A stretch of 64,000 nt of DNA, from the NCBI GenBank assembly GCA_964404925.1, contig CAYOLW010000002.1, positions 38,995-102,994 on the forward strand, read 5' to 3'. The notes under the pieces were generated by a model, which saw nothing but the letters and a program-made list of their open reading frames with translations, did not search any database and had not been told where the DNA came from. This stretch comes from an uncultured Candidatus Saccharibacteria bacterium. Lineage in GTDB: Bacteria; Patescibacteriota; Minisyncoccia; Phycocordibacterales; UBA9973. Positions 1 to 64,000 of the stretch are shown here, one piece after another (position 1 is the stretch's first letter; the number at the start of each line of letters is the position of its first letter). A program made the position numbers and the translations under genes.

Positions 1-96
1 TGGATTAAAAAAACCTGAGTCTTCCCACAGTTTATAAATCCTGTCCTCTGTGGCCTTGGCATCATAGGGCTTGAGGAATTTTTCATTGATTTCCAT
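1..96 (-). CDS. valS: valyl-tRNA synthetase, N-terminal fragment; the gene continues beyond the window start
   Basis: Minus-strand ATG at 94-96 opens MEINEKFLKPYDAKATEDRIYKLWEDSGFFNP, a typical ValS N-terminus, and the frame stays open to position 1. Confidence 0.6.
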   Translation of the reverse strand, partial: MEINEKFLKPYDAKATEDRIYKLWEDSGFFNP

Positions 97-149
97 GGTT
101 AAAATATATCATTTTTTATATGATAATTGAAGTATTTGTTATTTTTTAG

Positions 150-222
150 TGCGCGGTATAGGATTCGAACCTATGGCCTTGTCTACGTCAAAGACACGCT
201 CTACCAACTGAGCTAACCGCGC
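150..222 (-). tRNA. tRNA-Val (anticodon GAC)
   Basis: Reverse complement GCGCGGTTAGCTCAGTTGGTAGAGC...GGTTCGAATCC...ACCGCGCA folds as a cloverleaf with 7-nt anticodon loop TTGACGT. Discriminator A, no encoded CCA. Confidence 0.8.
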
Positions 223-247
223 AAAGACGGATTAATCCCGTCTTTTG
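223..247. other. hairpin between the gdhA stop and tRNA-Val (AAGACGG-attaatc-CCGTCTT); possible terminator or processing structure
   Basis: 7 bp perfect stem with 7-nt loop read directly. It is followed by TTTTG only on the plus strand, so its role as a terminator for the minus-strand genes is uncertain. Confidence 0.35.
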
Positions 248-250
248 ATA

Positions 251-1471
251 TTACATGCTTTCTTGTATTCTATCAAGCGCTAGTAGGAATGCCGCAGTAC
301 GCAGATCTGTATTGTTATCTTTTGCGAGTTTCCATATTTTCTGCGCAGAGTCAGAAAGTATAGGGTTTAATTTATCGAAAACTTCTTTTTCACTCCAATG
401 CTCGCCTTTTAAATTTTGTTCCCATTCAAAGGTCGATACTGTTACTCCACCAGAGTTAGCCAAAACATCTGGAATTACAGATATGCCCATTTTGTTTAAG
501 GTTTCATCAGCGTGCGGGGTGACCGGTCCGTTAGCCAGCTCGAGTATTACTTTGGCTTGGACTTTCTCGGCATTTTCTTCACCAATTTGATTCTCGAAAG
601 CAGCCGGGATTAAAAGGTCGCAGGGTAGGGTAAGTAGCTCTTCGTTTGTAATATTTTCTCCACCCGGGAATCCAGCCAACATGCCTGTTTCTTGCTTGAA
701 CTTAGCAGCTGCCTCGATGTCTAAACCTTCTTTGTTATAGGTACCGCTTTTGGAATCAGATACGGCTAATATGCGGTGCCCAGCATTTTGCCAAATTTTG
801 GCTGCGTACATTCCGGCATTGCCGAATCCTTGGATAACTACATCGCATTTTTCTGGGAGTCCGATTTGTTCTCGGAGTGCTTCAAAGACAAAGAATCCTC
901 CTTGGGCTGTAGCGCTGCCTCGGCCTTCAGATCCACCACCACCTAGAGGCTTACCAGTAATCACAGCACCTGTTTTGTCACCAGTTATTTTTTCAAATTC
1001 ATCTGCCATCCAAGACATTATTTCCGGAGTAGTGTTTACGTCTGGTGCAGGGACGTCTTTTTTAGGACCTAGTACTTCATATAGACCTTGTATCCAACCC
1101 CTCGATAATTTCTCTAGTTCATGTTTTGAAAGTTCTTTTGGGTTAACAGTTATACCGCCCTTGCCTCCACCCATGGGTATGCCTGCAACTGCACATTTGA
1201 TAGTCATCCAAAAAGCGAGTGCTTTTACTTCATCAATATTAGTTTCGTGGTGATATCGAATTCCGCCTTTGTATGGTCCGCGCACGTTGTTGTACTGAAC
1301 TCTATAACCTTCAAATATTTTAGTACCCCCATCATCCATGAGGACAGGTATAGCAATCCTTAACTCACGATTAGGCTGACGCAAGCGTGCTAAAAACTCA
1401 CTACTATAATTCTTGATCTTGGCAACTTTATCGAGTTGCTCCATAGCATTATGGAAAGGATTTTCGTTCAT
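251..1471 (-). CDS. gdhA: NAD(P)-specific glutamate dehydrogenase
   Basis: 406 aa with Glu/Leu/Phe/Val dehydrogenase hallmarks: KGGIRYH, GIPMGGGKGG, and Rossmann motif GFGNAG. Confidence 0.9.
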   Translation of the reverse strand: MNENPFHNAMEQLDKVAKIKNYSSEFLARLRQPNRELRIAIPVLMDDGGTKIFEGYRVQYNNVRGPYKGGIRYHHETNIDEVKALAFWMTIKCAVAGIPMGGGKGGITVNPKELSKHELEKLSRGWIQGLYEVLGPKKDVPAPDVNTTPEIMSWMADEFEKITGDKTGAVITGKPLGGGGSEGRGSATAQGGFFVFEALREQIGLPEKCDVVIQGFGNAGMYAAKIWQNAGHRILAVSDSKSGTYNKEGLDIEAAAKFKQETGMLAGFPGGENITNEELLTLPCDLLIPAAFENQIGEENAEKVQAKVILELANGPVTPHADETLNKMGISVIPDVLANSGGVTVSTFEWEQNLKGEHWSEKEVFDKLNPILSDSAQKIWKLAKDNNTDLRTAAFLLALDRIQESM

Positions 1472-1557
1472 AATTATATTGCCTCGTATTTAAAGCGAGA
1501 CTATTACTTTTTATAACGAGGTTATTATATACCTACACTAGAGAGTAAACAATAATT

Positions 1558-2316
1558 TCAAATTAGGTCTTCGAGCACGGCTAATTCTTCTTTGGTATTT
1601 GGTTGTAGCCCTTCTAATACACTGGCAACGGGTACTGCCAATACTGTTTTATTTTGTTCAAAAGCAGCATGGATTAAATCTGTTAGGTAGTATTCTTGCT
1701 GGGCATTTTCATTCCTTATTTTTTCAATATTTTGCCACAGCCATTTTGCATCAAAGGCATAAATTGCTGGATTTACTTCGGTAATGTTTTTTTCTTCATC
1801 GGTGGCGTCTTTGTATTCAACAATTTTCTCAACTTTGCCATCTGTGTCGCGGACTATTCTGCCAAAATGTAGCATACCACTACGCCACTCGTTAAAATCT
1901 GGTAGTTTGACTGTACCTAAAGTTATCGTAGCGTTTTTGCCGGTGTGTTCGTCTACTATATTGGATATAGTCTCGGTTGAGATTAGGGGTTGATCCGTTG
2001 ATAGTACCAGTATGGTATGATGTGTGTCGTTGGTTAAGTCTTGGGCTGATTTTACTGCGTGGCCAGTACCTAATTGTTCTTGTTGTACTGCATAAATAAA
2101 GTCTGAACCTATTCTATCCATTACTTCTTCTTTTTTATGTCCGACAACTATTATGGGTTTGTGCACCAAATCAAGCCTCTGTAGCGTATCTAAAATATGC
2201 CTAAGGAAAGGTTTGTTTTTTAATTCGGCCAAGGCTTTCGGCGTGTCGCCGCCCATCCTTTTGCTTTTACCAGCAGCTAGGACTATGATTTGAAGATTGT
2301 TGGTATTTACGGTCAT
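1558..2316 (-). CDS. sugar-nucleotide pyrophosphorylase, GlmU N-terminal uridylyltransferase domain only (no left-handed beta-helix acetyltransferase part)
   Basis: LAAGKSKRMGGDTPK and LGTGHAV motifs match the GlmU/nucleotidyltransferase fold. At 252 aa it lacks the hexapeptide-repeat domain. Confidence 0.7.
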   Translation of the reverse strand: MTVNTNNLQIIVLAAGKSKRMGGDTPKALAELKNKPFLRHILDTLQRLDLVHKPIIVVGHKKEEVMDRIGSDFIYAVQQEQLGTGHAVKSAQDLTNDTHHTILVLSTDQPLISTETISNIVDEHTGKNATITLGTVKLPDFNEWRSGMLHFGRIVRDTDGKVEKIVEYKDATDEEKNITEVNPAIYAFDAKWLWQNIEKIRNENAQQEYYLTDLIHAAFEQNKTVLAVPVASVLEGLQPNTKEELAVLEDLI

Positions 2317-2352
2317 GATATTAAGGTACCATTTTTAAATAAAAAATAAAGC

Positions 2353-2922
2353 ATGGAAGAACATAATGATTTAGAAATAATAGAAGAGCACATTGCAGGT
2401 AATGAAAAAGCCTTTGCTGTATTGGTGAATAGGTACTTCAAAATAGTCTATCGTTATTCATTGTCTTGGCAAAAGGACTCTACCTTAGCCGAAGATGCTA
2501 CTCAAGAAACCTTTCTAAAGGTCTGGAAAAAGTTAAATACATTTGACACTGCAGGTTCTTTCAAATCTTGGATATTACGTATAACGAGAAATACTAATAT
2601 TGATATTTTACGTAAAAAGAAATCTTTCAATTTTACCGAGCTTGGTGTTAATGATGAAGATAACTTCGTTGAATCAATAGAGAGTACAGATCCGTTGCCA
2701 GATGAGGTTTTTGCCCATATAGAGGACAAAGAAGTTTTGCGTTCAATGTTGGAAAATTTATCCCTTCAAGAAAGGGAAGTTATTAGGCTGCGTTACGGTG
2801 AGGATATGTCCTTTGAAGAAATTGCTAATGTTCTAGATAAGAATCTAAACACAGTAAAGAGTTTAAATAGGAGAGGCTTGCTAAAGCTTCGGGAGCTTAA
2901 GGTGCAACTTAATTATAATTAA
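2353..2922 (+). CDS. ECF-type sigma-70 family RNA polymerase sigma factor
   Basis: 189 aa. Region 2 reads ATQETFLKVWKK...FKSWILRITRN; region 4 HTH reads MSFEEIANVLDKNLNTVKSLNRRG. Confidence 0.8.
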   Translation: MEEHNDLEIIEEHIAGNEKAFAVLVNRYFKIVYRYSLSWQKDSTLAEDATQETFLKVWKKLNTFDTAGSFKSWILRITRNTNIDILRKKKSFNFTELGVNDEDNFVESIESTDPLPDEVFAHIEDKEVLRSMLENLSLQEREVIRLRYGEDMSFEEIANVLDKNLNTVKSLNRRGLLKLRELKVQLNYN

Positions 2923-2935
2923 CTTCGTATATTTA

Positions 2936-3328
2936 TTGGTTATGAATTCAAAATACAACAACTTGTTTAATACCGAACCTAGAGAGGGCTTAGCTACCGA
3001 TATTTTGGCCTATGTTAGAAAGTCAGAGCAGAGAAGTGCCAAGGCTCGCTTTTTTGGCTTGGCTTTTTTGTCTTTGATTTTGTTCGGTGTTTTATCAATG
3101 GCGGCTATTTATCTATGGGGTGAAATGCAGACAACTGGTTTTATAGATTATTTTAGATTATTACTTGGTGGAGCAATAAGTAATTTCTGGGTAGAACTTA
3201 CTTTAGCATTACTTGAATCCTTGCCAGCATTTTATTTATTACTTTTCTTTTCAGTCTTAGTTTCTTTAATCAGTTCTATTAGGTTTACTTTACGTAATTA
3301 TTATTTAACCAGAATATCATTTAGCTAA
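2936..3328 (+). CDS. membrane protein, possible anti-sigma factor (assigned by position only)
   Basis: 130 aa with several hydrophobic helices, immediately downstream of the ECF sigma gene. No recognisable motif. Confidence 0.4.
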   Translation: MVMNSKYNNLFNTEPREGLATDILAYVRKSEQRSAKARFFGLAFLSLILFGVLSMAAIYLWGEMQTTGFIDYFRLLLGGAISNFWVELTLALLESLPAFYLLLFFSVLVSLISSIRFTLRNYYLTRISFS

Positions 3329-3329
3329 T

Positions 3330-3788
3330 ATGCAAGAAATAAAAAATAGTATTAAAAAGGTTTTACAGTCTAAATTATGGCACCATGCTATAACAGGTGT
3401 TTTTTGTTTACTCATATTAATAATAGTTTTCCAAGTTGGAGTGTTGGTGGGTATGCGCAAGGGTAATTTTGCCGGTAGATATGCAGATAATTATTATGAT
3501 AATTTTGGAACACGTGGAATGATGCATCCGAATAATTTACCGAATGCTCACGGTACTGTAGGGCGAATACTCAGTATAGATTTACCAGAGATTGTTGTTT
3601 CTGATAGAGATCAAGTAGAAAAGGTAATTGTAACAAACGAAGAGACTATGGTTAAACACGCTCGGGATAGCATTAAATTGGAAGATTTAAAAGTTGATGA
3701 TTTTGTGATAGTTATTGGTATGCCTGGAGAGGATGGAAAAATAACTGCTAAATTTATTCGCCACATGCCCAAACCTTTCAATAAATAA
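3330..3788 (+). CDS. membrane-anchored hypothetical protein
   Basis: 152 aa with one N-terminal TM helix, start coupled to the stop of the upstream gene; product unknown. Confidence 0.45.
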   Translation: MQEIKNSIKKVLQSKLWHHAITGVFCLLILIIVFQVGVLVGMRKGNFAGRYADNYYDNFGTRGMMHPNNLPNAHGTVGRILSIDLPEIVVSDRDQVEKVIVTNEETMVKHARDSIKLEDLKVDDFVIVIGMPGEDGKITAKFIRHMPKPFNK

Positions 3789-3797
3789 TACTTATAC

Positions 3798-5441
3798 ATG
3801 AAAAACATACTAGAAAAAATAAAAATTTTTGTTCGTGCTCATAAAATATGGTCAATTGTTATTTTGATAATTATTGTCTTCTTGGGTTATAAACTTTACG
3901 GACAAATTGCTGGAGATACGAGTGCGAATAAATACGTACTAGGTGCTGTACAAAAGGGAACAATAGTTGCTTCTGTTTCTGCTAGCGGTCAGGTTGAGTC
4001 TGGAGACCAGATAGATCTCAAAGCTAAGGTAACAAGTGATGTTCGTTATATTGGAGTAAAAGCTGGTGCCAGTGTACGCCGAGGACAAACGTTGTTTAGT
4101 TTTGATGCTAGAGATGCACAGAAGTCTGTCCGCGATGCTGAGACCAACCTAGAAACAGCTAAACTGGAATTAGAGAAACTAAGAGAAATACCAGATGATA
4201 TAGACGTGTTATCTATTAAACAAGCTATCAAGGACGCCGAAACAGATAAAACCGATGCTGCAGATGATGTATCGGCAGCTTGGCGTAAACTTCTTAATAC
4301 TTCTGTAGTGGCTGATCCAGTAAATGCCAACAGCAGTTATACTGCGCCCACCGTTACGGGAACATATATCTTGGATAAAGAGATGGATATAAATATTAAT
4401 GTATACCAAACAGGCGAGGGTGCGTATTATAATGCATATAGTACTCCTTCTGGAGTGTTCACTTTCTCTGGTCAGGTTTCTACCTCTGTGGCACAGGTGC
4501 TAGGTAATACTGGTTTGTATATAAAGTTCTCAAGCAGTAGTGCCAGTCAGCCTGCTTGGATAATAAGTCTACCGAATAAATCCGTTACAGCTTATGAGAC
4601 TAATTTAAAAAGTTATCAAGATACCTTAGACGAACAGAAAAAAGTAGATGATGCTTCTGCCTTAACCATAGCCCAAAAGAATCAAGAATTAGATGAGCTA
4701 TACAGTCCAGACCCGCTTGATGTCCGTACCAAGGAATTAGCTATTAAAAAAGCAGAAGACGATCTCACGGATGCTAAAGCCAAATTATCTGATTATTATG
4801 TATATGCACCATTTGATGGAGTGATGGCTAATATTGATGCCAAGGTAGGTGAATCACCATCCAGTCCTTTGGGTTCTATTATTACGAACAACAAAGTAGC
4901 TGTGCTTTCAATGAATGAAGTTGACGTAGCAAAAATTAATTTAGGTCAATCAGCCACCATGACTTTTGATGCAATTGATGGATTGTCTCTGACTGGTAGA
5001 GTTGTAGAAATCGATCAGCAAGGCACTGTGAGCCAAGGTGTTGTTTCTTATTCAGTGAAGATTGCTTTCGATACAGATGATGCCCAAATAAAACCGGGTA
5101 TGAGTGTCGAGGCTGCAATAATTACTGAATCAAAAACTGATGTATTGTATATTCCAGCCAGTGCTATTAAAACGCGCAACAACACGAGCTATGTTGAAGT
5201 TTTTGAACCCGCATTAACAGTAACTGAGGCTGAATCTATTGCTGGCATAGAATCTGAAGAAAAACCTGTGCAGATTGATGTTGTGGTAGGTATTACTGAT
5301 GACACTAATACGGAAATAATTTCTGGTTTGTCCGAAGGACAACAAATAGTAACAAGAACTGTCTCAGCTACTGCTGCTAAAACCACCACTGCGCCGAGTC
5401 TGATTGGAGGCAGCAGCAGTCGTGGTCTCGGTGGAAGATAA
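3798..5441 (+). CDS. HlyD/MacA-like periplasmic adaptor subunit of an ABC efflux system
   Basis: 547 aa: N-terminal TM anchor, a long coiled-coil/lipoyl-like region, and a beta-barrel-like C-terminus. Directly followed by ABC ATPase and FtsX-type permease genes. Confidence 0.7.
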   Translation: MKNILEKIKIFVRAHKIWSIVILIIIVFLGYKLYGQIAGDTSANKYVLGAVQKGTIVASVSASGQVESGDQIDLKAKVTSDVRYIGVKAGASVRRGQTLFSFDARDAQKSVRDAETNLETAKLELEKLREIPDDIDVLSIKQAIKDAETDKTDAADDVSAAWRKLLNTSVVADPVNANSSYTAPTVTGTYILDKEMDININVYQTGEGAYYNAYSTPSGVFTFSGQVSTSVAQVLGNTGLYIKFSSSSASQPAWIISLPNKSVTAYETNLKSYQDTLDEQKKVDDASALTIAQKNQELDELYSPDPLDVRTKELAIKKAEDDLTDAKAKLSDYYVYAPFDGVMANIDAKVGESPSSPLGSIITNNKVAVLSMNEVDVAKINLGQSATMTFDAIDGLSLTGRVVEIDQQGTVSQGVVSYSVKIAFDTDDAQIKPGMSVEAAIITESKTDVLYIPASAIKTRNNTSYVEVFEPALTVTEAESIAGIESEEKPVQIDVVVGITDDTNTEIISGLSEGQQIVTRTVSATAAKTTTAPSLIGGSSSRGLGGR

Positions 5442-5445
5442 TCCA

Positions 5446-6129
5446 ATGATAGAAATAAAAAATATAAATAAAACATACGGCAGTGGGGAATCTGCTTTTC
5501 AAGCATTAAAGGGTGTAAGTTTTAAAATTGAAGATGGTGAATTTGTAGCCATTATGGGTCCTTCTGGTTCAGGTAAAAGCACATTGATGCATATACTTGG
5601 AGCATTGGATACTCCGACTTCGGGGACTTATTTATTAGACGGGAAAGATGTGTCTACCATGTCTGAAGACGAACTAGCAGATATCAGACGAGAGAAAATT
5701 GGCTTTGTATTTCAATCTTTTAACCTTCTACCTCGTACAACGGTACTGCGCAATGTAGCCTTGCCGTTAGTCTATGAAGGAGTAGATGAGAAAGAAAGAA
5801 ACACTCGCGCTCGCGATGCGCTTGCCTCCGCTGGACTTAGCGAAGAATATTTCTCCCATCTTTCTAATCAATTATCTGGTGGGCAGATTCAGCGTGTGGC
5901 TATCGCTCGCGCCCTTGTGAACAACCCATCCATTGTATTGGCAGATGAGCCAACAGGTAACCTAGATTCAAAGACTGGTGAAATAGTGTTGGGTACTTTC
6001 GAAAAATTAAATCGACAATTTAAAAGAACAATTGTGCTGATTACTCACGAGCAGGATGTGGCCCTGCATGCGGACAGAATTATCTTTATCAAAGACGGAG
6101 CTGTACTAAGCGATAAAAAAATAAAATGA
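5446..6129 (+). CDS. ABC transporter ATP-binding protein, MacB/LolD/FtsE family
   Basis: Walker A GPSGSGKST, signature LSGGQIQR, Walker B LADEPTGNLD. I placed the start at the internal Met (MIEIKNINKTYG); the longer frame overlaps the upstream gene. Confidence 0.85.
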   Translation: MIEIKNINKTYGSGESAFQALKGVSFKIEDGEFVAIMGPSGSGKSTLMHILGALDTPTSGTYLLDGKDVSTMSEDELADIRREKIGFVFQSFNLLPRTTVLRNVALPLVYEGVDEKERNTRARDALASAGLSEEYFSHLSNQLSGGQIQRVAIARALVNNPSIVLADEPTGNLDSKTGEIVLGTFEKLNRQFKRTIVLITHEQDVALHADRIIFIKDGAVLSDKKIK

Positions 6130-7349
6130 GAACTATCGATATTTTAGAAGAAACATATAGTGCGCTTTTTTCCAACAAGGTCCGATCTGGGTTGACCATG
6201 CTCGGTATTGTTATTGGTATTAGTTCAGTGATTGCTATGACGGCTATCGGAGGTGGGGCACAGAAATCAATCGAAGCCAATATCCAGTCGATTGGTGCGA
6301 ACCTTATTACTGTGTATCCCGGTGCGCAGAGGGGTCCTGGTGTGCAGGTTTCAGGTGGACGAGGCTCAGCCAAAACATTGACCCTAAAAGACGCCGAATC
6401 AATCCAAAGTGAAGTATCTGGGGTCAAGGCTGTGTCACCAGAAGTCCAAGGCCGGTACCAAATCACCGCCAAGGGAACCAATACTAATACTAGTGTTATT
6501 GGAGTTACTGCTGCATATGCAGAAGTACACAATGTTGAAATTGAAGAAGGTAATTTTGTTAGTGATTCACAGGCACAGAATGGATCCAAAGTTGCCGTTA
6601 TTGGTCCCTCGGTGCGGGATGATTTGTTTGGTGAAGGTGCATTTGCTATGGGGCAAGTTATAAAAATAAAGGGTTCTCAGTTTAAAGTTGTCGGTATAAC
6701 TAAATCAAAAGGAGGTACTGGATTTAATAATCAGGACGATATGATTTTTGTACCATTGGCTACTGCGCAGCGATATTTCGCAGGAGATGAATATTTGAAC
6801 TCTATTGGTGTATCAGCCGAAGATTCTGAAGTGTCTAGTGCTGTACAGGCAGACATAACTACACTTCTATTAGACAGACATAATATTTCTGATGCAGCTT
6901 TGGCCGACTTTTCAACCTTGAATCAGGCAGATATTATTGCAACAGCCTCGACCATTACCGGTACATTAACTATCTTGCTTGCAGCTATTGCAGGTATCTC
7001 ACTAGTGGTGGGTGGCATCGGTATTATGAATATGATGTTAACCACCGTTACCGAGCGTACTCGCGAGATTGGTCTGCGTAAAGCCATCGGCGCCAAGAGG
7101 AGAGATATCAGTCGGCAATTTTTATATGAAGCTATGGCATTAACCATCGTGGGTGGAACTGTAGGGATATTGCTTGGGTGGGGGATATCGCTTGCTATTA
7201 CTCAGCTTGGAATTATTGCCACTGAAGTATCAATAAAATCTGTTTTGTTGTCTTTTGGAGTGTCAGCTACAATTGGTATTGTATTTGGATATTATCCAGC
7301 TAAAAAAGCTGCAAAGTTAAATCCAATAGATGCGCTACGGTATGAATAA
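6126..7349 (+). CDS. ABC transporter permease, MacB/FtsX family
   Basis: 407 aa with an N-terminal TM helix, a large periplasmic domain, and a C-terminal FtsX-like 3-TM bundle (ERTREIGLRKAIGA). Confidence 0.85.
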   Translation: MRTIDILEETYSALFSNKVRSGLTMLGIVIGISSVIAMTAIGGGAQKSIEANIQSIGANLITVYPGAQRGPGVQVSGGRGSAKTLTLKDAESIQSEVSGVKAVSPEVQGRYQITAKGTNTNTSVIGVTAAYAEVHNVEIEEGNFVSDSQAQNGSKVAVIGPSVRDDLFGEGAFAMGQVIKIKGSQFKVVGITKSKGGTGFNNQDDMIFVPLATAQRYFAGDEYLNSIGVSAEDSEVSSAVQADITTLLLDRHNISDAALADFSTLNQADIIATASTITGTLTILLAAIAGISLVVGGIGIMNMMLTTVTERTREIGLRKAIGAKRRDISRQFLYEAMALTIVGGTVGILLGWGISLAITQLGIIATEVSIKSVLLSFGVSATIGIVFGYYPAKKAAKLNPIDALRYE

Positions 7350-7377
7350 ATATTATTAATATTAAAAATAAAATTAT

Positions 7378-7818
7378 ATGAACAAAAAATATATTGGTTT
7401 GCTGGTAGCTATAGTATTGGTGGTAGGTGGAGGATCGTTCTGGAGTGGTTATGCTTATGGTCAATCTAAAACAAAATCCGGATTCCCCGGTGGAGCAGGG
7501 AGTATGTCTGGCCGGAATTTCGGTGGTGCAAATGGTGGCCCCTCTCAGCCTCGCAACAGATCCGGTCTGGGCGGATTTATCTCTGGTGAAGTTTTGTCAA
7601 AAGATGAAAAAAGCTTAACTATTAAATTACAAGATGGTGGTTCCAGAATTGTGCTCATTGGTGGCGAGACTAAAGTTTCTAAATCAGCTGAGGGCAGTAT
7701 AGCTGATGTGTCTATTGGTGGGGCAGTGATGGTATCCGGTAAAGCAAATCCAGACGGTAGCCTGACGGCTGAGACAGTGCAATTGCGCCCAAACATGCCT
7801 CGTAGAGAAGTGCAATAG
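7378..7818 (+). CDS. Gly-rich secreted/membrane-anchored hypothetical protein
   Basis: Signal-anchor MNKKYIGLLVAIVLVVGGG followed by a Gly/Ser-rich low-complexity region. Confidence 0.5.
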   Translation: MNKKYIGLLVAIVLVVGGGSFWSGYAYGQSKTKSGFPGGAGSMSGRNFGGANGGPSQPRNRSGLGGFISGEVLSKDEKSLTIKLQDGGSRIVLIGGETKVSKSAEGSIADVSIGGAVMVSGKANPDGSLTAETVQLRPNMPRREVQ

Positions 7819-7844
7819 ATATTGATATTACAAAATATAAAAAA

Positions 7845-7869
7845 TAAAAAGCCCCGAGAGGGCTTTTTA
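7845..7869. terminator. bidirectional rho-independent terminator
   Basis: AAAAGCCC-cgaga-GGGCTTTTT hairpin, with an A-run on one side and a T-run on the other, sitting between convergent genes. Confidence 0.7.
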
Positions 7870-8316
7870 TAATTCTAGTTCTAGCATGACTGCTGTGTAG
7901 AGGATTTTGTCGTTTTTTTGTACGTCGGCGACCATATAGCCACGCTTTAATTTAAGCCTCAGCATTCGGTCGGAAACATTGTAGACTTTGGATAGCATTT
8001 TCTTGAATCCATTTTTCCTGGCATAATCCTCGGCCAGGTCCATTAATTCGGTGGCAATCCGATGGCCCCTGTATTCAGGTAATACTCCTAGAATCCAACT
8101 GTAGAAATATTCACCCTTGGGATAGCCTACGAAGTAACCGACTATTTGACCTTGGTCGAGCGCTACAAATACAGCAGATTCATCTACGCTCAAGCGTGAT
8201 TCGAATTCAGATAGCTCGTACGGCTTCCAGTCGTACACACCGTCAAATACTTTGAAATTAACTTCTGCTATTTCCGGCAACCTATCTAGCCCAACCTGTT
8301 TGAATTCTATGTCCAT
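7867..8316 (-). CDS. GNAT family N-acetyltransferase
   Basis: 149 aa; acetyl-CoA-binding region around GHRIATELMDLAEDYARKNG. Confidence 0.7.
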   Translation of the reverse strand: MDIEFKQVGLDRLPEIAEVNFKVFDGVYDWKPYELSEFESRLSVDESAVFVALDQGQIVGYFVGYPKGEYFYSWILGVLPEYRGHRIATELMDLAEDYARKNGFKKMLSKVYNVSDRMLRLKLKRGYMVADVQKNDKILYTAVMLELEL

Positions 8317-8346
8317 AAAATTATTATAACAAACAATTTTAAATCA

Positions 8347-8544
8347 TTATAAACCGCTCAATCCTCCAATATAGCTACTCATAAAGAAGGGAACAGCAAA
8401 CACCAGTCCTATTATGGGTAATACAACTGTGAATATCGTAATCCAAAAAATCATTTTGAAATAGCGCCTGATCTTCTCTACAGATTTATATATGGCATCT
8501 ATCTTTTGTGCTTGTTCTTCAATCTTTTGTTCAAGTTTTTCCAT
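8347..8544 (-). CDS. small membrane protein, hypothetical
   Basis: 65 aa: N-terminal coiled-coil-like segment plus C-terminal TM helices. Confidence 0.35.
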   Translation of the reverse strand: MEKLEQKIEEQAQKIDAIYKSVEKIRRYFKMIFWITIFTVVLPIIGLVFAVPFFMSSYIGGLSGL

Positions 8545-8604
8545 ATTTAGATTATAACAAAAAACAAAATGCGCCGCTTCTTTTGGGGGAATCTGTGCTA
8601 AAAT

Positions 8605-8982
8605 TTGATTATGAAAAAGACAAAAATTGTTTATTTTGGATCTACGGTGCTGCTTTCACTCATGATGCTAGCAGCAGCGTTTATGGAGCTTTCTTTTAAT
8701 CCTGAAGCAGTGGCTACTATTACGGGGCTTGGATACCCGATGTATTTTATCACCATCATCGGCGTTGCCAAAATATTGGGCGTCATAGGCATCTGGCAGA
8801 AGCAGGTCGCATTTCTACGAGAGTGGGCCTATGCAGGATTCTTTATCGACTTTATTGGGGCGCTTGCCTCACACCTTGCGCATGGTGATGGTCCCGAGAA
8901 ATACGGCGCAGCCGTTTTTGCACTTGTTCTCGTAACTGCCTCATATTGGTCATACAGAAAACTCCAAGGGGTACAGGGATAA
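8605..8982 (+). CDS. DoxX-like family membrane protein
   Basis: 125 aa, 4 TM, with the glycine/aromatic pattern typical of DoxX. Confidence 0.6.
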   Translation: MIMKKTKIVYFGSTVLLSLMMLAAAFMELSFNPEAVATITGLGYPMYFITIIGVAKILGVIGIWQKQVAFLREWAYAGFFIDFIGALASHLAHGDGPEKYGAAVFALVLVTASYWSYRKLQGVQG

Positions 8983-8989
8983 AAGTTTT

Positions 8990-9187
8990 TTATTTATTTC
9001 TGTTTTTAAACCAGTAAAGAATCAAGAAAGTATTAAGAAATAATCCTATAATAAGAGTAAAGAATGATATATTCTCTGACAAAGCTAGGCGCCTTAAATC
9101 ACTTGAGTCAAAAACAAAAGGCATTAAAATCTTTAAATTTATAAAAGTATAAACAGCTAGAACGATAACATCTAAATTCTTTTTCAT
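8990..9187 (-). CDS. small membrane protein, hypothetical
   Basis: 65 aa with two hydrophobic helices; weak call. Confidence 0.3.
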   Translation of the reverse strand: MKKNLDVIVLAVYTFINLKILMPFVFDSSDLRRLALSENISFFTLIIGLFLNTFLILYWFKNRNK

Positions 9188-9222
9188 ACCTCTATTATAT
9201 ATAAAAAATTAACTTATTTGTT

Positions 9223-9258
9223 AAAAATAAAAACAGCAACTTTCGTTGCTGTTTTTAT
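9223..9258. terminator. bidirectional rho-independent terminator
   Basis: A-run, ACAGCAAC-tttc-GTTGCTGT, then T-run. Lies downstream of the minus-strand three-gene operon. Confidence 0.7.
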
Positions 9259-9367
9259 GCTGTGAGCGTTCAGCAGATAGAACCAAACTGATTCCTTGCA
9301 TTGTAAGCTCGGTTTTAATATTTCTATTAATTTACTTCAACCCTTCTTGTGCGTATAGATAATATGA

Positions 9368-10042
9368 TTATACTAATATGTATTTAATAAATTCTCTACC
9401 AGTGTTAGTAAGATCATAATCCTGATAGTTCGAACCATTATATGTTGGAATAGTATAAGCTCTTAAAATTCCAATGTTGATTAAATTTGTTTCTGCCTCA
9501 GCCCAAATTTCACGGATATTTGAACCGGGTGATAAATTATATTTACCAGGATTATCATTTGAATCCTTAACTAAATAAGTTTTTAGATGCTCCGAAAGCT
9601 TGTTATTCTTATATACTATAGTGTTCGATAATTTATCTAAAAGATGCAACAGTTCTAAACCTTCCTTACTAACTAACGAAAGAAGGCTAATCATTCGTTC
9701 AATCTCAAACTGTTCTAGGTCTGCTGACTGCGTGTATCCAAGAAATATTTGCCTGATTATTTGTCGTTTCTTCTCATTACGTTCTGATATATATTTTTCA
9801 AAAGAATACACAAACGCATCTTGAAAGTTTTCAGATTTCAAAATTTCCTCACTAAAAATACTTGGGTTATCCCTAACCATTTCAACCCACTCAAGAGCTC
9901 TATTTTGTCTTAATTTTAACCCAGCACCATGCAATGCTTTAGTTAGACCCCAAGCAATATTTAACCCTGGGAGATTTGATGCAATTTGGTCTGCAATAAC
10001 AAGTGCTGAATCTTTTAAAATTTGTTGATCTTTTTCGTTCAT
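9368..10042 (-). CDS. hypothetical protein, third gene of the OLD-nuclease operon
   Basis: 224 aa with no motif I recognise. Its start is tightly coupled to the stop of the upstream gene (6-nt gap). Confidence 0.55.
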   Translation of the reverse strand: MNEKDQQILKDSALVIADQIASNLPGLNIAWGLTKALHGAGLKLRQNRALEWVEMVRDNPSIFSEEILKSENFQDAFVYSFEKYISERNEKKRQIIRQIFLGYTQSADLEQFEIERMISLLSLVSKEGLELLHLLDKLSNTIVYKNNKLSEHLKTYLVKDSNDNPGKYNLSPGSNIREIWAEAETNLINIGILRAYTIPTYNGSNYQDYDLTNTGREFIKYILV

Positions 10043-10048
10043 AATAAA

Positions 10049-10366
10049 TTATTTCAAAATCCCATCTCCGAAAAGAAATACAATAACAGCGACTATTATC
10101 GTTATCGCTGCAGTCCAAGCAGATATTCGGATACTTTTTTCCTGTATTTTTTGAGACTGTTCTTGAGACATCAAACTGTCCCTCATAGCTTTTTCTTGAA
10201 GCCCTAGAGAGTCTAGAGAATTTCTCTCTAGCATGGTAACTAGGGTTCCACACTGGCTGCAAAGGAATAGAGAATTACTCTTCCTGTCGCCACTGTCAGC
10301 ATCCATATGTAGTTCCCAGTCATGATTACAATTTTTAAATTTTGCTCTATATTGTCCTATTCCCAT
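10049..10366 (-). CDS. small zinc-ribbon protein with C-terminal transmembrane anchor
   Basis: 105 aa: CNHDW...CSQCG Cys/His cluster, then a C-terminal hydrophobic helix ISAWTAAITIIVAVIVFLF. Confidence 0.55.
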   Translation of the reverse strand: MGIGQYRAKFKNCNHDWELHMDADSGDRKSNSLFLCSQCGTLVTMLERNSLDSLGLQEKAMRDSLMSQEQSQKIQEKSIRISAWTAAITIIVAVIVFLFGDGILK

Positions 10367-10371
10367 AATAG

Positions 10372-11823
10372 TTATATTGTTTTAGGTAGTAAGTTTTTTA
10401 ACAACTTTTCTCCAAGGTAATTATAGATACTGCCTTCAGTAGTAAAATCTGTCGTTTCATTCCAAGTTAATGAAGCAATTGTTTTACCAACTATAACTTC
10501 CCATGGTTTATCTATACCCATTATACCCAGAACCAATATTCTTAAAGATTTTATCTTTAAATTTTTTCTATCATAATCAGCTTGTTTGAAAGCAATCATA
10601 TCTTCAAACTGAGGGTGCGATTTTCCAGTTTTTTCAGTAATCCACTCATCCATTTTTCCTTGTAGAACTTCCCATGTATTGCCCAACGAAGACAAGACCT
10701 CATTAGTTAATAATAAGTTTTCAGCGCTATAACACTTTAATTTTAATTTTATTATAGGTAAATCATCTGAAAGATCAGTTTCTGGTGTATCATCTCGATC
10801 GCGCAAGGAGTAGGCCCTTGCTTTATCATAGACACTTTCAATGATATTTTTTACTTCGGTTTCAAAAGGACCTATTTCTTCTACGCTTCCACAAACACAA
10901 GGATAAATTTTAATTTTCCCTTGTGCCGTCCTGACTGCTTGTTGCCATATTCGCTCGTCATCCTCACCCTCAACAAGTAACACAGGGGCTTCGTTAAAAA
11001 TGTTTGATAGAGGATGTGCACCAAATATAGGCAAAACCTTTTTGTAAATATCTGATATTGGCTTAAACTCAAGGTCCTTTTGTCCAGGAGACAGAAAACT
11101 TAAATTAACATCAGTATACGACTCTAGTGCACCCAATATTGCTGTACTGTGTGTAACTACGATAACCTTGAAGTTATTTTCCTCAACCAGATTTTTTAAA
11201 AAATGCATTAAACGTACCTGTAAATCGGGATGAAGATGCACATCTGGCTCATCTAAAAATAAAAAATTATCTTTTCCAGCAACACATTCTTTACTAAATA
11301 CTAAACATTCAATGCCCAATGATATTAATTCGCTTTCTCCGCTACTTATTGATTCTGGTCCTATTTCTGTCGTAGTTCCTTTGTTATAAATCTTGAAAGT
11401 ATTATCATTTCTTTTTATTTCTATATTATCTAATAGAGAATTTATTTTTGTTATGTAAAGGTCGAAATTATAATCTGTATCTGCTCTTTTGGCACCTTCA
11501 ATTTCTCTTAGAACTAACCACTCTAATTTTTTATATTGGGCGACACTTTGTTGTTTAAAGTTTGGTGTTTGATTTCTACGTCTTTGACCTGGAAGCCAGT
11601 TTACATCGCTTGCTAATGAATTTTCCATTCCTGCATCATAATTCAAAGAGCCACCGCGTTCAGGTGATATATATTTAGTTTTACCATAAGTTTCATTATG
11701 GGAAGATATGTGTTGTTCAACTTTCCTAATGAAAGTACTTTTGCCAGAACCATTCTTACCTAAAACGATATTTATCTTGCTCAGTCCTTTTAATGTGTAT
11801 CCATTAGCATCTAATATATCCAT
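10372..11823 (-). CDS. OLD-family nuclease: ABC-type ATPase domain fused to a Toprim domain
   Basis: Walker A GKNGSGKST, signature-like ISSGESELISLG, Walker B/H-loop FLFLDEPDVHLHP, switch VIVVTHS. The C-terminal Toprim glutamate sits in VLLVEGEDDERIW and the DxD motif in LRDRDD. Confidence 0.75.
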   Translation of the reverse strand: MDILDANGYTLKGLSKINIVLGKNGSGKSTFIRKVEQHISSHNETYGKTKYISPERGGSLNYDAGMENSLASDVNWLPGQRRRNQTPNFKQQSVAQYKKLEWLVLREIEGAKRADTDYNFDLYITKINSLLDNIEIKRNDNTFKIYNKGTTTEIGPESISSGESELISLGIECLVFSKECVAGKDNFLFLDEPDVHLHPDLQVRLMHFLKNLVEENNFKVIVVTHSTAILGALESYTDVNLSFLSPGQKDLEFKPISDIYKKVLPIFGAHPLSNIFNEAPVLLVEGEDDERIWQQAVRTAQGKIKIYPCVCGSVEEIGPFETEVKNIIESVYDKARAYSLRDRDDTPETDLSDDLPIIKLKLKCYSAENLLLTNEVLSSLGNTWEVLQGKMDEWITEKTGKSHPQFEDMIAFKQADYDRKNLKIKSLRILVLGIMGIDKPWEVIVGKTIASLTWNETTDFTTEGSIYNYLGEKLLKNLLPKTI

Positions 11824-11875
11824 AGGTATTAATTATACTTTAAATTAGTTAAATTTATAGCATCGAAGATACATA

Positions 11876-11906
11876 CAAAAACAGCCCCAATCTGGGCTAT
11901 TTTTGT
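11876..11906. terminator. bidirectional rho-independent terminator downstream of tRNA-Glu
   Basis: CAAAAAC-AGCCCCAATCTGGGCT-ATTTTTG. Confidence 0.6.
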
Positions 11907-11929
11907 ATGCTACTCGTGCTAGCTGTTGA

Positions 11930-12004
11930 TGGTGACCTCACGGAGAATCGAACTCCGATTAACGGATTGAAAACCCGTTGTCCTAACCGTTAGACGATGA
12001 GGCC
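11930..12004 (-). tRNA. tRNA-Glu (anticodon UUC), CCA encoded
   Basis: Reverse complement GGCCTCATCGTCTAACGGTTAGGACAACGGGTTTTCAATCCGTTAATCGGAGTTCGATTCTCCGTGAGGTCACCA, with anticodon loop TTTTCAA. Confidence 0.8.
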
Positions 12005-12145
12005 GTTTTTAAATTTTAAACAATAGATTCTCGCCCTTCCGGAGCCTTGGCGTAGTAAGGGTAGGGCTTAGGAGAGATATTACAACATTTCTATAAATTT
12101 AGCAAAACTTTTAAAAGATTTTTGCTTGTGTTCTTGTTGTTTAAC

Positions 12146-12165
12146 ATATTAGAATATGCTAATAT
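12146..12165. promoter_or_regulatory. inverted-repeat operator candidate (ATATTAG-aatatg-CTAATAT), 7 nt upstream of the arsR-family gene
   Basis: Perfect 7 bp arms read directly. ArsR/SmtB repressors commonly autoregulate through such palindromes overlapping their promoter. Confidence 0.45.
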
Positions 12166-12171
12166 GTATTT

Positions 12172-12426
12172 ATGAATAGAAATAACCTTTATAAAGCTTT
12201 TTCAAGTGAGCACAGGCTCAAACTTCTGCGGTGTTTGTCAAAGCCAAAGAACGTGACTGAATTATTAGATAATTGTTCTTTTACTCAGTCGGCTCTGTCT
12301 CAGCATTTAAAAGTGCTTAGAGATGCGGGTGTGGTTACTACCAGTAGGCAGGGCAAAGAAATGGTGTATAGCGTCGCTAACAAAAAGGTCACGCAAATTA
12401 CTGACCTATTACTAGATTTTAAATAA
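12172..12426 (+). CDS. ArsR/SmtB family transcriptional regulator
   Basis: 84 aa winged HTH: LKLLRCL...VTELLDNCSFTQSALSQHLKVLRDAGVV. Confidence 0.8.
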   Translation: MNRNNLYKAFSSEHRLKLLRCLSKPKNVTELLDNCSFTQSALSQHLKVLRDAGVVTTSRQGKEMVYSVANKKVTQITDLLLDFK

Positions 12427-12442
12427 AAAATAAATACTTATT

Positions 12443-13435
12443 ATGAAAAACAATAAATATACAATGTTCGGTGTTGTGGGATTGGTTGTCATTGCGATAG
12501 CTTCTTTGTCTTTTATGGGCAGTCCCAAGAAGCTTGCTGGTGCAGAGTTTATTGATAAATACACAAATACTCCTAATGCTATGTTGATAGACGTGCGAAC
12601 TCCGGGTGAATTTAATACTGGCCATATTGACCAGGCAATAAATATTGATTTTGAAAATTCTACTTTTGTCTCAGAAATAAAAAAGCTAGATACAACAAAA
12701 ACGTATTTTGTATATTGCCGTTCCGGCAACAGGTCAGGGCAAGCTATTTCTGTTATGAAATCCAATGGTATAAAAAACATTTATGAATTAAATGGGGGTA
12801 TTATCTCAAACACAAAAACAATAAATCTTGTGACATTGAATAACTCTGAATACGTTGTCGATCCTAGTGACATGTTAAACGGTAACACCCTTGTCTCTGG
12901 TATAAAAAAATCTGAGCTTTCAGAGAAAGAAATAGCAGGAATTATTTTGATGCGTGAAGAAGAGAAGCTTGCCCGTGATGTATATACTACTCTCGGCAAT
13001 ATTTGGGGGAATAGGATTTTTTCAAATATTGCAGCTTCCGAGCAGACACACATGGATGCCGTCAGAGTTCTGCTGGATAGATATGCAATCACCGATCCTG
13101 TTGTTAATGATACTGTTGGGTATTTTACCTCGGTGTCTATGCAGGATTTGTATAAATTTCTAATAGAAAAAGGTAAAGTTTCAATTATCGATGCTCTTAT
13201 CGTCGGTGCAACTGTTGAAGATTTAGATATTAGAGACTTAGAAACATTAAAAAAAGAAACACAAAAAGAAGACATTTTAGTTACATATAATAATCTACAG
13301 AAAGGATCTAGGAATCATTTGCGTGCTTTTGTTAAAAACATTCAGACAAATGGTGGCACATATACACCTCAATATATTAATGACAGTGACTATGATTTAA
13401 TCATTAATTCAGCTCAAGAAAGAGGCAGAAATTAG
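12443..13435 (+). CDS. rhodanese-domain protein with a C-terminal ferritin-like (possibly DUF2202) domain
   Basis: Signal-anchor, then rhodanese fold with catalytic loop CRSGNRS. The C-terminal helical domain (EEEKLARDVY...EQTHMDAV) looks ferritin-like, but that assignment is uncertain. Confidence 0.6.
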   Translation: MKNNKYTMFGVVGLVVIAIASLSFMGSPKKLAGAEFIDKYTNTPNAMLIDVRTPGEFNTGHIDQAINIDFENSTFVSEIKKLDTTKTYFVYCRSGNRSGQAISVMKSNGIKNIYELNGGIISNTKTINLVTLNNSEYVVDPSDMLNGNTLVSGIKKSELSEKEIAGIILMREEEKLARDVYTTLGNIWGNRIFSNIAASEQTHMDAVRVLLDRYAITDPVVNDTVGYFTSVSMQDLYKFLIEKGKVSIIDALIVGATVEDLDIRDLETLKKETQKEDILVTYNNLQKGSRNHLRAFVKNIQTNGGTYTPQYINDSDYDLIINSAQERGRN

Positions 13436-13484
13436 TCCCATTATAGAATTTGAAACTAAGATAAAAGGGGGATATAATTAATGT

Positions 13485-13751
13485 ATGTCTACAGTATTTT
13501 GTCCAACTTGCGGTGATGACGTTGACCCTCGGCACAGTGGGTGTGGGCGGGCTGACTGCCCCTACAGGGATCCAGAACTACCCATCGAGCATGTACCTGG
13601 GCACCATGATGTGGTAGAAGAGAAAGAAGAAGAAAAACCTAAAGTAAAGTCTAAAAAAGAAATGTTAGATGATTTAAATGAATATGGAAGGAAAGTTGAT
13701 GCAGGAGAAAATCCACCAAACAAACCACCCCTCCCATGGAAAAAGCACTGA
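13485..13751 (+). CDS. small Cys-rich (zinc-ribbon-like) protein with Lys/Glu/Pro-rich tail, hypothetical
   Basis: CPTCG...CGRADC motifs; locally GC-rich coding sequence. Confidence 0.45.
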   Translation: MSTVFCPTCGDDVDPRHSGCGRADCPYRDPELPIEHVPGHHDVVEEKEEEKPKVKSKKEMLDDLNEYGRKVDAGENPPNKPPLPWKKH

Positions 13752-14150
13752 TTACAGTGCTTTTTTTGCTTCCAATATTTTATCATCAATCATGATGTAG
13801 TTGCCGCCGCGGGGTTTGCCAAATAGGATGCCATGGTATTTGAATCCGTGCTTGGCGAGCCATGCCTCGGTATTGGCTCGGTGTGCCTCGGTTCGAGAGG
13901 TAAAGAATGTCACAATGTGTCCTTCGTCATACATGGCGTTTACTTTCTCGAGTGTGCCGGGGATTATGGCCGCGGTTAGCATGCGCTCGGGTTGTTCGTT
14001 CGGTATATCTTCGCAGATGGTGCCATCGATGTCTACCAAGTAGTTGATTTTAGTTTTTGGCAATTCAGGTGAAACTTTATTGCCATTTTCATCGTATTTA
14101 TCTATGAGTTCCATGGCCAATAGTATAATTGGGTACAGGATTTTAAGCAA
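13752..14150 (-). CDS. HAD-superfamily hydrolase-like protein (small phosphatase/nucleotidase-like)
   Basis: DIDGTI (HAD motif I) and KP...IMIDDK (motifs III/IV). The true start may be the internal Met at 14113 (MELIDKY). Confidence 0.55.
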   Translation of the reverse strand: MLKILYPIILLAMELIDKYDENGNKVSPELPKTKINYLVDIDGTICEDIPNEQPERMLTAAIIPGTLEKVNAMYDEGHIVTFFTSRTEAHRANTEAWLAKHGFKYHGILFGKPRGGNYIMIDDKILEAKKAL

Positions 14151-14269
14151 ATTGGTACCGAGGCATAAAGGTTGAATTTAATGGTCAAAAGTGCTAAAGT
14201 GCGGGCAGGAGGCTATGAAAAGGTCGTTTATAAGCTTAAATATCAAGGATTTATTAACTTTTAAAAATT

Positions 14270-15280
14270 ATGAAAAAAATATATCAAAAAATGTTTGTGT
14301 TTGCGGTGGTCGCTTTGGGTTTGCTGTTTGGATACAGTGCTCATGCTATGACCCCAACTTTGTCTCTATCTAGCAATAACAATAACTATGTTACTGTAAC
14401 GGTAAACGGGGATTCAAATTCCAGCGTCTACCTGTATTACAACCTGTCCTACGGTAATCAAAATACATACCTTGGCACCACCAACGGTTATGGATATTTC
14501 TCAACTACCTTAGAACAAAATAGCTACAACATGACTTCTGGGTCAATGGTGTACGTCACAGTGAACGGACAATCATCTCAGACTTATGTTTGGCCAACCA
14601 ATTACAATAACTGCAGTAATTGTTATACAACTTCAAATAGTACACCTTTGACTATTTCAAGTTTGACCTTGCCAGTCGGATCTAGTGCTGTTTTGAATTC
14701 TACCAATGGTCAGAGTATGACTGTTAACAGTAATTCCAACGGCAGTGTGGTTACAACCTCTGGTTCATTAGGTGGCGGTATCTTGCCAGCTGGTTGCACC
14801 GGTGGACAGTATAGCTACATCAATGGTCAGCCTTGCTACACTAACTACAATTACAACACTAGTTACAACAGTGGAACTCTACAGTTAAATGCGATATCTG
14901 TCGGTACTTCGAATTTGACCATCTGTTCTAATTACAACAATTACAACACTGGTTACAACAATAATTGTATGAATCTCACAGTAACCGTAACCGGAGCTTC
15001 GTTGGCTTATAACAATAACTACAACTATACCAACACTGGTGCAGTACTAGGTGCTTGTTACTTTAACTCAACATTAAGATTCGGAATGACTGGTTCTGAT
15101 GTGTTGTGCTTGCAGTCAGCATTGCAGACACTAGGCTACTTGCCAAGCGGTTATACTAGCCAAGTTTTCGACTCAACCACACTCAGTGCTGTGACTTCTT
15201 TCCAGCGTGCTCGTGGATTATTCGCTGATGGAATAGTAGGTAGAAACACCAGGAATCAACTGCTAAATTACTCTTACTAA
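14270..15280 (+). CDS. secreted Asn/Tyr/Thr-rich protein with C-terminal peptidoglycan-binding domain
   Basis: Signal peptide MKKIYQKMFVFAVVALGLLFGYSAHA, NYN-type low-complexity repeats, and a C-terminal PG_binding_1-like GMTGSDVLCLQSALQTLGY...ADGIVG. Confidence 0.7.
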   Translation: MKKIYQKMFVFAVVALGLLFGYSAHAMTPTLSLSSNNNNYVTVTVNGDSNSSVYLYYNLSYGNQNTYLGTTNGYGYFSTTLEQNSYNMTSGSMVYVTVNGQSSQTYVWPTNYNNCSNCYTTSNSTPLTISSLTLPVGSSAVLNSTNGQSMTVNSNSNGSVVTTSGSLGGGILPAGCTGGQYSYINGQPCYTNYNYNTSYNSGTLQLNAISVGTSNLTICSNYNNYNTGYNNNCMNLTVTVTGASLAYNNNYNYTNTGAVLGACYFNSTLRFGMTGSDVLCLQSALQTLGYLPSGYTSQVFDSTTLSAVTSFQRARGLFADGIVGRNTRNQLLNYSY

Positions 15281-15298
15281 TACGTTTGTAAATAGGCT

Positions 15299-15332
15299 AA
15301 AAAGTGATAGGATTAACCCTATCACTTTTTTG
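15299..15332 (+). terminator. rho-independent terminator
   Basis: AAAAGTGATAGG-attaac-CCTATCACTTTTTT. Confidence 0.75.
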
Positions 15333-15349
15333 TTTATAGTATTTTTTTT

Positions 15350-15436
15350 GGAGATGTGGCTGAGTGGTTGAAGGCACCGGTTTCGAAAACCGGCATTGGG
15401 GTAACTCAATCGAGAGTTCAAATCTCTCCGTCTCCG
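15350..15436 (+). tRNA. tRNA-Ser (anticodon CGA), type II with long variable arm
   Basis: GGAGATGTGGCTGAGTGGTTGAAGGCACCGGTTTCGAAAACCGG...GAGAGTTCAAATCTCTCCGTCTCCG with anticodon loop TTCGAAA. Confidence 0.8.
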
Positions 15437-15454
15437 CTGTGATATAATTTACTA

Positions 15455-16390
15455 GTGAAAAAATTTTTCAATAATTTATTCTGGTTGTTTGTGCTTGTTT
15501 TCTTGGTGTATTATTTTAAGGATACTTTGTCTGCTGGATATACTAAAGTCCAAAGACAATATTTCCCATGTACTGACACTATTTATTATTCTCTGGGTGA
15601 ATTTGATACTAAATTCGGCTTAAGCCAAGAAGAATTTTTGAAATACTTAAACGAAGCTGCTAAAAAATGGAATGAAGCATCTGGCCGGGAGTTACTAGCT
15701 TATTCAGAAAATAGTGATTTTAAAGTAGACCTGGTATACGACAAACGCCAAGCAGTTACTGATGTGTTGGATGACATTGGTGGAGGATTGGACAAAAACA
15801 AGACAGTTTATAATGAACTGAAGGAAAAATATAATGCTGGTATGACTCTGTACAAGATTTCTAAAGCTACATTCGAGAAAGACTGGGTGAGTTTTGCTCA
15901 AAAGAACTCTGAGTATAATAAAAAAGTCCAAGCTGTGAATGCTTCCGGCGGGGCAAGTCCAGAAGAATATTATGCTTTGACCGCTGAAAGGGAGAATCTG
16001 AATACAGAAGAATTAAAGTTGAAAAACATTGAGGACTCGTTAAACAAGTCGGTGGCGTCTGTGAACAAACTAGCCCAAGAGCTCAATACTTTAGCCCAAG
16101 AACTTAACCTTGACGTAACACGATACAACGCCATAGGTGATATGCAGGATGATGAATTCGAGGAGGGTAGATACTATAGAGAAGGTATATCAGAGGGCAT
16201 AGAGATATATCAGTTTGATGATAGGATAAAATTAGAGAGAGTTCTGGCCCATGAGTTTGGGCATGCATTAGGCGTAGAGCATGTGGACGATAAAGAGTCG
16301 ATCATGTATTTCTTGAATACTTCAGGCAATACAGAATTAACAGATTCAGACAAATCTGCTTTGTCGACAATCTGCCATTTAGAAAATTAA
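15455..16390 (+). CDS. membrane-anchored zinc metalloprotease, metzincin/matrixin-like
   Basis: N-terminal TM helix, then HEFGHALGVEH (HExxHxxGxxH) followed by a Met-turn candidate SIMYF. Confidence 0.7.
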   Translation: MKKFFNNLFWLFVLVFLVYYFKDTLSAGYTKVQRQYFPCTDTIYYSLGEFDTKFGLSQEEFLKYLNEAAKKWNEASGRELLAYSENSDFKVDLVYDKRQAVTDVLDDIGGGLDKNKTVYNELKEKYNAGMTLYKISKATFEKDWVSFAQKNSEYNKKVQAVNASGGASPEEYYALTAERENLNTEELKLKNIEDSLNKSVASVNKLAQELNTLAQELNLDVTRYNAIGDMQDDEFEEGRYYREGISEGIEIYQFDDRIKLERVLAHEFGHALGVEHVDDKESIMYFLNTSGNTELTDSDKSALSTICHLEN

Positions 16391-16405
16391 ATTATATCGT
16401 AGAGC

Positions 16406-17506
16406 ATGAAATCAAAAAATAAATTAATAACCCTTTTTATAATCTTGAGTTTTGTTTTTAGTATTGTCCCAGGCATATCCTTGGCCCAGGAACAGAACCA
16501 AGACCAAGTCCTAAAGGCCCGGGTAACAGAGGTGGTGTCTCAAGAAGACAGATACCTACCAGTCACTCAAATCAAGGAGGTGTATCAGACAATCAAGGCA
16601 GATATTCTCGAAGGAGATAAAAAGGGTAAAAATGTCACAATCAGTGATGACTATTTAAAACTAAAGAAAGGAGATACATTTTATTTAATTGAAAGTGTGA
16701 ACCCTGACACGGGAGATGTGCGGTATGCTGTACATGACAAATACCGTTTGCCGGCTATTTTTTTCTTTGTTGTATTGTTTGTGCTGTCTGTTTTTGTTTT
16801 CGGAGGTATTCAAGGAGTGCGTGGGCTCGTCGCGCTTATTGGTAGTATTCTGCTTATATTTTTTGTTTTAGTACCAAGTATTCTGCACGGGTATTCGCCA
16901 ATACTGGTAACCATTGGCGTGTCTTCACTTATTATAGTGTTGGGTTCGTACGTTACGCACGGATTCAATAAGACTACTTCGTCCGCGGTGGTGGGTATGA
17001 TTGTTACGGTGCTTTTCACTGGATTTTTGGCTTATTATGCAGTGGGTATGTCTGGACTTTCTGGCTTTGAATCCGAGGATGCCGTGTATTTGAATTGGAA
17101 TACTAATGGCACTATAGACTTTGTCGGTTTACTGTTTGGGGGGATAATGATTGGTCTTTTGGGTGTGCTGTATGACGTGGCGATAGGGCAGGCAGTGTCT
17201 GTGGAAGAATTACAAGAAGCTGGGCTCAAAGACAGAAAAGTTATTTTAAAAAGAGTTATCAGGATTGGCCGTGAGCATATAGGTGCATTGGTTAACACTC
17301 TGGCTATTGCCTATGTAGGTGCATCTTTACCTTTGCTTTTACTATTTTACAGTAGTGGTAATAACTCCATATTAGAGGTTATAAATCGAGAAGTATTTGC
17401 CACCGAAATAATTAGAACTATTGTTGGGTCCATTGGGCTAGTGCTTGCTGTGCCAATCACCAGCATCATTTCTACTTGGATGTTGGTAAAAAAGTCTAAA
17501 GTTTAA
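16406..17506 (+). CDS. YibE/F family membrane protein
   Basis: 366 aa: signal peptide, periplasmic domain, then multiple TM helices with the glycine-rich helix pattern of YibE/F. Confidence 0.7.
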   Translation: MKSKNKLITLFIILSFVFSIVPGISLAQEQNQDQVLKARVTEVVSQEDRYLPVTQIKEVYQTIKADILEGDKKGKNVTISDDYLKLKKGDTFYLIESVNPDTGDVRYAVHDKYRLPAIFFFVVLFVLSVFVFGGIQGVRGLVALIGSILLIFFVLVPSILHGYSPILVTIGVSSLIIVLGSYVTHGFNKTTSSAVVGMIVTVLFTGFLAYYAVGMSGLSGFESEDAVYLNWNTNGTIDFVGLLFGGIMIGLLGVLYDVAIGQAVSVEELQEAGLKDRKVILKRVIRIGREHIGALVNTLAIAYVGASLPLLLLFYSSGNNSILEVINREVFATEIIRTIVGSIGLVLAVPITSIISTWMLVKKSKV

Positions 17507-17560
17507 AAGCCGTCCTGCATTGGTTGCAGAACGGCTTCGTTTTCATTGGTTGCGCCAATT

Positions 17561-17983
17561 TTAAGCTGGCAGATTCTCGGGGTCAAGATTAACCGCCGTC
17601 ATTTGAATACGATACATCAGGTCATCGTCGATAGGGCCACCGGAAATGACGCAACTTGAACAACAGATGTTGCCAAGCACAATTGGTTGTCCGAATTTTT
17701 TAGAGAAAAAGTTCTGCAAAAAAGTTCGAGCAGTTACATCTCCGACTACATCATGTACCTGGGCTGCGAGTTCGTCTGTGTCAGTTATAGCATGTTCGCA
17801 GTAATAGTTACCAGGGGCCACTTTCTGTACCGCTTGATTAAATGAGTGTACGGTTCCGTTAACAAAAGCCGTAACCATTCGCTCCAGTTCAGGAAGTACG
17901 TTTGGCAAGTGGGTTTGAAGTCCTTGAAGGAAGCCACCATTATGGTTCCATACAAGTTTTGCAGTTGTGCAATTCATAATCAA
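17561..17983 (-). CDS. Cys-containing hypothetical protein (CCSSC motif)
   Basis: 140 aa with no assignable family. Co-directional with and downstream of the ParA-like ATPase gene. Confidence 0.5.
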   Translation of the reverse strand: MIMNCTTAKLVWNHNGGFLQGLQTHLPNVLPELERMVTAFVNGTVHSFNQAVQKVAPGNYYCEHAITDTDELAAQVHDVVGDVTARTFLQNFFSKKFGQPIVLGNICCSSCVISGGPIDDDLMYRIQMTAVNLDPENLPA

Positions 17984-18076
17984 TTTGTTTTACAATTGTG
18001 AAAAGAACTAAGTTATTCGTGATAAACAAAAACTTGAAACTAGTTCAAGTTTGGTTATCATACTGCAGCCAATTCT

Positions 18077-18952
18077 TTAGCTGCAGGGAGATAACAAAAC
18101 TTTATCCTTACCTTCGTCGTAATCTCTTTGTTTTTTGAATTTTTCTACCGTGCGGGCAAATCTGTCTCCTTGTGTTTTAGACTTTAACTTGTTCACCAAT
18201 CGTCCTAATGTTTCTTGCCAGTCTGCTATCATTATCCCGGGTTCACGCATAATGCTTTTATTAATAGGGAAGTAAAAGACCTCATCTTGCCCAAGTGCCT
18301 CTTGGCAGAATTTAACGTCTTCCTCGTCTGTTATTTTATTTAATACGAAGACATATGGTACTTGATAAAAATCTAAAATTTTGGATATTTGTTTTGCTGT
18401 TTTAGTTCCATGGAGTGAAGCATCTGTCACTATGGCACATACATCTACTCCACTAATTATGCCCGTTGATGCACCGTCTGCGCCGGCTTTTTCATCGAGG
18501 ACTACATACTCATTCTCTGAGAGTTCAAGTAATGGCAGATATACCTTAAGTGGGGCGGATAGGGAATGACTGCAGGCCTTGCCATATAGGACGTCGTCGT
18601 TTTGTGGACCGGCTGCGAGTGCGTATAAACCGTCGGAGAGTTTTGTTATGTGTTGTCCAGTAAAGTCATCGATTTTATCGAGAGTAAAACAAAACCTTTT
18701 TTCTATTGAAGTTAAATCAATTTTTTTATACTGAACATCAGAAGCGATACCCAAATACTCAAAAAGTTCTTGCTTTGCATTTCCTAAATACATCATCTCT
18801 GGCAGGGATCCACGATTCAGGTTATAGATAAAATCTATATTGTGGTCACCATCAATAGCCAAAACATCATTTTTTTGTGCTAAAAAAAGCGCTATCTGGG
18901 TAGAGAGGGTAGACTTACCGACTCCGCCTTTTCCTAATACTCCTATAATCAT
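18077..18952 (-). CDS. ParA/MinD/CooC-family P-loop ATPase
   Basis: Deviant Walker A GVLGKGGVGKSTLS at the N-terminus; 291 aa. Confidence 0.7.
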   Translation of the reverse strand: MIIGVLGKGGVGKSTLSTQIALFLAQKNDVLAIDGDHNIDFIYNLNRGSLPEMMYLGNAKQELFEYLGIASDVQYKKIDLTSIEKRFCFTLDKIDDFTGQHITKLSDGLYALAAGPQNDDVLYGKACSHSLSAPLKVYLPLLELSENEYVVLDEKAGADGASTGIISGVDVCAIVTDASLHGTKTAKQISKILDFYQVPYVFVLNKITDEEDVKFCQEALGQDEVFYFPINKSIMREPGIMIADWQETLGRLVNKLKSKTQGDRFARTVEKFKKQRDYDEGKDKVLLSPCS

Positions 18953-18970
18953 AATTTATATTAAATATTT

Positions 18971-19044
18971 TAGATGCAATTTAGTTGCATCTATTATTAA
19001 TATAGCATACGCCTAATTAAATGCAAGTTTATTGCATTTAATTA
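18971..19044. promoter_or_regulatory. two related palindromes (TAGATGCAA-n5-TTGCATCTA; TAATTAAATGCAA-n5-TTGCATTTAATTA) between the divergent ParA-like gene and fur
   Basis: Perfect 9 bp and 13 bp inverted repeats read directly, sharing the core ATGCAA-n5-TTGCAT. Candidate Fur-family operator sites. Confidence 0.45.
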
Positions 19045-19086
19045 AATGTATTTTACTTTTAGCTTCTAAAGTAATATATTGTTTAT

Positions 19087-19518
19087 ATGAAGTTTGATGC
19101 AAAAAAAGCCGAAGAGTTACTAGAAACATTTGCCCTCAAGAAGACAAAGCCGAGGATTTCTTTGCTTAATTTGTTGCTCAAAGCAAGTTCTCCTTTGTCT
19201 GCTAATTCTATATTCAAAAAACTTGCCAATGATAATCCTGACAAAGTGACGATCTATCGCACACTGGATGCCTTAGAAGAAAGTGGTGTTATAAAAAAAG
19301 TTCACACTGGAGAAAGGGAAGCTAAATACGAGATCAACAACAGCGCTGATGATCATCACCATATAATCTGCTTAAAATGTAAAAAGATTGTTGATTTCAG
19401 TGGCTGTGATGCCGATGGTTTAATTAAAAAGGCCTTAGCTCAAACAAAAGAATTCAAAAATATCACCCACCATTCTTTCGATTTGTTTGGTATTTGCTTG
19501 AAATGTGGAGATAAATAG
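19087..19518 (+). CDS. fur: Fur family transcriptional regulator (Fur/Zur/PerR-like)
   Basis: 143 aa: DNA-binding winged helix, HHHIICLKCKK...CLKCG metal-site motifs. Confidence 0.8.
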   Translation: MKFDAKKAEELLETFALKKTKPRISLLNLLLKASSPLSANSIFKKLANDNPDKVTIYRTLDALEESGVIKKVHTGEREAKYEINNSADDHHHIICLKCKKIVDFSGCDADGLIKKALAQTKEFKNITHHSFDLFGICLKCGDK

Positions 19519-19533
19519 TTTTTCTATATTAGA

Positions 19534-19740
19534 ATGTTAGCTACTTTTTTGTTGGCTGCCCCAATTGTGAATCCTATTATTTTTTTAACTACTTTAGAGG
19601 CTTTTAATATTGATAAAAATATTGCAATTATACGAATCGTATCTGGATATATTATTGCAATTTTGTTAGGAGTAATTATCAGTTTCTATAAAAATCAGAA
19701 TGCTTTACTGAACAAGGATTTTGCGGCAGCTATTAATTGA
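19534..19740 (+). CDS. small membrane protein, possibly a truncated permease remnant
   Basis: 68 aa, two hydrophobic helices; weak call. Confidence 0.3.
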   Translation: MLATFLLAAPIVNPIIFLTTLEAFNIDKNIAIIRIVSGYIIAILLGVIISFYKNQNALLNKDFAAAIN

Positions 19741-19813
19741 TATTAATAATTTTTATATTTGATGTTGTAAAATTTACTTGTTGTTTATTTAATTAGTTGT
19801 ATACTAATAATAG

Positions 19814-22063
19814 ATGTCAAATCAATCAATACCTCAAAAAGTATTTGATGCCGAAGTGAATCAAATTTGCGAGCTAGCTCCTGGTGTGCGCAAAATTACT
19901 CTAAAAATTCAGGAACCCTTTGTTTTTCAAGAAGCCCAATATATATGGTTGGAGCTTGTTTGTAATCCAGCTGATCCAAAAGGTAATCGACGAGCTTTTT
20001 CTATTTTTAATCAAAACAACAAAGACAATATGATTGAAATTGTTGTGCGAGTGAGTGTTAGTTTGTATAAAAAAAAATTATTTAGTTTAAAAATTGGGGA
20101 CAAGGTATTGATTCACGGTCCTTTTGGTAGTACTTTCAAGTTGGACAATATTGAAACACAACCTTGCCCAACTAAAATAGTTTTTATTGCTGGTGGAGTA
20201 GGCATCTCTGTTTTTTGGCCTACTTTGCGAAAAATATCACAAGATAAAATACCAATCTTGTGCCATTTGGTTTATTTAAACAAAGATAGAAAGTCAACTC
20301 CTTTTCTAGTTGAATTAGAAGAGTTTAAAAAACAAAATTCTTTTTTTAATTATAATATTGATTTCGGCTATTTTAATGTCGATGATTTATTAAAAATAAA
20401 TTTTTCTTTGGACGTAGATGTGGAGTGGTGGATTTCGGGTCCGCAGGGGATGGTAAATCATGTTTTTGGTGAATTAATTAAACAAAAGTTTTCTAAAAGA
20501 AAAATGCGATTTGAAAATTATTATCCCAACGACCCTAACTCTTTGACTTTTGATAAAATTAATCAATTACTTGAATCTACTGAAAGTAATATCTTTGTTC
20601 AAGCTATTCAAAATTCAACTAACCATACGGTTATAACCGATCCGGATGGCAAAATTTTGTTTGCTAACAAAGCTACTTTAAATATCACTCAATTTTCAGC
20701 TGATGAATTAATTGGACAAACTCCTAGAATTTGGGGTGGAATGATGGATGTAGATTTTTATAAATCTTTTTGGGGGAAGATTAAATCTGGTCAACGTTTT
20801 CAGGGTGAAGTTTTAAATCGTAGAAAATCTGGTCAATATTATAATGCAATTGCACACATTAATCCTATTTTAAATCACAATAAAGATATTGTTGGTTATA
20901 TTGGCACCGAAGAAGATGTCAGTTATATTCGAGAACAGGAAAAGCAGGCTACTTTGTATAAAAATCGTTTAGAGATGGCAACTCAATCTGCTAATTTGGG
21001 GGTTTGGGAGTGGAATTTGATAAAAAAGGAAATTGTTTGGAACGATAATATGTATCAAATATATGGTTTAATGAAAGATTCTTTTGAATTAACCGATAAT
21101 AATTGGCGTAATTGCATACATGTTGACGATGTAGAGATGCGAGATAAAAATATAAATGCGTTGATTGAAAAAAAAGAGTCTGTTCCTATTGATTTTCGTA
21201 TAAATTTAAAAAACGGTAAAATTCGTTATATTCGTTCTTATGCTTTATGTGAAAAAAATAGTAATAATCAAATAGAGAAGTTGATTGGTGTTAATTTAGA
21301 TATCACTAGAGAGAGGGAAGTTGATAAAGTCAAAACGGAGTTTGTCTCGTTGGCTTCACACCAATTACGTACACCATTATCAATTATCAATTGGTATACA
21401 GAAACTTTGTTAAGTAAAAAGATTGGTAGTATTAATACTAATCAAGAAAAATATTTGTCCGAAATATATAAAAATAGTCAAAAAATGACTAGTTTATTGA
21501 ATGCCTTACTAGATATTTCTCGCTTAGATTTAGGCACTCTTGTTGTTGAAACGAAACAAATCGATATTTGTATTCTTATACAAGAATGTTTAAAGGATTT
21601 GCAATATATCTTTTTATCTAAAGATATTCATCTTGTAGAAAAATACGAAATAAAAAAATTTATCTGCCTACTAGATGAAAATATTTTTCGTATTATTGTG
21701 CAAAATATTTTATCTAATGCTGTAAAATATTCAAAAAATAATAGTAAAATTTTAGTTAAAATCAAAAAAAATAATCCCGGTGAAATCTTGGGTGGTCGGA
21801 AGATAAACTCTAAAAGTATTTCAATTACCGTTGAAGATCATGGTATCGGTATTGCTAAAAAAGATGAACAAAAGGTTTTTTCTAAGCTTTTCAGAGCAGA
21901 AAATGCAAAAAAATATTCAACCGAAGGAACTGGCTTGGGTTTGTATTTAGTTAAATCAGTGGTGGAACATTCTGGTGGAATGGTCTGGTTTGAATCTACG
22001 GAGGGATTAGGAACAATTTTTTATATTGTTTATCCAGAAACAGGAATGCGATCGATAAAATAA
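19814..22063 (+). CDS. sensor histidine kinase with N-terminal ferredoxin-NADP-reductase-like FAD/NAD(P)-binding module, two PAS domains, HisKA and HATPase_c
   Basis: FNR-type motifs RAFSI (RxYS), GPFG, FIAGGVGISVFWP, ISGPQGM. PAS region follows. H-box FVSLASHQLRTPLS; G-boxes DHGIGI and GTGLGL. Confidence 0.75.
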   Translation: MSNQSIPQKVFDAEVNQICELAPGVRKITLKIQEPFVFQEAQYIWLELVCNPADPKGNRRAFSIFNQNNKDNMIEIVVRVSVSLYKKKLFSLKIGDKVLIHGPFGSTFKLDNIETQPCPTKIVFIAGGVGISVFWPTLRKISQDKIPILCHLVYLNKDRKSTPFLVELEEFKKQNSFFNYNIDFGYFNVDDLLKINFSLDVDVEWWISGPQGMVNHVFGELIKQKFSKRKMRFENYYPNDPNSLTFDKINQLLESTESNIFVQAIQNSTNHTVITDPDGKILFANKATLNITQFSADELIGQTPRIWGGMMDVDFYKSFWGKIKSGQRFQGEVLNRRKSGQYYNAIAHINPILNHNKDIVGYIGTEEDVSYIREQEKQATLYKNRLEMATQSANLGVWEWNLIKKEIVWNDNMYQIYGLMKDSFELTDNNWRNCIHVDDVEMRDKNINALIEKKESVPIDFRINLKNGKIRYIRSYALCEKNSNNQIEKLIGVNLDITREREVDKVKTEFVSLASHQLRTPLSIINWYTETLLSKKIGSINTNQEKYLSEIYKNSQKMTSLLNALLDISRLDLGTLVVETKQIDICILIQECLKDLQYIFLSKDIHLVEKYEIKKFICLLDENIFRIIVQNILSNAVKYSKNNSKILVKIKKNNPGEILGGRKINSKSISITVEDHGIGIAKKDEQKVFSKLFRAENAKKYSTEGTGLGLYLVKSVVEHSGGMVWFESTEGLGTIFYIVYPETGMRSIK

Positions 22064-22103
22064 TTTAGGTCGAGATTATAAATTTTTAAAATTTAAATAA
22101 AAT

Positions 22104-22475
22104 ATGAACAAAAAAGTTTTGGTTATTGAAGATGAAACAAGTTTAAGGTTTTTATTGTGCGAACGTTTAAGTTCTGAAAATTTTCAAATTTTTTCAGCCA
22201 GTAATGGGGTGGATGGTCTGTCTTTGGCTTTACAGGAAAAACCGAACCTAATTTTATTAGACATAATGATGCCAGGTATAGACGGTAACCATGTTTTAGA
22301 AGAGATCCGAAAAAATGATTGGGGTAAAAAAGCTCATGTTATAATATTAACTAATTTAAACACTAGTGAAGAGTTGGCCAAAGCTTTAGAACTAGAAGCT
22401 TTTGAATTTTATGTTAAATCTAATATCAAGATAGAAGATTTAATGCAAAAGATTATTCAATACTTAAAAAAATAA
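22104..22475 (+). CDS. single-domain response regulator (CheY-like receiver)
   Basis: VLVIEDE...LLDIMMPGIDG...K; 123 aa, no output domain. Confidence 0.8.
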   Translation: MNKKVLVIEDETSLRFLLCERLSSENFQIFSASNGVDGLSLALQEKPNLILLDIMMPGIDGNHVLEEIRKNDWGKKAHVIILTNLNTSEELAKALELEAFEFYVKSNIKIEDLMQKIIQYLKK

Positions 22476-22477
22476 CT

Positions 22478-23404
22478 TTATTTTGTGTGCAAATTTAAAT
22501 AAATGTCTTCTAGTGCGCGGACTGCGTCGCCAGCTGCGATGTTGTTCTGGTGATATAGTACATTCGTACAGTCACCAGCTGCCCAGATACCTGGTGTTTC
22601 AGTTTTACCTGTCCATGGATCAATCTTGATTTGGCCCATTTCATTTAGTGGAACTATGTCTTTGGCGTAGCCTGTGTTTGGAATTTGGCCTATCTCGACA
22701 AAGATTCCTGAAACTTTTAAATCATTCATTTCACCAGTTTCTTTATTTTTAAATTTGATTCCATCGACAAATTTTTCTCCGGTTACTTCCAGTATATCTA
22801 CGTTCTTGATTGCTTTAAATTTAGGATTTTTAGATAGTTTTTCTACTGTCACTTCATCAGCTCTGAATGTGTCGCTGCGGTGTAGTAAAGTCACAGATTT
22901 ACAATATGCCAGTAGTTGTGCAGCCGACTCGAATCCAGCATTACCCCCACCAATAACCACCACATCCATATCAGAAAAAAGAGGTCCATCACAAGATGCA
23001 CAGTAGGTGAGTCCTTTGTGTTCCAGCCTGTCGGCACCTATGGCTTCGAGCTTTCTGCGTCCTGAACCAGAAGAAATAAGCACGGTCTTGGATTCGTGTG
23101 TTTTGCCACCTTCGGTTGTGATTATAAAAGTCTCGTTTTCTTTTTTTATAGCGACGACTTTTTCACCTTCGGCTACTTGTAGATCTTGGCCGACGTTTGC
23201 CATTACATGTTGTTTAAAATTAGTCGCTAGCTCGTGTCCTGGAATTTCAACAGATCCAATCCAGTTATAAATCTTTTCAGAAACTATACTTTGTCCACCC
23301 CATTCAGCTAATATTAGTAGTGTTTTTAATCTTTTGCGGGCAGCATACACAGCCGCAGCAGTGCCAGCCGGTCCACCGCCAATAATTATTAAATCGTATA
23401 TCAT
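22478..23404 (-). CDS. trxB: thioredoxin-disulfide reductase
   Basis: FAD motif IIGGGPAGTAAAVYAAR, redox-active CASCDG, NADPH motif VVIGGGNAG. Confidence 0.9.
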   Translation of the reverse strand: MIYDLIIIGGGPAGTAAAVYAARKRLKTLLILAEWGGQSIVSEKIYNWIGSVEIPGHELATNFKQHVMANVGQDLQVAEGEKVVAIKKENETFIITTEGGKTHESKTVLISSGSGRRKLEAIGADRLEHKGLTYCASCDGPLFSDMDVVVIGGGNAGFESAAQLLAYCKSVTLLHRSDTFRADEVTVEKLSKNPKFKAIKNVDILEVTGEKFVDGIKFKNKETGEMNDLKVSGIFVEIGQIPNTGYAKDIVPLNEMGQIKIDPWTGKTETPGIWAAGDCTNVLYHQNNIAAGDAVRALEDIYLNLHTK

Positions 23405-23432
23405 TTTTATATTATAACAGAAGAGTCAAGAA

Positions 23433-24665
23433 TTATTTCTTTCGTCTTAGGAAGGCTGGCACTGCACTCCAGTCATCAGCTTCATCGTCAATTATTATTT
23501 CTTCTGGTTCTTGTTTTTTTTCTACTCGTTTCACCATGTAGTCGTTGTTTGGTAGAGGTGTGCTGGGCACGCTAGGGATTGTATTATTCGAGGTATTATT
23601 TGAAATAATTGTATTAACCTCTTTCTTTATTTGCGGTACAGTTTCTTCTTTAGCTGGAGTTGCTGGTACTGGGTTTGGAGTACTAGCAAACAGGCTTTTC
23701 CTTGGTATGTCAGTAGGGAAGTTGGTAGCAATAACGGTTACTTTTAATTCACCTTTCTTTAGTTTATCGTCTAAGATTGTACCAAAGATAACCTTGGCAT
23801 CTTTGTCGATAGATTCAGTAATGATTTTAGCAGCTTCTTGGATTTCTTGGATAGTAATGTCTTCACCTCCAGATATTGCAAATAGTACACCCTTGGCACC
23901 GTGAATTGATACTTCAAGTAGAGGGGAATTGATAGCTTGGTTTGCGGCGATACTAGCGCGGTTCTCACCGGATGCTAATCCAATACCCATAAGTGCACTA
24001 CCAGCGTCAGACATAACAGCCTTAATGTCGGCAAAGTCAACGTTGATTATACCTGGAGTGGTGATTAGATCTGAGATTCCTTCGACGGCCTGGCGCAGTA
24101 CATTGTCACAAGAAGCAAAAGCATCTTTGAAGTTAGTATTTCGATCAGAAAGTTGGAGTAGTTTATCGTTTGGAATTATGATGATTGCATCAACTTCTTT
24201 AGCTAATTCTTCGATTCCTCTTTCAGCGATTTTGCCTCGGTGTTGACCTTCAAAGAAGAATGGCTTGGTGACAACACCCACGGTCAATATGCCTTGTTCT
24301 CGAGCAATGCGAGCCACCACAGGGGCTGCTCCAGTGCCAGTACCACCACCCATTCCACATGCGATGAATAGCATATCTGCACCCTTGATTACGTCTTGGA
24401 TTTCAGCTTTGGTTTCTTCGGCAGCTTTTTTACCCACATCAGGATTCATTCCAGCTCCGAGACCTTTTGTTAGGTTTTTACCAATGTGAATTTTCTTGTC
24501 TGCTAATGAGTTGTGCAGGTCTTGAGTATCTGTGTTCATGCAGATAAAGGAAACACCCTTTACCTTTGAATTGATCATGTGGTTAACTGCGTTCTTGCCT
24601 GAGCCACCTACTCCGACAACTATTATTCGAGCAAAGCTCTCTATTTCTGGGTTTACCTTGGGCAT
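23433..24665 (-). CDS. ftsZ: cell division GTPase FtsZ
   Basis: GVGGSGKNAV, tubulin signature GGGTGTGAAP, and a C-terminal conserved tail DDWSAVPAFLRR. Confidence 0.95.
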   Translation of the reverse strand: MPKVNPEIESFARIIVVGVGGSGKNAVNHMINSKVKGVSFICMNTDTQDLHNSLADKKIHIGKNLTKGLGAGMNPDVGKKAAEETKAEIQDVIKGADMLFIACGMGGGTGTGAAPVVARIAREQGILTVGVVTKPFFFEGQHRGKIAERGIEELAKEVDAIIIIPNDKLLQLSDRNTNFKDAFASCDNVLRQAVEGISDLITTPGIINVDFADIKAVMSDAGSALMGIGLASGENRASIAANQAINSPLLEVSIHGAKGVLFAISGGEDITIQEIQEAAKIITESIDKDAKVIFGTILDDKLKKGELKVTVIATNFPTDIPRKSLFASTPNPVPATPAKEETVPQIKKEVNTIISNNTSNNTIPSVPSTPLPNNDYMVKRVEKKQEPEEIIIDDEADDWSAVPAFLRRKK

Positions 24666-24781
24666 ATTTGTCTTGCCATTTATCGTTTTTTAGCGATTCT
24701 GGTCCTGTGTTTAATTAATTAGTATGTGGACACTATAGCAAAAAAATAAGGGTCTGCCAAGCTGTCAAAATCTTAAATTCT

Positions 24782-25942
24782 TTAGGGTAGCAACTGTTTA
24801 ATATTAGATTTTACAATACTTTTTAGGTTGTGCCAGAATGATTCTAGCGAGTTGGAAGCAATCATGTTTTCTCCTTTTTCAACGGTCAGTAATCCAAGCA
24901 CTGACAACCAGGCTGCATCACGGAGTTTGGTCTTGGTATTACCAAAAACTTCTGAAGCACCAACCTTGGCAGGAAGTTTTAAGAAATTACGAGCGGACTC
25001 AGCAATTCCATTTAAATTTGCACCAGCCCCAATCAGAACTATTCCTGCTGGTAGAAGTTCGTTTCTTTTTATTTTCTTTAAATGGTTTTCTATGAGTTCA
25101 AAAATATCCGACAGTCGCGCGTCGATTATTTCATCAACTTTTTTCTTTGGGTGTTTGTTTGTAACATTGCCTAGTTTTACATTCTCAGCTTCTTCTAAAG
25201 TTATTTTAAGTCCGAGGGCTATGTCATTAGTTATATCATTTGATCCAATCGGCAGGGTGTGCAGATAGATGAGTGTTTCATTTTCAAATACTGCCATGGA
25301 TACAGTCTCTGCACCAATATCTACTAATAGCGAGCCAGCCATTTTTTGTTTTTTAGAAAGAGTGAGTGCACTGGCAGCTACGATACTTGGCACAATGCCT
25401 ATTGTTTCAATTCCTGCATCAGCTACTGCTGATAGTAAGTTTTCAAAATGTTGAGTATGAGTAGTGGCAAAAAGCGCCCGAATTTCGAGCTTGTTACCAT
25501 GCATACCTTCTGGGCGACCGAAAACCTCCTTACTATCGAGCTTGTATGCAATAGGGAACATCTGGAGAATCTTTTTGTTTCCCAGGCTTAATCCTTCTTC
25601 TGCATTTTCAAATGCATTTTTCACATCGAGAGATGTAACCTCGCTATCTGCCTTTGATATAATGGTTGTACCATTAGCGATATCTCCGTGCAGAGTCATG
25701 TTGTTTATACCGAGGTATGCACGACGAATTTTAACACCAGAGGTTTTTTCGGCTTGCTCGACTGCTATCTTTATAGAATTAGTTGCGTCTTCTTCGGATA
25801 CTACATAGCCACGACGCATGCCAACAGCGGGCGCTTCACCTGCGCCGATTATCTTCGGTTCTTTTTCTCCTTTTTGAAACTCGCCGACTACCACTCGCAC
25901 TGTCGAGGAGCCTACTTCTATTCCCACCGAAATATTTCGCAT
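24782..25942 (-). CDS. ftsA: cell division protein FtsA
   Basis: Actin-like ATPase; N-terminus ISVGIEVGSSTVRVVVGE is typical of FtsA; immediately upstream of ftsZ. Confidence 0.9.
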   Translation of the reverse strand: MRNISVGIEVGSSTVRVVVGEFQKGEKEPKIIGAGEAPAVGMRRGYVVSEEDATNSIKIAVEQAEKTSGVKIRRAYLGINNMTLHGDIANGTTIISKADSEVTSLDVKNAFENAEEGLSLGNKKILQMFPIAYKLDSKEVFGRPEGMHGNKLEIRALFATTHTQHFENLLSAVADAGIETIGIVPSIVAASALTLSKKQKMAGSLLVDIGAETVSMAVFENETLIYLHTLPIGSNDITNDIALGLKITLEEAENVKLGNVTNKHPKKKVDEIIDARLSDIFELIENHLKKIKRNELLPAGIVLIGAGANLNGIAESARNFLKLPAKVGASEVFGNTKTKLRDAAWLSVLGLLTVEKGENMIASNSLESFWHNLKSIVKSNIKQLLP

Positions 25943-26336
25943 AATATTTTTCTTCTAGTCTTTCCATTATACTGCCATGGTCCAATCCTTTCAAATGCAG
26001 CATTCCGTGGATAACTAAAAATCCAGTAAATTCAAAAAATTTTTTTTCAAAAAGTTTATGTTCACGTCTAATAACTTTTGGGCAGAGGATAAGTTCTCCA
26101 GAATTTTTGCTCAAAGCAAATGATAACACATTTGTGGGATAATCTTTTTCTCTGTGTTTGAAATTTATTTTTCTTGAAGTTCCTTCATCTACGAAAGCCA
26201 CAGACAATTCATACTTTTTACCCAGTATGTCTATACACAAATCAGAAAAAGGTAAGTCTCGCAACTTACCTAAATTACCGCTAACTGTGACAGATGTCAG
26301 GTTATCTAATTTTTCCAAGCTTTCGGAGTTTTTCAA
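25836..26336 (-). CDS. ybeY: rRNA maturation endoribonuclease YbeY
   Basis: DYPTNVLSF and the metal site HGMLHLKGLDH. The 3' end overlaps the ftsA start by about 107 nt and its last 35 codons are Arg/Ser-rich, so the true stop may be affected by a frameshift. Confidence 0.75.
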   Translation of the reverse strand: MKNSESLEKLDNLTSVTVSGNLGKLRDLPFSDLCIDILGKKYELSVAFVDEGTSRKINFKHREKDYPTNVLSFALSKNSGELILCPKVIRREHKLFEKKFFEFTGFLVIHGMLHLKGLDHGSIMERLEEKYYAKYFGGNRSRLLDSASGSRRVSKRRKRTEDNRRR

Positions 26337-26529
26337 TTTGTGTCCGTCTTACAATGCGCTTCAAAGTACTCTTTTTTACTTTCAACTTTGATTCTTTGCG
26401 TTCGTTATAGCGCTTCGACTTAACTTTTTGAATGATAGAACCCTCCTGAACCTTACGTGAAAATCGGCGCAAAAGACTTGCGTTGTTTTCGTTCGGGTTC
26501 TTTTTAATTTCCACGACTGTTTTTGCCAT
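26302..26529 (-). CDS. rpsU: 30S ribosomal protein S21
   Basis: 75 aa basic protein; LLRRFSRKVQEGSI...ERK resembles the bS21 core. Confidence 0.65.
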   Translation of the reverse strand: MAKTVVEIKKNPNENNASLLRRFSRKVQEGSIIQKVKSKRYNERKESKLKVKKSTLKRIVRRTQIEKLRKLGKIR

Positions 26530-26605
26530 ATGGCATACAGAATAGCATATATTTAGTATAAGGCAAGCCCCTCCTGTTTACTTTTGGTTAAAAAAAAGTT
26601 AGCAT

Positions 26606-27079
26606 TTGCAAATGGGAAAAGATTATATCACTGAGGATAAAAGAAAAGAACTAGAAGAGGAGTTAAAGGATTTGTCTGGTCCGAAACGCAAAGAGATTCT
26701 AGAGGTACTTTCGTATGCCAAGTCATTAGGAGATTTGAAAGAAAATGCTGAATACCATCAGGCTCGAGATGACCAGGCTAAAAACGAAGACCGAATTAAG
26801 ACTATTGAACATATATTACGTCATTCTGAGGTTGTGCAAGCTGGATCTTCTAATAATACCATTGTAAGCATCGGCTCGGTTGTAACAGTGCGAAAGGTTG
26901 GCGAATCTAATGAAACGACCTATATCGTTGTGGGCTCAGAAGAATCTGATATGGTTTCTGGTAAGGTTTCAAATAAATCACCTCTAGGTGGTGCTTTATT
27001 TGATAAAAAGGTTGGGGATGTAGCTATCGTTACTACACCCAAAGGTAGTATTAATTATGAAATTTTAAAAATTAATTAA
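26606..27079 (+). CDS. greA: transcription elongation factor GreA
   Basis: N-terminal coiled coil with LKENAEYHQARDDQ; C-terminal FKBP-like domain. Confidence 0.9.
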   Translation: MQMGKDYITEDKRKELEEELKDLSGPKRKEILEVLSYAKSLGDLKENAEYHQARDDQAKNEDRIKTIEHILRHSEVVQAGSSNNTIVSIGSVVTVRKVGESNETTYIVVGSEESDMVSGKVSNKSPLGGALFDKKVGDVAIVTTPKGSINYEILKIN

Positions 27080-27080
27080 T

Positions 27081-28538
27081 ATGTCGACTATTGATGAAAT
27101 CAAAGAAGCTCGTCTCAAGAAATTAGATTTATTAAAATCAAAGGGGGTTGATCCGCATCCAGCGAATTCATTACGTGAGTTTAGTTTGGTGCACGTCATT
27201 AATAATTTTACTGATTTAGAAAACTCAAAAGAGTCACATTGGATTGCCGGCAGGATTATGTCTATGCGCGGGCAAGGTGCGATTATCTTTATAACTCTTT
27301 TTGATGGTACTGCTAGTTTCCAAGGCCTATTAAAGAAAGATGTACTAGGAGATGAGAAGCTTGGTTTCTTTAATGATGTTGTAGACATTGGGGACTTTAT
27401 CGAAATATATGGAACTTTTTTTGTAACCAAAAGAGGAGAGAAAACATGCGAAGTTACAGATTGGCGAATGCTGACTAAAACATTGGCGCCACTGCCTGAG
27501 AAGTGGCACGGTATCACTGACGATGATGAGCGATATCGCAAGCGATATTTAGATGTGCTAATGAATGCAGACCTACGGGAGCTTCTTGAAAAGAAATCAA
27601 AGTTTTGGAAGGCAACTCGTGATTTTATGCTTGCTGAAGGATTCCTTGAGGTAGAGACCCCAACCCTTGAGGTTACCACTGGTGGTGCTGAGGCTCGACC
27701 ATTTAAAACACACCACAATGATTATGATATGCCGGTATATCTGCGTATATCTGTAGGCGAGTTGTGGCAGAAAAGGCTCATGGCTGCAGGGTTTCCTAAA
27801 ACTTTTGAAATTGGGCGAGTTTATAGAAATGAAGGTTCAAGTCCTGATCACTTACAAGAATTCACTAATATGGAATTCTATTGGGCTTATGCAGATTATA
27901 AAAAGGGAATGGAATTGGTAGAAAAAATGTACAGATATATAGCCCAAGAAGTTTTTGGTACTACCAAGTTTTCTGTGCGTGGGCACGAATTTGATCTTGC
28001 AGATACTTGGCCGAGAATTGATTATCGAGATACTGTAAAAGAAAAAACTGGTATAGACACACTGTCTGCAACCCTAGAAGAAATGGAGTCTAAGGCCAAA
28101 GAACTCGGTATCAAGTATGAAGGACAAAATAGAGAAAGGCTCATTGATACACTTTGGAAGTATTGCAGAAAGACTATATCAGGTCCGGCATTTTTAGTGC
28201 ACCATCCAAAGATTGTTTCGCCACTTTCAAAGTCTTTACCAGAGAACCCAGATCTGACTGAACGATTCCAGCCTTTGATTGCTGGTAGTGAATTAGGTAA
28301 CGGTTTTTCTGAGCTGAATGATCCAGTAGATCAAAGAGAAAGATTTGAATTACAGCAACAACTGATTGAAAGAGGAGACGATGAGGCTATGATGCCTGAA
28401 TGGGAATTCGTAGAAATGCTCGAGCATGGCATGCCGCCTACTTGTGGCTTTGGTTTCGGTGAACGACTATTTGCCGTTTTAGCAGGGCAATCCATCCGTG
28501 AGACAGTAATGTTCCCATTGATGAAGCCACGAGAATAA
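27081..28538 (+). CDS. lysS: lysyl-tRNA synthetase (class II)
   Basis: OB anticodon-binding domain plus class II motifs (FEIGRVYRNEG, GSELGNGFSELNDP, GFGFGERL). Confidence 0.95.
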   Translation: MSTIDEIKEARLKKLDLLKSKGVDPHPANSLREFSLVHVINNFTDLENSKESHWIAGRIMSMRGQGAIIFITLFDGTASFQGLLKKDVLGDEKLGFFNDVVDIGDFIEIYGTFFVTKRGEKTCEVTDWRMLTKTLAPLPEKWHGITDDDERYRKRYLDVLMNADLRELLEKKSKFWKATRDFMLAEGFLEVETPTLEVTTGGAEARPFKTHHNDYDMPVYLRISVGELWQKRLMAAGFPKTFEIGRVYRNEGSSPDHLQEFTNMEFYWAYADYKKGMELVEKMYRYIAQEVFGTTKFSVRGHEFDLADTWPRIDYRDTVKEKTGIDTLSATLEEMESKAKELGIKYEGQNRERLIDTLWKYCRKTISGPAFLVHHPKIVSPLSKSLPENPDLTERFQPLIAGSELGNGFSELNDPVDQRERFELQQQLIERGDDEAMMPEWEFVEMLEHGMPPTCGFGFGERLFAVLAGQSIRETVMFPLMKPRE

Positions 28539-28555
28539 CGTGATATAATTTTTAT

Positions 28556-28900
28556 ATGAAATTTTTAGCAAAATTGTTAATAGGGGCACTCGCATTTTTA
28601 GGAGCAGCTTATATTGTTCCTGGAATTGATGTCAGCAGTTTCTATATTGCTGTTATTACTGCTTTTGTGTGGGGATTTATCAGCTTCTTTTTAAAGCCGA
28701 TTGTGCATTTGTTTGCATTACCGATAACTATCCTGACATTGGGTTTATTTTCTCTGGTGGTGAACGGACTTTTGTTCTGGCTGATGTCTACTTTTATAAA
28801 AGGATTTGTTGTTGAGAATTTCTTGGCTGCTGTATTGGGTGCTTTGGCGGTGTCTGTACTCGGTTGGGTAGGGAAGGAAATTTTCTTAAAAGAAGACTAG
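28556..28900 (+). CDS. 4-TM membrane protein of the phage-holin-4_2/DUF360-like type
   Basis: 114 aa with four predicted TM helices. Confidence 0.5.
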   Translation: MKFLAKLLIGALAFLGAAYIVPGIDVSSFYIAVITAFVWGFISFFLKPIVHLFALPITILTLGLFSLVVNGLLFWLMSTFIKGFVVENFLAAVLGALAVSVLGWVGKEIFLKED

Positions 28901-28923
28901 TATATAAATACATAAATATCAGT

Positions 28924-28952
28924 AAAAAAGCCTTGTAATACAAGGCTTTTTT
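28924..28952 (+). terminator. rho-independent terminator
   Basis: AAAAAGCCTTG-taata-CAAGGCTTTTTT. Confidence 0.8.
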
Positions 28953-28988
28953 ACTGTGTAGTTATCCACATTGAGGTATTATATTTAT

Positions 28989-29041
28989 TTGCGACCTAAT
29001 GCGAAGTGGTGTACAATGTTAGGCAAGTGGGAAAAAGTGGG
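28989..29041 (+). promoter_or_regulatory. Pmra-type sigma-70 promoter (TTGCGA-n17-TACAAT) followed by MraZ-box direct repeats (GTGGT, GTGGG, GTGGG)
   Basis: -35 at 28989-28994, -10 at 29012-29017. GTGGG repeats at 29027-29031 and 29037-29041 with 10-nt periodicity, just upstream of mraZ. Confidence 0.6.
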
Positions 29042-29069
29042 AAATTAAGTTTTGAGGTTTAATAACAAC

Positions 29070-29507
29070 ATGTTGATCGGCGAATATACACACACCATAG
29101 ATGAAAAAAATCGCATGTCACTTCCGGCGAAATTTCGCACGGAACTCGGCAAAAAAGTTGTTATAACTCCAGGACTTGAAGATTGTTTGTTTGTATTCAA
29201 CATGAAGGAGTGGACGAAGGTTAAAAATAAACTTTCTAACTCTGAATCTGATTTATCTTTTCTTTCAGCCGATAGACGTAGTTTTAATAGATTTATGTTT
29301 GGTCGGGCTGCAGAAGTGGAGATTGATTCGATTGGACGAATACTTCTACCGAGCTTTCTGAAAGAAAGACTTGGACTGAAGGATAAAGCCATTGTTGTGG
29401 GGGTAGAAGATAGAGTTGAAATTTGGCATGAAAAAGCTTGGGATAAATACAAGGCCGAGATAGAAAAACAAGCCAGCGGATTAGCAGAAAAGTTATCACA
29501 GCAATAA
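29070..29507 (+). CDS. mraZ: transcriptional regulator MraZ
   Basis: MLIGEYTHTIDEKNRMSLPAKFR plus the second SpoVT/AbrB repeat RILLPSFL; first gene of the dcw cluster. Confidence 0.85.
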   Translation: MLIGEYTHTIDEKNRMSLPAKFRTELGKKVVITPGLEDCLFVFNMKEWTKVKNKLSNSESDLSFLSADRRSFNRFMFGRAAEVEIDSIGRILLPSFLKERLGLKDKAIVVGVEDRVEIWHEKAWDKYKAEIEKQASGLAEKLSQQ

Positions 29508-29509
29508 TC

Positions 29510-30397
29510 ATGTCGAGTGTACACGAAAGTGTTCTTTTAAATGAAACAGTTCTGGGTTTAAACCTAGAATCAACACAGGATTCACTGGTTGTTGATACGA
29601 CTTTTGGTGGTGGTGGTCATAGCATCCATGTGCTTAAAACCCATCCTTTGTCGAAAGTTGTAGCCACAGATCAAGACAAGGGAGCTTGGGATAGGGCTGC
29701 CTATAAATTTAAAGATTTCATTGATAGAATTTCTTTTCTTAATTTAAATTTTAGAGAAATAGGCGGACTAGATATAAACCCAGACGGGGTGATGATGGAT
29801 TTAGGTTTGTCATCTGACCAGTTGGATAATTCAGGCAGAGGTTTTACTTTTCGTAAAAATGAACCATTGCTCATGACCATGATGGAGAATCCAGGCGAAG
29901 ATGATTTAACAGCACGAGAAATAGTGAATACCTGGGATGCAGAGAACATTGAAGCTATATTGCGTGGCTATGGAGAAGAAAAATTCGCCAAAAGGATTGC
30001 CACTGGGATAGCGGAGGCTCGAGAAATTACACCAATTGAAAATACTTTTGATTTGGTGGCAGTGATTGAGGATTCTGTGCCTGGTTTTTACAAAAGAGGC
30101 AAGATTCATCCAGCTACTCGTACATTTCAAGCTTTGAGAATGGCCGTAAATGATGAGATGAATACCTTGAGATTAGGATTAGAGGGATCATTCAAAATTT
30201 TAAAAAGTGGTGGGAGACTTGCCGTGATTAGTTTCCATAGTGGAGAAGATAGAATTGTAAAGAATTTTTTTAAAGACAGAGCAATTAGCAAAGAAGGTAT
30301 TTTAATAAACAAAAAGCCAATTCTGCCAAGTGCAGAAGAAATAAAAAACAATAAAAGGTCGCGTAGTGCAAAATTAAGAATTATTCAAAAAAATTAA
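29510..30397 (+). CDS. rsmH: 16S rRNA (cytosine1402-N4)-methyltransferase RsmH/MraW
   Basis: HESVLLNE...DTTFGGGGHS SAM motif; conserved dcw position. Confidence 0.9.
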   Translation: MSSVHESVLLNETVLGLNLESTQDSLVVDTTFGGGGHSIHVLKTHPLSKVVATDQDKGAWDRAAYKFKDFIDRISFLNLNFREIGGLDINPDGVMMDLGLSSDQLDNSGRGFTFRKNEPLLMTMMENPGEDDLTAREIVNTWDAENIEAILRGYGEEKFAKRIATGIAEAREITPIENTFDLVAVIEDSVPGFYKRGKIHPATRTFQALRMAVNDEMNTLRLGLEGSFKILKSGGRLAVISFHSGEDRIVKNFFKDRAISKEGILINKKPILPSAEEIKNNKRSRSAKLRIIQKN

Positions 30398-30757
30398 ATG
30401 AACAAAATGCAAAATTCAATAAAAAACAATACTCTGATTAATACCCTAGAAGAGAACATCGAAATTCGAGTTAGAATGCTACAAGTTGCTTTTGCAGGTT
30501 TTGTCTTTTTTGCACTTCTGTATCTTTTCTTTTTAGGTAGTGCTGTATTTAATGTTGTTGAGCGTAAATCACTCGAAGCTGAGGCGCATACATTATCTAA
30601 CCAAATAGGTGAATTAGAACTCAAATATTTACAAGTTTCTGGACAAATTGATCGTGATTTATCAAAAAGTATGGGTTTTGAAGAGATAGCACAGAATTTT
30701 GCTACTCGTGAATCAATAACTTTAATTGGAGAAAAAATCGCAAGAAATGAAATCTAA
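30398..30757 (+). CDS. ftsL: FtsL-like cell division protein
   Basis: 119 aa with one TM helix and a coiled coil, positioned between rsmH and ftsI. Confidence 0.55.
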   Translation: MNKMQNSIKNNTLINTLEENIEIRVRMLQVAFAGFVFFALLYLFFLGSAVFNVVERKSLEAEAHTLSNQIGELELKYLQVSGQIDRDLSKSMGFEEIAQNFATRESITLIGEKIARNEI

Positions 30758-32462
30758 TTTTGGATCTAGGAGCAAAGTAATTGTCTTGGTTTTTGTATTT
30801 ATAGCTTTTATCTTTGGGATAAAGCTTTTTTTTGTTCAGATCCTCCATGGCAGGACATACTCTGAATTAGCTGATCGGCAATACGTGACACCAGCTACCA
30901 ATATATTTGAACGAGGAGATGTTTTCTTTCAAAGCCAAGATGGGACCTTGGTATCTGCTGCTACTCAAACCCAAGGATATAAATTAGCGGTTAATCCAGA
31001 AAAAATAAAAGACAAAGAAAAAGCATATACTGCCATCCATGAAATTCTACCTCATGTATTACATGAAGAATTCATAGCCAAGGCCAGCAAGTCAAATGAT
31101 CCATACGAAGAGATAATAAGCGGTATGACCCGCGAAGAAGCAGATAAAATATCTGCATTGAAGATTGCTGGAATAGAAATTCATAAAGAAAAATGGAGAT
31201 TTTATCCTGGGAAAAATTTAGCTTCACAGACCTTGGGTTTTGTGGCCTATCGTGGCGATGAATTAAGCGGACGCTATGGATTGGAAAGGCAGTATGATGC
31301 TGTTTTGACGAGGAATGCTGATAATCCGTATGTTAACTTTTTTGCTGAAGTTTTCTCAAATATCAAAGATGGGTTATTTTCCGGTGAAGATAAAAAAGGA
31401 AATATTGTTACAACCATTGAACCAAAGGTGCAAACTTTCTTAGAAAGGGAATTATCTGATGTTCAAAAAAAATATAGTGTTGATCAGATTGGTGGCATAA
31501 TAATGAATCCTCAGGATGGTGCGATATATGCATTGTCGACTAAACCTGATTTTGATTTGAATGATTTTAAATCTGTAAAAAATCCTTTACTCTACAGAAA
31601 TCCTTTCGTTGAAGACGTGCTCGAATTTGGATCGGTGGTGAAGCCTCTAGTAATGGCCGCTGCACTTGATGCCAAGGTGGTAACTGCCAATACTACCTAT
31701 ACAGACCATGGCATGGTGACTGTTGATAAAAAACAGATTTATAACTTTGACAAAAAAGGACGCGGACCAAACACCACCATGCAAGACGTATTGAATCAAT
31801 CTCTTAATACTGGTATGGTTTTTACCTATCAGCGTTTAGGTAAAGAAAAAATACGTGATTATTTATATGCTTTTGGTATCAAGGAAAAAACAGGAATAGA
31901 TTTACCAAACGAAACCAGTGGTTTAACCAGTAATCTGAAAGCCCCAAGGGATTTAGAGTATGCGAATGCTGCTTTCGGCCAGGGTATTGCACTCACTCCA
32001 ATCGAGATGGTGCGAGCACTGGCTTCACTTGGTAACAAGGGTGTTTTGGTTACACCACACATAGCAGAGAGGATAAAATACGATGATGGTACTGAAAAAA
32101 AACTTGAATACGAAACCAAGCCCACAATGATTAGTGCTGCAGCAAGTGAAGAGATTACCAGAATGCTCGTGACAGTTATGGATAAATCATTAAAAAATGG
32201 GGAAGCAAAATTTCCTCATTATAGTATCGCTGTAAAAACAGGAACAGGGCAAGTTGCCAATAATCAAGACGGAGGTTACTATGAGGATAGGAATACCCAT
32301 TCCTTTTTTGGCTATTTTCCTGCTTATGATCCAAAGTTTATTGTTTTTCTATACGCAGTTAATCCAAAAGGTGTACCGTATGCATCCCAGACTTGGGCAG
32401 ACCCATTTCTAGATATTGCTAAATATTTGATTAACTACTATCAAGTTCCACCTGATCGATAA
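30726..32462 (+). CDS. ftsI: penicillin-binding protein FtsI-like transpeptidase
   Basis: TM anchor, dimerisation domain, and SVVKP (SxxK), SLN (SxN), KTGT motifs. The start may instead be the internal Met at 30747. Confidence 0.85.
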   Translation: MEKKSQEMKSNFGSRSKVIVLVFVFIAFIFGIKLFFVQILHGRTYSELADRQYVTPATNIFERGDVFFQSQDGTLVSAATQTQGYKLAVNPEKIKDKEKAYTAIHEILPHVLHEEFIAKASKSNDPYEEIISGMTREEADKISALKIAGIEIHKEKWRFYPGKNLASQTLGFVAYRGDELSGRYGLERQYDAVLTRNADNPYVNFFAEVFSNIKDGLFSGEDKKGNIVTTIEPKVQTFLERELSDVQKKYSVDQIGGIIMNPQDGAIYALSTKPDFDLNDFKSVKNPLLYRNPFVEDVLEFGSVVKPLVMAAALDAKVVTANTTYTDHGMVTVDKKQIYNFDKKGRGPNTTMQDVLNQSLNTGMVFTYQRLGKEKIRDYLYAFGIKEKTGIDLPNETSGLTSNLKAPRDLEYANAAFGQGIALTPIEMVRALASLGNKGVLVTPHIAERIKYDDGTEKKLEYETKPTMISAAASEEITRMLVTVMDKSLKNGEAKFPHYSIAVKTGTGQVANNQDGGYYEDRNTHSFFGYFPAYDPKFIVFLYAVNPKGVPYASQTWADPFLDIAKYLINYYQVPPDR

Positions 32463-32466
32463 TAAT

Positions 32467-33762
32467 ATGAAAAATCTTTTTAAAAAAGTTGTTACTAAAG
32501 TTTTAATTTTTGAATCCAAGCTGGTTATTCGGAAATATAATCCAAAAATAATTGCTGTCACGGGTTCCGTGGGCAAAACATCTACCAAGGATGCTATTTA
32601 TACTGTTATTTCAAAATTTGCCTATGTTCGTAAAAGTGAAAAAAGCTACAACAGTCAAATAGGATTACCTTTGACCGTGCTCGGCTTACCAAATGGTTGG
32701 AATAATCCGCTTGTCTGGACTGCAAATATTTTACGAGGTTTGTGGCTCATCATTTGGCCACATAAATATCCGAGCTGGCTAGTGCTTGAGGTTGGTGTTG
32801 GTAAGCCAGGAGATATGGCTGAGACAGCAGCCTGGCTGCGTACTGACATTGTGGTTATGACAACTATTCCTGAAACACCGGTCCATATTGAATTTTTTCA
32901 TTCTAGGAAACATTTGGTGGATGAAAAAGCTGAGCTTATAAAAACATTGAAAAAAAATGGAACCTTGATATTAAATGCTGACGACTCAACTATACTAGAA
33001 ATGAAATCCAGAACTAGAAATATAGTTGTGACTTATGGATTTAATGAAGATTCTGATTTGCGAGCTAGTGAAGAAAAAATAATGTATAGCGAGAGCGGCG
33101 CTCCAGAAGGTGTGACTTTTCGTATTGATGCTTCGGGCAAGAGTTTGCCAGTAGTCATGAAAGGAGTGTTTGGACAGAATCATATATATTGTGGACTAGC
33201 GGCTGTTGCTTGCGCCTATGTTTTGAAATTTAGTTTACTTGAAGCTATTGATGCTTTGGTTGTGCATGAGACTCCGGTTGGTAGGATGAAAGTTTTGAAG
33301 GGGATAAATGATATTGTAATTATTGATGATAGTTATAATTCTTCACCTATTGCGGCAGAGTCAGCTGTGTCTACCTTGGGTAAAATAGAAACCAAGGGTA
33401 GGAAAATAGCCGTATTAGGAGACATGCTGGAGCTTGGCAAACACACCGAGGAAGCACATCGTAATATAGGTAAAATGGCCCAAAGTAGTGCAGATGTTTT
33501 AGTAGTGGTTGGCCCGAGAGCTAAATTCTTTAAAGAAGGTGCTGTATCGGTAAAAATGCCTGAAAAAAATATCCATGATTTCAATACATCGGTTGAGGCT
33601 GCAGAGTTTATGAAAGGTTTTGTCCAAAACAGTGATATTGTACTGGTGAAAGGTTCACAAGGTATGCGAATGGAGAGAGTGGTAGTGGCCCTATTAGCAG
33701 ATTATGAAAAGCAGAAAAATTCTGTACCGAGACAAGACAGAGAATGGTTGGCTAAAAATTAA
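32467..33762 (+). CDS. murF: UDP-N-acetylmuramoyl-tripeptide--D-alanyl-D-alanine ligase
   Basis: IAVTGSVGKTSTKD P-loop, Mur ligase central and C-terminal domains. Confidence 0.9.
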   Translation: MKNLFKKVVTKVLIFESKLVIRKYNPKIIAVTGSVGKTSTKDAIYTVISKFAYVRKSEKSYNSQIGLPLTVLGLPNGWNNPLVWTANILRGLWLIIWPHKYPSWLVLEVGVGKPGDMAETAAWLRTDIVVMTTIPETPVHIEFFHSRKHLVDEKAELIKTLKKNGTLILNADDSTILEMKSRTRNIVVTYGFNEDSDLRASEEKIMYSESGAPEGVTFRIDASGKSLPVVMKGVFGQNHIYCGLAAVACAYVLKFSLLEAIDALVVHETPVGRMKVLKGINDIVIIDDSYNSSPIAAESAVSTLGKIETKGRKIAVLGDMLELGKHTEEAHRNIGKMAQSSADVLVVVGPRAKFFKEGAVSVKMPEKNIHDFNTSVEAAEFMKGFVQNSDIVLVKGSQGMRMERVVVALLADYEKQKNSVPRQDREWLAKN

Positions 33763-34106
33763 CTGCGTCCGTATTTGTCTTCAATCCTAATGATATCGGA
33801 TTCATCAAATTCACCCAAAGCTATTTCTAGGAATTCAATATCTGTGATACCCACCATTCTGTGGTGAGTGTTCACTGGTATTAATATTTCATCGCCTTCT
33901 TTCACTTCGCGTGTTTCTGTGCCAATGGTTGCTATCCCTACACCCTTTAATACTCGCCAAAATTCTGCCCGATTATTATGGTATTGCAGGCTGAAAGCCT
34001 CGCCTTTGTTAACGGTGATTATTTTAACTGTACTTTTTTGATTTAGGGTAAACCTTTCAAATTTACCCCAAGGTCTATTTTCAAAATTTTTATTGATTAT
34101 ATCCAT
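33759..34106 (-). CDS. cupin domain protein (mannose-6-phosphate isomerase-like)
   Basis: 115 aa with cupin motifs HxxxxE and the conserved His in VNTHHRMVG. Confidence 0.65.
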   Translation of the reverse strand: MDIINKNFENRPWGKFERFTLNQKSTVKIITVNKGEAFSLQYHNNRAEFWRVLKGVGIATIGTETREVKEGDEILIPVNTHHRMVGITDIEFLEIALGEFDESDIIRIEDKYGRS

Positions 34107-34115
34107 ATTTTTTTA

Positions 34116-34763
34116 TTATATATTAAAAGTTGATTTTATCTTTTTCATTGTATTCACACTGAATTCGGATAATAACATTTTTCTTAACTTCCGAAGCGTA
34201 ATTATTGAAATAATTATAATCAAACCTGAGAACATAATATTGTGTATTACTCTGGTGCCCGAGAATATTCTTTCTATGCTATGCGCGAAATAATAGCCCA
34301 CACCCATGGCAACCGGCACATACACCGCGAGTGCTAGGAAATCCACTTTGAGGAAATGCTTAAACGGTGTACCGACGCGGGCAGCAGTAATAGGGCCGAG
34401 TGCGCGGAGCTGGACTAAAAACCTGGAGACAAAGATAATTTTGTTAACGTGTTTTTTCAAGAAATCAGATTGGGTGTCTATGTCTACGTCTAATACTTTC
34501 TTTAATATATAATCAATAATTCGGTGCCCACGCCGAGCTAGGTAATAGACCACAGAGTCTATAATCAAAAGCCCAATAATCAAGAAGGTCATTATCTGGG
34601 TAAAAGAAATAAGCTCGGGTTTCAAATTGGCAAGATAGCCGAAATATATGAGGAATATTTCTTCAGGGATGGGAGGGAAGGCATTAGCAAATATTGCAAT
34701 CAGCACGAACCACGCAGGGGATATGTGATCAAGCGGCAAATTCACAAACGGCAGATTTTCCAT
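34116..34763 (-). CDS. DedA/VTT-domain membrane protein
   Basis: Multi-TM protein; start set at the internal Met MENLPF because the 47 upstream codons look non-coding. Confidence 0.6.
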   Translation of the reverse strand: MENLPFVNLPLDHISPAWFVLIAIFANAFPPIPEEIFLIYFGYLANLKPELISFTQIMTFLIIGLLIIDSVVYYLARRGHRIIDYILKKVLDVDIDTQSDFLKKHVNKIIFVSRFLVQLRALGPITAARVGTPFKHFLKVDFLALAVYVPVAMGVGYYFAHSIERIFSGTRVIHNIMFSGLIIIISIITLRKLRKMLLSEFSVNTMKKIKSTFNI

Positions 34764-35182
34764 TGATATATTATATAGTAGATTAAAGGCCTCTCGATAT
34801 TGACATAAACAAATATGCGGGTTAATATATAAAAGTGTAAGTTCTTTATACAAGTTGAATGATGACGAAAGAGTGCAATTTATTAGATTGTTTTCTTCCT
34901 TCATTAAATTAACTTAAACATGGGATCTCTTTTTCAAAAACCCTCTAAAGGGGTTGTTGTTGGAACATCAGCAACTATTTTTCTTTTGTTGCTTGTATTT
35001 ATTTTCCATCGGGAAATACTATTTTTTCTACAACATTACGTAAGTTTTGATTTGTCTGGCCACCCAGGAAATGGTGGCTACTAAAATTAAAATAACACCC
35101 GTTTTCGGCTTCATCGCGTAGTAATTACGTGGGAAGCCTTTTATTTTGCAAAAAATATAAATTTTGGTAGTATTTCCGTATT

Positions 35183-35283
35183 GGCCTCATCATTCAGTTA
35201 GGACAAGGGTTTGTCTTCCGCTGAGAGGAGTGAGCTTGGGCAATGGACCCGAGCGCAAGGCCGGAAGCTGTCGAGCTGAGGCG
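35183..35283 (+). ncRNA. tRNA-like degenerate fragment within a candidate structured RNA
   Basis: Shares GGCCTCATC and TTAGGACA with the tRNA-Glu 5' half 180 nt downstream, then diverges. Nested complementarity: GCCTCA/TGAGGC and CTTCCG/CGGAAG. Confidence 0.3.
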
Positions 35284-35360
35284 GGGTAGCAGAAATTTTT
35301 AGCAAAAAATTATCTGTGACCGATTCTCAGAATCGAACTTTGAAAAATTTAAAATATATT

Positions 35361-35432
35361 GGCCTCATCGTCTAACGGTTAGGACAGCGGGTTCTCAATC
35401 CGCTAATCGGAGTTCGATTCTCCGTGAGGTCA
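35361..35432 (+). tRNA. tRNA-Glu (anticodon CUC)
   Basis: GGCCTCATCGTCTAACGGTTAGGACAGCGGGTTCTCAATCCGCTAATCGGAGTTCGATTCTCCGTGAGGTCA; anticodon loop TTCTCAA. Confidence 0.8.
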
Positions 35433-35623
35433 CATGAGCGAAAAGCAGCTAAACTGCTTTAGCTGCGAGCGAAGTGTGAAGACGGAGGCATAATTCGCCA
35501 GTAGGCGAATAGCCGAGTCCGGGGCTGGAAAATTTGCGAGTGACGACGAGTAAATTATTGTAGCTCACACTATTTAAGTACGCGAAGCGTTCAAAATTCG
35601 GATGTCCGACGTCCGAAAACATT

Positions 35624-36520
35624 ATGAAAAAGTATATAAATTATCTATTATTTTTATTGGTAATATTAGGGATAATATATTTCTCTCTCAATTCATTTTT
35701 ACTGATAAATATTTTAAATATAAATTTACGATCTGTATATGACTTTATATATGACTGGCAACAGTTAATTGGTGCATTTTTAGGTGCATTAACTCCAATA
35801 GCACTTTTCTTGATAAATGAAAAATATCAAAAGAAACAAAAAAAGAAAGCACATCTTTTGCTGTTAGAAAAAAGTATTATTTTAGCAATAAACAATTTGA
35901 GCGATATAGACAATATGCTCCATCGTTTCAATAGTAATCAACTTACAGTAGCAAAACAAAGAATAGCGAATGAGTCATTAAAAAATCAATATTCTGTTGG
36001 GCAGATTTTCATACCCCTTACAGCTACCTTTTCTTTTTCTGATGAGTTAATGAATGAAACCACAGACAGTAATTACATAGAAAATCTCAAAATGGATGTT
36101 TATGCCACATCAAAAGAACTGCCTATTTTGTTACAAGATCTTAACAGGCAATTTGATAGAAACATAAACCTCAATACCCAAATATCAATAGCAAAATTAA
36201 ATGACCCTAAAATGCAAAATACAGTATTTTTATCTAATATTACTGACTTTGAGAAGTATTTATATGCCGAAGTCTTTGGACATAACATTCCAGTATATTT
36301 AAGAAAGCTCGTGACATTACTTATTGCTTTAAAGAAAATGAATAGCTTAGGGTTAAAAAAATGGAGAGCGACATTTCCTTTTAAACAACCATATACACAA
36401 GAAATTGATGAAAAAATATCAGCATATTTCTCCGAAGAGATAAATAATAAAATAAAAGAATTAGATAAAAGTTTCAAATCAAAACTTTTATTAGTTGAAG
36501 AGAAAAGTAGTATAGTTTAG
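35624..36520 (+). CDS. hypothetical membrane protein (two N-terminal TM helices)
   Basis: 298 aa, very AT-rich, no recognisable family. Confidence 0.5.
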   Translation: MKKYINYLLFLLVILGIIYFSLNSFLLINILNINLRSVYDFIYDWQQLIGAFLGALTPIALFLINEKYQKKQKKKAHLLLLEKSIILAINNLSDIDNMLHRFNSNQLTVAKQRIANESLKNQYSVGQIFIPLTATFSFSDELMNETTDSNYIENLKMDVYATSKELPILLQDLNRQFDRNINLNTQISIAKLNDPKMQNTVFLSNITDFEKYLYAEVFGHNIPVYLRKLVTLLIALKKMNSLGLKKWRATFPFKQPYTQEIDEKISAYFSEEINNKIKELDKSFKSKLLLVEEKSSIV

Positions 36521-36526
36521 GTTTTT

Positions 36527-37270
36527 ATGAAAAAAATAAACAAAACAAATACAGACATTGTGGCAATTAAAGAGCAAAATCAAGTCTCTGTCCTTAGAGA
36601 TCCAAATTTATTAAAACCATTTTTGGAACAACCAAAACTAAAGATTGCAGAATTTATTACAGGAGCTTTATCTAATGGTCTTTCAGATTGGACAAAGATA
36701 GGCGGTAGGTTGGTTCAAGGAGTAATAGTTGGAAATTTAATGACACAAGTTGGAAGAGAGATAAATAAACTCATAGATGAAGGAAAAATTAAAGAAAACT
36801 ATGCTGAAACAAAATATGGATTTAAATCATTAGAAGAATTATTGAAATTTATTGATAGTGAAGCACCCGACGAAGATAGATTTAATGCTGTGAAAGCGAT
36901 GTTTTTTGCTTTAAATAGCGTTGACGTGAAAAATTTAGGTGAAGAAATATTGCGTTATCAGTTATTTCATGTATCAACCAAATTGAGTTCATCTCAATTA
37001 TTAACTATGAGAGCTGCATATGAGTTTAAGAAAAATCATACACAACATAGTAGCGCTGAGGCGTGGTTGCAAGATATTTCAAAACAAATAGGTCATAACT
37101 CTAAAGGTTTAGTAGAAAATGATGAAACTGTTTTAGAACAGGAAAAATTAATTACAGGCAGGACATATAATGACAGAAGTGGAGTTAGGGGTCACAATGG
37201 CAGATTGAGTGATTTTGGAATTTCATTAGTTGAATATATATTAAAGTATGAAAATTATATTGAAGAATAA
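36527..37270 (+). CDS. hypothetical soluble protein, operon partner of the upstream membrane protein
   Basis: 247 aa, no recognisable motif; starts 7 nt after the upstream stop. Confidence 0.5.
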   Translation: MKKINKTNTDIVAIKEQNQVSVLRDPNLLKPFLEQPKLKIAEFITGALSNGLSDWTKIGGRLVQGVIVGNLMTQVGREINKLIDEGKIKENYAETKYGFKSLEELLKFIDSEAPDEDRFNAVKAMFFALNSVDVKNLGEEILRYQLFHVSTKLSSSQLLTMRAAYEFKKNHTQHSSAEAWLQDISKQIGHNSKGLVENDETVLEQEKLITGRTYNDRSGVRGHNGRLSDFGISLVEYILKYENYIEE

Positions 37271-37397
37271 AATAAGAGTACTCAAAAGTAAAAACTGGTT
37301 TGAAAACAGCGATACATCGTATACATAAGTTTTAAAAGCACAAAAGACTCTTTACTTGATTGAATACTTGGTTCCAATCTCATATAATTAAACTCAC

Positions 37398-37916
37398 ATG
37401 AACTTTATTGTTATAAACGGCCCATCTTGTGTAGGAAAAAGCACAACAATCAACCATTTAATGGAAACCAAGGACGGATATTTCCATTTGTCTTATGACA
37501 AAATTAAGAGAAATTTCTCTAGATATGAATCAGGCAAATATGTTAATGAAATCTTCAGCCTTTTGTTCGTAATGGAGAAAAACATTTGCGAACAAGGTTT
37601 AGATATTTTGACCGATATAGCTGTATGGCGGGAGAATAGAGAAAAAATAATTGAAATCGCAAAGCAGTATAACTATCAAATATTTGAAATTAATTTAGAA
37701 GCCCCATTTGATGTTGTGCTAGAAAGATTTAGAAATCGAGTAAACGAGTCCATAATAAATCCAGAGAAGAAACTCGCCAATACATCTGAAGTAAGACTAA
37801 AAGAAATGTTTGATATATACGAAGAAGGGAAGAATAAAAATGCCTTAACGTTGCGGACAGATCAATTAACTCCTCAAGAAATAAAAGAGCAGATTTTGGA
37901 TTATATAAATAGATAA
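37398..37916 (+). CDS. P-loop kinase-like protein (AAA_33/chloramphenicol-phosphotransferase-like fold)
   Basis: N-terminal Walker A INGPSCVGKST; 172 aa. Confidence 0.55.
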   Translation: MNFIVINGPSCVGKSTTINHLMETKDGYFHLSYDKIKRNFSRYESGKYVNEIFSLLFVMEKNICEQGLDILTDIAVWRENREKIIEIAKQYNYQIFEINLEAPFDVVLERFRNRVNESIINPEKKLANTSEVRLKEMFDIYEEGKNKNALTLRTDQLTPQEIKEQILDYINR

Positions 37917-38311
37917 TAAATACAAATATTCTATTTATCGCCATAAGTTCTAATCACACCTTTCAGCTATTGACTTTTCTATTATTTGTGTTAATCTGCA
38001 GTTAAATTTTAGCTCGTTGAAATAAGAAAGTGACGGGTTGGGGAATGATTCTAGCCTCTAATTATTTAGGGTTTTGAATCATTCACCTTAACTCTTCACT
38101 TAAACAAAACAAAAAAATCATGGAAGGAAAAACCATCCTTTGGATTATAGGAGGCCTCGTCCTGTATTTACTTGTTGGCTACATAAATGCATTGAGAGTC
38201 AGAAACTCTGCTCGGGGACTTTCAGCCACTCTTCAAATACCAATGAAACACGACAACTTAGACAAGACCATAATTTTTTTCTGGATTTTCAAAATGTTCA
38301 AATTTTAAACC

Positions 38312-38629
38312 GTGCTATCTATGGCTAACTTCTTTTTGTATTTGGACTGTCTTGTAACAAACAAGGTCTCTCGATTCTCGCTTCTTCTTTTCGCCTTAGG
38401 TTTTTTTCTGATGCGAAAGTATAATTGGATTTTTTTTCCGATTGTGCTTTTTGTAATCGGCGGAATCCTATTCTTTTTCACAGGTTTTGGGCTTAATAGT
38501 TACATTCTCTGTAAGAGAATGTGTAATATTGTTGAAAGTCGTGGATTTCTAGAGGTCTCTGAAGACGACATAGACACACCCTGTGCCTCAGCCGCCTTTA
38601 AGGTGGCATCAAGAAGATATAGTAAATAA
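38312..38629 (+). CDS. hypothetical membrane protein
   Basis: 105 aa with two or three hydrophobic helices; weak call. Confidence 0.3.
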   Translation: MLSMANFFLYLDCLVTNKVSRFSLLLFALGFFLMRKYNWIFFPIVLFVIGGILFFFTGFGLNSYILCKRMCNIVESRGFLEVSEDDIDTPCASAAFKVASRRYSK

Positions 38630-38857
38630 AATATAATCCAACGCATACCCGCTTTCACAAAACAGTTAATCTGCTAAGTGTTAGCGGGTTTTCTGTTTTT
38701 CGGTTATCTTGCATCTAAGCAAATATAATGTAGTATTCAATCGAATCAAATCGCGCCTGGCGAGTATCTCAGGTATCTCTATATATGAGAAAGCTCTTTA
38801 TACTTTTTTTATTTTTTTACCCTGAATTTATTTTTGGTCAGCTAACCCTGCAGAGTA

Positions 38858-39286
38858 TTGTCGCTAAATTCGAGACTGAAATGGACACTTGTTTATCTGA
38901 CTGTTTCAAATACAGGTTGGATAACATTTATAAGTTCACCCAGGATAGCTATAGGTGACCCTCATTTTTTTCCATTCCCTCACAAGACTATTTGGATCAG
39001 AGATTCTTCTGATTTGGAAATGCTAGTAGAGGAGGTGTCTCATTCATACCAATGGCAACAAAAAGGCGGTAAGTTTCGTTTAGTTACCGCTGCCAGTGGA
39101 CTATATCTAAAGGCTGCTTGGTTATCTGTTTGGAAAAAAGATGGTAAAAAATTAACACTTTGGCAAAGATATTCAGACTTTGCCTATGAGCCCATGCGGC
39201 ACAAGTTCTGGGCCTATGAATATGAGGCTCACAATGAAATTGTTCGAGATATGTGGAAGTATTTGGGTTGCAAGGACAGTTTTTGA
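38858..39286 (+). CDS. hypothetical protein, possibly the 3' part of a frameshifted secreted-protein gene
   Basis: TTG-initiated ORF. An ATG frame from 38786 encodes a signal-peptide-like MRKLFILFLFFYPEFIFG and stops at 38953 inside this ORF. Confidence 0.35.
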   Translation: MSLNSRLKWTLVYLTVSNTGWITFISSPRIAIGDPHFFPFPHKTIWIRDSSDLEMLVEEVSHSYQWQQKGGKFRLVTAASGLYLKAAWLSVWKKDGKKLTLWQRYSDFAYEPMRHKFWAYEYEAHNEIVRDMWKYLGCKDSF

Positions 39287-39298
39287 AAGTAAATCTTA

Positions 39299-39341
39299 AA
39301 AGACTATGCAGTAGTATGAACTAACGCATAGTCTTTTTTTA
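39299..39341 (+). terminator. rho-independent terminator
   Basis: AAGACTATGC-(16 nt loop)-GCATAGTCTTTTTTT. Confidence 0.75.
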
Positions 39342-39382
39342 TTGTTATAATATAGTCATTATTAATTATTAAATATAATTAT

Positions 39383-39547
39383 ATGGGAATAGAAGCAGGT
39401 TATTCAAAAAAGGGTACAGAGACATGTCCATCGTGCAATGGTGATGGTGTAATAAAAACACGTATTGAAAGCAATAGCGAACTACAATTCCGTACAGATA
39501 CATGTCCTACCTGTAAAGGTTCTGGGCAAGTACCAGCCAGGAAATAG
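39383..39547 (+). CDS. small zinc-ribbon protein (54 aa), hypothetical
   Basis: CPSCNG...CPTCKG, two CxxC pairs. Below the 60 aa ORF-track cutoff, so I translated it by hand. Confidence 0.35.
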   Translation: MGIEAGYSKKGTETCPSCNGDGVIKTRIESNSELQFRTDTCPTCKGSGQVPARK

Positions 39548-39575
39548 GTTTACTGATAAATAGTAATTTTTGCTA

Positions 39576-40011
39576 TAATACTGGCACAGATGCCGACCAA
39601 GAAAATTAAGAAAATATTAGTGGTAGAAGACGAGCGCCCAATGGCACATGCGCTTGATTTAAAGCTGACCCATGAAGGGTTCACTGTGACCGTAGCTTAT
39701 AACGGAGAAGAAGCACTAAAAGCTATGGAGGATACTGAATTTGATTTGGTTCTGCTTGATATCATGATGCCGAAGCTAGATGGATTTGGAGTCTTAGAAC
39801 AGATGAAGATTCTCAATTACAAATGGCCGGCGATAGTTTTGTCTAATCTGAGTCAGAGTGAAGACGAGAAAAGAGCTCGCGATTTGGGTGCAAATAAATT
39901 TTTTGTTAAATCCAATACTCCAATAATGAGAATTGTGGACTACGCAAAAGAAATTTTACGCGGGTAGTGTTATACTATTTAACAGATGAATATTGATGAG
40001 CAAAAATTAAT
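39576..40011 (+). repeat. upstream copy of the duplicated block (regulator promoter/5' end, then regulator 3' end plus pilB first 8 codons)
   Basis: 39576-39635 and 39862-40011 recur at 41765-41965. The 3' ~147 nt appear identical; the 5' ~60 nt carry 3 mismatches. Confidence 0.8.
39590..39967 (+). CDS. single-domain response regulator (CheY-like receiver)
   Basis: ILVVEDE...LLDIMMPKLDG...K; a paralogue of the receiver at 22104. Confidence 0.8.
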   Translation: MPTKKIKKILVVEDERPMAHALDLKLTHEGFTVTVAYNGEEALKAMEDTEFDLVLLDIMMPKLDGFGVLEQMKILNYKWPAIVLSNLSQSEDEKRARDLGANKFFVKSNTPIMRIVDYAKEILRG

Positions 40012-40016
40012 TTAAA
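39987..40016 (+). pseudogene. 8-codon pilB 5' stub (MNIDEQKL then I and a stop)
   Basis: Identical to the first 25 nt of the full pilB at 41941, then diverges into the insert. Confidence 0.5.
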
Positions 40017-40019
40017 TAT

Positions 40020-41054
40020 ATGGAAATCAATCAAGAAATAACAGAAGTAGAGCAGGGTGTTAAAGAGTATATAAAAAAAGATAATGGTTTTACTCTTATA
40101 GAGATAATCATGGTCATTGTTGTAATAGCGATTCTGGCAAGTTTGTCACTTGTGGTTTTTTCTGAAGCAAGGAAAAAAGCAAGAGACACACAACGTATAA
40201 CTGCTATTCAAAATATTAATAAAGCAATTCAAGTATATATCACTGATTATGGTCTAGCACCAGATCTTGGTGATCCTGCGTGCCTTGAAGTCCTTAACCC
40301 TAATCCATCTTGTGTTGCTGATATTATGAATCATCCAAATGAATGGACAGATTTAGCAAAAGCGCTAGAGCCATACATCCATATTTTGCCCACCGATCCT
40401 TGTGTGAATTGTGTAAGTGTTTTTACTAATGTTGCTTATGCACAAACAGGTTTAGATTATAACTTTGTTTATAAAGCACCAGCAGGTATAGCATATGATT
40501 TACAGCAAGCAGGTCTATCGTTAGATTTTTTGGATAGTAGTACATATCGAATATATGCTGATAAACTTGAGAAATTTGATGGAGCATTTGGGTATGGTTA
40601 TAATTTACATGGTTTTTTTGCTTTAAATAATGATGCTTCTGTATTAGATGAGTTATGTCCTTTAAGTTCAAAAGAGTATTGTGATTTTTGGCCTGATTTA
40701 GTTAAAAAAAATACCGAAATTTGCAATTCGGGCGATTTGGAAACATGCATTATGTTGGCGCGTCACGGATTGTTTGATGGATCAAATGTTTTTAAATGTG
40801 TATTTAATACAGAAGAACAATGCGCTGAATGGGATTCTTTTCTATATAAAAACATAACAATATGTAATGAGGGAGAAAGGTCTAGTTGTGATTTGTTAGC
40901 AAAATATGATTTATACCCACAGATTACAGAATGTCCTTTAAAGGAACGTGATTGCCTTGCTTGGTTTGAAGAAATACAAAATAATTTATTATTATGTGAT
41001 TTTAAAGAAGAGACAGCTTGTAATTGGTTGGATAAAAATAATGTTTTTAAATAA
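40020..41054 (+). CDS. prepilin-type N-terminal domain protein with Cys-rich tandem repeats
   Basis: Class III signal GFTLIEIIMVIVVIAILAS after a 23 aa leader. The C-terminal half carries repeated units of the type xIC-N-xGx...C. Confidence 0.6.
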   Translation: MEINQEITEVEQGVKEYIKKDNGFTLIEIIMVIVVIAILASLSLVVFSEARKKARDTQRITAIQNINKAIQVYITDYGLAPDLGDPACLEVLNPNPSCVADIMNHPNEWTDLAKALEPYIHILPTDPCVNCVSVFTNVAYAQTGLDYNFVYKAPAGIAYDLQQAGLSLDFLDSSTYRIYADKLEKFDGAFGYGYNLHGFFALNNDASVLDELCPLSSKEYCDFWPDLVKKNTEICNSGDLETCIMLARHGLFDGSNVFKCVFNTEEQCAEWDSFLYKNITICNEGERSSCDLLAKYDLYPQITECPLKERDCLAWFEEIQNNLLLCDFKEETACNWLDKNNVFK

Positions 41055-41764
41055 TACTGGTTTTTGGGCAATTGCTTCTGCAAGTAGTTGTAAAAAATTT
41101 TGAATTAGAAAAGGACGCTTTTTTATTTAATGGGTCTATCAATTGAGGAAGTATAGCCATGTATTCTTGATGAGCTTTAGTCGTGTCTAAAATTACTCCC
41201 TTATCTGCTGAACTTTTTACTTGGACTAGATATAGAGTATGAACTTGATTATTGTCTTCTACTATCCAAGGAAAGAAAGGTATCTTTGGCACTTTCTGTA
41301 CCACTTAATATCATTTTTACTTCTGCTTGTATTTTTTCAGAATTACTACCTAATTCTTCAGCTAAAACCTACTTAATAATAAAAGAAATGTTATTAATTG
41401 GTATATTATACTGAGTCACTATTCTTAGTAATGCATTTTGTAATCTTGCTTCTGGTAAGTAGAGAACTCTTCTTTTTAATTCTTCTCCTTAATAAACTCC
41501 AACTACTCGTCTTTGGGTGGCTGATATATCTCTTTCTGAACTTTCTCTTAGATAAATTTTAATTAAGTTTTTGATTTTATCATTTGCTGGACCAGCATGT
41601 ATCTCGTTTTTAACAGGAACAGTCGCTGTAAAAGCAGGTTGTCCTCTGTCTCAACCCTTCTCAAAAATCAATTTAAAAAAATTATTTTCTGCCCCCCATA
41701 ACTAAACTGTAGCATTTTGGCTTTATATTTTAATAGAACTTTTTTTAAGTTTAAGTACGGGTTA
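41055..41764 (-). pseudogene. decayed gene of unknown identity
   Basis: Minus-strand translation gives three or more long fragments joined only across stops and frameshifts (for example DRGQPAFTATVPVKNEIHAGPANDKIKNLIKIYLRESSERDISATQRRVVGVY). The only intact ORF is the 85 aa piece at 41047..41304. Confidence 0.35.
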
Positions 41765-41965
41765 TAATACTGGCACATATGCCGACCAAGAAAACTAAGA
41801 AAATATTAGTGGTAGAATACGAGAAAAGAGCTCGCGATTTGGGTGCAAATAAATTTTTTGTTAAATCCAATACTCCAATAATGAGAATTGTGGACTACGC
41901 AAAAGAAATTTTACGCGGGTAGTGTTATACTATTTAACAGATGAATATTGATGAGCAAAAATTAA
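41765..41965 (+). repeat. downstream copy of the duplicated block (regulator remnant plus the true pilB start)
   Basis: Direct repeat of 39576-40011 with a ~225 nt internal deletion whose ends sit at a 9-nt microhomology (GAAGACGAG/GAATACGAG). Confidence 0.8.
41779..41922 (+). pseudogene. in-frame internally deleted response-regulator remnant (47 codons: MPTKKTKKILVVEYEKRARDLGANKFFVKSNTPIMRIVDYAKEILRG)
   Basis: The 5' 16 codons and 3' 31 codons of the regulator at 39590 are fused; the phosphoacceptor region is missing. Confidence 0.6.
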
Positions 41966-43599
41966 AAGACATACTGCTCCGCCAGAACTATATTACTGAA
42001 AAAGATTTCACCACTGCCGCTTTAAATGCAAAGAAAGAAAAGATTTCACCAGTCAGATACCTATTAAACCAAGGAATAATTTCTGAAGGTTTAATAGCTC
42101 AGGCATTAGCCGAGTCTTTTGGTGTTCCTTATTCAGATTTAAAGTTAAGAGAACCCTCCAAGGACGTAGTAAATCTAATTCCAGAGAAATTTGCTCGTGA
42201 AAAGAGGGTAGTATGTGTGTCTTCTAATAAAGACCAAGTAGTTGTAGCCACAGACAATCCATTGCAGCCAAAATTAGCTGAAGAATTAAATTCTATTTTG
42301 CATAATAGTAATATTTCTATTACGTACGCACTGCCTGAATCCATAGATCAAATTCTACGTTTTTATCAAAAATCATTAGATACCAGATTTTCTAAAATAA
42401 TTGCTGCTGGTAATAGGGTTGCTCCAGAAATATTAGAAGAAATATTTGAAGATGCGTACGCTTTTTCAGCTTCAGACATACATTTTGAACCTAATGCTAA
42501 AGACATCTCGGTTCGTTTCAGAGTGGACGGAGTATTGCAAGACGGGGGTAAACTTCCAAAAGAATTTTACGAAAATATTTTAAACAGAATCAAAGTTGAA
42601 AGCCGACTGCGCATAGACGAGCATTTTGCTGCACAAGATGGATCTATGCATTACGAATCAGGTACAGATGCAGAGAAAAAGTTTTTTGATTTACGTACAT
42701 CTATTGTACCGACGGTGGAAGGGGAAAAAGTAGTGTTGCGTGTTTTGTCTTCGTATGTAGAAGGTTTGTCTTTGGCTGATTTAGGTTTTAGTAAAGAAGA
42801 CGGAGAAAAGATTGAGAAAGCAGCGCATAAACCCTTCGGCATGATATTGGTTACTGGACCAACTGGTTCTGGCAAGACGACTACTCTGTACGGAGTGCTC
42901 AAAATATTAAATACTAGGGAAGTAAACGTCACCACCATCGAGGACCCTGTCGAATATAAAGTATCCGGTATAAATCAAATTCAGACTAATCTAGAGACAA
43001 ATTTAACCTTTGCTAAAGGTTTGCGTTCTATCGTTCGCCAAGACCCAGACATCATATTGGTAGGTGAAATCAGAGATGAGGAAACAGCCGAAATAGCGGT
43101 GAACGCTGCACTGACCGGGCATTTGTTGTTGTCGACTTTTCACGCCAATGATGCTTCTACTGCTATACCTCGACTACTTGATATGGGTATTGAACCTTTC
43201 TTGCTTTCATCAACCCTTGAATTAATTGTTGCTCAGCGTTTGGTACGCAAGATATGCGAGGCTTGTCGTTATAGCACCGAATTGTTAGTGAGTGATTTAG
43301 CAAAAAAATACAAAAATGTTCACGGTTTTTCTGGCAAGAATATTACCTTGTATCAAGGCAAGGGTTGTGACACATGTGCTGGTACTGGGTTTAAGGGACG
43401 TACAGCTATCTTTGAATTTATTGAGATAACTCCAGCCATGTCTGAATTAATGCTCAAGTCCCCGTCTTCGATTGAGATTCAAAAATTAGCCAAAAAAGAA
43501 GGAACTAAATCAATGTTTGAAGATGGGCTTGAGAAGGTTAAATCCGGTGTGACGACATTAGACGAATTACTACGGGTGGCACCTCCGCCAATCGAATAA
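41941..43599 (+). CDS. pilB: type IV pilus assembly ATPase PilB (GspE family)
   Basis: T2SSE N-terminal domain, Walker A GPTGSGKTTTLY, Asp/His boxes, and tetracysteine motif CEAC...CDTC. Confidence 0.9.
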   Translation: MNIDEQKLKDILLRQNYITEKDFTTAALNAKKEKISPVRYLLNQGIISEGLIAQALAESFGVPYSDLKLREPSKDVVNLIPEKFAREKRVVCVSSNKDQVVVATDNPLQPKLAEELNSILHNSNISITYALPESIDQILRFYQKSLDTRFSKIIAAGNRVAPEILEEIFEDAYAFSASDIHFEPNAKDISVRFRVDGVLQDGGKLPKEFYENILNRIKVESRLRIDEHFAAQDGSMHYESGTDAEKKFFDLRTSIVPTVEGEKVVLRVLSSYVEGLSLADLGFSKEDGEKIEKAAHKPFGMILVTGPTGSGKTTTLYGVLKILNTREVNVTTIEDPVEYKVSGINQIQTNLETNLTFAKGLRSIVRQDPDIILVGEIRDEETAEIAVNAALTGHLLLSTFHANDASTAIPRLLDMGIEPFLLSSTLELIVAQRLVRKICEACRYSTELLVSDLAKKYKNVHGFSGKNITLYQGKGCDTCAGTGFKGRTAIFEFIEITPAMSELMLKSPSSIEIQKLAKKEGTKSMFEDGLEKVKSGVTTLDELLRVAPPPIE

Positions 43600-43607
43600 C
43601 CAATCGA

Positions 43608-44702
43608 ATGCAAAAAATTTCAATTCAAAAAATTAATGATTTTTTTGCTGATATGGGTTTTGTAAAAGAGAAAGAATACTTCTTGACCAATTTGAGCATG
43701 CTGCTTGATGCAGGAATGAATGTGTCTGATGCTGTGGCTACTTTGCGCAAAGAATCTAAATCTCCCTCAATGCGTAAATTGCTTGCGAATGTTGGTGAAG
43801 ATATAAGTAACGGTTTTTCTATCTCGAATACTTTAAAAAGATCTGGTTTCACTACTGATCACACAGATTCGCTCATTAAAATAGGTGAGGAGTCAGGTAA
43901 GCTGTCACAAAATCTAAAAATTATCGCCGTTGGAGAAGAAAAGAACAGAGTTTTCCGTTCTAAAATTCGTTCGGCGATGCTTTATCCAATGTTTGTTTTT
44001 GGAGTGACTATTATGGTGGGGATAGTGGTGATTTGGTATATATTACCCAGGCTTGCAACTGTATTTTCTCAAATGAATATTGAGTTGCCGGCTTTGACTC
44101 GAGCTTTAATTGCAACCGGTAATTTCTTGGCAAAATACGGAACTTTTTTTGTGCCGACGGTGCTTTTGCTTTTAAGTTCGATTTTCTATTTTCTATTTGT
44201 ATTTCATAAAACTAAACATATTGGGCAAAGGTTTTTATTATCTTCGCCTGGTGTCGGAGAAATATTAAGACAAATAGAGATTGCTCATATGGGTTATATA
44301 TTAGGTACCTTGCTCGACGCTGGTATTCCAGTTGTTTCTTCACTTAATTCTCTTGCTGAATCCACCAGTTCCCGAACACATCAAAATTTTTATAAAAAAA
44401 TTAAAAACAGTATTGCTGATGGCAATTCTTTTGCCAAGACATTCGATTCTTTGTCAGAGACAAATAAATTCATTCCACCAACAGTTGAACGTCTAATTGT
44501 ATCCGGAGAACAATCGGGTAAATTGTCTGAAACATTGCTGAAGGTTGGTATTCATTATGAAGCAAAGATTGATGATACAACCAAGAATCTGTCAGTTATT
44601 TTTGAACCAATCTTGTTGGTTATTGTATGGGTTGGGGTGGTGTCTGTGGCGCTTGCTGTTATTTTGCCTATTTATAGTTTGATTGGTAATTTCAATCGCT
44701 AA
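43608..44702 (+). CDS. pilC: type IV pilus platform protein PilC (GspF family)
   Basis: 364 aa; two T2SSF repeats with three TM helices. Confidence 0.85.
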   Translation: MQKISIQKINDFFADMGFVKEKEYFLTNLSMLLDAGMNVSDAVATLRKESKSPSMRKLLANVGEDISNGFSISNTLKRSGFTTDHTDSLIKIGEESGKLSQNLKIIAVGEEKNRVFRSKIRSAMLYPMFVFGVTIMVGIVVIWYILPRLATVFSQMNIELPALTRALIATGNFLAKYGTFFVPTVLLLLSSIFYFLFVFHKTKHIGQRFLLSSPGVGEILRQIEIAHMGYILGTLLDAGIPVVSSLNSLAESTSSRTHQNFYKKIKNSIADGNSFAKTFDSLSETNKFIPPTVERLIVSGEQSGKLSETLLKVGIHYEAKIDDTTKNLSVIFEPILLVIVWVGVVSVALAVILPIYSLIGNFNR

Positions 44703-44703
44703 T

Positions 44704-45147
44704 ATGTCGACAAAACAAAACCATGGTTTTACATTGATAGAAATGTTGTTATCAGTAGCTGTTTTTGGTGGAATTTTGGCCATAGGGGCGCCGTTGTACA
44801 GCCGATTCCTCAGTATCAATAACCTAAACACAACTACTACTATTTTGGTACAAAATCTAAGGCATGCTAGGAATTCGGCTATTTCTGTTGACGGAGATAG
44901 TCCGTGGGGTGTCCATGTCGCATCAGGTGTTATTACTGTCTACAAGGGTGCTTCTTATGCCACACGGGATGTATCATTCGATCAGGTGAATAATGTCCCA
45001 ACTGAAGTTACTTTTTCCGGCGATACTGAAGTTGCGTTCAAGAAATTCGATGGTTTGCCAAATTCAGATACAATTTTTACTCTAACAAATACCAATAATC
45101 AAACAACCAACATTAATATTAATACCAAAGGCTTAATTGATTTTTAA
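44704..45147 (+). CDS. prepilin-type N-terminal cleavage/methylation domain protein (pilin)
   Basis: MSTKQNHG/FTLIEMLLSVAVFGG class III signal peptide. Confidence 0.7.
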   Translation: MSTKQNHGFTLIEMLLSVAVFGGILAIGAPLYSRFLSINNLNTTTTILVQNLRHARNSAISVDGDSPWGVHVASGVITVYKGASYATRDVSFDQVNNVPTEVTFSGDTEVAFKKFDGLPNSDTIFTLTNTNNQTTNININTKGLIDF

Positions 45148-46551
45148 ATGTATAAAAAATTAAAAATTAATAAAGGCTTTTCAATAATAGAAGTATTGTT
45201 GGCTGTTTCTGTTTTTGGTTTGTTGGTTTCTGCCTTGTCTGGTATTTATTTTTATGGCCAAGAATCAGGTGTTCTCTCTGGTAAACGTAACCGTGCTGTA
45301 TCTTTGGCTGAGGAGGGTATTGAGGCTGTACGTAATATACGTGATGCTAATTTTGCTAATTTAAACGACGGCACTTACGGACTAAGTAAATCTGGTAGTA
45401 GTTGGGTTTTAACACCTGTGCCGGATACTACAGGTGCCTACACTCGTGCAATAAACATTAATTCCACAGATGCCGATCATAAAGAAATAACCTCGACTGT
45501 AACCTGGCAGCAAAATGCTACTCGTTCAGGTAGTGTGTCTATTGTCTCAAAACTTAATTATTGGACAAGGATTATTTCTACCGCTGATTGGGCTAAACCA
45601 CTTTTAACGTCTAGTTTAAATCTGGCAGGTAATAATAATGGTTTTAAACTGCAGGTTAAGGGGGATTATGTGTATTTGATACGCAATGCTGGCACACCCA
45701 ATCTGTATATTTTAAATATCTCTAATCTAAATAGTCCATCACTTGTCGGTTCGATTGCTTTGTCTGGAACACTTAGGAATATATATACTGATGGAGGTTA
45801 TGTGTATGTAACATCAAACAGTAATAATCAAGAGTTGCAAATAGTAGATGTATCGAATCCTGCCGCTCCTTTTATAGCTGGTACTTATGATGCAGCTGGT
45901 ACCTCAGACGCCAATGGTGTTTATGTTGCTGGTAATTATGCATACATGGCAAAGGCGAGTAGCACCAGTCACGAATTTTTCGTTGTGGATATAACGAATC
46001 CTGCTTTACCGGCACTAGCTGGATCGGTGGATTTAGGTACCACTGGTTATGAATTAGTAACTTCTGGTGGTTTTGCTTATGTAACCTCTGCGAATAATAC
46101 TCAAGAAGTAAAAGTTATAAATATTTCAACTCCAGGAAGTCCCACTGTACAAGCTAACCTTAACCTTACTGGTAATAATGACGCAACTGTAATTGGACTA
46201 TATAATTCAACTACTCTTGTTGTGGGGCAAAACACTAGTTTCTACACTATTAGTATTGTGAATCCATTGGCTCCGAGTGTTCTGGGTACTGTCAATATTA
46301 GTGCAATTGTTAATGATATTTCTTTAGAATCTAATACTTCAGGTGAATATGTGTATCTAGCAACAAGTGATAACGCTGATGAGTTTCAGGTTGTAGATGT
46401 CTCTGACAAAGTGAATCCTGTAAATTACGGGAGTTATGACCAAACCGGTTTAAACGTATTAAACGGAGTTGCTTATATGCCTGGAATAGACAAGGCATTT
46501 GCTGCTAGCAGTTCAAATACGCAAGAATTCATAATTTTAGAACCTCAATAA
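45148..46551 (+). CDS. pilin-like protein with large C-terminal repeat domain (LVIVD-type beta-propeller-like repeats)
   Basis: NKGFSIIEVLLAVSVFGLL prepilin motif. The C-terminus holds about 7 repeats of the form YVYVTS...QEL/FxVVDVSNPxxP. Confidence 0.65.
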   Translation: MYKKLKINKGFSIIEVLLAVSVFGLLVSALSGIYFYGQESGVLSGKRNRAVSLAEEGIEAVRNIRDANFANLNDGTYGLSKSGSSWVLTPVPDTTGAYTRAININSTDADHKEITSTVTWQQNATRSGSVSIVSKLNYWTRIISTADWAKPLLTSSLNLAGNNNGFKLQVKGDYVYLIRNAGTPNLYILNISNLNSPSLVGSIALSGTLRNIYTDGGYVYVTSNSNNQELQIVDVSNPAAPFIAGTYDAAGTSDANGVYVAGNYAYMAKASSTSHEFFVVDITNPALPALAGSVDLGTTGYELVTSGGFAYVTSANNTQEVKVINISTPGSPTVQANLNLTGNNDATVIGLYNSTTLVVGQNTSFYTISIVNPLAPSVLGTVNISAIVNDISLESNTSGEYVYLATSDNADEFQVVDVSDKVNPVNYGSYDQTGLNVLNGVAYMPGIDKAFAASSSNTQEFIILEPQ

Positions 46552-46552
46552 A

Positions 46553-47071
46553 ATGCAAAAAATTAATACAAAATTAAATAGAGGATTTACTCTGATTGAA
46601 ATGCTTCTGTATATTTCGATTGCAGGTACTCTGATGTTGGTTATTTCCATCTTTACTAATTCTATTTTAGAATCTAGCGTTAAAAACACAACAATTATAG
46701 AAGTAGAATCCAGCGGAGAATATATCTCTCAGATAATGAATCAAACATTGCGTAATGCTACGAGTATAAACACACCGATTGCGGGTAATACTAGCTCAAC
46801 GCTTTCTGTAGACACGACTGATGCAGTTTTAAATCCAACTATTTTTGATTTATCGGGAGGGGTGTTGAGAATCAAAGAAGGCACTGCGGATTATATAGAA
46901 CTTTCTAATTCAAAAGTAATAGTATCGGATTTAAATTTTAAAAATCTAACAGTGTCTGGCGCACCAGCTAGTGTTAGCTACTCTTTTACTGTTTCTTCTT
47001 CGAGTGTCAGTCCGAGACAAGAAAATAAATATAGTCAAAATTTTTATGGTGGAGTAAGTTTACGAAAATAA
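46553..47071 (+). CDS. prepilin-type N-terminal domain protein (minor pilin-like)
   Basis: NRGFTLIEMLLYISIAG. Confidence 0.65.
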   Translation: MQKINTKLNRGFTLIEMLLYISIAGTLMLVISIFTNSILESSVKNTTIIEVESSGEYISQIMNQTLRNATSINTPIAGNTSSTLSVDTTDAVLNPTIFDLSGGVLRIKEGTADYIELSNSKVIVSDLNFKNLTVSGAPASVSYSFTVSSSSVSPRQENKYSQNFYGGVSLRK

Positions 47072-47476
47072 ATGCAAAAAATTAATTCAAAAACAAAAGG
47101 TTACGTTACTCTGATTACTGTTTTGGTTATGGGGGCTATCAGCGTATCAGTGACTATGACTATAGTTATGACTGGTATTATATCAACAAAAGACAGTTTA
47201 TCTGTTGTGCAAAGCAGGCAAGCAAATTTTTTAGCTAATGCCTGTGCTGAGGATGCATTACAAGAAATTCGTAATGATACTCTGTATGTGGGTACAGTCC
47301 AAATAAATTTAGGGTCTGGATCATGTACTTATACCGTTACTAATAATGGAGGTGAATCGCGAACTATTGCATCTTCGGGAACTGTTGGTACAATAATAAG
47401 GAAGAGTAAGATACAAATTGACGCTATTAATCCAAAGATTAATATAACGTCTTGGCAAGAAGTTGCCGACTTCTAA
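47072..47476 (+). CDS. pilin-like protein (PilX-like hydrophobic N-terminus)
   Basis: KTKGYVTLITVLVMGAISV N-terminal helix without the canonical G/F-E motif. Confidence 0.45.
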   Translation: MQKINSKTKGYVTLITVLVMGAISVSVTMTIVMTGIISTKDSLSVVQSRQANFLANACAEDALQEIRNDTLYVGTVQINLGSGSCTYTVTNNGGESRTIASSGTVGTIIRKSKIQIDAINPKINITSWQEVADF

Positions 47477-47504
47477 GTCGTATGAAGTTAAAAGAATAAA
47501 AAAT

Positions 47505-47981
47505 ATGATGACAAATTATAAGAAAGGTTTTACATTATTAGAAGTTTTGCTTGTGGTCGCCGCTATTGGTATTTTAGCCGGTATAGTTATTGTTGCACTT
47601 AACCCAAATAAGCAACTTGGTGATACTAGGAATGCTCAACGCAGGGCTGACGTGAATACAATATTAAATGCAGTTTACCAGTATGCTATAGATAATAGTG
47701 GTAATTTGCCAGCTGGCATTGACTCGACTGCTGGTTCATCTCAGGTTTTAGGTACAACTGGTTCTGGACTTGATTCTACTTGTACAGCAACCACTACCGT
47801 TGCTGCGGGGCTTGATCTGTCCGCAGTATTGGTGCCTACCTATATCGTAGGTATTCCTATGGATCCAAAGACTGGTTCAGCAGGTAATACAGATTACTAC
47901 ATTAACAAAGATGCAAACGGAAGAATAACTGTTGGTGCCTGTGACCCAGAACAATCTGCTGTAATTAGCGTAACCCGCTAA
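47505..47981 (+). CDS. type IV pilin (PilA-like)
   Basis: MMTNYKKG/FTLLEVLLVVAAIGILAGIV with conserved Glu+5. The longer TTG-initiated frame was rejected. Confidence 0.65.
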   Translation: MMTNYKKGFTLLEVLLVVAAIGILAGIVIVALNPNKQLGDTRNAQRRADVNTILNAVYQYAIDNSGNLPAGIDSTAGSSQVLGTTGSGLDSTCTATTTVAAGLDLSAVLVPTYIVGIPMDPKTGSAGNTDYYINKDANGRITVGACDPEQSAVISVTR

Positions 47982-49807
47982 TGAATATTGTTTCCACAAT
48001 ACTTTTCATTCTCCTTGGTATAGCAGTGCTTGCCAAGGAGAGGGAACGTGGAGGGACTGCACGTTTAATCGGTTTTCTCGTGTCATTAGTTTCCTTGTCT
48101 TTGTTAATAATGCCAAGGAGTTTTTTCGCTTTGTATAATATTGAAGGTTTTTTATCTATACCTTCTTTTTTAGAATCTATCAGTTCCTTTTTGCTTGGAA
48201 CAATTTTTTTACTACCACACAAGAGTGCTTTCCGTAGGTACTATTATTTAGAATTTGCTACAGGCTTGTCTGTATTGTTATCTGCCTTATATATGGTGGG
48301 TTATTTTTTTCCAGCGACAGCTATAACTAATTATAGTATTTTTAACGATAAGGAAATTATTTTTGTTTTTATAAATATATTATTGACTTTTGTCGTTTTC
48401 ATTAATTTTCGGTCAAAATATGAATCCAAGTTCTTGTTTAATAAAAAAGTCTTCACGTTGGCGATACTTTTTGGCGGAGTTCTTTTTTCTCTTAGTTATG
48501 CATCTTATTTGAGTAACTTACTCAGCAATTCAACCCCAAATTTAATACCGCTGCTTAACTATATTCCAATTGTTATAGTAGTACTCGGAGTACTGCTCAG
48601 TGTTCTTTTTATTCTAATGTTGTATGCTTTTTCTTCTCTGCGCGAGAGAACCGTATTGTATGCTAATGATGTCACCAAAGGCTTGCGTCAGGCCAAGGCT
48701 AAAGACGAGGCACTACTGCTGTCTATCGGTGAGGGTCTGGTTGCTACCGGTAAAGATGGAAACATAATTTTCGTTAATCGTGCTTTTGAAAGTATGCTTG
48801 GTTGGAAAGAAGAAGAAGTACAAGGAAAACTTTTTCTAAACCTGGTCCATATGTTTGACGAGAACGGTAAGGAAATTCAAAAAGACAACCGTCCTTTTTA
48901 TAGCGCACTGCAGACTAAAAATTCAAAAGATTTTAAATCTAAAACAACAACTAATATGTATTATCGACACCGAGATGGTAACATTTTCCCGGTGGCTATT
49001 ACGATTTCTCCAATTGTTGTGGAAGGTGAGATGATGGGTGTCGTAGAAGTGTTTAGAGATATAACCAGAGAAAAAGAAATAGACAAGGAAAAGACTGAAT
49101 TCGTTTCTCTGGCTTCGCATCAATTGCGAACACCTCTATCATCAGTGAATTGGTACACTGAGATGCTTTTAGCAGGAGATGCTGGTAAATTAACTAAAAA
49201 GCAAAAAGAGTATGCAGATGAAATATTCCAAGGTACACAAAGGATGGTTAGACTCGTAAACGACCTATTGAATGTATCTCGGTTAGAACTGGGTACATTC
49301 TCTGTGAATCCAGAGACAGTGGATGTGGTGGCAGCAGCCTTCGATGCTATTGATGAACAAAAACAACATATTAAATTGAAGAAAATAAAAGTGACAACTG
49401 ATTTCCCTGATGAGAGGCCATTAGAAATGGAAGCAGATCCTAAATTACTGCATATGATTTTCCAGAATTTATTATCAAATTCAATAAAATATACTGGAGA
49501 AAAAGGGCATATCAATTTGGCAGTTTTTAAAAATGGGAAAGAGATACTTATTGAAGTTTCAGATAATGGTATCGGTATTCCAAAAAATGAACAAAGTAAA
49601 ATTTTCACTAAATTATTCCGTGCTGACAACGTAAAGGAACAAGACATGGAAGGCACAGGACTCGGACTGTATATTATTAAATCTATTGTTGAGAAGTCCG
49701 GCGGTTCAATCCGTTTTGAATCAACAGAAGGTGAGGGAACTAAATTTATTGTAGATTTCCCAGAAGGAAATATGAAAAAAAGAGAAGGTAGTAGAGAACT
49801 TAGCTAA
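47981..49807 (+). CDS. membrane sensor histidine kinase (multi-TM, PAS, HisKA, HATPase_c)
   Basis: 6-7 N-terminal TM helices, PAS region, H-box FVSLASHQLRTPLSSVNWYTEMLL, G-boxes DNGIGIP and GTGLGL. A paralogue of the kinase at 19814. Confidence 0.8.
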   Translation: MNIVSTILFILLGIAVLAKERERGGTARLIGFLVSLVSLSLLIMPRSFFALYNIEGFLSIPSFLESISSFLLGTIFLLPHKSAFRRYYYLEFATGLSVLLSALYMVGYFFPATAITNYSIFNDKEIIFVFINILLTFVVFINFRSKYESKFLFNKKVFTLAILFGGVLFSLSYASYLSNLLSNSTPNLIPLLNYIPIVIVVLGVLLSVLFILMLYAFSSLRERTVLYANDVTKGLRQAKAKDEALLLSIGEGLVATGKDGNIIFVNRAFESMLGWKEEEVQGKLFLNLVHMFDENGKEIQKDNRPFYSALQTKNSKDFKSKTTTNMYYRHRDGNIFPVAITISPIVVEGEMMGVVEVFRDITREKEIDKEKTEFVSLASHQLRTPLSSVNWYTEMLLAGDAGKLTKKQKEYADEIFQGTQRMVRLVNDLLNVSRLELGTFSVNPETVDVVAAAFDAIDEQKQHIKLKKIKVTTDFPDERPLEMEADPKLLHMIFQNLLSNSIKYTGEKGHINLAVFKNGKEILIEVSDNGIGIPKNEQSKIFTKLFRADNVKEQDMEGTGLGLYIIKSIVEKSGGSIRFESTEGEGTKFIVDFPEGNMKKREGSRELS

Positions 49808-50865
49808 TCTTCTAAATTTGGTTTATCTATAGCAATTTGAGTAATCTGAGGTGAGCTGCCAGTGATACGAAGTACGTCTTTGTCAATTTTTTTGAGTTCC
49901 TTACCAGAAGCAGTGTAGTGGTTTACCATTGTAGATATTGAGTTTCCAAGTTTAGTATGATATTCATCATAGGCTTTCAGGTGTCGACTTAATTCCTCAA
50001 CTCGTTTAATAATTTCTTTAGCATTTTCTTCTATTTGCATTGCTTTGAGGCCCTGCAAAACTGTCTGCAAATATGCGAGGAAAGAAGTAGGGGAAGTGAT
50101 AATAACTTTGTATTTACCGCTAGCCCTCTGGATTAGGTTTTCATTTTCTTCATCTTTTAGTCCACCTATTTTGTTGGTTATTAAATCATAGTAGATTGCT
50201 TCATGGGGAATAAACATAAATGCAAAATCCGTTGTATTTTGTGTTGGTTGAACGTATTTAGAAGTTTCGATAATTCGATTTTTTAAATCATTAACGAATA
50301 CTGTCTCAAGCCTTTTTTTCTCGGTTGGGTCTCCCGCTTCAATCATCTTGTTGTAATTCTCAAGTGAGAATTTGGAATCAATTGGAATAATTTTATCTTT
50401 AACGAAAACAACAGCGTCCACTATTGTGCCATCTGGGAATGGGTACTGCATTTGATAGCTTCCAGGTGGAAGTACATTTTTCAAAACTGTTTCTAAATAA
50501 TATTCACCGAGTATGCCACGCTGCTTAGGATTCTTTAAAATATTTTCTAGGCTTTGTAATTGGTCAGCAAAGGAGATAACCTGTTTGTTAGTCTCATCCA
50601 ATCTGGTTAATTTTTCTGTGACGTCACGGATGATTTCGTTTGAACGGGTAGAGTGAAATTGCAGGCTTTCGCGAACTTCTTTTTGACTTTCGCCAATCTT
50701 GCTGTCGACTGTACGGGAAAGCTCATTTAATTGCTGCAGGATAAGTTGCAGCCCCACATCATCTTTCTCAGTACCTTTTTTATTCTTGAAATATGAGTTC
50801 AAAAATACAACAGCGATAAAAGCCAGCACGACTACAAAAATCAGTATCATAATAACTATTTCCAT
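49804..50865 (-). CDS. rmuC: DNA recombination protein RmuC
   Basis: N-terminal TM, long coiled coil, and C-terminal RmuC nuclease-like core DFAFMFIPHEAIYYDLI. Confidence 0.75.
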   Translation of the reverse strand: MEIVIMILIFVVVLAFIAVVFLNSYFKNKKGTEKDDVGLQLILQQLNELSRTVDSKIGESQKEVRESLQFHSTRSNEIIRDVTEKLTRLDETNKQVISFADQLQSLENILKNPKQRGILGEYYLETVLKNVLPPGSYQMQYPFPDGTIVDAVVFVKDKIIPIDSKFSLENYNKMIEAGDPTEKKRLETVFVNDLKNRIIETSKYVQPTQNTTDFAFMFIPHEAIYYDLITNKIGGLKDEENENLIQRASGKYKVIITSPTSFLAYLQTVLQGLKAMQIEENAKEIIKRVEELSRHLKAYDEYHTKLGNSISTMVNHYTASGKELKKIDKDVLRITGSSPQITQIAIDKPNLED

Positions 50866-50954
50866 GTGTATATTCTAACAGCTCTTGGATAAATTACAGT
50901 GATTGACTAAATGTGTAATATATTGTAATTTAAATTTAATAAATATGTTTGTTC

Positions 50955-51125
50955 ATGAAAAATAAGTACCAACCAGAATATGGTATCCAGTGGTATCATG
51001 TTTTGGGAGCAGTCGCTATCGGACTTGGGGTGATTGCATTAATTGCAAGTCCAAAAATTGCTGGCTATATTTTGTTGGCCGGTGTCGCTTACGCTGTTTG
51101 GCGTAACGTGACAGATTCTCATTAA
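50955..51125 (+). CDS. small membrane protein (56 aa), hypothetical
   Basis: Hand-translated ORF MKNKYQPEYGIQWYHVLGAVAIGLGVIALIASPKIAGYILLAGVAYAVWRNVTDSH with two TM helices. Confidence 0.3.
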   Translation: MKNKYQPEYGIQWYHVLGAVAIGLGVIALIASPKIAGYILLAGVAYAVWRNVTDSH

Positions 51126-51164
51126 ATTTTTTTCACAAACTAAGCGGTGCTACGGCCCGCTTTT

Positions 51165-51881
51165 TTATTTACCTAAATAGTGTTTAAGGGTGTATATCCA
51201 GTCCTCGTCTGGACCATCACCATTTAACTTTTGAGCAAGTAACCATTCTAAGTATCCTCGATCTATTTTAGCCACATCTTCCACGCGCTGGCCATTGTAT
51301 TTACCAAATGCAAATTTTTTAAGTATTGAAGGGTGGGAAGATATCTGGACCATTTCCTGATAAGCCTCTTCTTCCGTCATATTTTGACTGGTCACTATTT
51401 TATTTTTGAGTCGGTTAAAAAGTTCTTCAAGCACCAGCACATCACCAAATGCGTCATGCGCAGCAGCATCAATCTCTATTTCTAGTAAATATCGTAAATA
51501 CTGTAGATTGTATCTGTCTATTTTTTCTTCTGTATCTAAATGCCTGGCCACACGTAGTGTGCAGATGAAATTTTTTATTTGTATATTTTCACGAGCGAGC
51601 ATCGCTATGTCAAAAGTCGCATTATGGGCGACCATAATTGTATCTCTATGCTCAAAAAGTGATTTAACGTTCTCATAGTCTCTCGAATTTTGGAATGACG
51701 GTTTGTCCGCGACCATCTTGTTGGTGATATGGTGCACTGCGGAAGCCTCGGGAGGTATCTTTTTTTCAGGTTTATAAAGCTGGTTGAAAGTCTCGCTACC
51801 AGTCTTGTATGCAAGCTGGCATAGGGTGTCGGTATCGGTGTTACCAGTAGTCTCGGTATCAAAAAATATTATTTTGCTCAT
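51165..51881 (-). CDS. DEDDh 3'-5' exonuclease (DnaQ/epsilon-like) with C-terminal extension
   Basis: Exo I FFDTETTG, Exo II VAHNATFD, Exo III H...D (AAAHDAFGD). Confidence 0.75.
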   Translation of the reverse strand: MSKIIFFDTETTGNTDTDTLCQLAYKTGSETFNQLYKPEKKIPPEASAVHHITNKMVADKPSFQNSRDYENVKSLFEHRDTIMVAHNATFDIAMLARENIQIKNFICTLRVARHLDTEEKIDRYNLQYLRYLLEIEIDAAAHDAFGDVLVLEELFNRLKNKIVTSQNMTEEEAYQEMVQISSHPSILKKFAFGKYNGQRVEDVAKIDRGYLEWLLAQKLNGDGPDEDWIYTLKHYLGK

Positions 51882-51908
51882 AGTGACATTTTAGCATATA
51901 ATGAGTGC

Positions 51909-52358
51909 ATGCTACACGAACAAATAAAATCAGGAATAAAGGAAGCAATGATTGCTAAAGACGAAACACTATTAAAGGCTTTACGCAATATGGTTGCCGC
52001 TTTTATGACCGAGGTTATGACTAAGGGTAGAAAACCAGATGAATTTCTAACTGACGAAGAAGCCCTCACTGTTATCACCAAGCTTTCAAAACAAAGAAAA
52101 GACTCAATAGAACAATTCAAGAAAGGAGGAAGAGAAGACTTGGTTCAAGAAGAAGCTGCAGAATTAGCTGTTTTAGAAAAGTATCTACCAACACTAATGG
52201 AAAAAGAAGAAGTTTTGAAATTCGCCAAGACCAAGCAAACAGAGCTTGGGCTAACAGACGTAACGAAAAAAGGCATGCTTATGGCCGCACTCATGAAGGA
52301 CTTGAAAGGTAAGGCAGATGGATCTGTGGTCAAGGAAGTTGTTGACTCACTTTTTTAG
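51909..52358 (+). CDS. GatB/YqeY domain protein
   Basis: 149 aa with the YqeY helical pattern (LKALRNMVAA...ELAVLEKYLP). Confidence 0.7.
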   Translation: MLHEQIKSGIKEAMIAKDETLLKALRNMVAAFMTEVMTKGRKPDEFLTDEEALTVITKLSKQRKDSIEQFKKGGREDLVQEEAAELAVLEKYLPTLMEKEEVLKFAKTKQTELGLTDVTKKGMLMAALMKDLKGKADGSVVKEVVDSLF

Positions 52359-52359
52359 A

Positions 52360-53301
52360 ATGAAAACACTGGTAACACACAATGGAGCTATTCATGCTGA
52401 TGACCTGTTTGCAGCAGCGACTTTGTCTTTGTATTTAGACAGTAAAGGTGAGACACATAAAATAGTCCGCAGTCGAGACAAAGAAACAATTGATGGGGCT
52501 GATTATGTTTTTGATGTTGGAGGAGTATACGATCCGTCTCTTAACCGATTTGATCATCATCAAAAAAACGGACCAGGTGCCAGGGACAATACTGTGCCGT
52601 ATGCTTCATTTGGGCTTATCTGGAAGCATTTTGGTCCATCACTATGTGACGGGGACAATGAGCTATGGAAGAAAATTGATACAGAAATAGTTTCCCCGAT
52701 TGATGCTGCCGATAATGGTGTTGATGTTAGTATGCCAAAGATTAAAGGAGTTAGTGAATACGTAGCAGCTAGAACATTTCTGATATTTACTCCAACTTGG
52801 CAAGAACAGAAAAGTTCTATAGATGATGTGTTTAATAATCAGGTCATAGAGGCTAAGCGTGTTTTGCGCAGAGAAATAGAGGTTTCGCGAGCTGACATTG
52901 TAGGTAGGAAAATTATTATGGATGCGTATGATAAATCTGAAGATAAACGCATAATAGAATTGCCGGATAATTTTCCTAGGTATTTATATCAAAATACGTT
53001 ATCATCACTATCTGAACCAGTGTATATGATTTGCAAGAGTCGATTTACTGATGATTGGAAAATTGAAGCTATAAGCAAAAATCCAAACACCATGCAAAGT
53101 CGCAAACCATTTCCTGTCGCTTGGCGAGGTCTTCCTAATGGGGATAGTGGTTTAAAGAAATTAACTGGTGTAGAAGACGTTATTTTTTGTCACCACGATG
53201 GATTCCTTATGAGTACAGGCACACGCGAAAGTGCCTACAAATTAGTAGAGATATCATTAAATAATAAAGAAAAAACAAAATGGCTTTCGTGGATGAAATA
53301 A
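52360..53301 (+). CDS. MYG1/UPF0160 family metal-dependent hydrolase
   Basis: THNGAIHADD and FDHHQ motifs; start set at the internal Met MKTLV. Confidence 0.7.
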   Translation: MKTLVTHNGAIHADDLFAAATLSLYLDSKGETHKIVRSRDKETIDGADYVFDVGGVYDPSLNRFDHHQKNGPGARDNTVPYASFGLIWKHFGPSLCDGDNELWKKIDTEIVSPIDAADNGVDVSMPKIKGVSEYVAARTFLIFTPTWQEQKSSIDDVFNNQVIEAKRVLRREIEVSRADIVGRKIIMDAYDKSEDKRIIELPDNFPRYLYQNTLSSLSEPVYMICKSRFTDDWKIEAISKNPNTMQSRKPFPVAWRGLPNGDSGLKKLTGVEDVIFCHHDGFLMSTGTRESAYKLVEISLNNKEKTKWLSWMK

Positions 53302-54269
53302 AATTTTATGCAAAGGCGGGTGATGGTGGCGACGGCGTTGTACGTTGGCGTCAAGAGAAATTTATACCCAAAGGTGGTCCTGCAGGCGGGGACGGTGGAC
53401 GTGGTGGAGATTTCTACGTTGTTGGTGTACGCGATATTGGAATACTAGCAAAATATAAATCTAAAACTAGATTTGAAGCTGAGCGAGGTGAAGATGGTGG
53501 CAAGAAAAGCCTGCACGGTGCCCAAGGTGAAGACATGCTTTTTGAACTACCAGTAGGTTCTGTAATTACTAATACTCGAACAGGTGAAGAATGGCAGCTT
53601 ACCGAAGAAGGGCAAAAGGTAATGCTACTCAAAGGTGGTTTTGGGGGATTCGGTAATGAACACTTTAAAAGTTCTCGTGATGTAGCACCTAAAAAAGCCA
53701 ACAAAGGTGGCCCTGGCGAAGAAGGTGATTTCCATGTTGAACTACAGATATTTGCTGATGTGGGACTCGTGGGGTTGCCGAATGCAGGTAAGTCGTCTTT
53801 GCTAAATATGGTAACTAATGCCAAAGCTAAAGTGGCTGACTATGCTTTCACTACACTAGATCCTAACTTAGGTGATTTTTATGGATATATCATAGCCGAT
53901 ATTCCGGGTATTATCGAAGGCGCTGCTGAAGGTAAAGGACTAGGTATTAAATTCTTGCGTCATGTGAAGCGCACACGAATGCTGGCGCATTTGGTGTCAT
54001 TTGAAAATGAGGATATGATGGCAACCTACAAACAAATTCGTTCTGAACTTGAGAAATATGATAAAGAGAACAAGCTCGGCGAAGACGGATTGTCTCAAAA
54101 AGAAGAAATAATAATCTTAACCAAAACTGACGTTACCAAGCCTGATCTGGTTGCTAAAAAGGTTAAAGAATTTCAAAAATTAAAGAAACAAGTTTTTGTC
54201 TTGTCTCTATATGATGACGAAAGTATAAAAACCTTTTCTCACGAGATGTCAAAAATATTAACCGTGTAG
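53280..54269 (+). CDS. obg: GTPase Obg
   Basis: Gly-rich Obg fold AGDGGDGVVRWRQEKF...GGDGGRGGD, then G1 GLPNAGKSSL, G3 DIPG, G4 TKTD. Confidence 0.9.
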   Translation: MAFVDEIKFYAKAGDGGDGVVRWRQEKFIPKGGPAGGDGGRGGDFYVVGVRDIGILAKYKSKTRFEAERGEDGGKKSLHGAQGEDMLFELPVGSVITNTRTGEEWQLTEEGQKVMLLKGGFGGFGNEHFKSSRDVAPKKANKGGPGEEGDFHVELQIFADVGLVGLPNAGKSSLLNMVTNAKAKVADYAFTTLDPNLGDFYGYIIADIPGIIEGAAEGKGLGIKFLRHVKRTRMLAHLVSFENEDMMATYKQIRSELEKYDKENKLGEDGLSQKEEIIILTKTDVTKPDLVAKKVKEFQKLKKQVFVLSLYDDESIKTFSHEMSKILTV

Positions 54270-54308
54270 AACTTTCGTTTTATATGTTTTATTGCTAAAA
54301 TAGCCTTT

Positions 54309-55751
54309 ATGGATAAGAAATATTACGTAACAATGGGGCTTGAAATTCATGCTGAAGTCAAGACTAAAACTAAAATGTTTTGCGCTTGCAAGAATGACCC
54401 TAATGAAGAAAAACCCAATATAAATATTTGTCCGGTTTGCATGGCGCATCCGGGGGCATTACCTGTACCAAACAAAGAAGCTATTCGGCAGGTTATTCGT
54501 GTTGGTTTAGCTATTGGTGCTAATATTGCTGACTTTTCAGAATTTGATCGTAAAAATTATTTTTACCCAGATATACCAAAAGGGTACCAGATTTCTCAGC
54601 TTAAATACCCAATAGTATCTGGCGGGCACTTGGCTGATATGGACATAACCCGCATACACCTCGAAGAAGATACTGGTAACAATAAACACTATGAAGATTC
54701 GACTGGGGGGTATTCACTGGTTGATTTCAACCGCGCTGGTGTGCCGCTCGCAGAGCTTGTTACCGAACCCCATACTTTTGACACGGCAGAAGAAGCCGCC
54801 AAGGTAGCAAGTAGTTTTGCTCGCGAGTACCAGCTCCTACTTCAGTACCTTGGTGCGTCAGAGGCCAACATGGAGAAGGGTGAAATGCGTGTTGAGGCCA
54901 ATGTGTCTGTTAGTCCAGACAAGGATAAAATGTCTAAAGCTTATGTGGAGGTTAAAAATTTAAACTCTTTTAAAACTGTTGAGAAGGCTATTAAATACGA
55001 AGTTGATAGAATGATTGAATTATGGGAAGCCGGTAAAGAATCAGAAATCATCAAAGAAACTCGTGGATGGGACGAAGCTAAACAAAAAACAACTTCTCAG
55101 CGCAAAAAGGAATCTGCCGAGGATTATCGGTATTTTCCAGATCCCGATCTACCAAAAATGAAATTGCATGAAGCTTTTGATTTAGAAAAAATTAAATCAG
55201 AACTCCCTGAGCTGCCAGAGCAAAAAAGAGGTAGGTACCGAAATGATTTTGGAATTAAAGATGAGGATATTGAGATTTATATAAACGATCATGATTTAGC
55301 AACTTGGTTTGAAAATGTAGCGGGGAAGCTTGTTGATAAAAATAAAATAAAGACTGCTTCTAATTATGTAACTTCGGATTATGTAGGTATCAAGAAAAAT
55401 TCTGCAGAAGTCCGACTTCCACAAGCAGTTAATTTTGCTGAACTTATTAGTATGGTTACTGAAAATCAGATTTCTTCCAGAGCTGCTAAGGATATTTTGT
55501 CTATGATTGTTCTGAATGATGAGTCACCAATGAAGATAGCTACAGAAAAAAACCTACTTCAGAAAAATGATGAAGGTGAATTGAAAGTAATTGTTGAAAA
55601 AATAATTGCTGAAAACTCTGAAGTTGTTGCCACATATAAGAGCGGAAAAGAAAACGCTATAATGTCTCTCGTGGGTAAAATAATCAAGGAAACCAATGGA
55701 TCAGCTAACCCTCAGGTTGTCATCAAACTATTAAAAGAATTAATTGGATAA
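54309..55751 (+). CDS. gatB: Asp-tRNA(Asn)/Glu-tRNA(Gln) amidotransferase subunit B
   Basis: N-terminus YYVTMGLEIHAEVKTKTKMFC and C-terminal YqeY-like tail. Confidence 0.9.
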   Translation: MDKKYYVTMGLEIHAEVKTKTKMFCACKNDPNEEKPNINICPVCMAHPGALPVPNKEAIRQVIRVGLAIGANIADFSEFDRKNYFYPDIPKGYQISQLKYPIVSGGHLADMDITRIHLEEDTGNNKHYEDSTGGYSLVDFNRAGVPLAELVTEPHTFDTAEEAAKVASSFAREYQLLLQYLGASEANMEKGEMRVEANVSVSPDKDKMSKAYVEVKNLNSFKTVEKAIKYEVDRMIELWEAGKESEIIKETRGWDEAKQKTTSQRKKESAEDYRYFPDPDLPKMKLHEAFDLEKIKSELPELPEQKRGRYRNDFGIKDEDIEIYINDHDLATWFENVAGKLVDKNKIKTASNYVTSDYVGIKKNSAEVRLPQAVNFAELISMVTENQISSRAAKDILSMIVLNDESPMKIATEKNLLQKNDEGELKVIVEKIIAENSEVVATYKSGKENAIMSLVGKIIKETNGSANPQVVIKLLKELIG

Positions 55752-56622
55752 GTCTATGAAAACACTACGTGAATGTATCAAAGAAGCAGGAGACAATGGT
55801 GTGGCAGTTGGGCATTTTAATATTTCTAATTTAGAGGGGTTACATGCGATTTACGCTGCAGCCCGGGAGCTTGATCTACCGGTCATAATTGGTGTATCAG
55901 AAGGCGAAGAAGGATTTGCTGGAACTGACGAAGTAGCAACATTGGTAAAGATGTTACGAGAACGTGATCAGTATCCAATATTCTTAAACGCTGATCATCA
56001 TGCTAGCTTCGAAAGCGTAAAAAAATGCATTGATGCTGGATTCGATATGGTTATTATTGATGCTGCTAAATTACCTTTTGAAGAAAATGTAGCTTTAACT
56101 AAAAAATGTGTTGATTATGCACGCGAGGTATCTAAAAACACAGGCAGAGACATACTAGTCGAAGCTGAATTGGGCTACATAGGATCTGGCTCAAATATCA
56201 AAGATACTGTTCCTGAAGGTGCAGGAGTGTTAACAAAACCCGAAGAAGCAAAGGCTTTTGTAGAAGCAACGGGTATAGATTTATTCGCCCCGTCTATTGG
56301 TTCTATTCACGGTTTGATTAAAAGTGGTAAACCACATATTGATGCAGAACTAACCAAAAAAATCAGAGAAGTTGCCGGTATACCTCTTGTATTACATGGT
56401 GGTTCAGGTTTGCGGGATGAAGACTTTACCAATGCGATAAAAGCTGGAGTGCAGATAGTGCACATCAATAGTGAAATTCGTCTCGCACTACGTGAAGCTT
56501 TAGAAAAAGCACTAAATGAAAATAAAGAAGAAATAAATCCAGTAAAGCTATTAACCCCTGCAGTAGAATCAATGAAAGAAGTGGTAAAAAATCGATTGAA
56601 GCTTTTCAATAATATTCAATAA
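55744..56622 (+). CDS. fba: class II fructose-bisphosphate aldolase
   Basis: VAVGHFNISNLEG; Zn/His ligands in LHGGSG and HINSE contexts. Confidence 0.85.
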   Translation: MDKSMKTLRECIKEAGDNGVAVGHFNISNLEGLHAIYAAARELDLPVIIGVSEGEEGFAGTDEVATLVKMLRERDQYPIFLNADHHASFESVKKCIDAGFDMVIIDAAKLPFEENVALTKKCVDYAREVSKNTGRDILVEAELGYIGSGSNIKDTVPEGAGVLTKPEEAKAFVEATGIDLFAPSIGSIHGLIKSGKPHIDAELTKKIREVAGIPLVLHGGSGLRDEDFTNAIKAGVQIVHINSEIRLALREALEKALNENKEEINPVKLLTPAVESMKEVVKNRLKLFNNIQ

Positions 56623-56629
56623 TTTATTA

Positions 56630-57235
56630 ATGAATAGCCCTCAAGACAAAACAATAGAAACATATGTAGATAAATTTGAAGTCTACAAAAATAAAACAGT
56701 TTCTGTGGTTAATGGAGAATTCAAGGATTTTATTGATTCCTTCTGTTCATATTTAGATCCATCTGCAAGTATTTTTGAAATTGGTTCTGCTCACGGAAGA
56801 GATGCAAGATATATAAAGTCAAAAGGCTTCGATGTTTTTTGCACTGATATTGTTCCTCAAGCATTAGAGGATTTGAAGCAAGAAGGTTTCAAAACAGATC
56901 TATATGATTTTAGAGATATTCCAAAGTATGAATGGGTAGGTAAATTTGATGGATTTTTTGCTAACGCAGTATTGCTTCATGCTACACAAGAAATTTTTGA
57001 AAATGCTCTTGTTAATGTAAGTAAAATATTAAAGAAAAATGGCATATTCGCTTTTTCTTTAAAAACAGGGCAAGGAGAAGAAGTATCCATTGAAAAAATG
57101 GACGCCCCAAGGTACTTTAAGTATTACTCAAAAGAAGAGTTAGCTCAGATTTTAAGTAAATACTCATATGAAGTTTTGTCTCTAGAAGAAGCCAGTGAAG
57201 GTAAGTGGCTCCATGTAATTTTAAAAAATAAATAA
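56630..57235 (+). CDS. class I SAM-dependent methyltransferase
   Basis: Motif I IFEIGSAHGRD with acidic motif II D...CTD. Confidence 0.65.
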   Translation: MNSPQDKTIETYVDKFEVYKNKTVSVVNGEFKDFIDSFCSYLDPSASIFEIGSAHGRDARYIKSKGFDVFCTDIVPQALEDLKQEGFKTDLYDFRDIPKYEWVGKFDGFFANAVLLHATQEIFENALVNVSKILKKNGIFAFSLKTGQGEEVSIEKMDAPRYFKYYSKEELAQILSKYSYEVLSLEEASEGKWLHVILKNK

Positions 57236-57259
57236 TAAATCTGATATAATAGTTTAAAT

Positions 57260-59023
57260 ATGAAAGAGGAAATTCAAAAGTTTTTTAAGGGTGATATAGA
57301 TGACCGAGAAGATACATTAGAAAAATACTCACACGATGCGAGTGTTTTTTTGGTACGACCACAGATAGTGCTTTTCCCAAAAGATTCAGAAGATGTAAAA
57401 AATCTTGTGAAGTGGGCGGGTGAGAATAAATCTAGATATCCGCATTTGTCTATTACTGCGCGCGCGGCGGGTACATGTATGTCTGGTGGCTCAATCAATG
57501 AATCTATAATCTTAGATTTTACAAAGTACATGAATAAGTTTGTGAACTACGAGGAGGACACACCTGACTCACTGAAAGCTTTCGCTCAAGGTGGTATTGG
57601 TAAAAGTGTTCACGATGGTTCTAAACACACCATGATTCCATACATGACTGTGCAGCCTGGTATGTATTATCGAGATTTTGAAAAACTTACCTTAGAAAAA
57701 GGTATGATTTTGCCTTGTTATACCGCGTCCAAGACTCTAAATGCTATGGGCGGAATGTTTGGTAATAATTCAGCGGGTGAGAGAACTCTACGTTTTGGTA
57801 AGACGGAGGAATATGTAGCTCAGTCAAAAATAGTATTTGCTGATGGTAATGAATACACAGTAAAACCTCTTTCTAAACAGGAATTAGAAGCCAAAATAAA
57901 CCAGCAGGATTTCGAAGGAGGAGTGTATCGAGAAATATATAATCTGATTATGCAAAACAAGGAGGATATAAAATCTGCTAAACCTAATGTACACAAAAAT
58001 TCTTCTGGTTACACTATTTGGAATGTATTGGATACCGAAGGTGCCAGACCGGAGAAAGAGTATTTTGATTTAAACAGGTTACTGGTTGGTTCACAGGGCA
58101 CACTGGGTATTGTTACTGAGATTACTTTTCGTCTAGTTCCAGAATTACAATCCAGAAGGCTGCTGGTGCTTTTCTTGAGAGACATGACTTTGCTGCCAAA
58201 CATCGTGAATAAACTACTGATACATAATCCAGAAACTATTGAGACATACGATGACAAAACCTTCTTTTTGGTTCTAAGATACATCCGTAGCTTTGCTAAA
58301 TTGCTCGGTGTAGGTAATTTCTTAAAACTCATATTTAGTTTTGGTCCAGAAGCCTGGATGACACTTCGTCATGGTTTCCCAAGACTTATTTTTTTGGTTG
58401 AATTTGCTGGCAGTACGCAGGCTGAAGCAGATGAAGCAGCTAAGAAAGCCCTCGAGAGTGTCCAAAGTTTTCATAAAATTGGTTCTCGACTAACTCGTAA
58501 TGAGTTTGAATCTAAAAAGTATTGGACCATACGCAGAGAAGCTTTTAATTTAATTCGTTATCATCTAAAGACGGTAAAGTCTAAACCATTCATTGATGAT
58601 GTTATTGTCCGTCCTGAAAATTTACCAGAATTTATGCCTGAAATTTATAAAATTCTTGAAGAATATAAAGATGAAATGACTTTTGCTGTTGGTGGTCATG
58701 CTGGTGATGGTAACCTACATATCTATACACTAGTTAATCCAAGTGATCCAAATCTTAAGCAAATGGTGCTTGACGTGTCCAACAGAGTATATACCTTGGT
58801 TGCTAAATTTGGAGGTTCTATTACAGCAGAACACAATGATGGGCTTATTCGCACACCATACCTGAATAAAATATTCAGTTCAAAAATTATAGATATATTC
58901 AAGCAAATAAAGAATGTTTTTGATTCTAAACACGTCTTCAATCCTGGTAAAAAGGTTCCAGAGGAAGGTGTTGGTCCTGGAACCAAGGAATATATGGTTG
59001 CTCATATACCAAACACAAAGTAG
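57260..59023 (+). CDS. FAD-linked oxidase (GlcD/D-lactate dehydrogenase-like, FAD_binding_4 plus C-terminal domain)
   Basis: RAAGTCMSGGS FAD-binding motif and C-terminal GGSITAEHNDGL. Confidence 0.75.
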   Translation: MKEEIQKFFKGDIDDREDTLEKYSHDASVFLVRPQIVLFPKDSEDVKNLVKWAGENKSRYPHLSITARAAGTCMSGGSINESIILDFTKYMNKFVNYEEDTPDSLKAFAQGGIGKSVHDGSKHTMIPYMTVQPGMYYRDFEKLTLEKGMILPCYTASKTLNAMGGMFGNNSAGERTLRFGKTEEYVAQSKIVFADGNEYTVKPLSKQELEAKINQQDFEGGVYREIYNLIMQNKEDIKSAKPNVHKNSSGYTIWNVLDTEGARPEKEYFDLNRLLVGSQGTLGIVTEITFRLVPELQSRRLLVLFLRDMTLLPNIVNKLLIHNPETIETYDDKTFFLVLRYIRSFAKLLGVGNFLKLIFSFGPEAWMTLRHGFPRLIFLVEFAGSTQAEADEAAKKALESVQSFHKIGSRLTRNEFESKKYWTIRREAFNLIRYHLKTVKSKPFIDDVIVRPENLPEFMPEIYKILEEYKDEMTFAVGGHAGDGNLHIYTLVNPSDPNLKQMVLDVSNRVYTLVAKFGGSITAEHNDGLIRTPYLNKIFSSKIIDIFKQIKNVFDSKHVFNPGKKVPEEGVGPGTKEYMVAHIPNTK

Positions 59024-59055
59024 TCGGGGTTGCTTTTATAACTTTTTCGTATATA

Positions 59056-59697
59056 ATGTTCTCCATGCTTTCACTTACAGTAAAAAACCGAGAAAAAAAC
59101 GTAGATTTAGAAGCCCTAAGAAAGGATGGCAACGTACCGGCCGTATATTACGGGTCTGGCGTAGCCTCTACCTCTATTTCAGTGCCAAAGAATGCTTTTA
59201 TAAAAGCTTGGCGTGAAGCTGGTGAATCTACACCATTAGAAATAAATCTAGACGGTAAAAAAGTAAATGTTTTGATCCATGAGGTTGCACTACACCCAGT
59301 TTCCAACGAGCCAACTCATGTGGATTTCCTAGTTGTTGATATGAGTAAAAAGGTCACAGTTTCTGTACCTCTTGAATTTATCGGAGTTGCTCCCGCTGTT
59401 AAAAATGGTCTTGGTAGTTTGGTTAAGGTTCTACACGAAATTGAAATCGAAGCTTTGCCAAGTGACTTGCCTCAGGTATTGGAAGTTGATATTACTTCTC
59501 TTGTTGATCTTGATGGACAGATTGCTGTTTCTGACCTTGCATTACCAAACGGCGTATCAGCTGTTACCAAGGATTCTGAAATAGTTGCATCAATCGCAGC
59601 ACAACAAGAAGAAAAAGAAGATACTGGACCAGTTGACCTTTCAGCTATTGAAGTAGAAAAGAAAGGTAAGAAAGAAGAAGAGGCTGCTACAGAATAA
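59056..59697 (+). CDS. rplY: 50S ribosomal protein L25/general stress protein Ctc
   Basis: LRKDGNVPAVYYG and C-terminal beta-domain; 213 aa Ctc form. Confidence 0.8.
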   Translation: MFSMLSLTVKNREKNVDLEALRKDGNVPAVYYGSGVASTSISVPKNAFIKAWREAGESTPLEINLDGKKVNVLIHEVALHPVSNEPTHVDFLVVDMSKKVTVSVPLEFIGVAPAVKNGLGSLVKVLHEIEIEALPSDLPQVLEVDITSLVDLDGQIAVSDLALPNGVSAVTKDSEIVASIAAQQEEKEDTGPVDLSAIEVEKKGKKEEEAATE

Positions 59698-59727
59698 TTC
59701 AAATAAAAATATGTTATAATAAAAAGT

Positions 59728-61068
59728 ATGGTCAGAAAAACCATACTTTTTATATTACTTAGTTTAATGTTATTACCAACAGCTCATCGTGCGCTGGGGG
59801 CAGTTGATTGTTTGTCCATTACCCCTAACTCTCCAGAATCTGACAAGAATTACTGTCGCTCAGAGCTTGCTCAAATTGAAGCTGAATTAGCAGAATTAAT
59901 ACAAAAACAAAAAGATCAAGCCAAAAATACTGGTACCATAAATGGAGATATTACTTATTTAAGTAGTCAAATAAAGGCCCTCCAGACTAAAATCAAAGCA
60001 CGAGGTTTGGCCATTGCCCAACTGAAGGTATCTATTTCAGAAAAGGTTTCTAGGATAGAAACTCTGTCCGAAAAAATAGACCGCCAACACGAATCGCTGG
60101 CTCAGCTTATAAGAAATACTGATGATTTTGATAATCAGAGTCTTATTTACCTTGTTGCGTCAAGTAATAATTTATCTGGTTTTTATAGCGATTTAGAATC
60201 ATATTCTGCAATCAAACAAGCCGTCAAAGAATCTGTTGATCAAATCAGGGGAGTGAAAACTGAGACGGAAGCTGAAAAACAAAAACTAGAAGAAAAAAGA
60301 AATGCTGAAGCTGATGCCAAGGTTGAGCTAGAAACCAGTCAGAAGAAAGTCACTCAAACAGAAGCCGAGAAAAAACAGCTTTTAGCACTGAGCAAAAAGA
60401 AGGAATCTGAATACGCTAAACTGGCAGCTGAAAAGAAAGCCCGAGCTGACAAAATCCGTTCTGCATTGTTTGCCCTTCGAGACAGTAAGGCTATTCCTTT
60501 CGGTACAGCCTTAAAATATGCAGAAGAGGCTGAAAAGGTTACTGGAGTACGAGCTGCATTTGTTCTGGCTATTTTAACGCAAGAAACAAACTTGGGTGCT
60601 AATGTCGGTACCTGTAATCGGGTTACTGATCCTGAAAGTAAATCGTGGTCTAAAATAATGAAACCTGAGCGGGATATCGAGCCATTTAAACGCATTACTG
60701 ACGGTTTAGGTATTTCTCGTGAGGGTTTACCATTGTCTTGCCCGTGGGGAGGAGGTTGGGGAGGGGCTATGGGTCCATCGCAATTTATACCATCAACCTG
60801 GGAACTGTATTCCAAGAAAATTGCTAAGGCTTTAGGTATATCTGGTATGCCAGATCCTTGGAATGCGCGACATGCTTTCTTCGCTTCATCTATTTATTTG
60901 GGTGAATTAGGGGCAAGTAAGGGTGGATATACTGCAGAACGCACCGCTGCGCTCAAGTACTATGCCGGGGGTAATTGGAACAAGAAATCTAATGCCTTCT
61001 ATGGAGATCAGGTGATGGCCAGAGTAGAGAAAATACAAGCTGATATCGACTATTTGCAGAATAACTAG
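59728..61068 (+). CDS. secreted coiled-coil protein with C-terminal lytic transglycosylase-like (MltB/SLT_2-type) domain
   Basis: Signal peptide, ~200 aa coiled coil, then AILTQETNLG and GAMGPSQFIPSTW motifs. Confidence 0.6.
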   Translation: MVRKTILFILLSLMLLPTAHRALGAVDCLSITPNSPESDKNYCRSELAQIEAELAELIQKQKDQAKNTGTINGDITYLSSQIKALQTKIKARGLAIAQLKVSISEKVSRIETLSEKIDRQHESLAQLIRNTDDFDNQSLIYLVASSNNLSGFYSDLESYSAIKQAVKESVDQIRGVKTETEAEKQKLEEKRNAEADAKVELETSQKKVTQTEAEKKQLLALSKKKESEYAKLAAEKKARADKIRSALFALRDSKAIPFGTALKYAEEAEKVTGVRAAFVLAILTQETNLGANVGTCNRVTDPESKSWSKIMKPERDIEPFKRITDGLGISREGLPLSCPWGGGWGGAMGPSQFIPSTWELYSKKIAKALGISGMPDPWNARHAFFASSIYLGELGASKGGYTAERTAALKYYAGGNWNKKSNAFYGDQVMARVEKIQADIDYLQNN

Positions 61069-61091
61069 AACTGTGTTATTCTAGCCTTACT

Positions 61092-61313
61092 ATGAAGAAA
61101 GGTATACACCCAAAACACAACGCCAAAGCAAAAGCAATTTGCGCTTGCGGTGCTCAATTTGAAATAGGTTCTACCCTAGACGAAATTCGAGTTGAAATCT
61201 GCAGCATGTGTCACCCGTTCTATACTGGTAACGAGAAAATACTCGATACTGCTGGACGAGTTGATAAATTCAAGAAGCGAGCTGCTGCTGCTAAGCCAAC
61301 CAAAGCTAAATAA
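61092..61313 (+). CDS. rpmE: 50S ribosomal protein L31 (Zn-ribbon form)
   Basis: MKKGIHP...CACG...CSMCHPFYTG. Confidence 0.85.
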   Translation: MKKGIHPKHNAKAKAICACGAQFEIGSTLDEIRVEICSMCHPFYTGNEKILDTAGRVDKFKKRAAAAKPTKAK

Positions 61314-61317
61314 CAAA

Positions 61318-61395
61318 ATACCAACTTTTTCCGGTACGGAAGTTTTTCTGCTGAAAAATTTCCTGAAATGCTCGGGCTAATCGCCCTCGCAGCCC
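61318..61395 (+). terminator. multi-branched terminator-like structure between rpmE and prfA
   Basis: An outer 11 bp stem ACCAACTTTTT/AAAAAGTTGGT encloses two inner hairpins and is followed by a T-rich tract. Confidence 0.4.
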
Positions 61396-61429
61396 CTTCA
61401 AAAAGTTGGTATTTTCTTTAGAGATAATA

Positions 61430-62395
61430 ATGAACCTCGAAGATTTAAAAAAGAATAATCAAACAAGTTACCTGGCAGATATGCTGGAGAATTTAAATCG
61501 TAAAGAAGCAGAGGTTCGTGAAATGTTGGATAGTGATGAAACACTACACGAGTTAGCTACCGAAGAATTAAAAAGCTTACAGGAAGAGCGAAAAAATATT
61601 GAGACTCAAATTGAGGATATCTTAGCTAAAGAACGTGAAGCAGAAGAATTTCCTAATGAAATAGTGCTTGAAGTCCGGGCGGGTGCTGGCGGGGACGAGG
61701 CTGCACTTTTTGCTTGGGAGCTTGCTCATATGTATGAACGTTATTCTGAGATAAAAGGCTGGCAGTGGAGAGTAAACTACGAATCTAAAAATGATATTGG
61801 TGGATACAAAGAAGCTTCTTTCGAAATAAAAGGTAACAATGTGTACAAAGAATTAATGAACGAGACTGGAGTACACCGCGTACAGCGTGTACCAGCTACT
61901 GAGAAAAATGGCCGTGTCCATACTTCTACAGCATCCGTGGCTGTGCTTCCTATTAAGAAAAAAGTTAATTTTGAAGTTAACCCGGCAGAATTTGAAATGG
62001 AATATTCCCGTTCTGGTGGTAAGGGAGGACAGAATGTGAACAAGGTTGAAACAGCAGTTCGCATAATTCACATACCTACTGGACTGGATGTGAGATCAAC
62101 CAACGAAAGAAGTCAGCTAGCAAATCGAGAAAAAGCTATGGCCATACTATTGGCAAAGTTGCAGCAAAAGAAAGAAGAAGATGAGGCTAAGAAATATTCA
62201 AGCGAACGTAAAAACCAGATAGGCAGTGGAGATAGGAGTGAAAAAATTCGTACCTATAATTTCCCTCAAGATCGTATTACTGATCACCGTATAAAGAAAA
62301 CATGGCACAACCTACCAAAAATAATGGAAGGAGAAATAAGCCCAATCATTATCGACTTACTACTGGGCGAGACAGGGGAAGAAGACGAAGATTAA
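61430..62395 (+). CDS. prfA: peptide chain release factor 1
   Basis: PxT-equivalent PAT tripeptide and SGGKGGQNVNKVETAVR (GGQ). Start set at MNLEDL. Confidence 0.9.
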   Translation: MNLEDLKKNNQTSYLADMLENLNRKEAEVREMLDSDETLHELATEELKSLQEERKNIETQIEDILAKEREAEEFPNEIVLEVRAGAGGDEAALFAWELAHMYERYSEIKGWQWRVNYESKNDIGGYKEASFEIKGNNVYKELMNETGVHRVQRVPATEKNGRVHTSTASVAVLPIKKKVNFEVNPAEFEMEYSRSGGKGGQNVNKVETAVRIIHIPTGLDVRSTNERSQLANREKAMAILLAKLQQKKEEDEAKKYSSERKNQIGSGDRSEKIRTYNFPQDRITDHRIKKTWHNLPKIMEGEISPIIIDLLLGETGEEDED

Positions 62396-62408
62396 TTAAA
62401 TAAAATTT

Positions 62409-64000
62409 ATGAAAATACAAAGAATTTTTTATTATTACTGGCAATCTGCCAGAAAATATTGGCGTCTCATTGTTGGGATGCTTTTAGGATATGCTGTAGG
62501 TGCTTTAACATCTAACGTTGCTATTCCTCTTTTTCTAAAAAAGATTATTGACATAATCTCAAGCAACGAACCAACACAATCAATAAGCAAGCCTTTGTTT
62601 AGCCTTGTTTTTATTTATTCAGTGGCTGTTCTTGCACACTTGATTTCTTCGAGGGCTGGGGATTGGCTAATAATTAAATTTGAAGCTAGGGCTATTAGAG
62701 ACATACACAACGCTTCTTTTGCAAGAATCCTGAATCATTCTTATCGCTTCTTTTCAAATAATTTTGCAGGGTCTCTGGTGGCAAAGACAAAAAGATTTGC
62801 TTCTTCTTTTGAGAAAATTGTTGATATCGCAACCTACAGTTTCTGGTATGCCAGTATAATGCTTATAGGTATATTTGTGGTAGTTTTTTTGAACGTACCT
62901 GTGGTTGGCTATATATTTTTGGCATGGATTAGTATATACGCTTTAATCATATTTTTTTCTGTACGTTTTAAAATAAAATATGATTTATTAGAAGCAGCTG
63001 CTGATTCCAAGGTTACGGGTTCTTTTGCTGATGCTATTAGTAATGTTTTAAACATTAAGATATTTTCAAGCAAGGGTAATGAGCACAAAAGATTCGAGCA
63101 GGTAACACAAGAAGAATACCAACACAGATACAAGGCATGGGTTGTGGGGAATATACAATTTACAACACAGAATGTCTTAACTGCTATACTCCAAATAACT
63201 ATTATCTACACTTTGGCAAAATTATGGTTAGCTGGAAGCATCACAACTGGAACTGTAGTATTGGTTCAATCTTACACACTGCAATTGTTTAGTATTATGC
63301 GAGATCTGGGTAAATCAATTGTACGTTTTATGAAAGAACTTTCAAACGCCCAAGAAGTTATTGACCTATTTGACCAACAAATAGATATCAAAGATCCAAT
63401 AAAACCAGAAAAACTTGCTATGGGCAAAGGTGAAATTGTCTTCAAAGATGTTGGTTTTGAGTATGTTAAAGGTCAGGAAATATTTTCAGACTTTAACCTA
63501 GCTATTAGGTCCGGAGAAAAAGTTGGCTTGGTGGGGCATTCTGGTTCTGGTAAATCAACTATAACTAAAATACTACTTAGGTTCATGGATATACAATCTG
63601 GGGCTGTGTTGATTGATGGGCAGAATATCGCTAATGTTATGCAAGATGATTTGCGATCTGTGGTTTCTTATGTACCGCAAGAACCAATATTATTCCATCG
63701 AAGTATCTTTGAAAATATTGCATATTCAAAACCAGATGCCAGCCTGGAAGAAGTAATTGAAGTTGCCCATAAAGCATATGCTCATGATTTTATATCTAAA
63801 CTACCAAATGGATATGATACTTTAGTTGGAGAGAGAGGTGTTAAACTTTCTGGTGGAGAGAGGCAAAGGATTACTATTGCTAGAGCCATGCTTAAAGACT
63901 CACCAGTTATTGTGCTTGATGAAGCTACTTCTTCTCTTGATAGTGAGAGCGAATCATATATTCAAGAAGCTTTTGCTCAGTTAATGCAGGGTAGAACAGC
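62409..64000 (+). CDS. ABC transporter, fused permease plus ATP-binding domains (MsbA-like exporter), runs beyond the window end
   Basis: N-terminal 6-TM domain, then Walker A GHSGSGKST, signature LSGGERQR, Walker B VLDEATSSLD. The frame is open to position 64000. Confidence 0.8.
   Translation, partial: MKIQRIFYYYWQSARKYWRLIVGMLLGYAVGALTSNVAIPLFLKKIIDIISSNEPTQSISKPLFSLVFIYSVAVLAHLISSRAGDWLIIKFEARAIRDIHNASFARILNHSYRFFSNNFAGSLVAKTKRFASSFEKIVDIATYSFWYASIMLIGIFVVVFLNVPVVGYIFLAWISIYALIIFFSVRFKIKYDLLEAAADSKVTGSFADAISNVLNIKIFSSKGNEHKRFEQVTQEEYQHRYKAWVVGNIQFTTQNVLTAILQITIIYTLAKLWLAGSITTGTVVLVQSYTLQLFSIMRDLGKSIVRFMKELSNAQEVIDLFDQQIDIKDPIKPEKLAMGKGEIVFKDVGFEYVKGQEIFSDFNLAIRSGEKVGLVGHSGSGKSTITKILLRFMDIQSGAVLIDGQNIANVMQDDLRSVVSYVPQEPILFHRSIFENIAYSKPDASLEEVIEVAHKAYAHDFISKLPNGYDTLVGERGVKLSGGERQRITIARAMLKDSPVIVLDEATSSLDSESESYIQEAFAQLMQGRT

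What the first reader, a model, noticed from the sequence alone, without database searches (positions are those of the whole stretch)
39576..41965. Insertion at the response-regulator/pilB junction flanked by ~200 bp direct repeats, with an in-frame-deleted regulator copy and a pilB stub
The block made of the regulator promoter/5' end plus the regulator 3' end and pilB codons 1-8 occurs twice (39576-40011 and 41765-41965); the 3' ~147 nt appear identical. In the downstream copy the regulator has lost ~225 nt between a 9-nt microhomology (GAAGACGAG/GAATACGAG), leaving an in-frame 47-codon remnant, and is followed by the intact pilB. In the upstream copy the regulator is intact but pilB is cut after codon 8 by a 1.75 kb insert that carries a prepilin-like gene and a decayed ORF. 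The near-identity of the repeats implies a recent event. Homologous recombination between them would excise the pilin-like cassette and restore a single regulator-pilB junction. This could be a phase- or cassette-variation mechanism for a pilus component, or the footprint of a Campbell-type integration.
Basis: seen in the sequence. Interest (0 to 1): 0.7.

Follow-up and report, generated by a model that had tools for sequence, protein, structure and literature searches.

The report
Duplicated regulator–pilB junction flanking a pilin gene
At the head of a type IV pilus operon in an uncultured Patescibacteria genome, a 437-bp piece (regulator gene plus the start of pilB) is present twice around a 1.75-kb stretch carrying an extra pilin gene; this looks like the scar of an ordinary recombination event, and nothing found here shows a programmed switch.

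Summary
Window 39574-40010 (regulator promoter, intact 125-aa response regulator, pilB start signals and codons 1-8) recurs at 41763-41965. The last 147 nt are identical. The downstream copy lacks 234 nt, removed between the only two GAAGACGAG 9-mers in the window, leaving a 47-codon remnant ahead of intact pilB.

Comparison with the nearest relatives (Logan contigs L161/L162) changes part of the interpretation. They carry a 347-aa gene (minus strand), then the regulator, then pilB, with no insertion. L161 aligns without a break across the supposed right end of the insert, so that junction is a pre-existing adjacency.

The pilin gene is intact and belongs to a small Patescibacteria family of modular pilins with Cys-rich C-terminal repeats.

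My best reading is that two alternative versions of a variable island were joined in tandem by one homologous exchange in the regulator's 5' end and one illegitimate join at pilB nucleotide 25. A slippage deletion in one regulator copy followed.

I found no recombinase, silent pilin cassette, inverted repeat or recurrence in about 160 related loci, so nothing supports a phase- or cassette-variation device. Recombination between the repeats would delete the pilin gene, but population heterogeneity could not be tested. Interest is low to moderate.

The parts
39300..39342 (+). Hairpin and T-run after orf142. Its end (39340) is the left limit of collinearity with relative L161.
   Evidence: Read directly from the sequence. 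The L161 alignment ends at L161 1789 = window 39340.
39383..39547 (+). zf54: a 54-aa CXXCXGXG zinc-finger ORF, absent from L161/L162. It is the upstream neighbour of the intact regulator copy.
   Evidence: Pfam DnaJ_CXXCXGXG E=2e-8. No homologue in the other loci. Present in the independent Logan contig L163.
39574..40010 (+). Upstream copy of the duplicated segment (437 nt). It contains the TGCTATAAT promoter-like box, the intact regulator, the TGTTATACT box, and the pilB ATG plus 8 codons.
39590..39967 (+). Intact CheY-like single-domain response regulator (125 aa).
   Evidence: Pfam Response_reg E=3.2e-23. 92% aa identity to the L161 regulator but only 43% identity at 4-fold sites, which indicates purifying selection.
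39626..39634 (+). First GAAGACGAG 9-mer (codons E-D-E): left end of the deletion seen in the other copy.
39860..39868 (+). Second GAAGACGAG 9-mer, in the same reading frame: right end of the deletion.
39986..40015 (+). pilB stub converted into a 9-codon mini-ORF (MNIDEQKLI, then stop). It ends 4 nt before the pilin start codon.
   Evidence: Read directly from the sequence. Translational coupling to the pilin gene is inferred.
40020..41054 (+). pilinX: an intact 344-aa prepilin with a G|FTLIE cleavage site and three Cys-rich C-terminal repeats.
   Evidence: N_methyl E=1e-6. Full HMMER scan found 22 relatives. All family-invariant residues are present. GC 32%, GC3 19%.
41118..41700 (-). Pseudogene of the 347-aa gene that lies upstream of the regulator in L161/L162. 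It has a frameshift just after the ATG, in-frame stops and a 92-nt deletion, and has lost the C-terminal 147 codons.
41763..41965 (+). Downstream copy of the duplicated segment (203 nt after the 234-nt deletion). It sits in the same context as the regulator of L161/L162.
41779..41922 (+). 47-codon regulator remnant: residues 1-13, a D14Y change, then residues 92-125. The phospho-acceptor region is gone.
   Evidence: (no Pfam hit).
41923..41931 (+). TGTTATACT extended -10-like box, 9 nt upstream of the pilB ATG. Its twin is at 39968-39976.
   Evidence: Read from the sequence. The same box-to-ATG layout recurs at many genes in this Shine-Dalgarno-less window. Promoter function is inferred.
41941..43599 (+). 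Intact pilB (T2SSE/MshEN assembly ATPase), followed by pilC and the minor pilin genes.
   Evidence: Pfam T2SSE E=4e-120. Conserved gene order in relatives.

Best explanation
This is a small fixed tandem merodiploid at the head of a Patescibacteria type IV pilus operon. A 437-bp segment is present twice in direct orientation around 1.75 kb of DNA. The segment holds the regulator promoter, the regulator gene, pilB's own -10 box and start, and pilB codons 1-8.

The most likely origin (inferred) is that two alternative versions of the variable island upstream of the operon were joined in tandem. One version is zf54-regulator-pilB. The other is pilinX-(347-aa gene)-regulator-pilB, whose right part matches the arrangement in relatives L161/L162.

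The joining needed one homologous exchange near the 5' end of the regulator and one illegitimate join at pilB nucleotide 25. This is the kind of product expected from DNA uptake with one-sided homology, or from unequal exchange between sister chromosomes bridged by donor DNA.

With two regulator copies present, one became dispensable. It lost 234 nt by slippage or recombination between two in-frame GAAGACGAG repeats and picked up a D14Y change. The 347-aa gene decayed.

Functional consequence (inferred): the pilin gene now sits directly behind a copy of the regulator and pilB expression signals. The pilB stub is a 9-codon mini-ORF ending 4 nt before the pilin ATG. The second copy of the same signals keeps pilB expressed.

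RecA-type recombination between the 151-nt repeats would delete the pilin gene and restore zf54-regulator-pilB. That would be a one-way loss, not a designed switch.
For: The repeat structure and the deletion endpoints are exact.

Regulator-pilB adjacency is the conserved state: 41 related loci have the regulator less than 100 bp upstream of pilB. The closest relatives L081, L161 and L162 have no insertion.

L161 aligns continuously over window 41429-41822. That span covers the pseudogene, the intergenic promoter region and the first 60 nt of the deleted copy. Upstream of TATAAT the upstream copy is unrelated to L161.

Divergence from L161 is mosaic. At 4-fold sites pilB, pilC and the intact regulator are 41-43% identical, whereas the kinase-like gene (kin172) in the island is 93% identical. 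The pseudogene and promoter tract is 87-94% identical at the nucleotide level over its ungapped alignment windows; windows spanning the indels score lower. That tract was therefore exchanged between lineages recently, while both regulator copies are of window-lineage type.

The three differences between the copies (41778, 41795, 41818) all lie in the first 56 of 203 nt. If they were spread uniformly, the probability of this is about 0.02 (my arithmetic). T at 41778 is shared with L161. This fits an exchange point inside the 5' end of the regulator, with both copies being recipient DNA downstream of it.

pilinX and the pseudogene tract share low GC (31-32%), against 37-39% for the core genes.

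pilinX is intact and conserved at every family-invariant position. Its relatives sit in scattered, unrelated contexts, consistent with a gene that moves.

The window has almost no Shine-Dalgarno motifs, and -10-like boxes sit roughly 3-10 nt before many start codons, including the regulator and pilB.

Merodiploids formed by unequal interchromatid integration of partly repeated donor DNA are documented in S. pneumoniae (PMC3784515).
Against: The order of events cannot be fixed without a closer relative. No genome carrying zf54-regulator-pilB alone, or pilinX next to an intact 347-aa gene, was found.

The evidence from differences between the copies rests on only three sites.

The low-identity orf142 block lies between two high-identity patches, so more than one exchange happened in this island. 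Simple parsimony arguments are therefore weak.

Only one of the four junctions has independent assembly support.

Natural competence and RecA activity in this organism are assumed, not shown. The promoter, leaderless-start and coupling statements are read from sequence only.
Confidence: 0.5

Rival explanations
1. Intragenomic duplicative insertion. The ancestor already had zf54-pilinX-(347-aa gene)-regulator-pilB. A 437-bp copy of the regulator-pilB head was inserted 2.2 kb upstream, between zf54 and pilinX, by template switching or illegitimate recombination. The original regulator copy then decayed.
For: The downstream (deleted) copy is the one in the context seen in L161/L162. The copies are at least 98% identical. 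Removing the upstream copy would leave a plausible 35-nt zf54-pilinX intergenic spacer (sequence). Other genes in the region are decaying: orf142 has an 8-nt frameshift and the 347-aa gene is a pseudogene.
Against: It needs two illegitimate junctions that show essentially no microhomology (sequence). It leaves unexplained why the differences between copies cluster at the 5' end. It also requires the site shared with L161 (T at 41778) to have mutated in the functional copy. It does not account for the compositional and identity boundary between the pilinX/pseudogene tract and the core-like zf54/regulator block.
Confidence: 0.25
2. Assembly chimera. Two co-existing strain haplotypes were stitched together through the shared 147-nt identical sequence, so no single genome has both copies.
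For: The source is a metagenome-assembled contig: the proteins map to one NCBI contig of 103,274 bp. A 147-nt exact repeat is longer than common assembly k-mers. The independent Logan contig L163 stops at 39735, before the repeat.
Against: The 40010/40011 junction (pilB codon 8 joined to the pilin upstream region) must exist on some real molecule. That molecule would already carry the regulator 3' end plus the pilB stub upstream of pilinX, which is the repeat structure itself. The two copies differ by 3 substitutions and a 234-nt deletion, which is not what a simple repeat expansion produces. L163 is 100% identical over 2.9 kb, including the left junction.
Confidence: 0.08
3. Recurrent RecA-dependent switch. 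The direct repeats are maintained so that part of the population deletes, and possibly regains, the pilin cassette, toggling a pilus tip component.
For: 151-nt near-perfect direct repeats are adequate substrates for homologous recombination. The predicted product is a clean regulator-pilB operon. The 147-nt perfect identity could reflect ongoing gene conversion. RecA-resolved merodiploids used as bet-hedging are known in B. thailandensis (PMC9946442).
Against: Deletion would be irreversible without a maintained circular product. There is no recombinase domain in the 19 neighbouring ORFs scanned, no silent pilin copy and no inverted repeats. The arrangement is unique among about 160 pilB loci. 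The associated gene decay (deleted regulator, pseudogene) points to an accident followed by erosion. No alternative junction was found in public data.
Confidence: 0.07
4. Classical Campbell integration. A circular plasmid, phage or excised element carrying pilinX plus a cloned regulator-pilB fragment integrated by a single crossover.
For: The topology (a repeat, the insert, then the same repeat) is the Campbell product.
Against: The insert has no replication, integrase or phage gene. There is no match in the phage, plasmid or viral collections. A Campbell crossover between diverged copies predicts differences on both sides of the crossover, but all differences lie at the 5' end. Part of the insert is chromosomal DNA that neighbours the regulator in the nearest relatives.
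Confidence: 0.05

Closest known systems
Transformation-generated merodiploids / tandem duplications in Streptococcus pneumoniae (Johnston et al. 2013, PMC3784515)
   Same: Both show a direct duplication bordered by repeats. In both, one copy of a gene stays intact while the other is altered. [quoted passage not shown] The duplicated gene is freed from selection and then altered.
   Different: Here the duplicated unit is 437 bp around a 1.75-kb insert, not 100-900 kb. The repeats are the regulator-pilB segment itself, not IS remnants. One of the joins is illegitimate. Transformation in this organism is assumed, not shown.
Homology-facilitated illegitimate recombination during natural transformation (a concept used in e.g. 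PMC3410848 and PMC8116780; the original Acinetobacter work is recalled from my own knowledge)
   Same: Foreign DNA is anchored by homology on one side (the regulator 5' end) and joined without homology on the other (pilB nucleotide 25). This brings in a new gene, pilinX.
   Different: The usual products are insertions with a loss of recipient DNA, not a duplication of the anchor. No microhomology can be demonstrated at the illegitimate join because the donor sequence is unknown.
IS-mediated, RecA-dependent duplication as bet-hedging in Burkholderia thailandensis (PMC9946442)
   Same: Both involve direct repeats that RecA could use to resolve a duplication, which could create population heterogeneity.
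   Different: There, the process is reversible copy-number change of a 208.6-kb region between IS elements, with demonstrated heterogeneity and phenotypes. Here, resolution would delete unique DNA, and no heterogeneity has been shown.
Neisseria pilE/pilS pilin antigenic variation
   Same: Both involve a pilin gene and homologous recombination near a pilus locus.
   Different: There are no silent partial pilin cassettes here. The repeats are regulator and pilB sequence, not pilin sequence. Nothing indicates gene conversion of pilin segments.
Modular type IV pilins, such as S. sanguinis PilB (PMC8179133) and Saccharibacteria PilX1/PilX2 with extra C-terminal domains (PMC11623550)
   Same: pilinX has a canonical prepilin N-terminus and globular head, followed by an added C-terminal module of three Cys-rich repeats.
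   Different: The added module is a different, uncharacterised Cys-repeat array (C-x6-7-C-x2-W-x9-10-C-x7-C-x2-L). No usable structure was obtained (pLDDT 42).

Membership tests
Homology-driven duplicative integration / tandem merodiploid | Two direct copies of one chromosomal segment flank the extra DNA. | tested here: met
   39574-40010 and 41763-41965; 147 nt identical and 3 differences in total.
Homology-driven duplicative integration / tandem merodiploid | The single-copy arrangement exists in relatives. | tested here: met
   The regulator lies directly upstream of pilB in 41 loci and in the closest relatives L081, L161 and L162.
Homology-driven duplicative integration / tandem merodiploid | One boundary of the extra DNA is an existing (homologous) adjacency and the other is a novel join. 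| tested here: met
   L161 aligns across 41762/41763. Nothing aligns across 40010/40011.
Homology-driven duplicative integration / tandem merodiploid | Parental haplotypes or resolution products are detectable in the population. | not testable with these tools
   No read data are available. An exact-match scan of metagenome contigs found nothing. Logan contig L163 covers only the left junction.
Campbell integration of a plasmid, phage or integrative element | The insert carries replication, integrase or phage functions, or matches a known element. | tested here: not met
   Pfam and PADLOC scans found only a pilin motif and no mobile-element functions. No phage, plasmid or viral contig match. 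No tRNA-derived att repeat.
Transposon or IS insertion | A transposase, terminal inverted repeats and a short target-site duplication (typically 2-14 bp, from my own knowledge). | tested here: not met
   The repeat is 203/437 bp. There are no matching inverted repeats at the ends and no transposase domain.
Pilin cassette (antigenic) variation, Neisseria type | Silent partial copies homologous to the expressed pilin gene. | tested here: not met
   pilinX DNA and protein have no second copy in the 64-kb window. The only other hit is a 25%-identical N-terminal match to a different pilin.
Site-specific phase-variation switch (invertible or excisable element) | A dedicated recombinase gene next to the element, and inverted or att-type repeats. 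| tested here: not met
   None of the 19 ORFs scanned between 32.5 and 49.8 kb had a recombinase domain. The repeats are direct copies of coding sequence.
CheY-like receiver (response regulator) | A complete receiver domain including the phospho-acceptor Asp. | tested here: met
   This holds for the upstream copy: Response_reg E=3e-23 over residues 9-109. The 47-aa downstream remnant gives no hit and lacks residues 15-91.
Type IV pilin | An N-terminal prepilin cleavage/methylation motif and a hydrophobic helix. | tested here: met
   N_methyl E=1.3e-6. G23-F24-T25 and E28 are invariant across the family alignment.

The most novel reading that the evidence does not exclude
The merodiploid may be kept as a RecA-resolvable device in an episymbiotic bacterium. 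Cells would stochastically delete the cassette through the 151-nt repeats. This would switch off a Cys-repeat tip pilin, possibly a host-binding adhesin, while restoring a clean regulator-pilB operon. The cassette could then be regained by DNA uptake through the same pilus. That would amount to a population-level on/off system for host attachment, built from the operon's own head.
Probability: 0.06. Interest if true: 0.6.

Novelty: new member of a known kind. Interest (0 to 1): 0.25.

Why it matters
Type IV pili are central to how Patescibacteria attach to hosts and probably take up DNA, yet how their pilin repertoires change is poorly documented. This locus is a clean, datable example of a new modular pilin gene wired into the head of the pilus operon. 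It was done by duplicating the operon's regulator and pilB expression signals, after which one regulator copy eroded.

The locus also shows that the island upstream of the operon is exchanged between lineages whose core genes are saturated at synonymous sites.

This is useful as a case study of genome plasticity in reduced, uncultured bacteria. It does not reveal a new kind of mechanism.

Tried and rejected
- Exact look-ups of the window's regulator, pilin and PilB in the contig index found nothing.
- An exact 49-nt probe of the repeat found nothing in metagenome contigs.
- The closest PilB in species-representative genomes is 61% identical, and 70% in metagenomes. No strain-level comparison came from those scans. 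The useful relatives, L161/L162, came from the regulator's 90% cluster.
- The word-indexed protein search made pilinX look like an orphan. The full HMMER scan corrected this.
- The 347-aa protein has no Pfam or PADLOC family. Its few homologues lie in unrelated contexts, so its function remains unknown.
- L081's 306-aa upstream gene is not homologous to the 347-aa gene.
- A search for similar regulator-pilB head duplications in all fetched loci found only tandem repeats upstream of pilB. None extends more than 2 nt past the pilB start.
- Phage, plasmid and viral searches with the novel DNA and with pilinX were negative.
- Rfam found only the tRNA. The promoter/terminator scan was no better than shuffled sequence. 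Tandem-repeat finding was uninformative.
- The single-sequence AlphaFold model of pilinX was unusable (pLDDT 42), so no fold search was run.
- A 30-nt, 73% resemblance between the end of pilinX (41031-41060) and the region before the upstream copy (39555-39584) (D8) was judged to be within the AT-rich background.
Full report
**Observation**

The repeats are real and exact. The repeat finder, a pairwise alignment and self-BLAST show two direct repeat blocks:
- 39860-40010 = 41815-41965: 151 nt with one mismatch, so 147 nt are identical.
- 39574-39634 = 41763-41823: 61 nt with three mismatches.

The two blocks overlap by 9 nt in the downstream copy. That copy is therefore the 437-nt upstream segment minus 234 nt. 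The missing piece lies between two GAAGACGAG 9-mers (39626-39634 and 39860-39868). These are the only two copies of that 9-mer in the 64-kb window. Both encode E-D-E in the same frame, which explains why the remnant stays in frame.

The ORFs are as follows:
- The upstream copy carries an intact CheY-like receiver (125 aa, Response_reg E=3e-23).
- The downstream copy carries a 47-codon remnant with no domain hit.
- Intact pilB (T2SSE E=4e-120) follows the downstream copy.
- After the upstream copy, pilB identity stops after the first base of codon 9.
- Between the copies lie a 344-aa prepilin gene (40020-41054, called pilinX here) and a decayed minus-strand ORF.

**Context**

The window belongs to a Patescibacteria (CPR) bacterium. 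All close PilB relatives come from such genomes.

The gene order regulator-pilB-pilC-pilin-(LVIVD pilin) is conserved. In 41 fetched loci the regulator ends less than 100 bp before pilB. A PAS histidine kinase closes the operon. A tRNA-Glu gene at 35361-35433 lies upstream. The 70%-PilB relative L081 is collinear with the window from that tRNA to 53.5 kb, except for the stretch between the tRNA and the regulator. That stretch is therefore a variable island.

**Key comparison**

The regulator's 90% cluster contained one other protein. It led to two Logan contigs, L161 and L162. Their order is:

kinase-like gene (kin172), small ORFs, 171-aa gene, terminator, 347-aa gene (minus strand), regulator, pilB. 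There is no insertion.

BLAST and alignments give these correspondences:
- L161 1-1789 matches window 37557-39340.
- L161 2251-2978 matches window 41118-41822, with two indels.
- L161 3205 onward matches window 41815 onward.

Three conclusions follow.
It has a frameshift after the ATG, in-frame stops and a 92-nt deletion, and has lost 147 C-terminal codons.
- The L161 alignment runs without a break across 41762/41763, the supposed right end of the insert. Upstream of the shared TATAAT, the downstream copy is nearly identical to L161, while the upstream copy is unrelated.
- DNA with no counterpart in L161 spans 39341-41117. It holds a 54-aa zinc-finger ORF (zf54), the intact regulator copy with the pilB stub, and pilinX.

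**Mosaic divergence**

At 4-fold degenerate sites, pilB, pilC and the intact regulator are only 41-43% identical between the window and L161. This is essentially saturated. The kinase-like gene (kin172) in the island is 93% identical, and one 150-nt stretch of the island is 100% identical.

The pseudogene and promoter tract (41118 to about 41786) is 87-94% identical over its ungapped alignment windows, although it is non-functional. That tract has therefore been shared between the two lineages recently. Both regulator copies are of the window lineage.

The 171-aa-gene block (38757-39340) shows core-like divergence. pilinX and the pseudogene tract share low GC (31-32%; pilinX GC3 19%), against 37-39% for the core genes.

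The copies differ at only three sites (41778, 41795, 41818). All three lie within the first 56 of 203 nt. The T at 41778 is the L161 state.

**Best explanation**

These facts fit best with two island haplotypes having been joined in tandem:
- a native zf54-regulator-pilB haplotype, and
- a pilinX-347-regulator-pilB haplotype, whose right part has the L161 type of arrangement.

The joining needed one homologous exchange in the first few dozen nucleotides of the regulator segment and one illegitimate join at pilB nucleotide 25. Downstream of the exchange point both copies would be recipient DNA, which explains the 147-nt perfect identity.

This is the outcome expected from one-sided-homology integration, or from interchromatid bridging by donor DNA as shown for pneumococcal merodiploids (PMC3784515). 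Once duplicated, one regulator copy was free to decay. It lost 234 nt between the 9-mers and changed a conserved acidic residue (D14Y).

I rate this model at about 0.5. The order of events is inferred, and no parental haplotype was recovered.

**Rival explanations**

- The main rival (0.25) is an intragenomic copy of the 437-nt segment inserted between zf54 and pilinX.
- An assembly chimera (0.08) is unlikely. The 40010/40011 junction already implies the repeat structure on a real molecule. An independent Logan contig (L163) is 100% identical across 36799-39735. However, three of the four junctions lack independent support.
- A classical plasmid or phage Campbell event (0.05) has no support.

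**Function (inferred)**

The window has almost no Shine-Dalgarno motifs. Many genes have a -10-like box roughly 3-10 nt before the ATG. The regulator has TGCTATAAT-N10-ATG and pilB has TGTTATACT-N9-ATG. Both modules lie inside the duplicated segment.

In the upstream copy the pilB module now starts a 9-codon mini-ORF (39986-40015) that stops 4 nt before the pilinX ATG. pilinX has thereby been placed behind the operon's own expression signals, and the downstream copy keeps pilB served by the same signals.

**pilinX**

The word-indexed search made pilinX look like an orphan. A full HMMER scan found 22 relatives. The family alignment shows that pilinX keeps every invariant residue.

The family has a conserved pilin head followed by a variable number of Cys-rich repeats: three in pilinX and more than ten in P0029. 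Members lie in scattered contexts and not near pilB. One sits inside a ribosomal-protein operon and another between dus and an AAA/RuvB-like gene. This fits a gene that relocates.

**Is it a switch?**

Recombination between the 151-nt repeats would delete the cassette and restore zf54-regulator-pilB. Recombination between the 61-nt repeats would leave only the deleted regulator.

Nothing else points to a designed system:
- no recombinase domain in the 19 neighbouring ORFs scanned against Pfam,
- no matching inverted repeats,
- no silent pilin copy,
- no RNA element,
- no recurrence of such a duplication at pilB in about 160 related loci.

Surrounding genes are eroding: the 347-aa pseudogene, the deleted regulator, and an 8-nt frameshift in the 171-aa gene. 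Population heterogeneity could not be tested.

**Verdict**

The interpretation as a recombination footprint is supported, with the corrections given above. The phase- or cassette-variation idea is unsupported. This is a new example of a known kind of event, and its interest is low to moderate.

Noticed in passing
window-wide, e.g. 39571-39592, 41923-41943, 37380-37400, 57240-57262: Almost none of 40 gene starts has a Shine-Dalgarno motif. Many have a TATAAT-like box roughly 3-10 nt before the ATG, which suggests widespread leaderless or very short-leader mRNAs in this genome.
   Followed up: partly
window 37557-38756 and 41118-41786, compared with L161: Patches of the island between tRNA-Glu and the pilus operon are 86-100% identical to a relative whose core genes are only 41-43% identical at 4-fold sites. 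One 150-nt stretch is 100% identical. This implies recent inter-lineage DNA exchange among Patescibacteria.
   Followed up: partly
window 38785-39286: The ortholog of L161's 171-aa signal-peptide protein carries an 8-nt deletion near 38933. This splits it into a 57-aa ORF and a 142-aa ORF in another frame. The same sequence is present in the independent Logan contig L163, so it is not an assembly error.
   Followed up: partly
L168 6749-9210 and L169 1021-3482: A pilinX-family pilin, a second pilin and three small ORFs sit inside a ribosomal-protein operon, between the L5 and S8 genes, in another Patescibacteria genome. This is an unusual place for pilus genes.
   Followed up: no
pilinX residues about 216-344 (window 40665-41051); P0029: The pilin family carries tandem Cys-rich repeats (about 40 aa each, C-x6-7-C-x2-W-x9-10-C-x7-C-x2-L) in variable number: 0-3 in most members and more than 10 in P0029. 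This is an uncharacterised module that may be an adhesin tip.
   Followed up: partly
window 47981-49807 and 22104-22475: A PAS-HisKA-HATPase histidine kinase closes the pilus operon and is the likely partner of the regulator at its head. A second single-domain receiver paralog (39% identical) lies at 22104-22475.
   Followed up: no
L049 8433-9860, L061 8060-9465, L070 7992-9654, L154 7112-8504: Several Patescibacteria loci have tandem direct repeats (86-98% identical, about 570-690 nt) immediately upstream of pilB. I did not annotate their content; duplicated pilin genes are my guess. If so, the pilB-proximal position may be a hotspot for pilin gene turnover.
   Followed up: no
window 11930-12004 and 35361-35433: The two tRNA-Glu genes (anticodons ttc and ctc) share an identical 24-nt 3' arm. 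No partial tRNA repeat marks an integrase-type island boundary.
   Followed up: yes

Follow-up and report, generated by a model that had tools for sequence, protein, structure and literature searches.

The window, that is, the whole 64-kb stretch of DNA analysed here, carries a pilus operon in which the order of a response-regulator (RR) gene, pilB, pilC, five pilin genes and a histidine-kinase gene was conserved in 17 relatives (Table 1). Within this operon, a pilin with an LVIVD beta-propeller is already a candidate tip adhesin. No prepilin peptidase, PilT or PilM was found in the 64-kb window, and neither a peptidase A24 motif nor a Pfam match to this peptidase was detected among the window ORFs examined. 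Between the complete RR gene and pilB lie a 344-codon prepilin gene, whose product is referred to here as the window pilin, and a 708-nt spacer. A preliminary description, made from the DNA alone, had placed this gene inside a repeat-flanked insert beside pilus assembly genes, and this was borne out: a direct repeat was located on either side, and pilB and pilC are adjacent. The arrangement is known from one genome, probably a metagenome assembly.

Table 1. Features of the insert and of the pilus operon (window coordinates), with the basis of each assignment.
Feature	Position	Strand	Basis
Direct repeat copy 1, 437 nt: TATAAT-like box, complete RR gene, 18-nt spacer, first 24 nt of pilB	39574..40010	+	Repeat search, alignments
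RR gene, complete, 125 aa	39590-39967	+	Response_reg PF00072, E 3e-23
pilB 5' remnant, nine codons (MNIDEQKLI, then stop)	39986..40015	+	Alignment with true pilB and L085
Pilin ORF	40020..41054	+	344 aa
Pilin leader peptide, residues 1-22, last residue Gly22	40020..40085	+	PF07963 and TIGR02532 over cut-offs
Mature N-terminus (FTLIE...) and long alpha-1 helix, residues 23-77	40086..40250	+	AF2 helix 26-77, pLDDT 82-98; Foldseek
Globular pilin head, residues 78-196; Cys88/Cys98, DPC128-x2-C131	40251..40607	+	phmmer, family alignment, pLDDT
Linker, residues 197-210, predicted disorder	40608..40649	+	pLDDT <50 (residues 197-211)
Cys module 1, residues 211-252 (Cys 213/221, 235/243)	40650..40775	+	Predicted helix-turn-helix, helices 218-236 and 240-248
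Cys module 2, residues 258-299 (Cys 260/268, 282/290)	40791..40916	+	Predicted helices 265-283 and 287-295
Cys module 3, residues 303-343 (Cys 305/312, 326/334)	40926..41048	+	Predicted helices 312-327 and 331-339
Spacer inside insert, 708 nt, GC 0.31	41055..41762		No ORF >85 aa
Direct repeat copy 2, 203 nt: TATAAT box, RR start, deletion, intact pilB start	41763..41965	+	Alignments
RR remnant, 47 aa, without receiver core	41779-41922	+	Copy 2 alignment
Pilus operon: PilB ATPase, PilC platform, five prepilin-type genes, PAS histidine kinase	41941..49807	+	Pfam; order kept in 17 relatives
LVIVD beta-propeller pilin	45148-46551	+	Pfam
Small pilin, highly conserved	47463-47981	+	87% identical in L085; tandem duplicate in some relatives

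The N-terminus of the window pilin reads MEINQEITEVEQGVKEYIKKDNG/FTLIEIIMVIVVIAILA, with the slash marking the predicted cleavage site (DNG/FTLIE) and with Gly at -1, Phe at +1 and Glu at +5. Residues 19-42 matched the Pfam N_methyl profile PF07963 with 28.1 bits (cut-off 21.2), and TIGR02532 was matched with 29.9 bits (cut-off 16.3). Both scores exceed the curated cut-offs, in agreement with the prepilin-like N-terminus that had been proposed. A leader ending in Gly, a hydrophobic stretch of about 20 residues and Glu at +5 were all present; as judged from these profiles, the ORF encodes a protein with a bona fide class III (prepilin) signal. The leader is acidic and, with 22 residues, longer than those of most family members. 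Alignment with GspG-type major pseudopilins (equivalog TIGR01710) extended over the N-terminal helix and into the head (residues 23-129), with 37.8 bits against a cut-off of 88.85. Unlike the loci of such proteins, however, the window locus is a PilB/PilC pilus operon with no type II secretion context.

An AF2 model of the full window pilin, with the family alignment as input, had a mean pLDDT of 78.7 and predicted a helix at residues 26-77 and head strands at residues 99-101, 149-152, 177-180 and 190-193. The pLDDT of the head was mostly above 90, with values of about 50-70 around residues 131-150. A pilin fold, consisting of a long helix and a stranded head, was present in the AF2 prediction only; a Foldseek search of the full model against the PDB aligned the N-terminal helix alone, with Neisseria and Thermus pilins (E 0.25).

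An exhaustive phmmer search with residues 61-344 against 1.84 billion cluster representatives returned 48 relatives, the majority of which were prepilins of 170-190 aa aligning to residues 63-195. Family members share the motifs ARxKARDAxR and AIxLY, two head Cys, the motifs W..L...L.PY, DPC..C, Y.Y.Y.AP and Y.IYA.LE, and a terminal FGFG. The few relatives with organism names came from Zambryskiibacteria and Paceibacteria MAGs, and by these alignments the window pilin belongs to a pilin family from Patescibacteria-like metagenomes. Relatives of PilB originated mainly from groundwater and sediment metagenomes. The window pilin itself probably belongs to a member of the Patescibacteria (CPR). 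Anoxic water is home to many such organisms, and extracellular disulfides are less certain there. In a word-indexed search of 5.8 billion proteins, the full pilin retrieved itself and matches restricted to the N-terminus, the module alignment described below retrieved nothing, and the repeat region of one homologue (P0012) retrieved P0012 itself only. In a scan of genome contigs, the generic GFTLIELL motif dominated, and most of the pilins retrieved were unrelated.

The window pilin contains 16 Cys, four of which lie in the head (88/98 and 128/131). The others form six pairs in the C-terminal 135 residues, at positions 213/221, 235/243, 260/268, 282/290, 305/312 and 326/334, with a spacing of C-x7-C and, in one pair, C-x6-C. 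Two kinds of half-unit alternate along this tail: an A half, CP(Y/L)-x5-C-x2-W, and a B half, C-x2-G-x4-C-x-(W/L)-L. Together, they form a double module of about 45 residues, which is present in three copies. The preliminary description had counted at least four units of about 20 residues with two Cys each; the Cys repeat itself stood, while the count is corrected to six half-units, of which four had been spotted.

Self-comparison of the window pilin gave a best offset of 47 residues, with a score of 88 versus a maximum of 47 in 500 shuffles; when Cys were masked, the score was 51 versus 37 in shuffles. An HMM built from the modules of other proteins, and thus not circular, found all three window modules (26.0, 24.8 and 18.6 bits), with a total of 60.6 bits (E 1e-16) among 16,459 ORFs, where its remaining matches were solely orthologues of P0009, its own source. 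The repeat is therefore backed by alignment, as the preliminary description had required. Across the 20 modules aligned, the four Cys were invariant and the consensus was xxCP(Y)x5CxxW...CxxGDxxACxWLxxN. That the modules arose by recent tandem duplication or by slippage was rejected, since only about 30% of the columns were identical in all three copies at the DNA level. This strong divergence, and the absence of any array in a TRF search of the module DNA, indicate that the repeats are old and do not form a slippage-prone tract.

Downstream of a pilin head, the Cys module was found in about 7 clusters among the 1.84 billion representatives. Two modules were counted in each of P0009, P0010/P0056 and P0011, and the module was also present in P0020 and in P0032, a fragment bearing the same pilin head. 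About nine modules were found in P0012, with a DNA period of 111 nt, and a single A pair with no B half in P0013. In the searches run, the module was not seen outside pilins or this same-head fragment.

Two groups of family members were distinguished by the head motif. In the DPC-x2-C group, 11 of the 12 proteins run 65-337 residues past the last head strand, whereas all members of the DPCG-x2-C group (at least 30 proteins) stop 11-35 residues past it and have no extension. The window pilin continues for 160 residues past this strand, compared with 11-35 in tail-less family members. Tails in the DPC-x2-C group were of at least three unrelated kinds: Cys modules, beta-rich tails (P0017 and P0054) and a Ser/Thr/Asn-rich tail (P0034). 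The number of Cys was even in every tail extension. As a member of the DPC-x2-C group, the window pilin therefore belongs to a 'carrier' lineage that has repeatedly gained different C-terminal modules. Over evolutionary time, the exchangeable part does look, in these comparisons, to be the C-terminal module on a pilin 'carrier'.

AF2 predicted the tail as three helix-turn-helix hairpins separated by linkers of low confidence (pLDDT below 50). The same helices were obtained when the tail was folded alone, with moderate confidence (pLDDT 68.5). In these predictions, the long helix of a module has Cys2 at one end and Cys3 at the other, with Cys1 in the loop before it and Cys4 where the short helix begins, a placement that favours local Cys1-Cys2 and Cys3-Cys4 bridges. 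A CHCH-like hairpin with twin C-x-C motifs was rejected, as Cys2 and Cys3 are at opposite ends of one predicted helix. The two pairs also occur apart, P0013 having the A pair only and the second module of P0020 the B pair only; in P0012, the A half is shortened to C-x4-C. This distribution suggests that the Cys pairs are independent units.

The module is described by no domain or structure library among Pfam, NCBIfam, PDB sequence and Foldseek PDB. The Cys region had no match in Pfam, NCBIfam, PHROGs or PADLOC, the tail model had none in the PDB by Foldseek, and the Pfam Sel1 profile PF08238 did not match the window pilin or six homologues at E values up to 10. PDB sequence searches returned no protein with Sel1-like repeats (SLR), and their best match, at E 0.066, was not significant. 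The PDB profile search gave non-significant matches only, namely the 'CPLxxExxCxFF' pattern of the NEIL3 GRF finger (E 0.066-0.21), the CCCH fingers of CPSF4 (E 1-2) and a 14-residue stretch of a Sulfolobus protein. Assignment to the GRF or CCCH zinc fingers was thus not obtained, the best E values being 0.066-2 over a 14-residue stretch only.

The B half, aC-x2-GD-x2-AC-xWL, recalls the Sel1-like core AA-eqGdaeAq-ynLG with the addition of the two Cys of Hcp proteins. When SLR units rebuilt from HcpC (1OUV, sequence verified) and 6OK3 were compared with the module by hhalign, module columns 18-38 were placed on SLR columns 12-32 so that the two Cys pairs coincided, at a P value of 5.4e-4 and a probability of 30%. 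In Hcp proteins, this Cys pair is a disulfide that ties one repeat, at its end, to the beginning of the following repeat (PMC3851747). HcpB and HcpC (1KLX and 1OUV) are built from alpha/alpha units of about 36-45 residues in which x-x-L comes after a C-x7-C pair; the window tail, with its predicted helices, may resemble them in this, and Cys3 and Cys4 of the module are those that fall on the Hcp pair in this weak alignment. However, the second pair, CPY-x5-C, is absent from Hcp proteins, and the window modules are parted by predicted disordered linkers instead of forming a single solenoid. A Sel1/Hcp-like kinship of the module is thus a weak lead, short of membership.

The same Cys could also be read as metal ligands, the four of each module binding zinc or iron (C4) and the tail being a chain of metal-stabilised knuckles. 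Four invariant Cys per module agree with such a site, which would suit a reducing habitat, and the best, non-significant PDB profile matches are to zinc fingers of like local pattern. However, A and B pairs occur independently in P0013 and P0020, which a four-ligand site would not tolerate; C-x7-C within predicted helices is no usual zinc knuckle; all of the zinc-finger matches were above E 0.05; and the B pair aligns, although weakly, with the known disulfide pair of HcpC. We therefore consider metal binding unlikely.

The flanking direct repeats shared 95% identity over 61 nt and 99% over 151 nt. Past nt 24 of pilB, copy 1 diverges into the pilin gene, and the stop codon of the resulting pilB remnant lies 4 nt before the pilin ATG; translational coupling between the two is possible. 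In copy 2, 234 nt have been lost in frame between two GAAGACGAG microhomologies of 9 nt. The insert is absent from all 17 relatives (PilB identity 48-70%), in which 4-58 nt separate the end of the RR gene from pilB downstream of it. The alignment with L085, the closest relative (84% identity in RR and 87% in the small pilin), spans the junction between copy 2 and pilB and fails at the junction between copy 1 and the pilin gene, which indicates that the former is ancestral. This alignment and the 17 relatives without an insert point to the pilin gene plus the 708 nt as a derived insertion and, on these comparisons, the insertion between RR and pilB is real and lineage-specific. The 10-mer ATAATACTGG occurs exactly three times in the 64 kb, at the start of both repeats and across the pilin stop codon, and a single rearrangement making use of microhomology may have been involved.

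The 708-nt spacer gave no match in Pfam, NCBIfam, PHROG, PADLOC, Rfam (E up to 1) or tblastx searches. Two hairpins are located 3' of the pilin stop, the second of which is followed by a U-run (fold z-score -1.69) and may be a weak terminator; promoter and terminator scans performed no better than shuffles. For the minus strand of the spacer, a decayed toxin-antitoxin pair was also considered, and no support for it was obtained.

The insert had been described as a swappable cassette, and this part of the preliminary description was not supported. The repeats consist of the duplicated RR gene, the TATAAT box and the first 24 nt of pilB, and they are not recombination sites. No integrase, transposase, recombinase or end sites were found between 35.6 and 50 kb, so that a recombinase, end sites and cargo flanked alike elsewhere, as expected of a mobile cassette, were all lacking. 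Nor were the homologues P0009, P0020, P0012 and P0056 repeat-flanked, a point that the preliminary description had proposed to check in other genomes. In these four readable contexts, the genes are solitary among housekeeping genes, often with a DedA/VTT gene and further family pilins in the vicinity, and never beside pilB or pilC. A 240-nt repeat at another locus (L165) was formed by two paralogous pilin 5' ends, and the head family of the window pilin was present at none of 80 PilB loci.

Several observations would nevertheless fit a pilin carried as cargo by a repeat-flanked, exchangeable cassette that swaps pilus tip adhesins: direct repeats with 95-99% identity flank the gene and the 708 nt, the insert is absent from all 17 closer relatives, the exact 10-mer is shared by both repeat starts and the pilin stop, and the GC3 of the pilin gene (0.186) is the lowest of its neighbourhood (0.24-0.33 in operon genes). 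We regard this explanation as improbable, however, because the repeats are host sequence and neither att nor inverted-repeat sites, the flanks hold no mobility gene of the three kinds named above, homologues elsewhere have neither the repeats nor pilB as a neighbour, and a single such event was seen.

The repeats could also invite mis-joins in what is probably a metagenome assembly, and the protein is recorded from one contig, with no called gene in an exact look-up; in addition, the neighbouring 708 nt look like decayed sequence. An assembly chimera or a non-functional passenger is nevertheless very unlikely. Point changes and a clean in-frame deletion distinguish the two repeat copies, as expected of true paralogous copies, and the ORF is unbroken over its 344 codons and retains all 16 Cys as well as each residue conserved in the family.

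Taken together, these data probably describe a modular type IV pilin with three Cys-stapled hairpins as a displayed tail, encoded by a derived insertion before pilB. In Streptococcus sanguinis, modular pilins act as adhesins (PilB with a vWA module and PilC with a lectin module; PMC8179133), and in TM7x the beta-propeller pilin PilX2 is needed for host binding (PMC11623550). As in the S. sanguinis proteins, a class III pilin module is followed in the window pilin by a short linker and a C-terminal module, which the filament would display, and one 'carrier' head bears different modules in the family. The survey of modular pilins already lists CPR architectures (PMC8179133). In contrast to modular pilins whose added domain is also recognisable outside pilins, the window tail has no Pfam or NCBIfam domain signature; it is composed of tandem four-Cys hairpins of about 45 residues, not of a single globular domain, and its binding role is putative. 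Compared with PilX1 and PilX2 of TM7x (PMC11623550), which are likewise Patescibacteria pilins with C-terminal accessory domains, the window pilin has predicted Cys-stapled helices in place of a beta-propeller or jelly-roll; the window operon does hold an equivalent propeller pilin, that with the LVIVD propeller. By analogy with these systems, display on the pilus as a tip or adhesin subunit is plausible.

Alternatively, the window pilin might be a filament-forming subunit of the major type that polymerises into a decorated pilus of its own, in which the entire shaft would be covered with Cys modules. Its head comes from a widespread small-pilin family with several paralogues per genome, its gene is the first after the promoter-proximal RR gene, and the long, flexible predicted linker would let the tail project from the shaft, an idea raised in PMC8179133. 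However, the conserved small pilin of the operon is a better candidate for this role, and carrying a tail of 150 residues on each subunit would come at a steric cost; we assign this alternative a low probability. Most likely, the window pilin is an extra binding subunit shown on the pilus and not part of a swappable cassette. Since the operon already contains the propeller pilin, the window pilin would add a second specificity and not act as the primary adhesin.

As an extra binding subunit, the window pilin would be cut after Gly22 by a prepilin peptidase encoded outside the window, and then inserted into a pilus by the adjacent PilB/PilC machine; given the bulk of its tail, it would probably be a tip subunit or one of low abundance. 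The tail may project from the filament as a chain of small, rigid hairpins, with a pair of local disulfides locking each of them: a Cys1-Cys2 bridge would close the CP(Y) loop onto the long helix, and a Cys3-Cys4 bridge would staple the inter-helix turn, as in Hcp-type Sel1-like repeats. Such a chain could serve as a ligand- or host-binding surface. As regards its origin, the gene may have been drawn from a pool of orphan pilins of the same family. The rearrangement would have put it before pilB while duplicating 437 nt, from the RR promoter to nt 24 of pilB. The pilin gene would now stand behind the intact RR gene, while the pilB operon would retain its own promoter copy and the junction between the RR stop and the pilB start. 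The downstream RR copy would have lost its core later, by microhomology deletion. The pilin gene thus probably rides on the RR transcript and on the former initiation region of pilB, and the duplicated promoter probably serves pilB.

Type IV pili are the best-supported means by which Patescibacteria (CPR) attach to their hosts. The locus described here is a clean example of a pilin 'carrier' subgroup taking different C-terminal modules. The module is new to description, compact and predicted to be Cys-stapled, and it could be expressed to address questions of binding and of extracellular disulfides. The locus also documents a rearrangement by which an orphan pilin came under the pilus operon's control region, with pilB not disabled. 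The idea of modular pilins is thereby extended to a new module and a new lineage, and no current view is overturned. More speculatively, the four-Cys hairpin might be a new and very rare extracellular repeat family, perhaps a Sel1-like offshoot, grafted on a 'carrier' pilin by episymbiotic, ultra-small bacteria for host recognition, a possibility that we consider doubtful. If this were true, the locus would catch an orphan adhesin-pilin in the course of being wired into a regulated pilus operon by a promoter-duplicating rearrangement, and such a rearrangement would be one route to altered pilus specificity.

The exact 10-mer ATAATACTGG was found at only three sites in the 64 kb, namely the starts of the two copies of the direct repeat (39575 and 41764) and the stop codon of the Cys-module pilin (41051). 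Moreover, positions 39555-39584 and 41031-41060 were 73% alike. Together, these sites and this likeness suggest that the rearrangement involved microhomology or left a vestigial third boundary.

The 708 nt between the pilin and the second repeat copy (41055-41762) contained no ORF longer than 85 aa and gave no match in Pfam, NCBIfam, PHROG, Rfam or tblastx; the minus strand resembled a broken coding sequence. In the second copy, the remnant of the response-regulator gene retained a promoter-like box, a start codon and the spacing from its stop codon to pilB, so translation into the pilB start region may have been preserved.

Features of the window discussed in this part
Feature	Coordinates	Strand	Details
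Second PAS histidine kinase (749 aa), then receiver-only response regulator	19814-22475	+
VTT gene	34116-34904		~5 kb upstream of the pilin
tRNA-Glu(CTC), then low-GC ORFs	35361-39547		~4 kb of ORFs, GC 0.27-0.32
AAA_33 kinase-like protein	37398-37916		Within the low-GC stretch
DnaJ-type CxxCxGxG zinc-finger mini-protein	39383-39547		54 aa; within the low-GC stretch
Response-regulator remnant	41779-41922	+	47 aa, in-frame; 234-nt deletion between two GAAGACGAG 9-mers
LVIVD-propeller prepilin	45148-46551	+	467 aa; second gene past pilC; N_methyl + LVIVD beta-propeller, 4 repeats, E 2e-26

Upstream of the pilus operon, the low-GC ORFs had no family matches, with the exception of the AAA_33 and DnaJ-type proteins. 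At L085, the closest relative, the same tRNA-Glu(CTC) lay only 1.4 kb from the response-regulator gene, on the opposite strand. This upstream stretch may be a variable island adjoining the operon. A DedA/VTT-domain gene recurred near pilins of the Cys-module pilin's family (loci L081-L084, L165-L166 and L168-L169), and the window likewise has a VTT gene. In two lineages these pilins were also close to two further genes, one CarS-like and the other unannotated (430-441 aa). The arrangement may reflect a "home" locus of the family whose synteny has been conserved. Elsewhere in the window, the receiver-only regulator of a second kinase/regulator pair was 39% identical to that of the pilus operon.

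The PilB operons of relatives varied: some relatives had two complete PilB-PilC-pilin operons in tandem (L093 and L094) or the small conserved pilin duplicated in tandem (L091 and L092), and in more distant relatives (L109-L163, PilB ~40% identical) small pilins, not the response-regulator gene, lay upstream of pilB.

Three related pilins outside the window (P0017, P0054 and P0034) shared the DPC-x2-C head of the Cys-module pilin but had unrelated tails: in P0017 and P0054 the tail was beta-rich, contained Cys and spanned ~100 aa, whereas that of P0034 was rich in Ser/Thr/Asn and spanned 215 aa. These are additional undescribed modular-pilin architectures. Because it fuses a prepilin N_methyl to an LVIVD beta-propeller, the LVIVD-propeller pilin is itself modular. 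Its gene was kept in the operons of relatives, and the protein is reminiscent of TM7x PilX2 and of the LVIVD pilins, which are among the architectures catalogued in PMC8179133. This pilin is likely the primary tip adhesin of the pilus.
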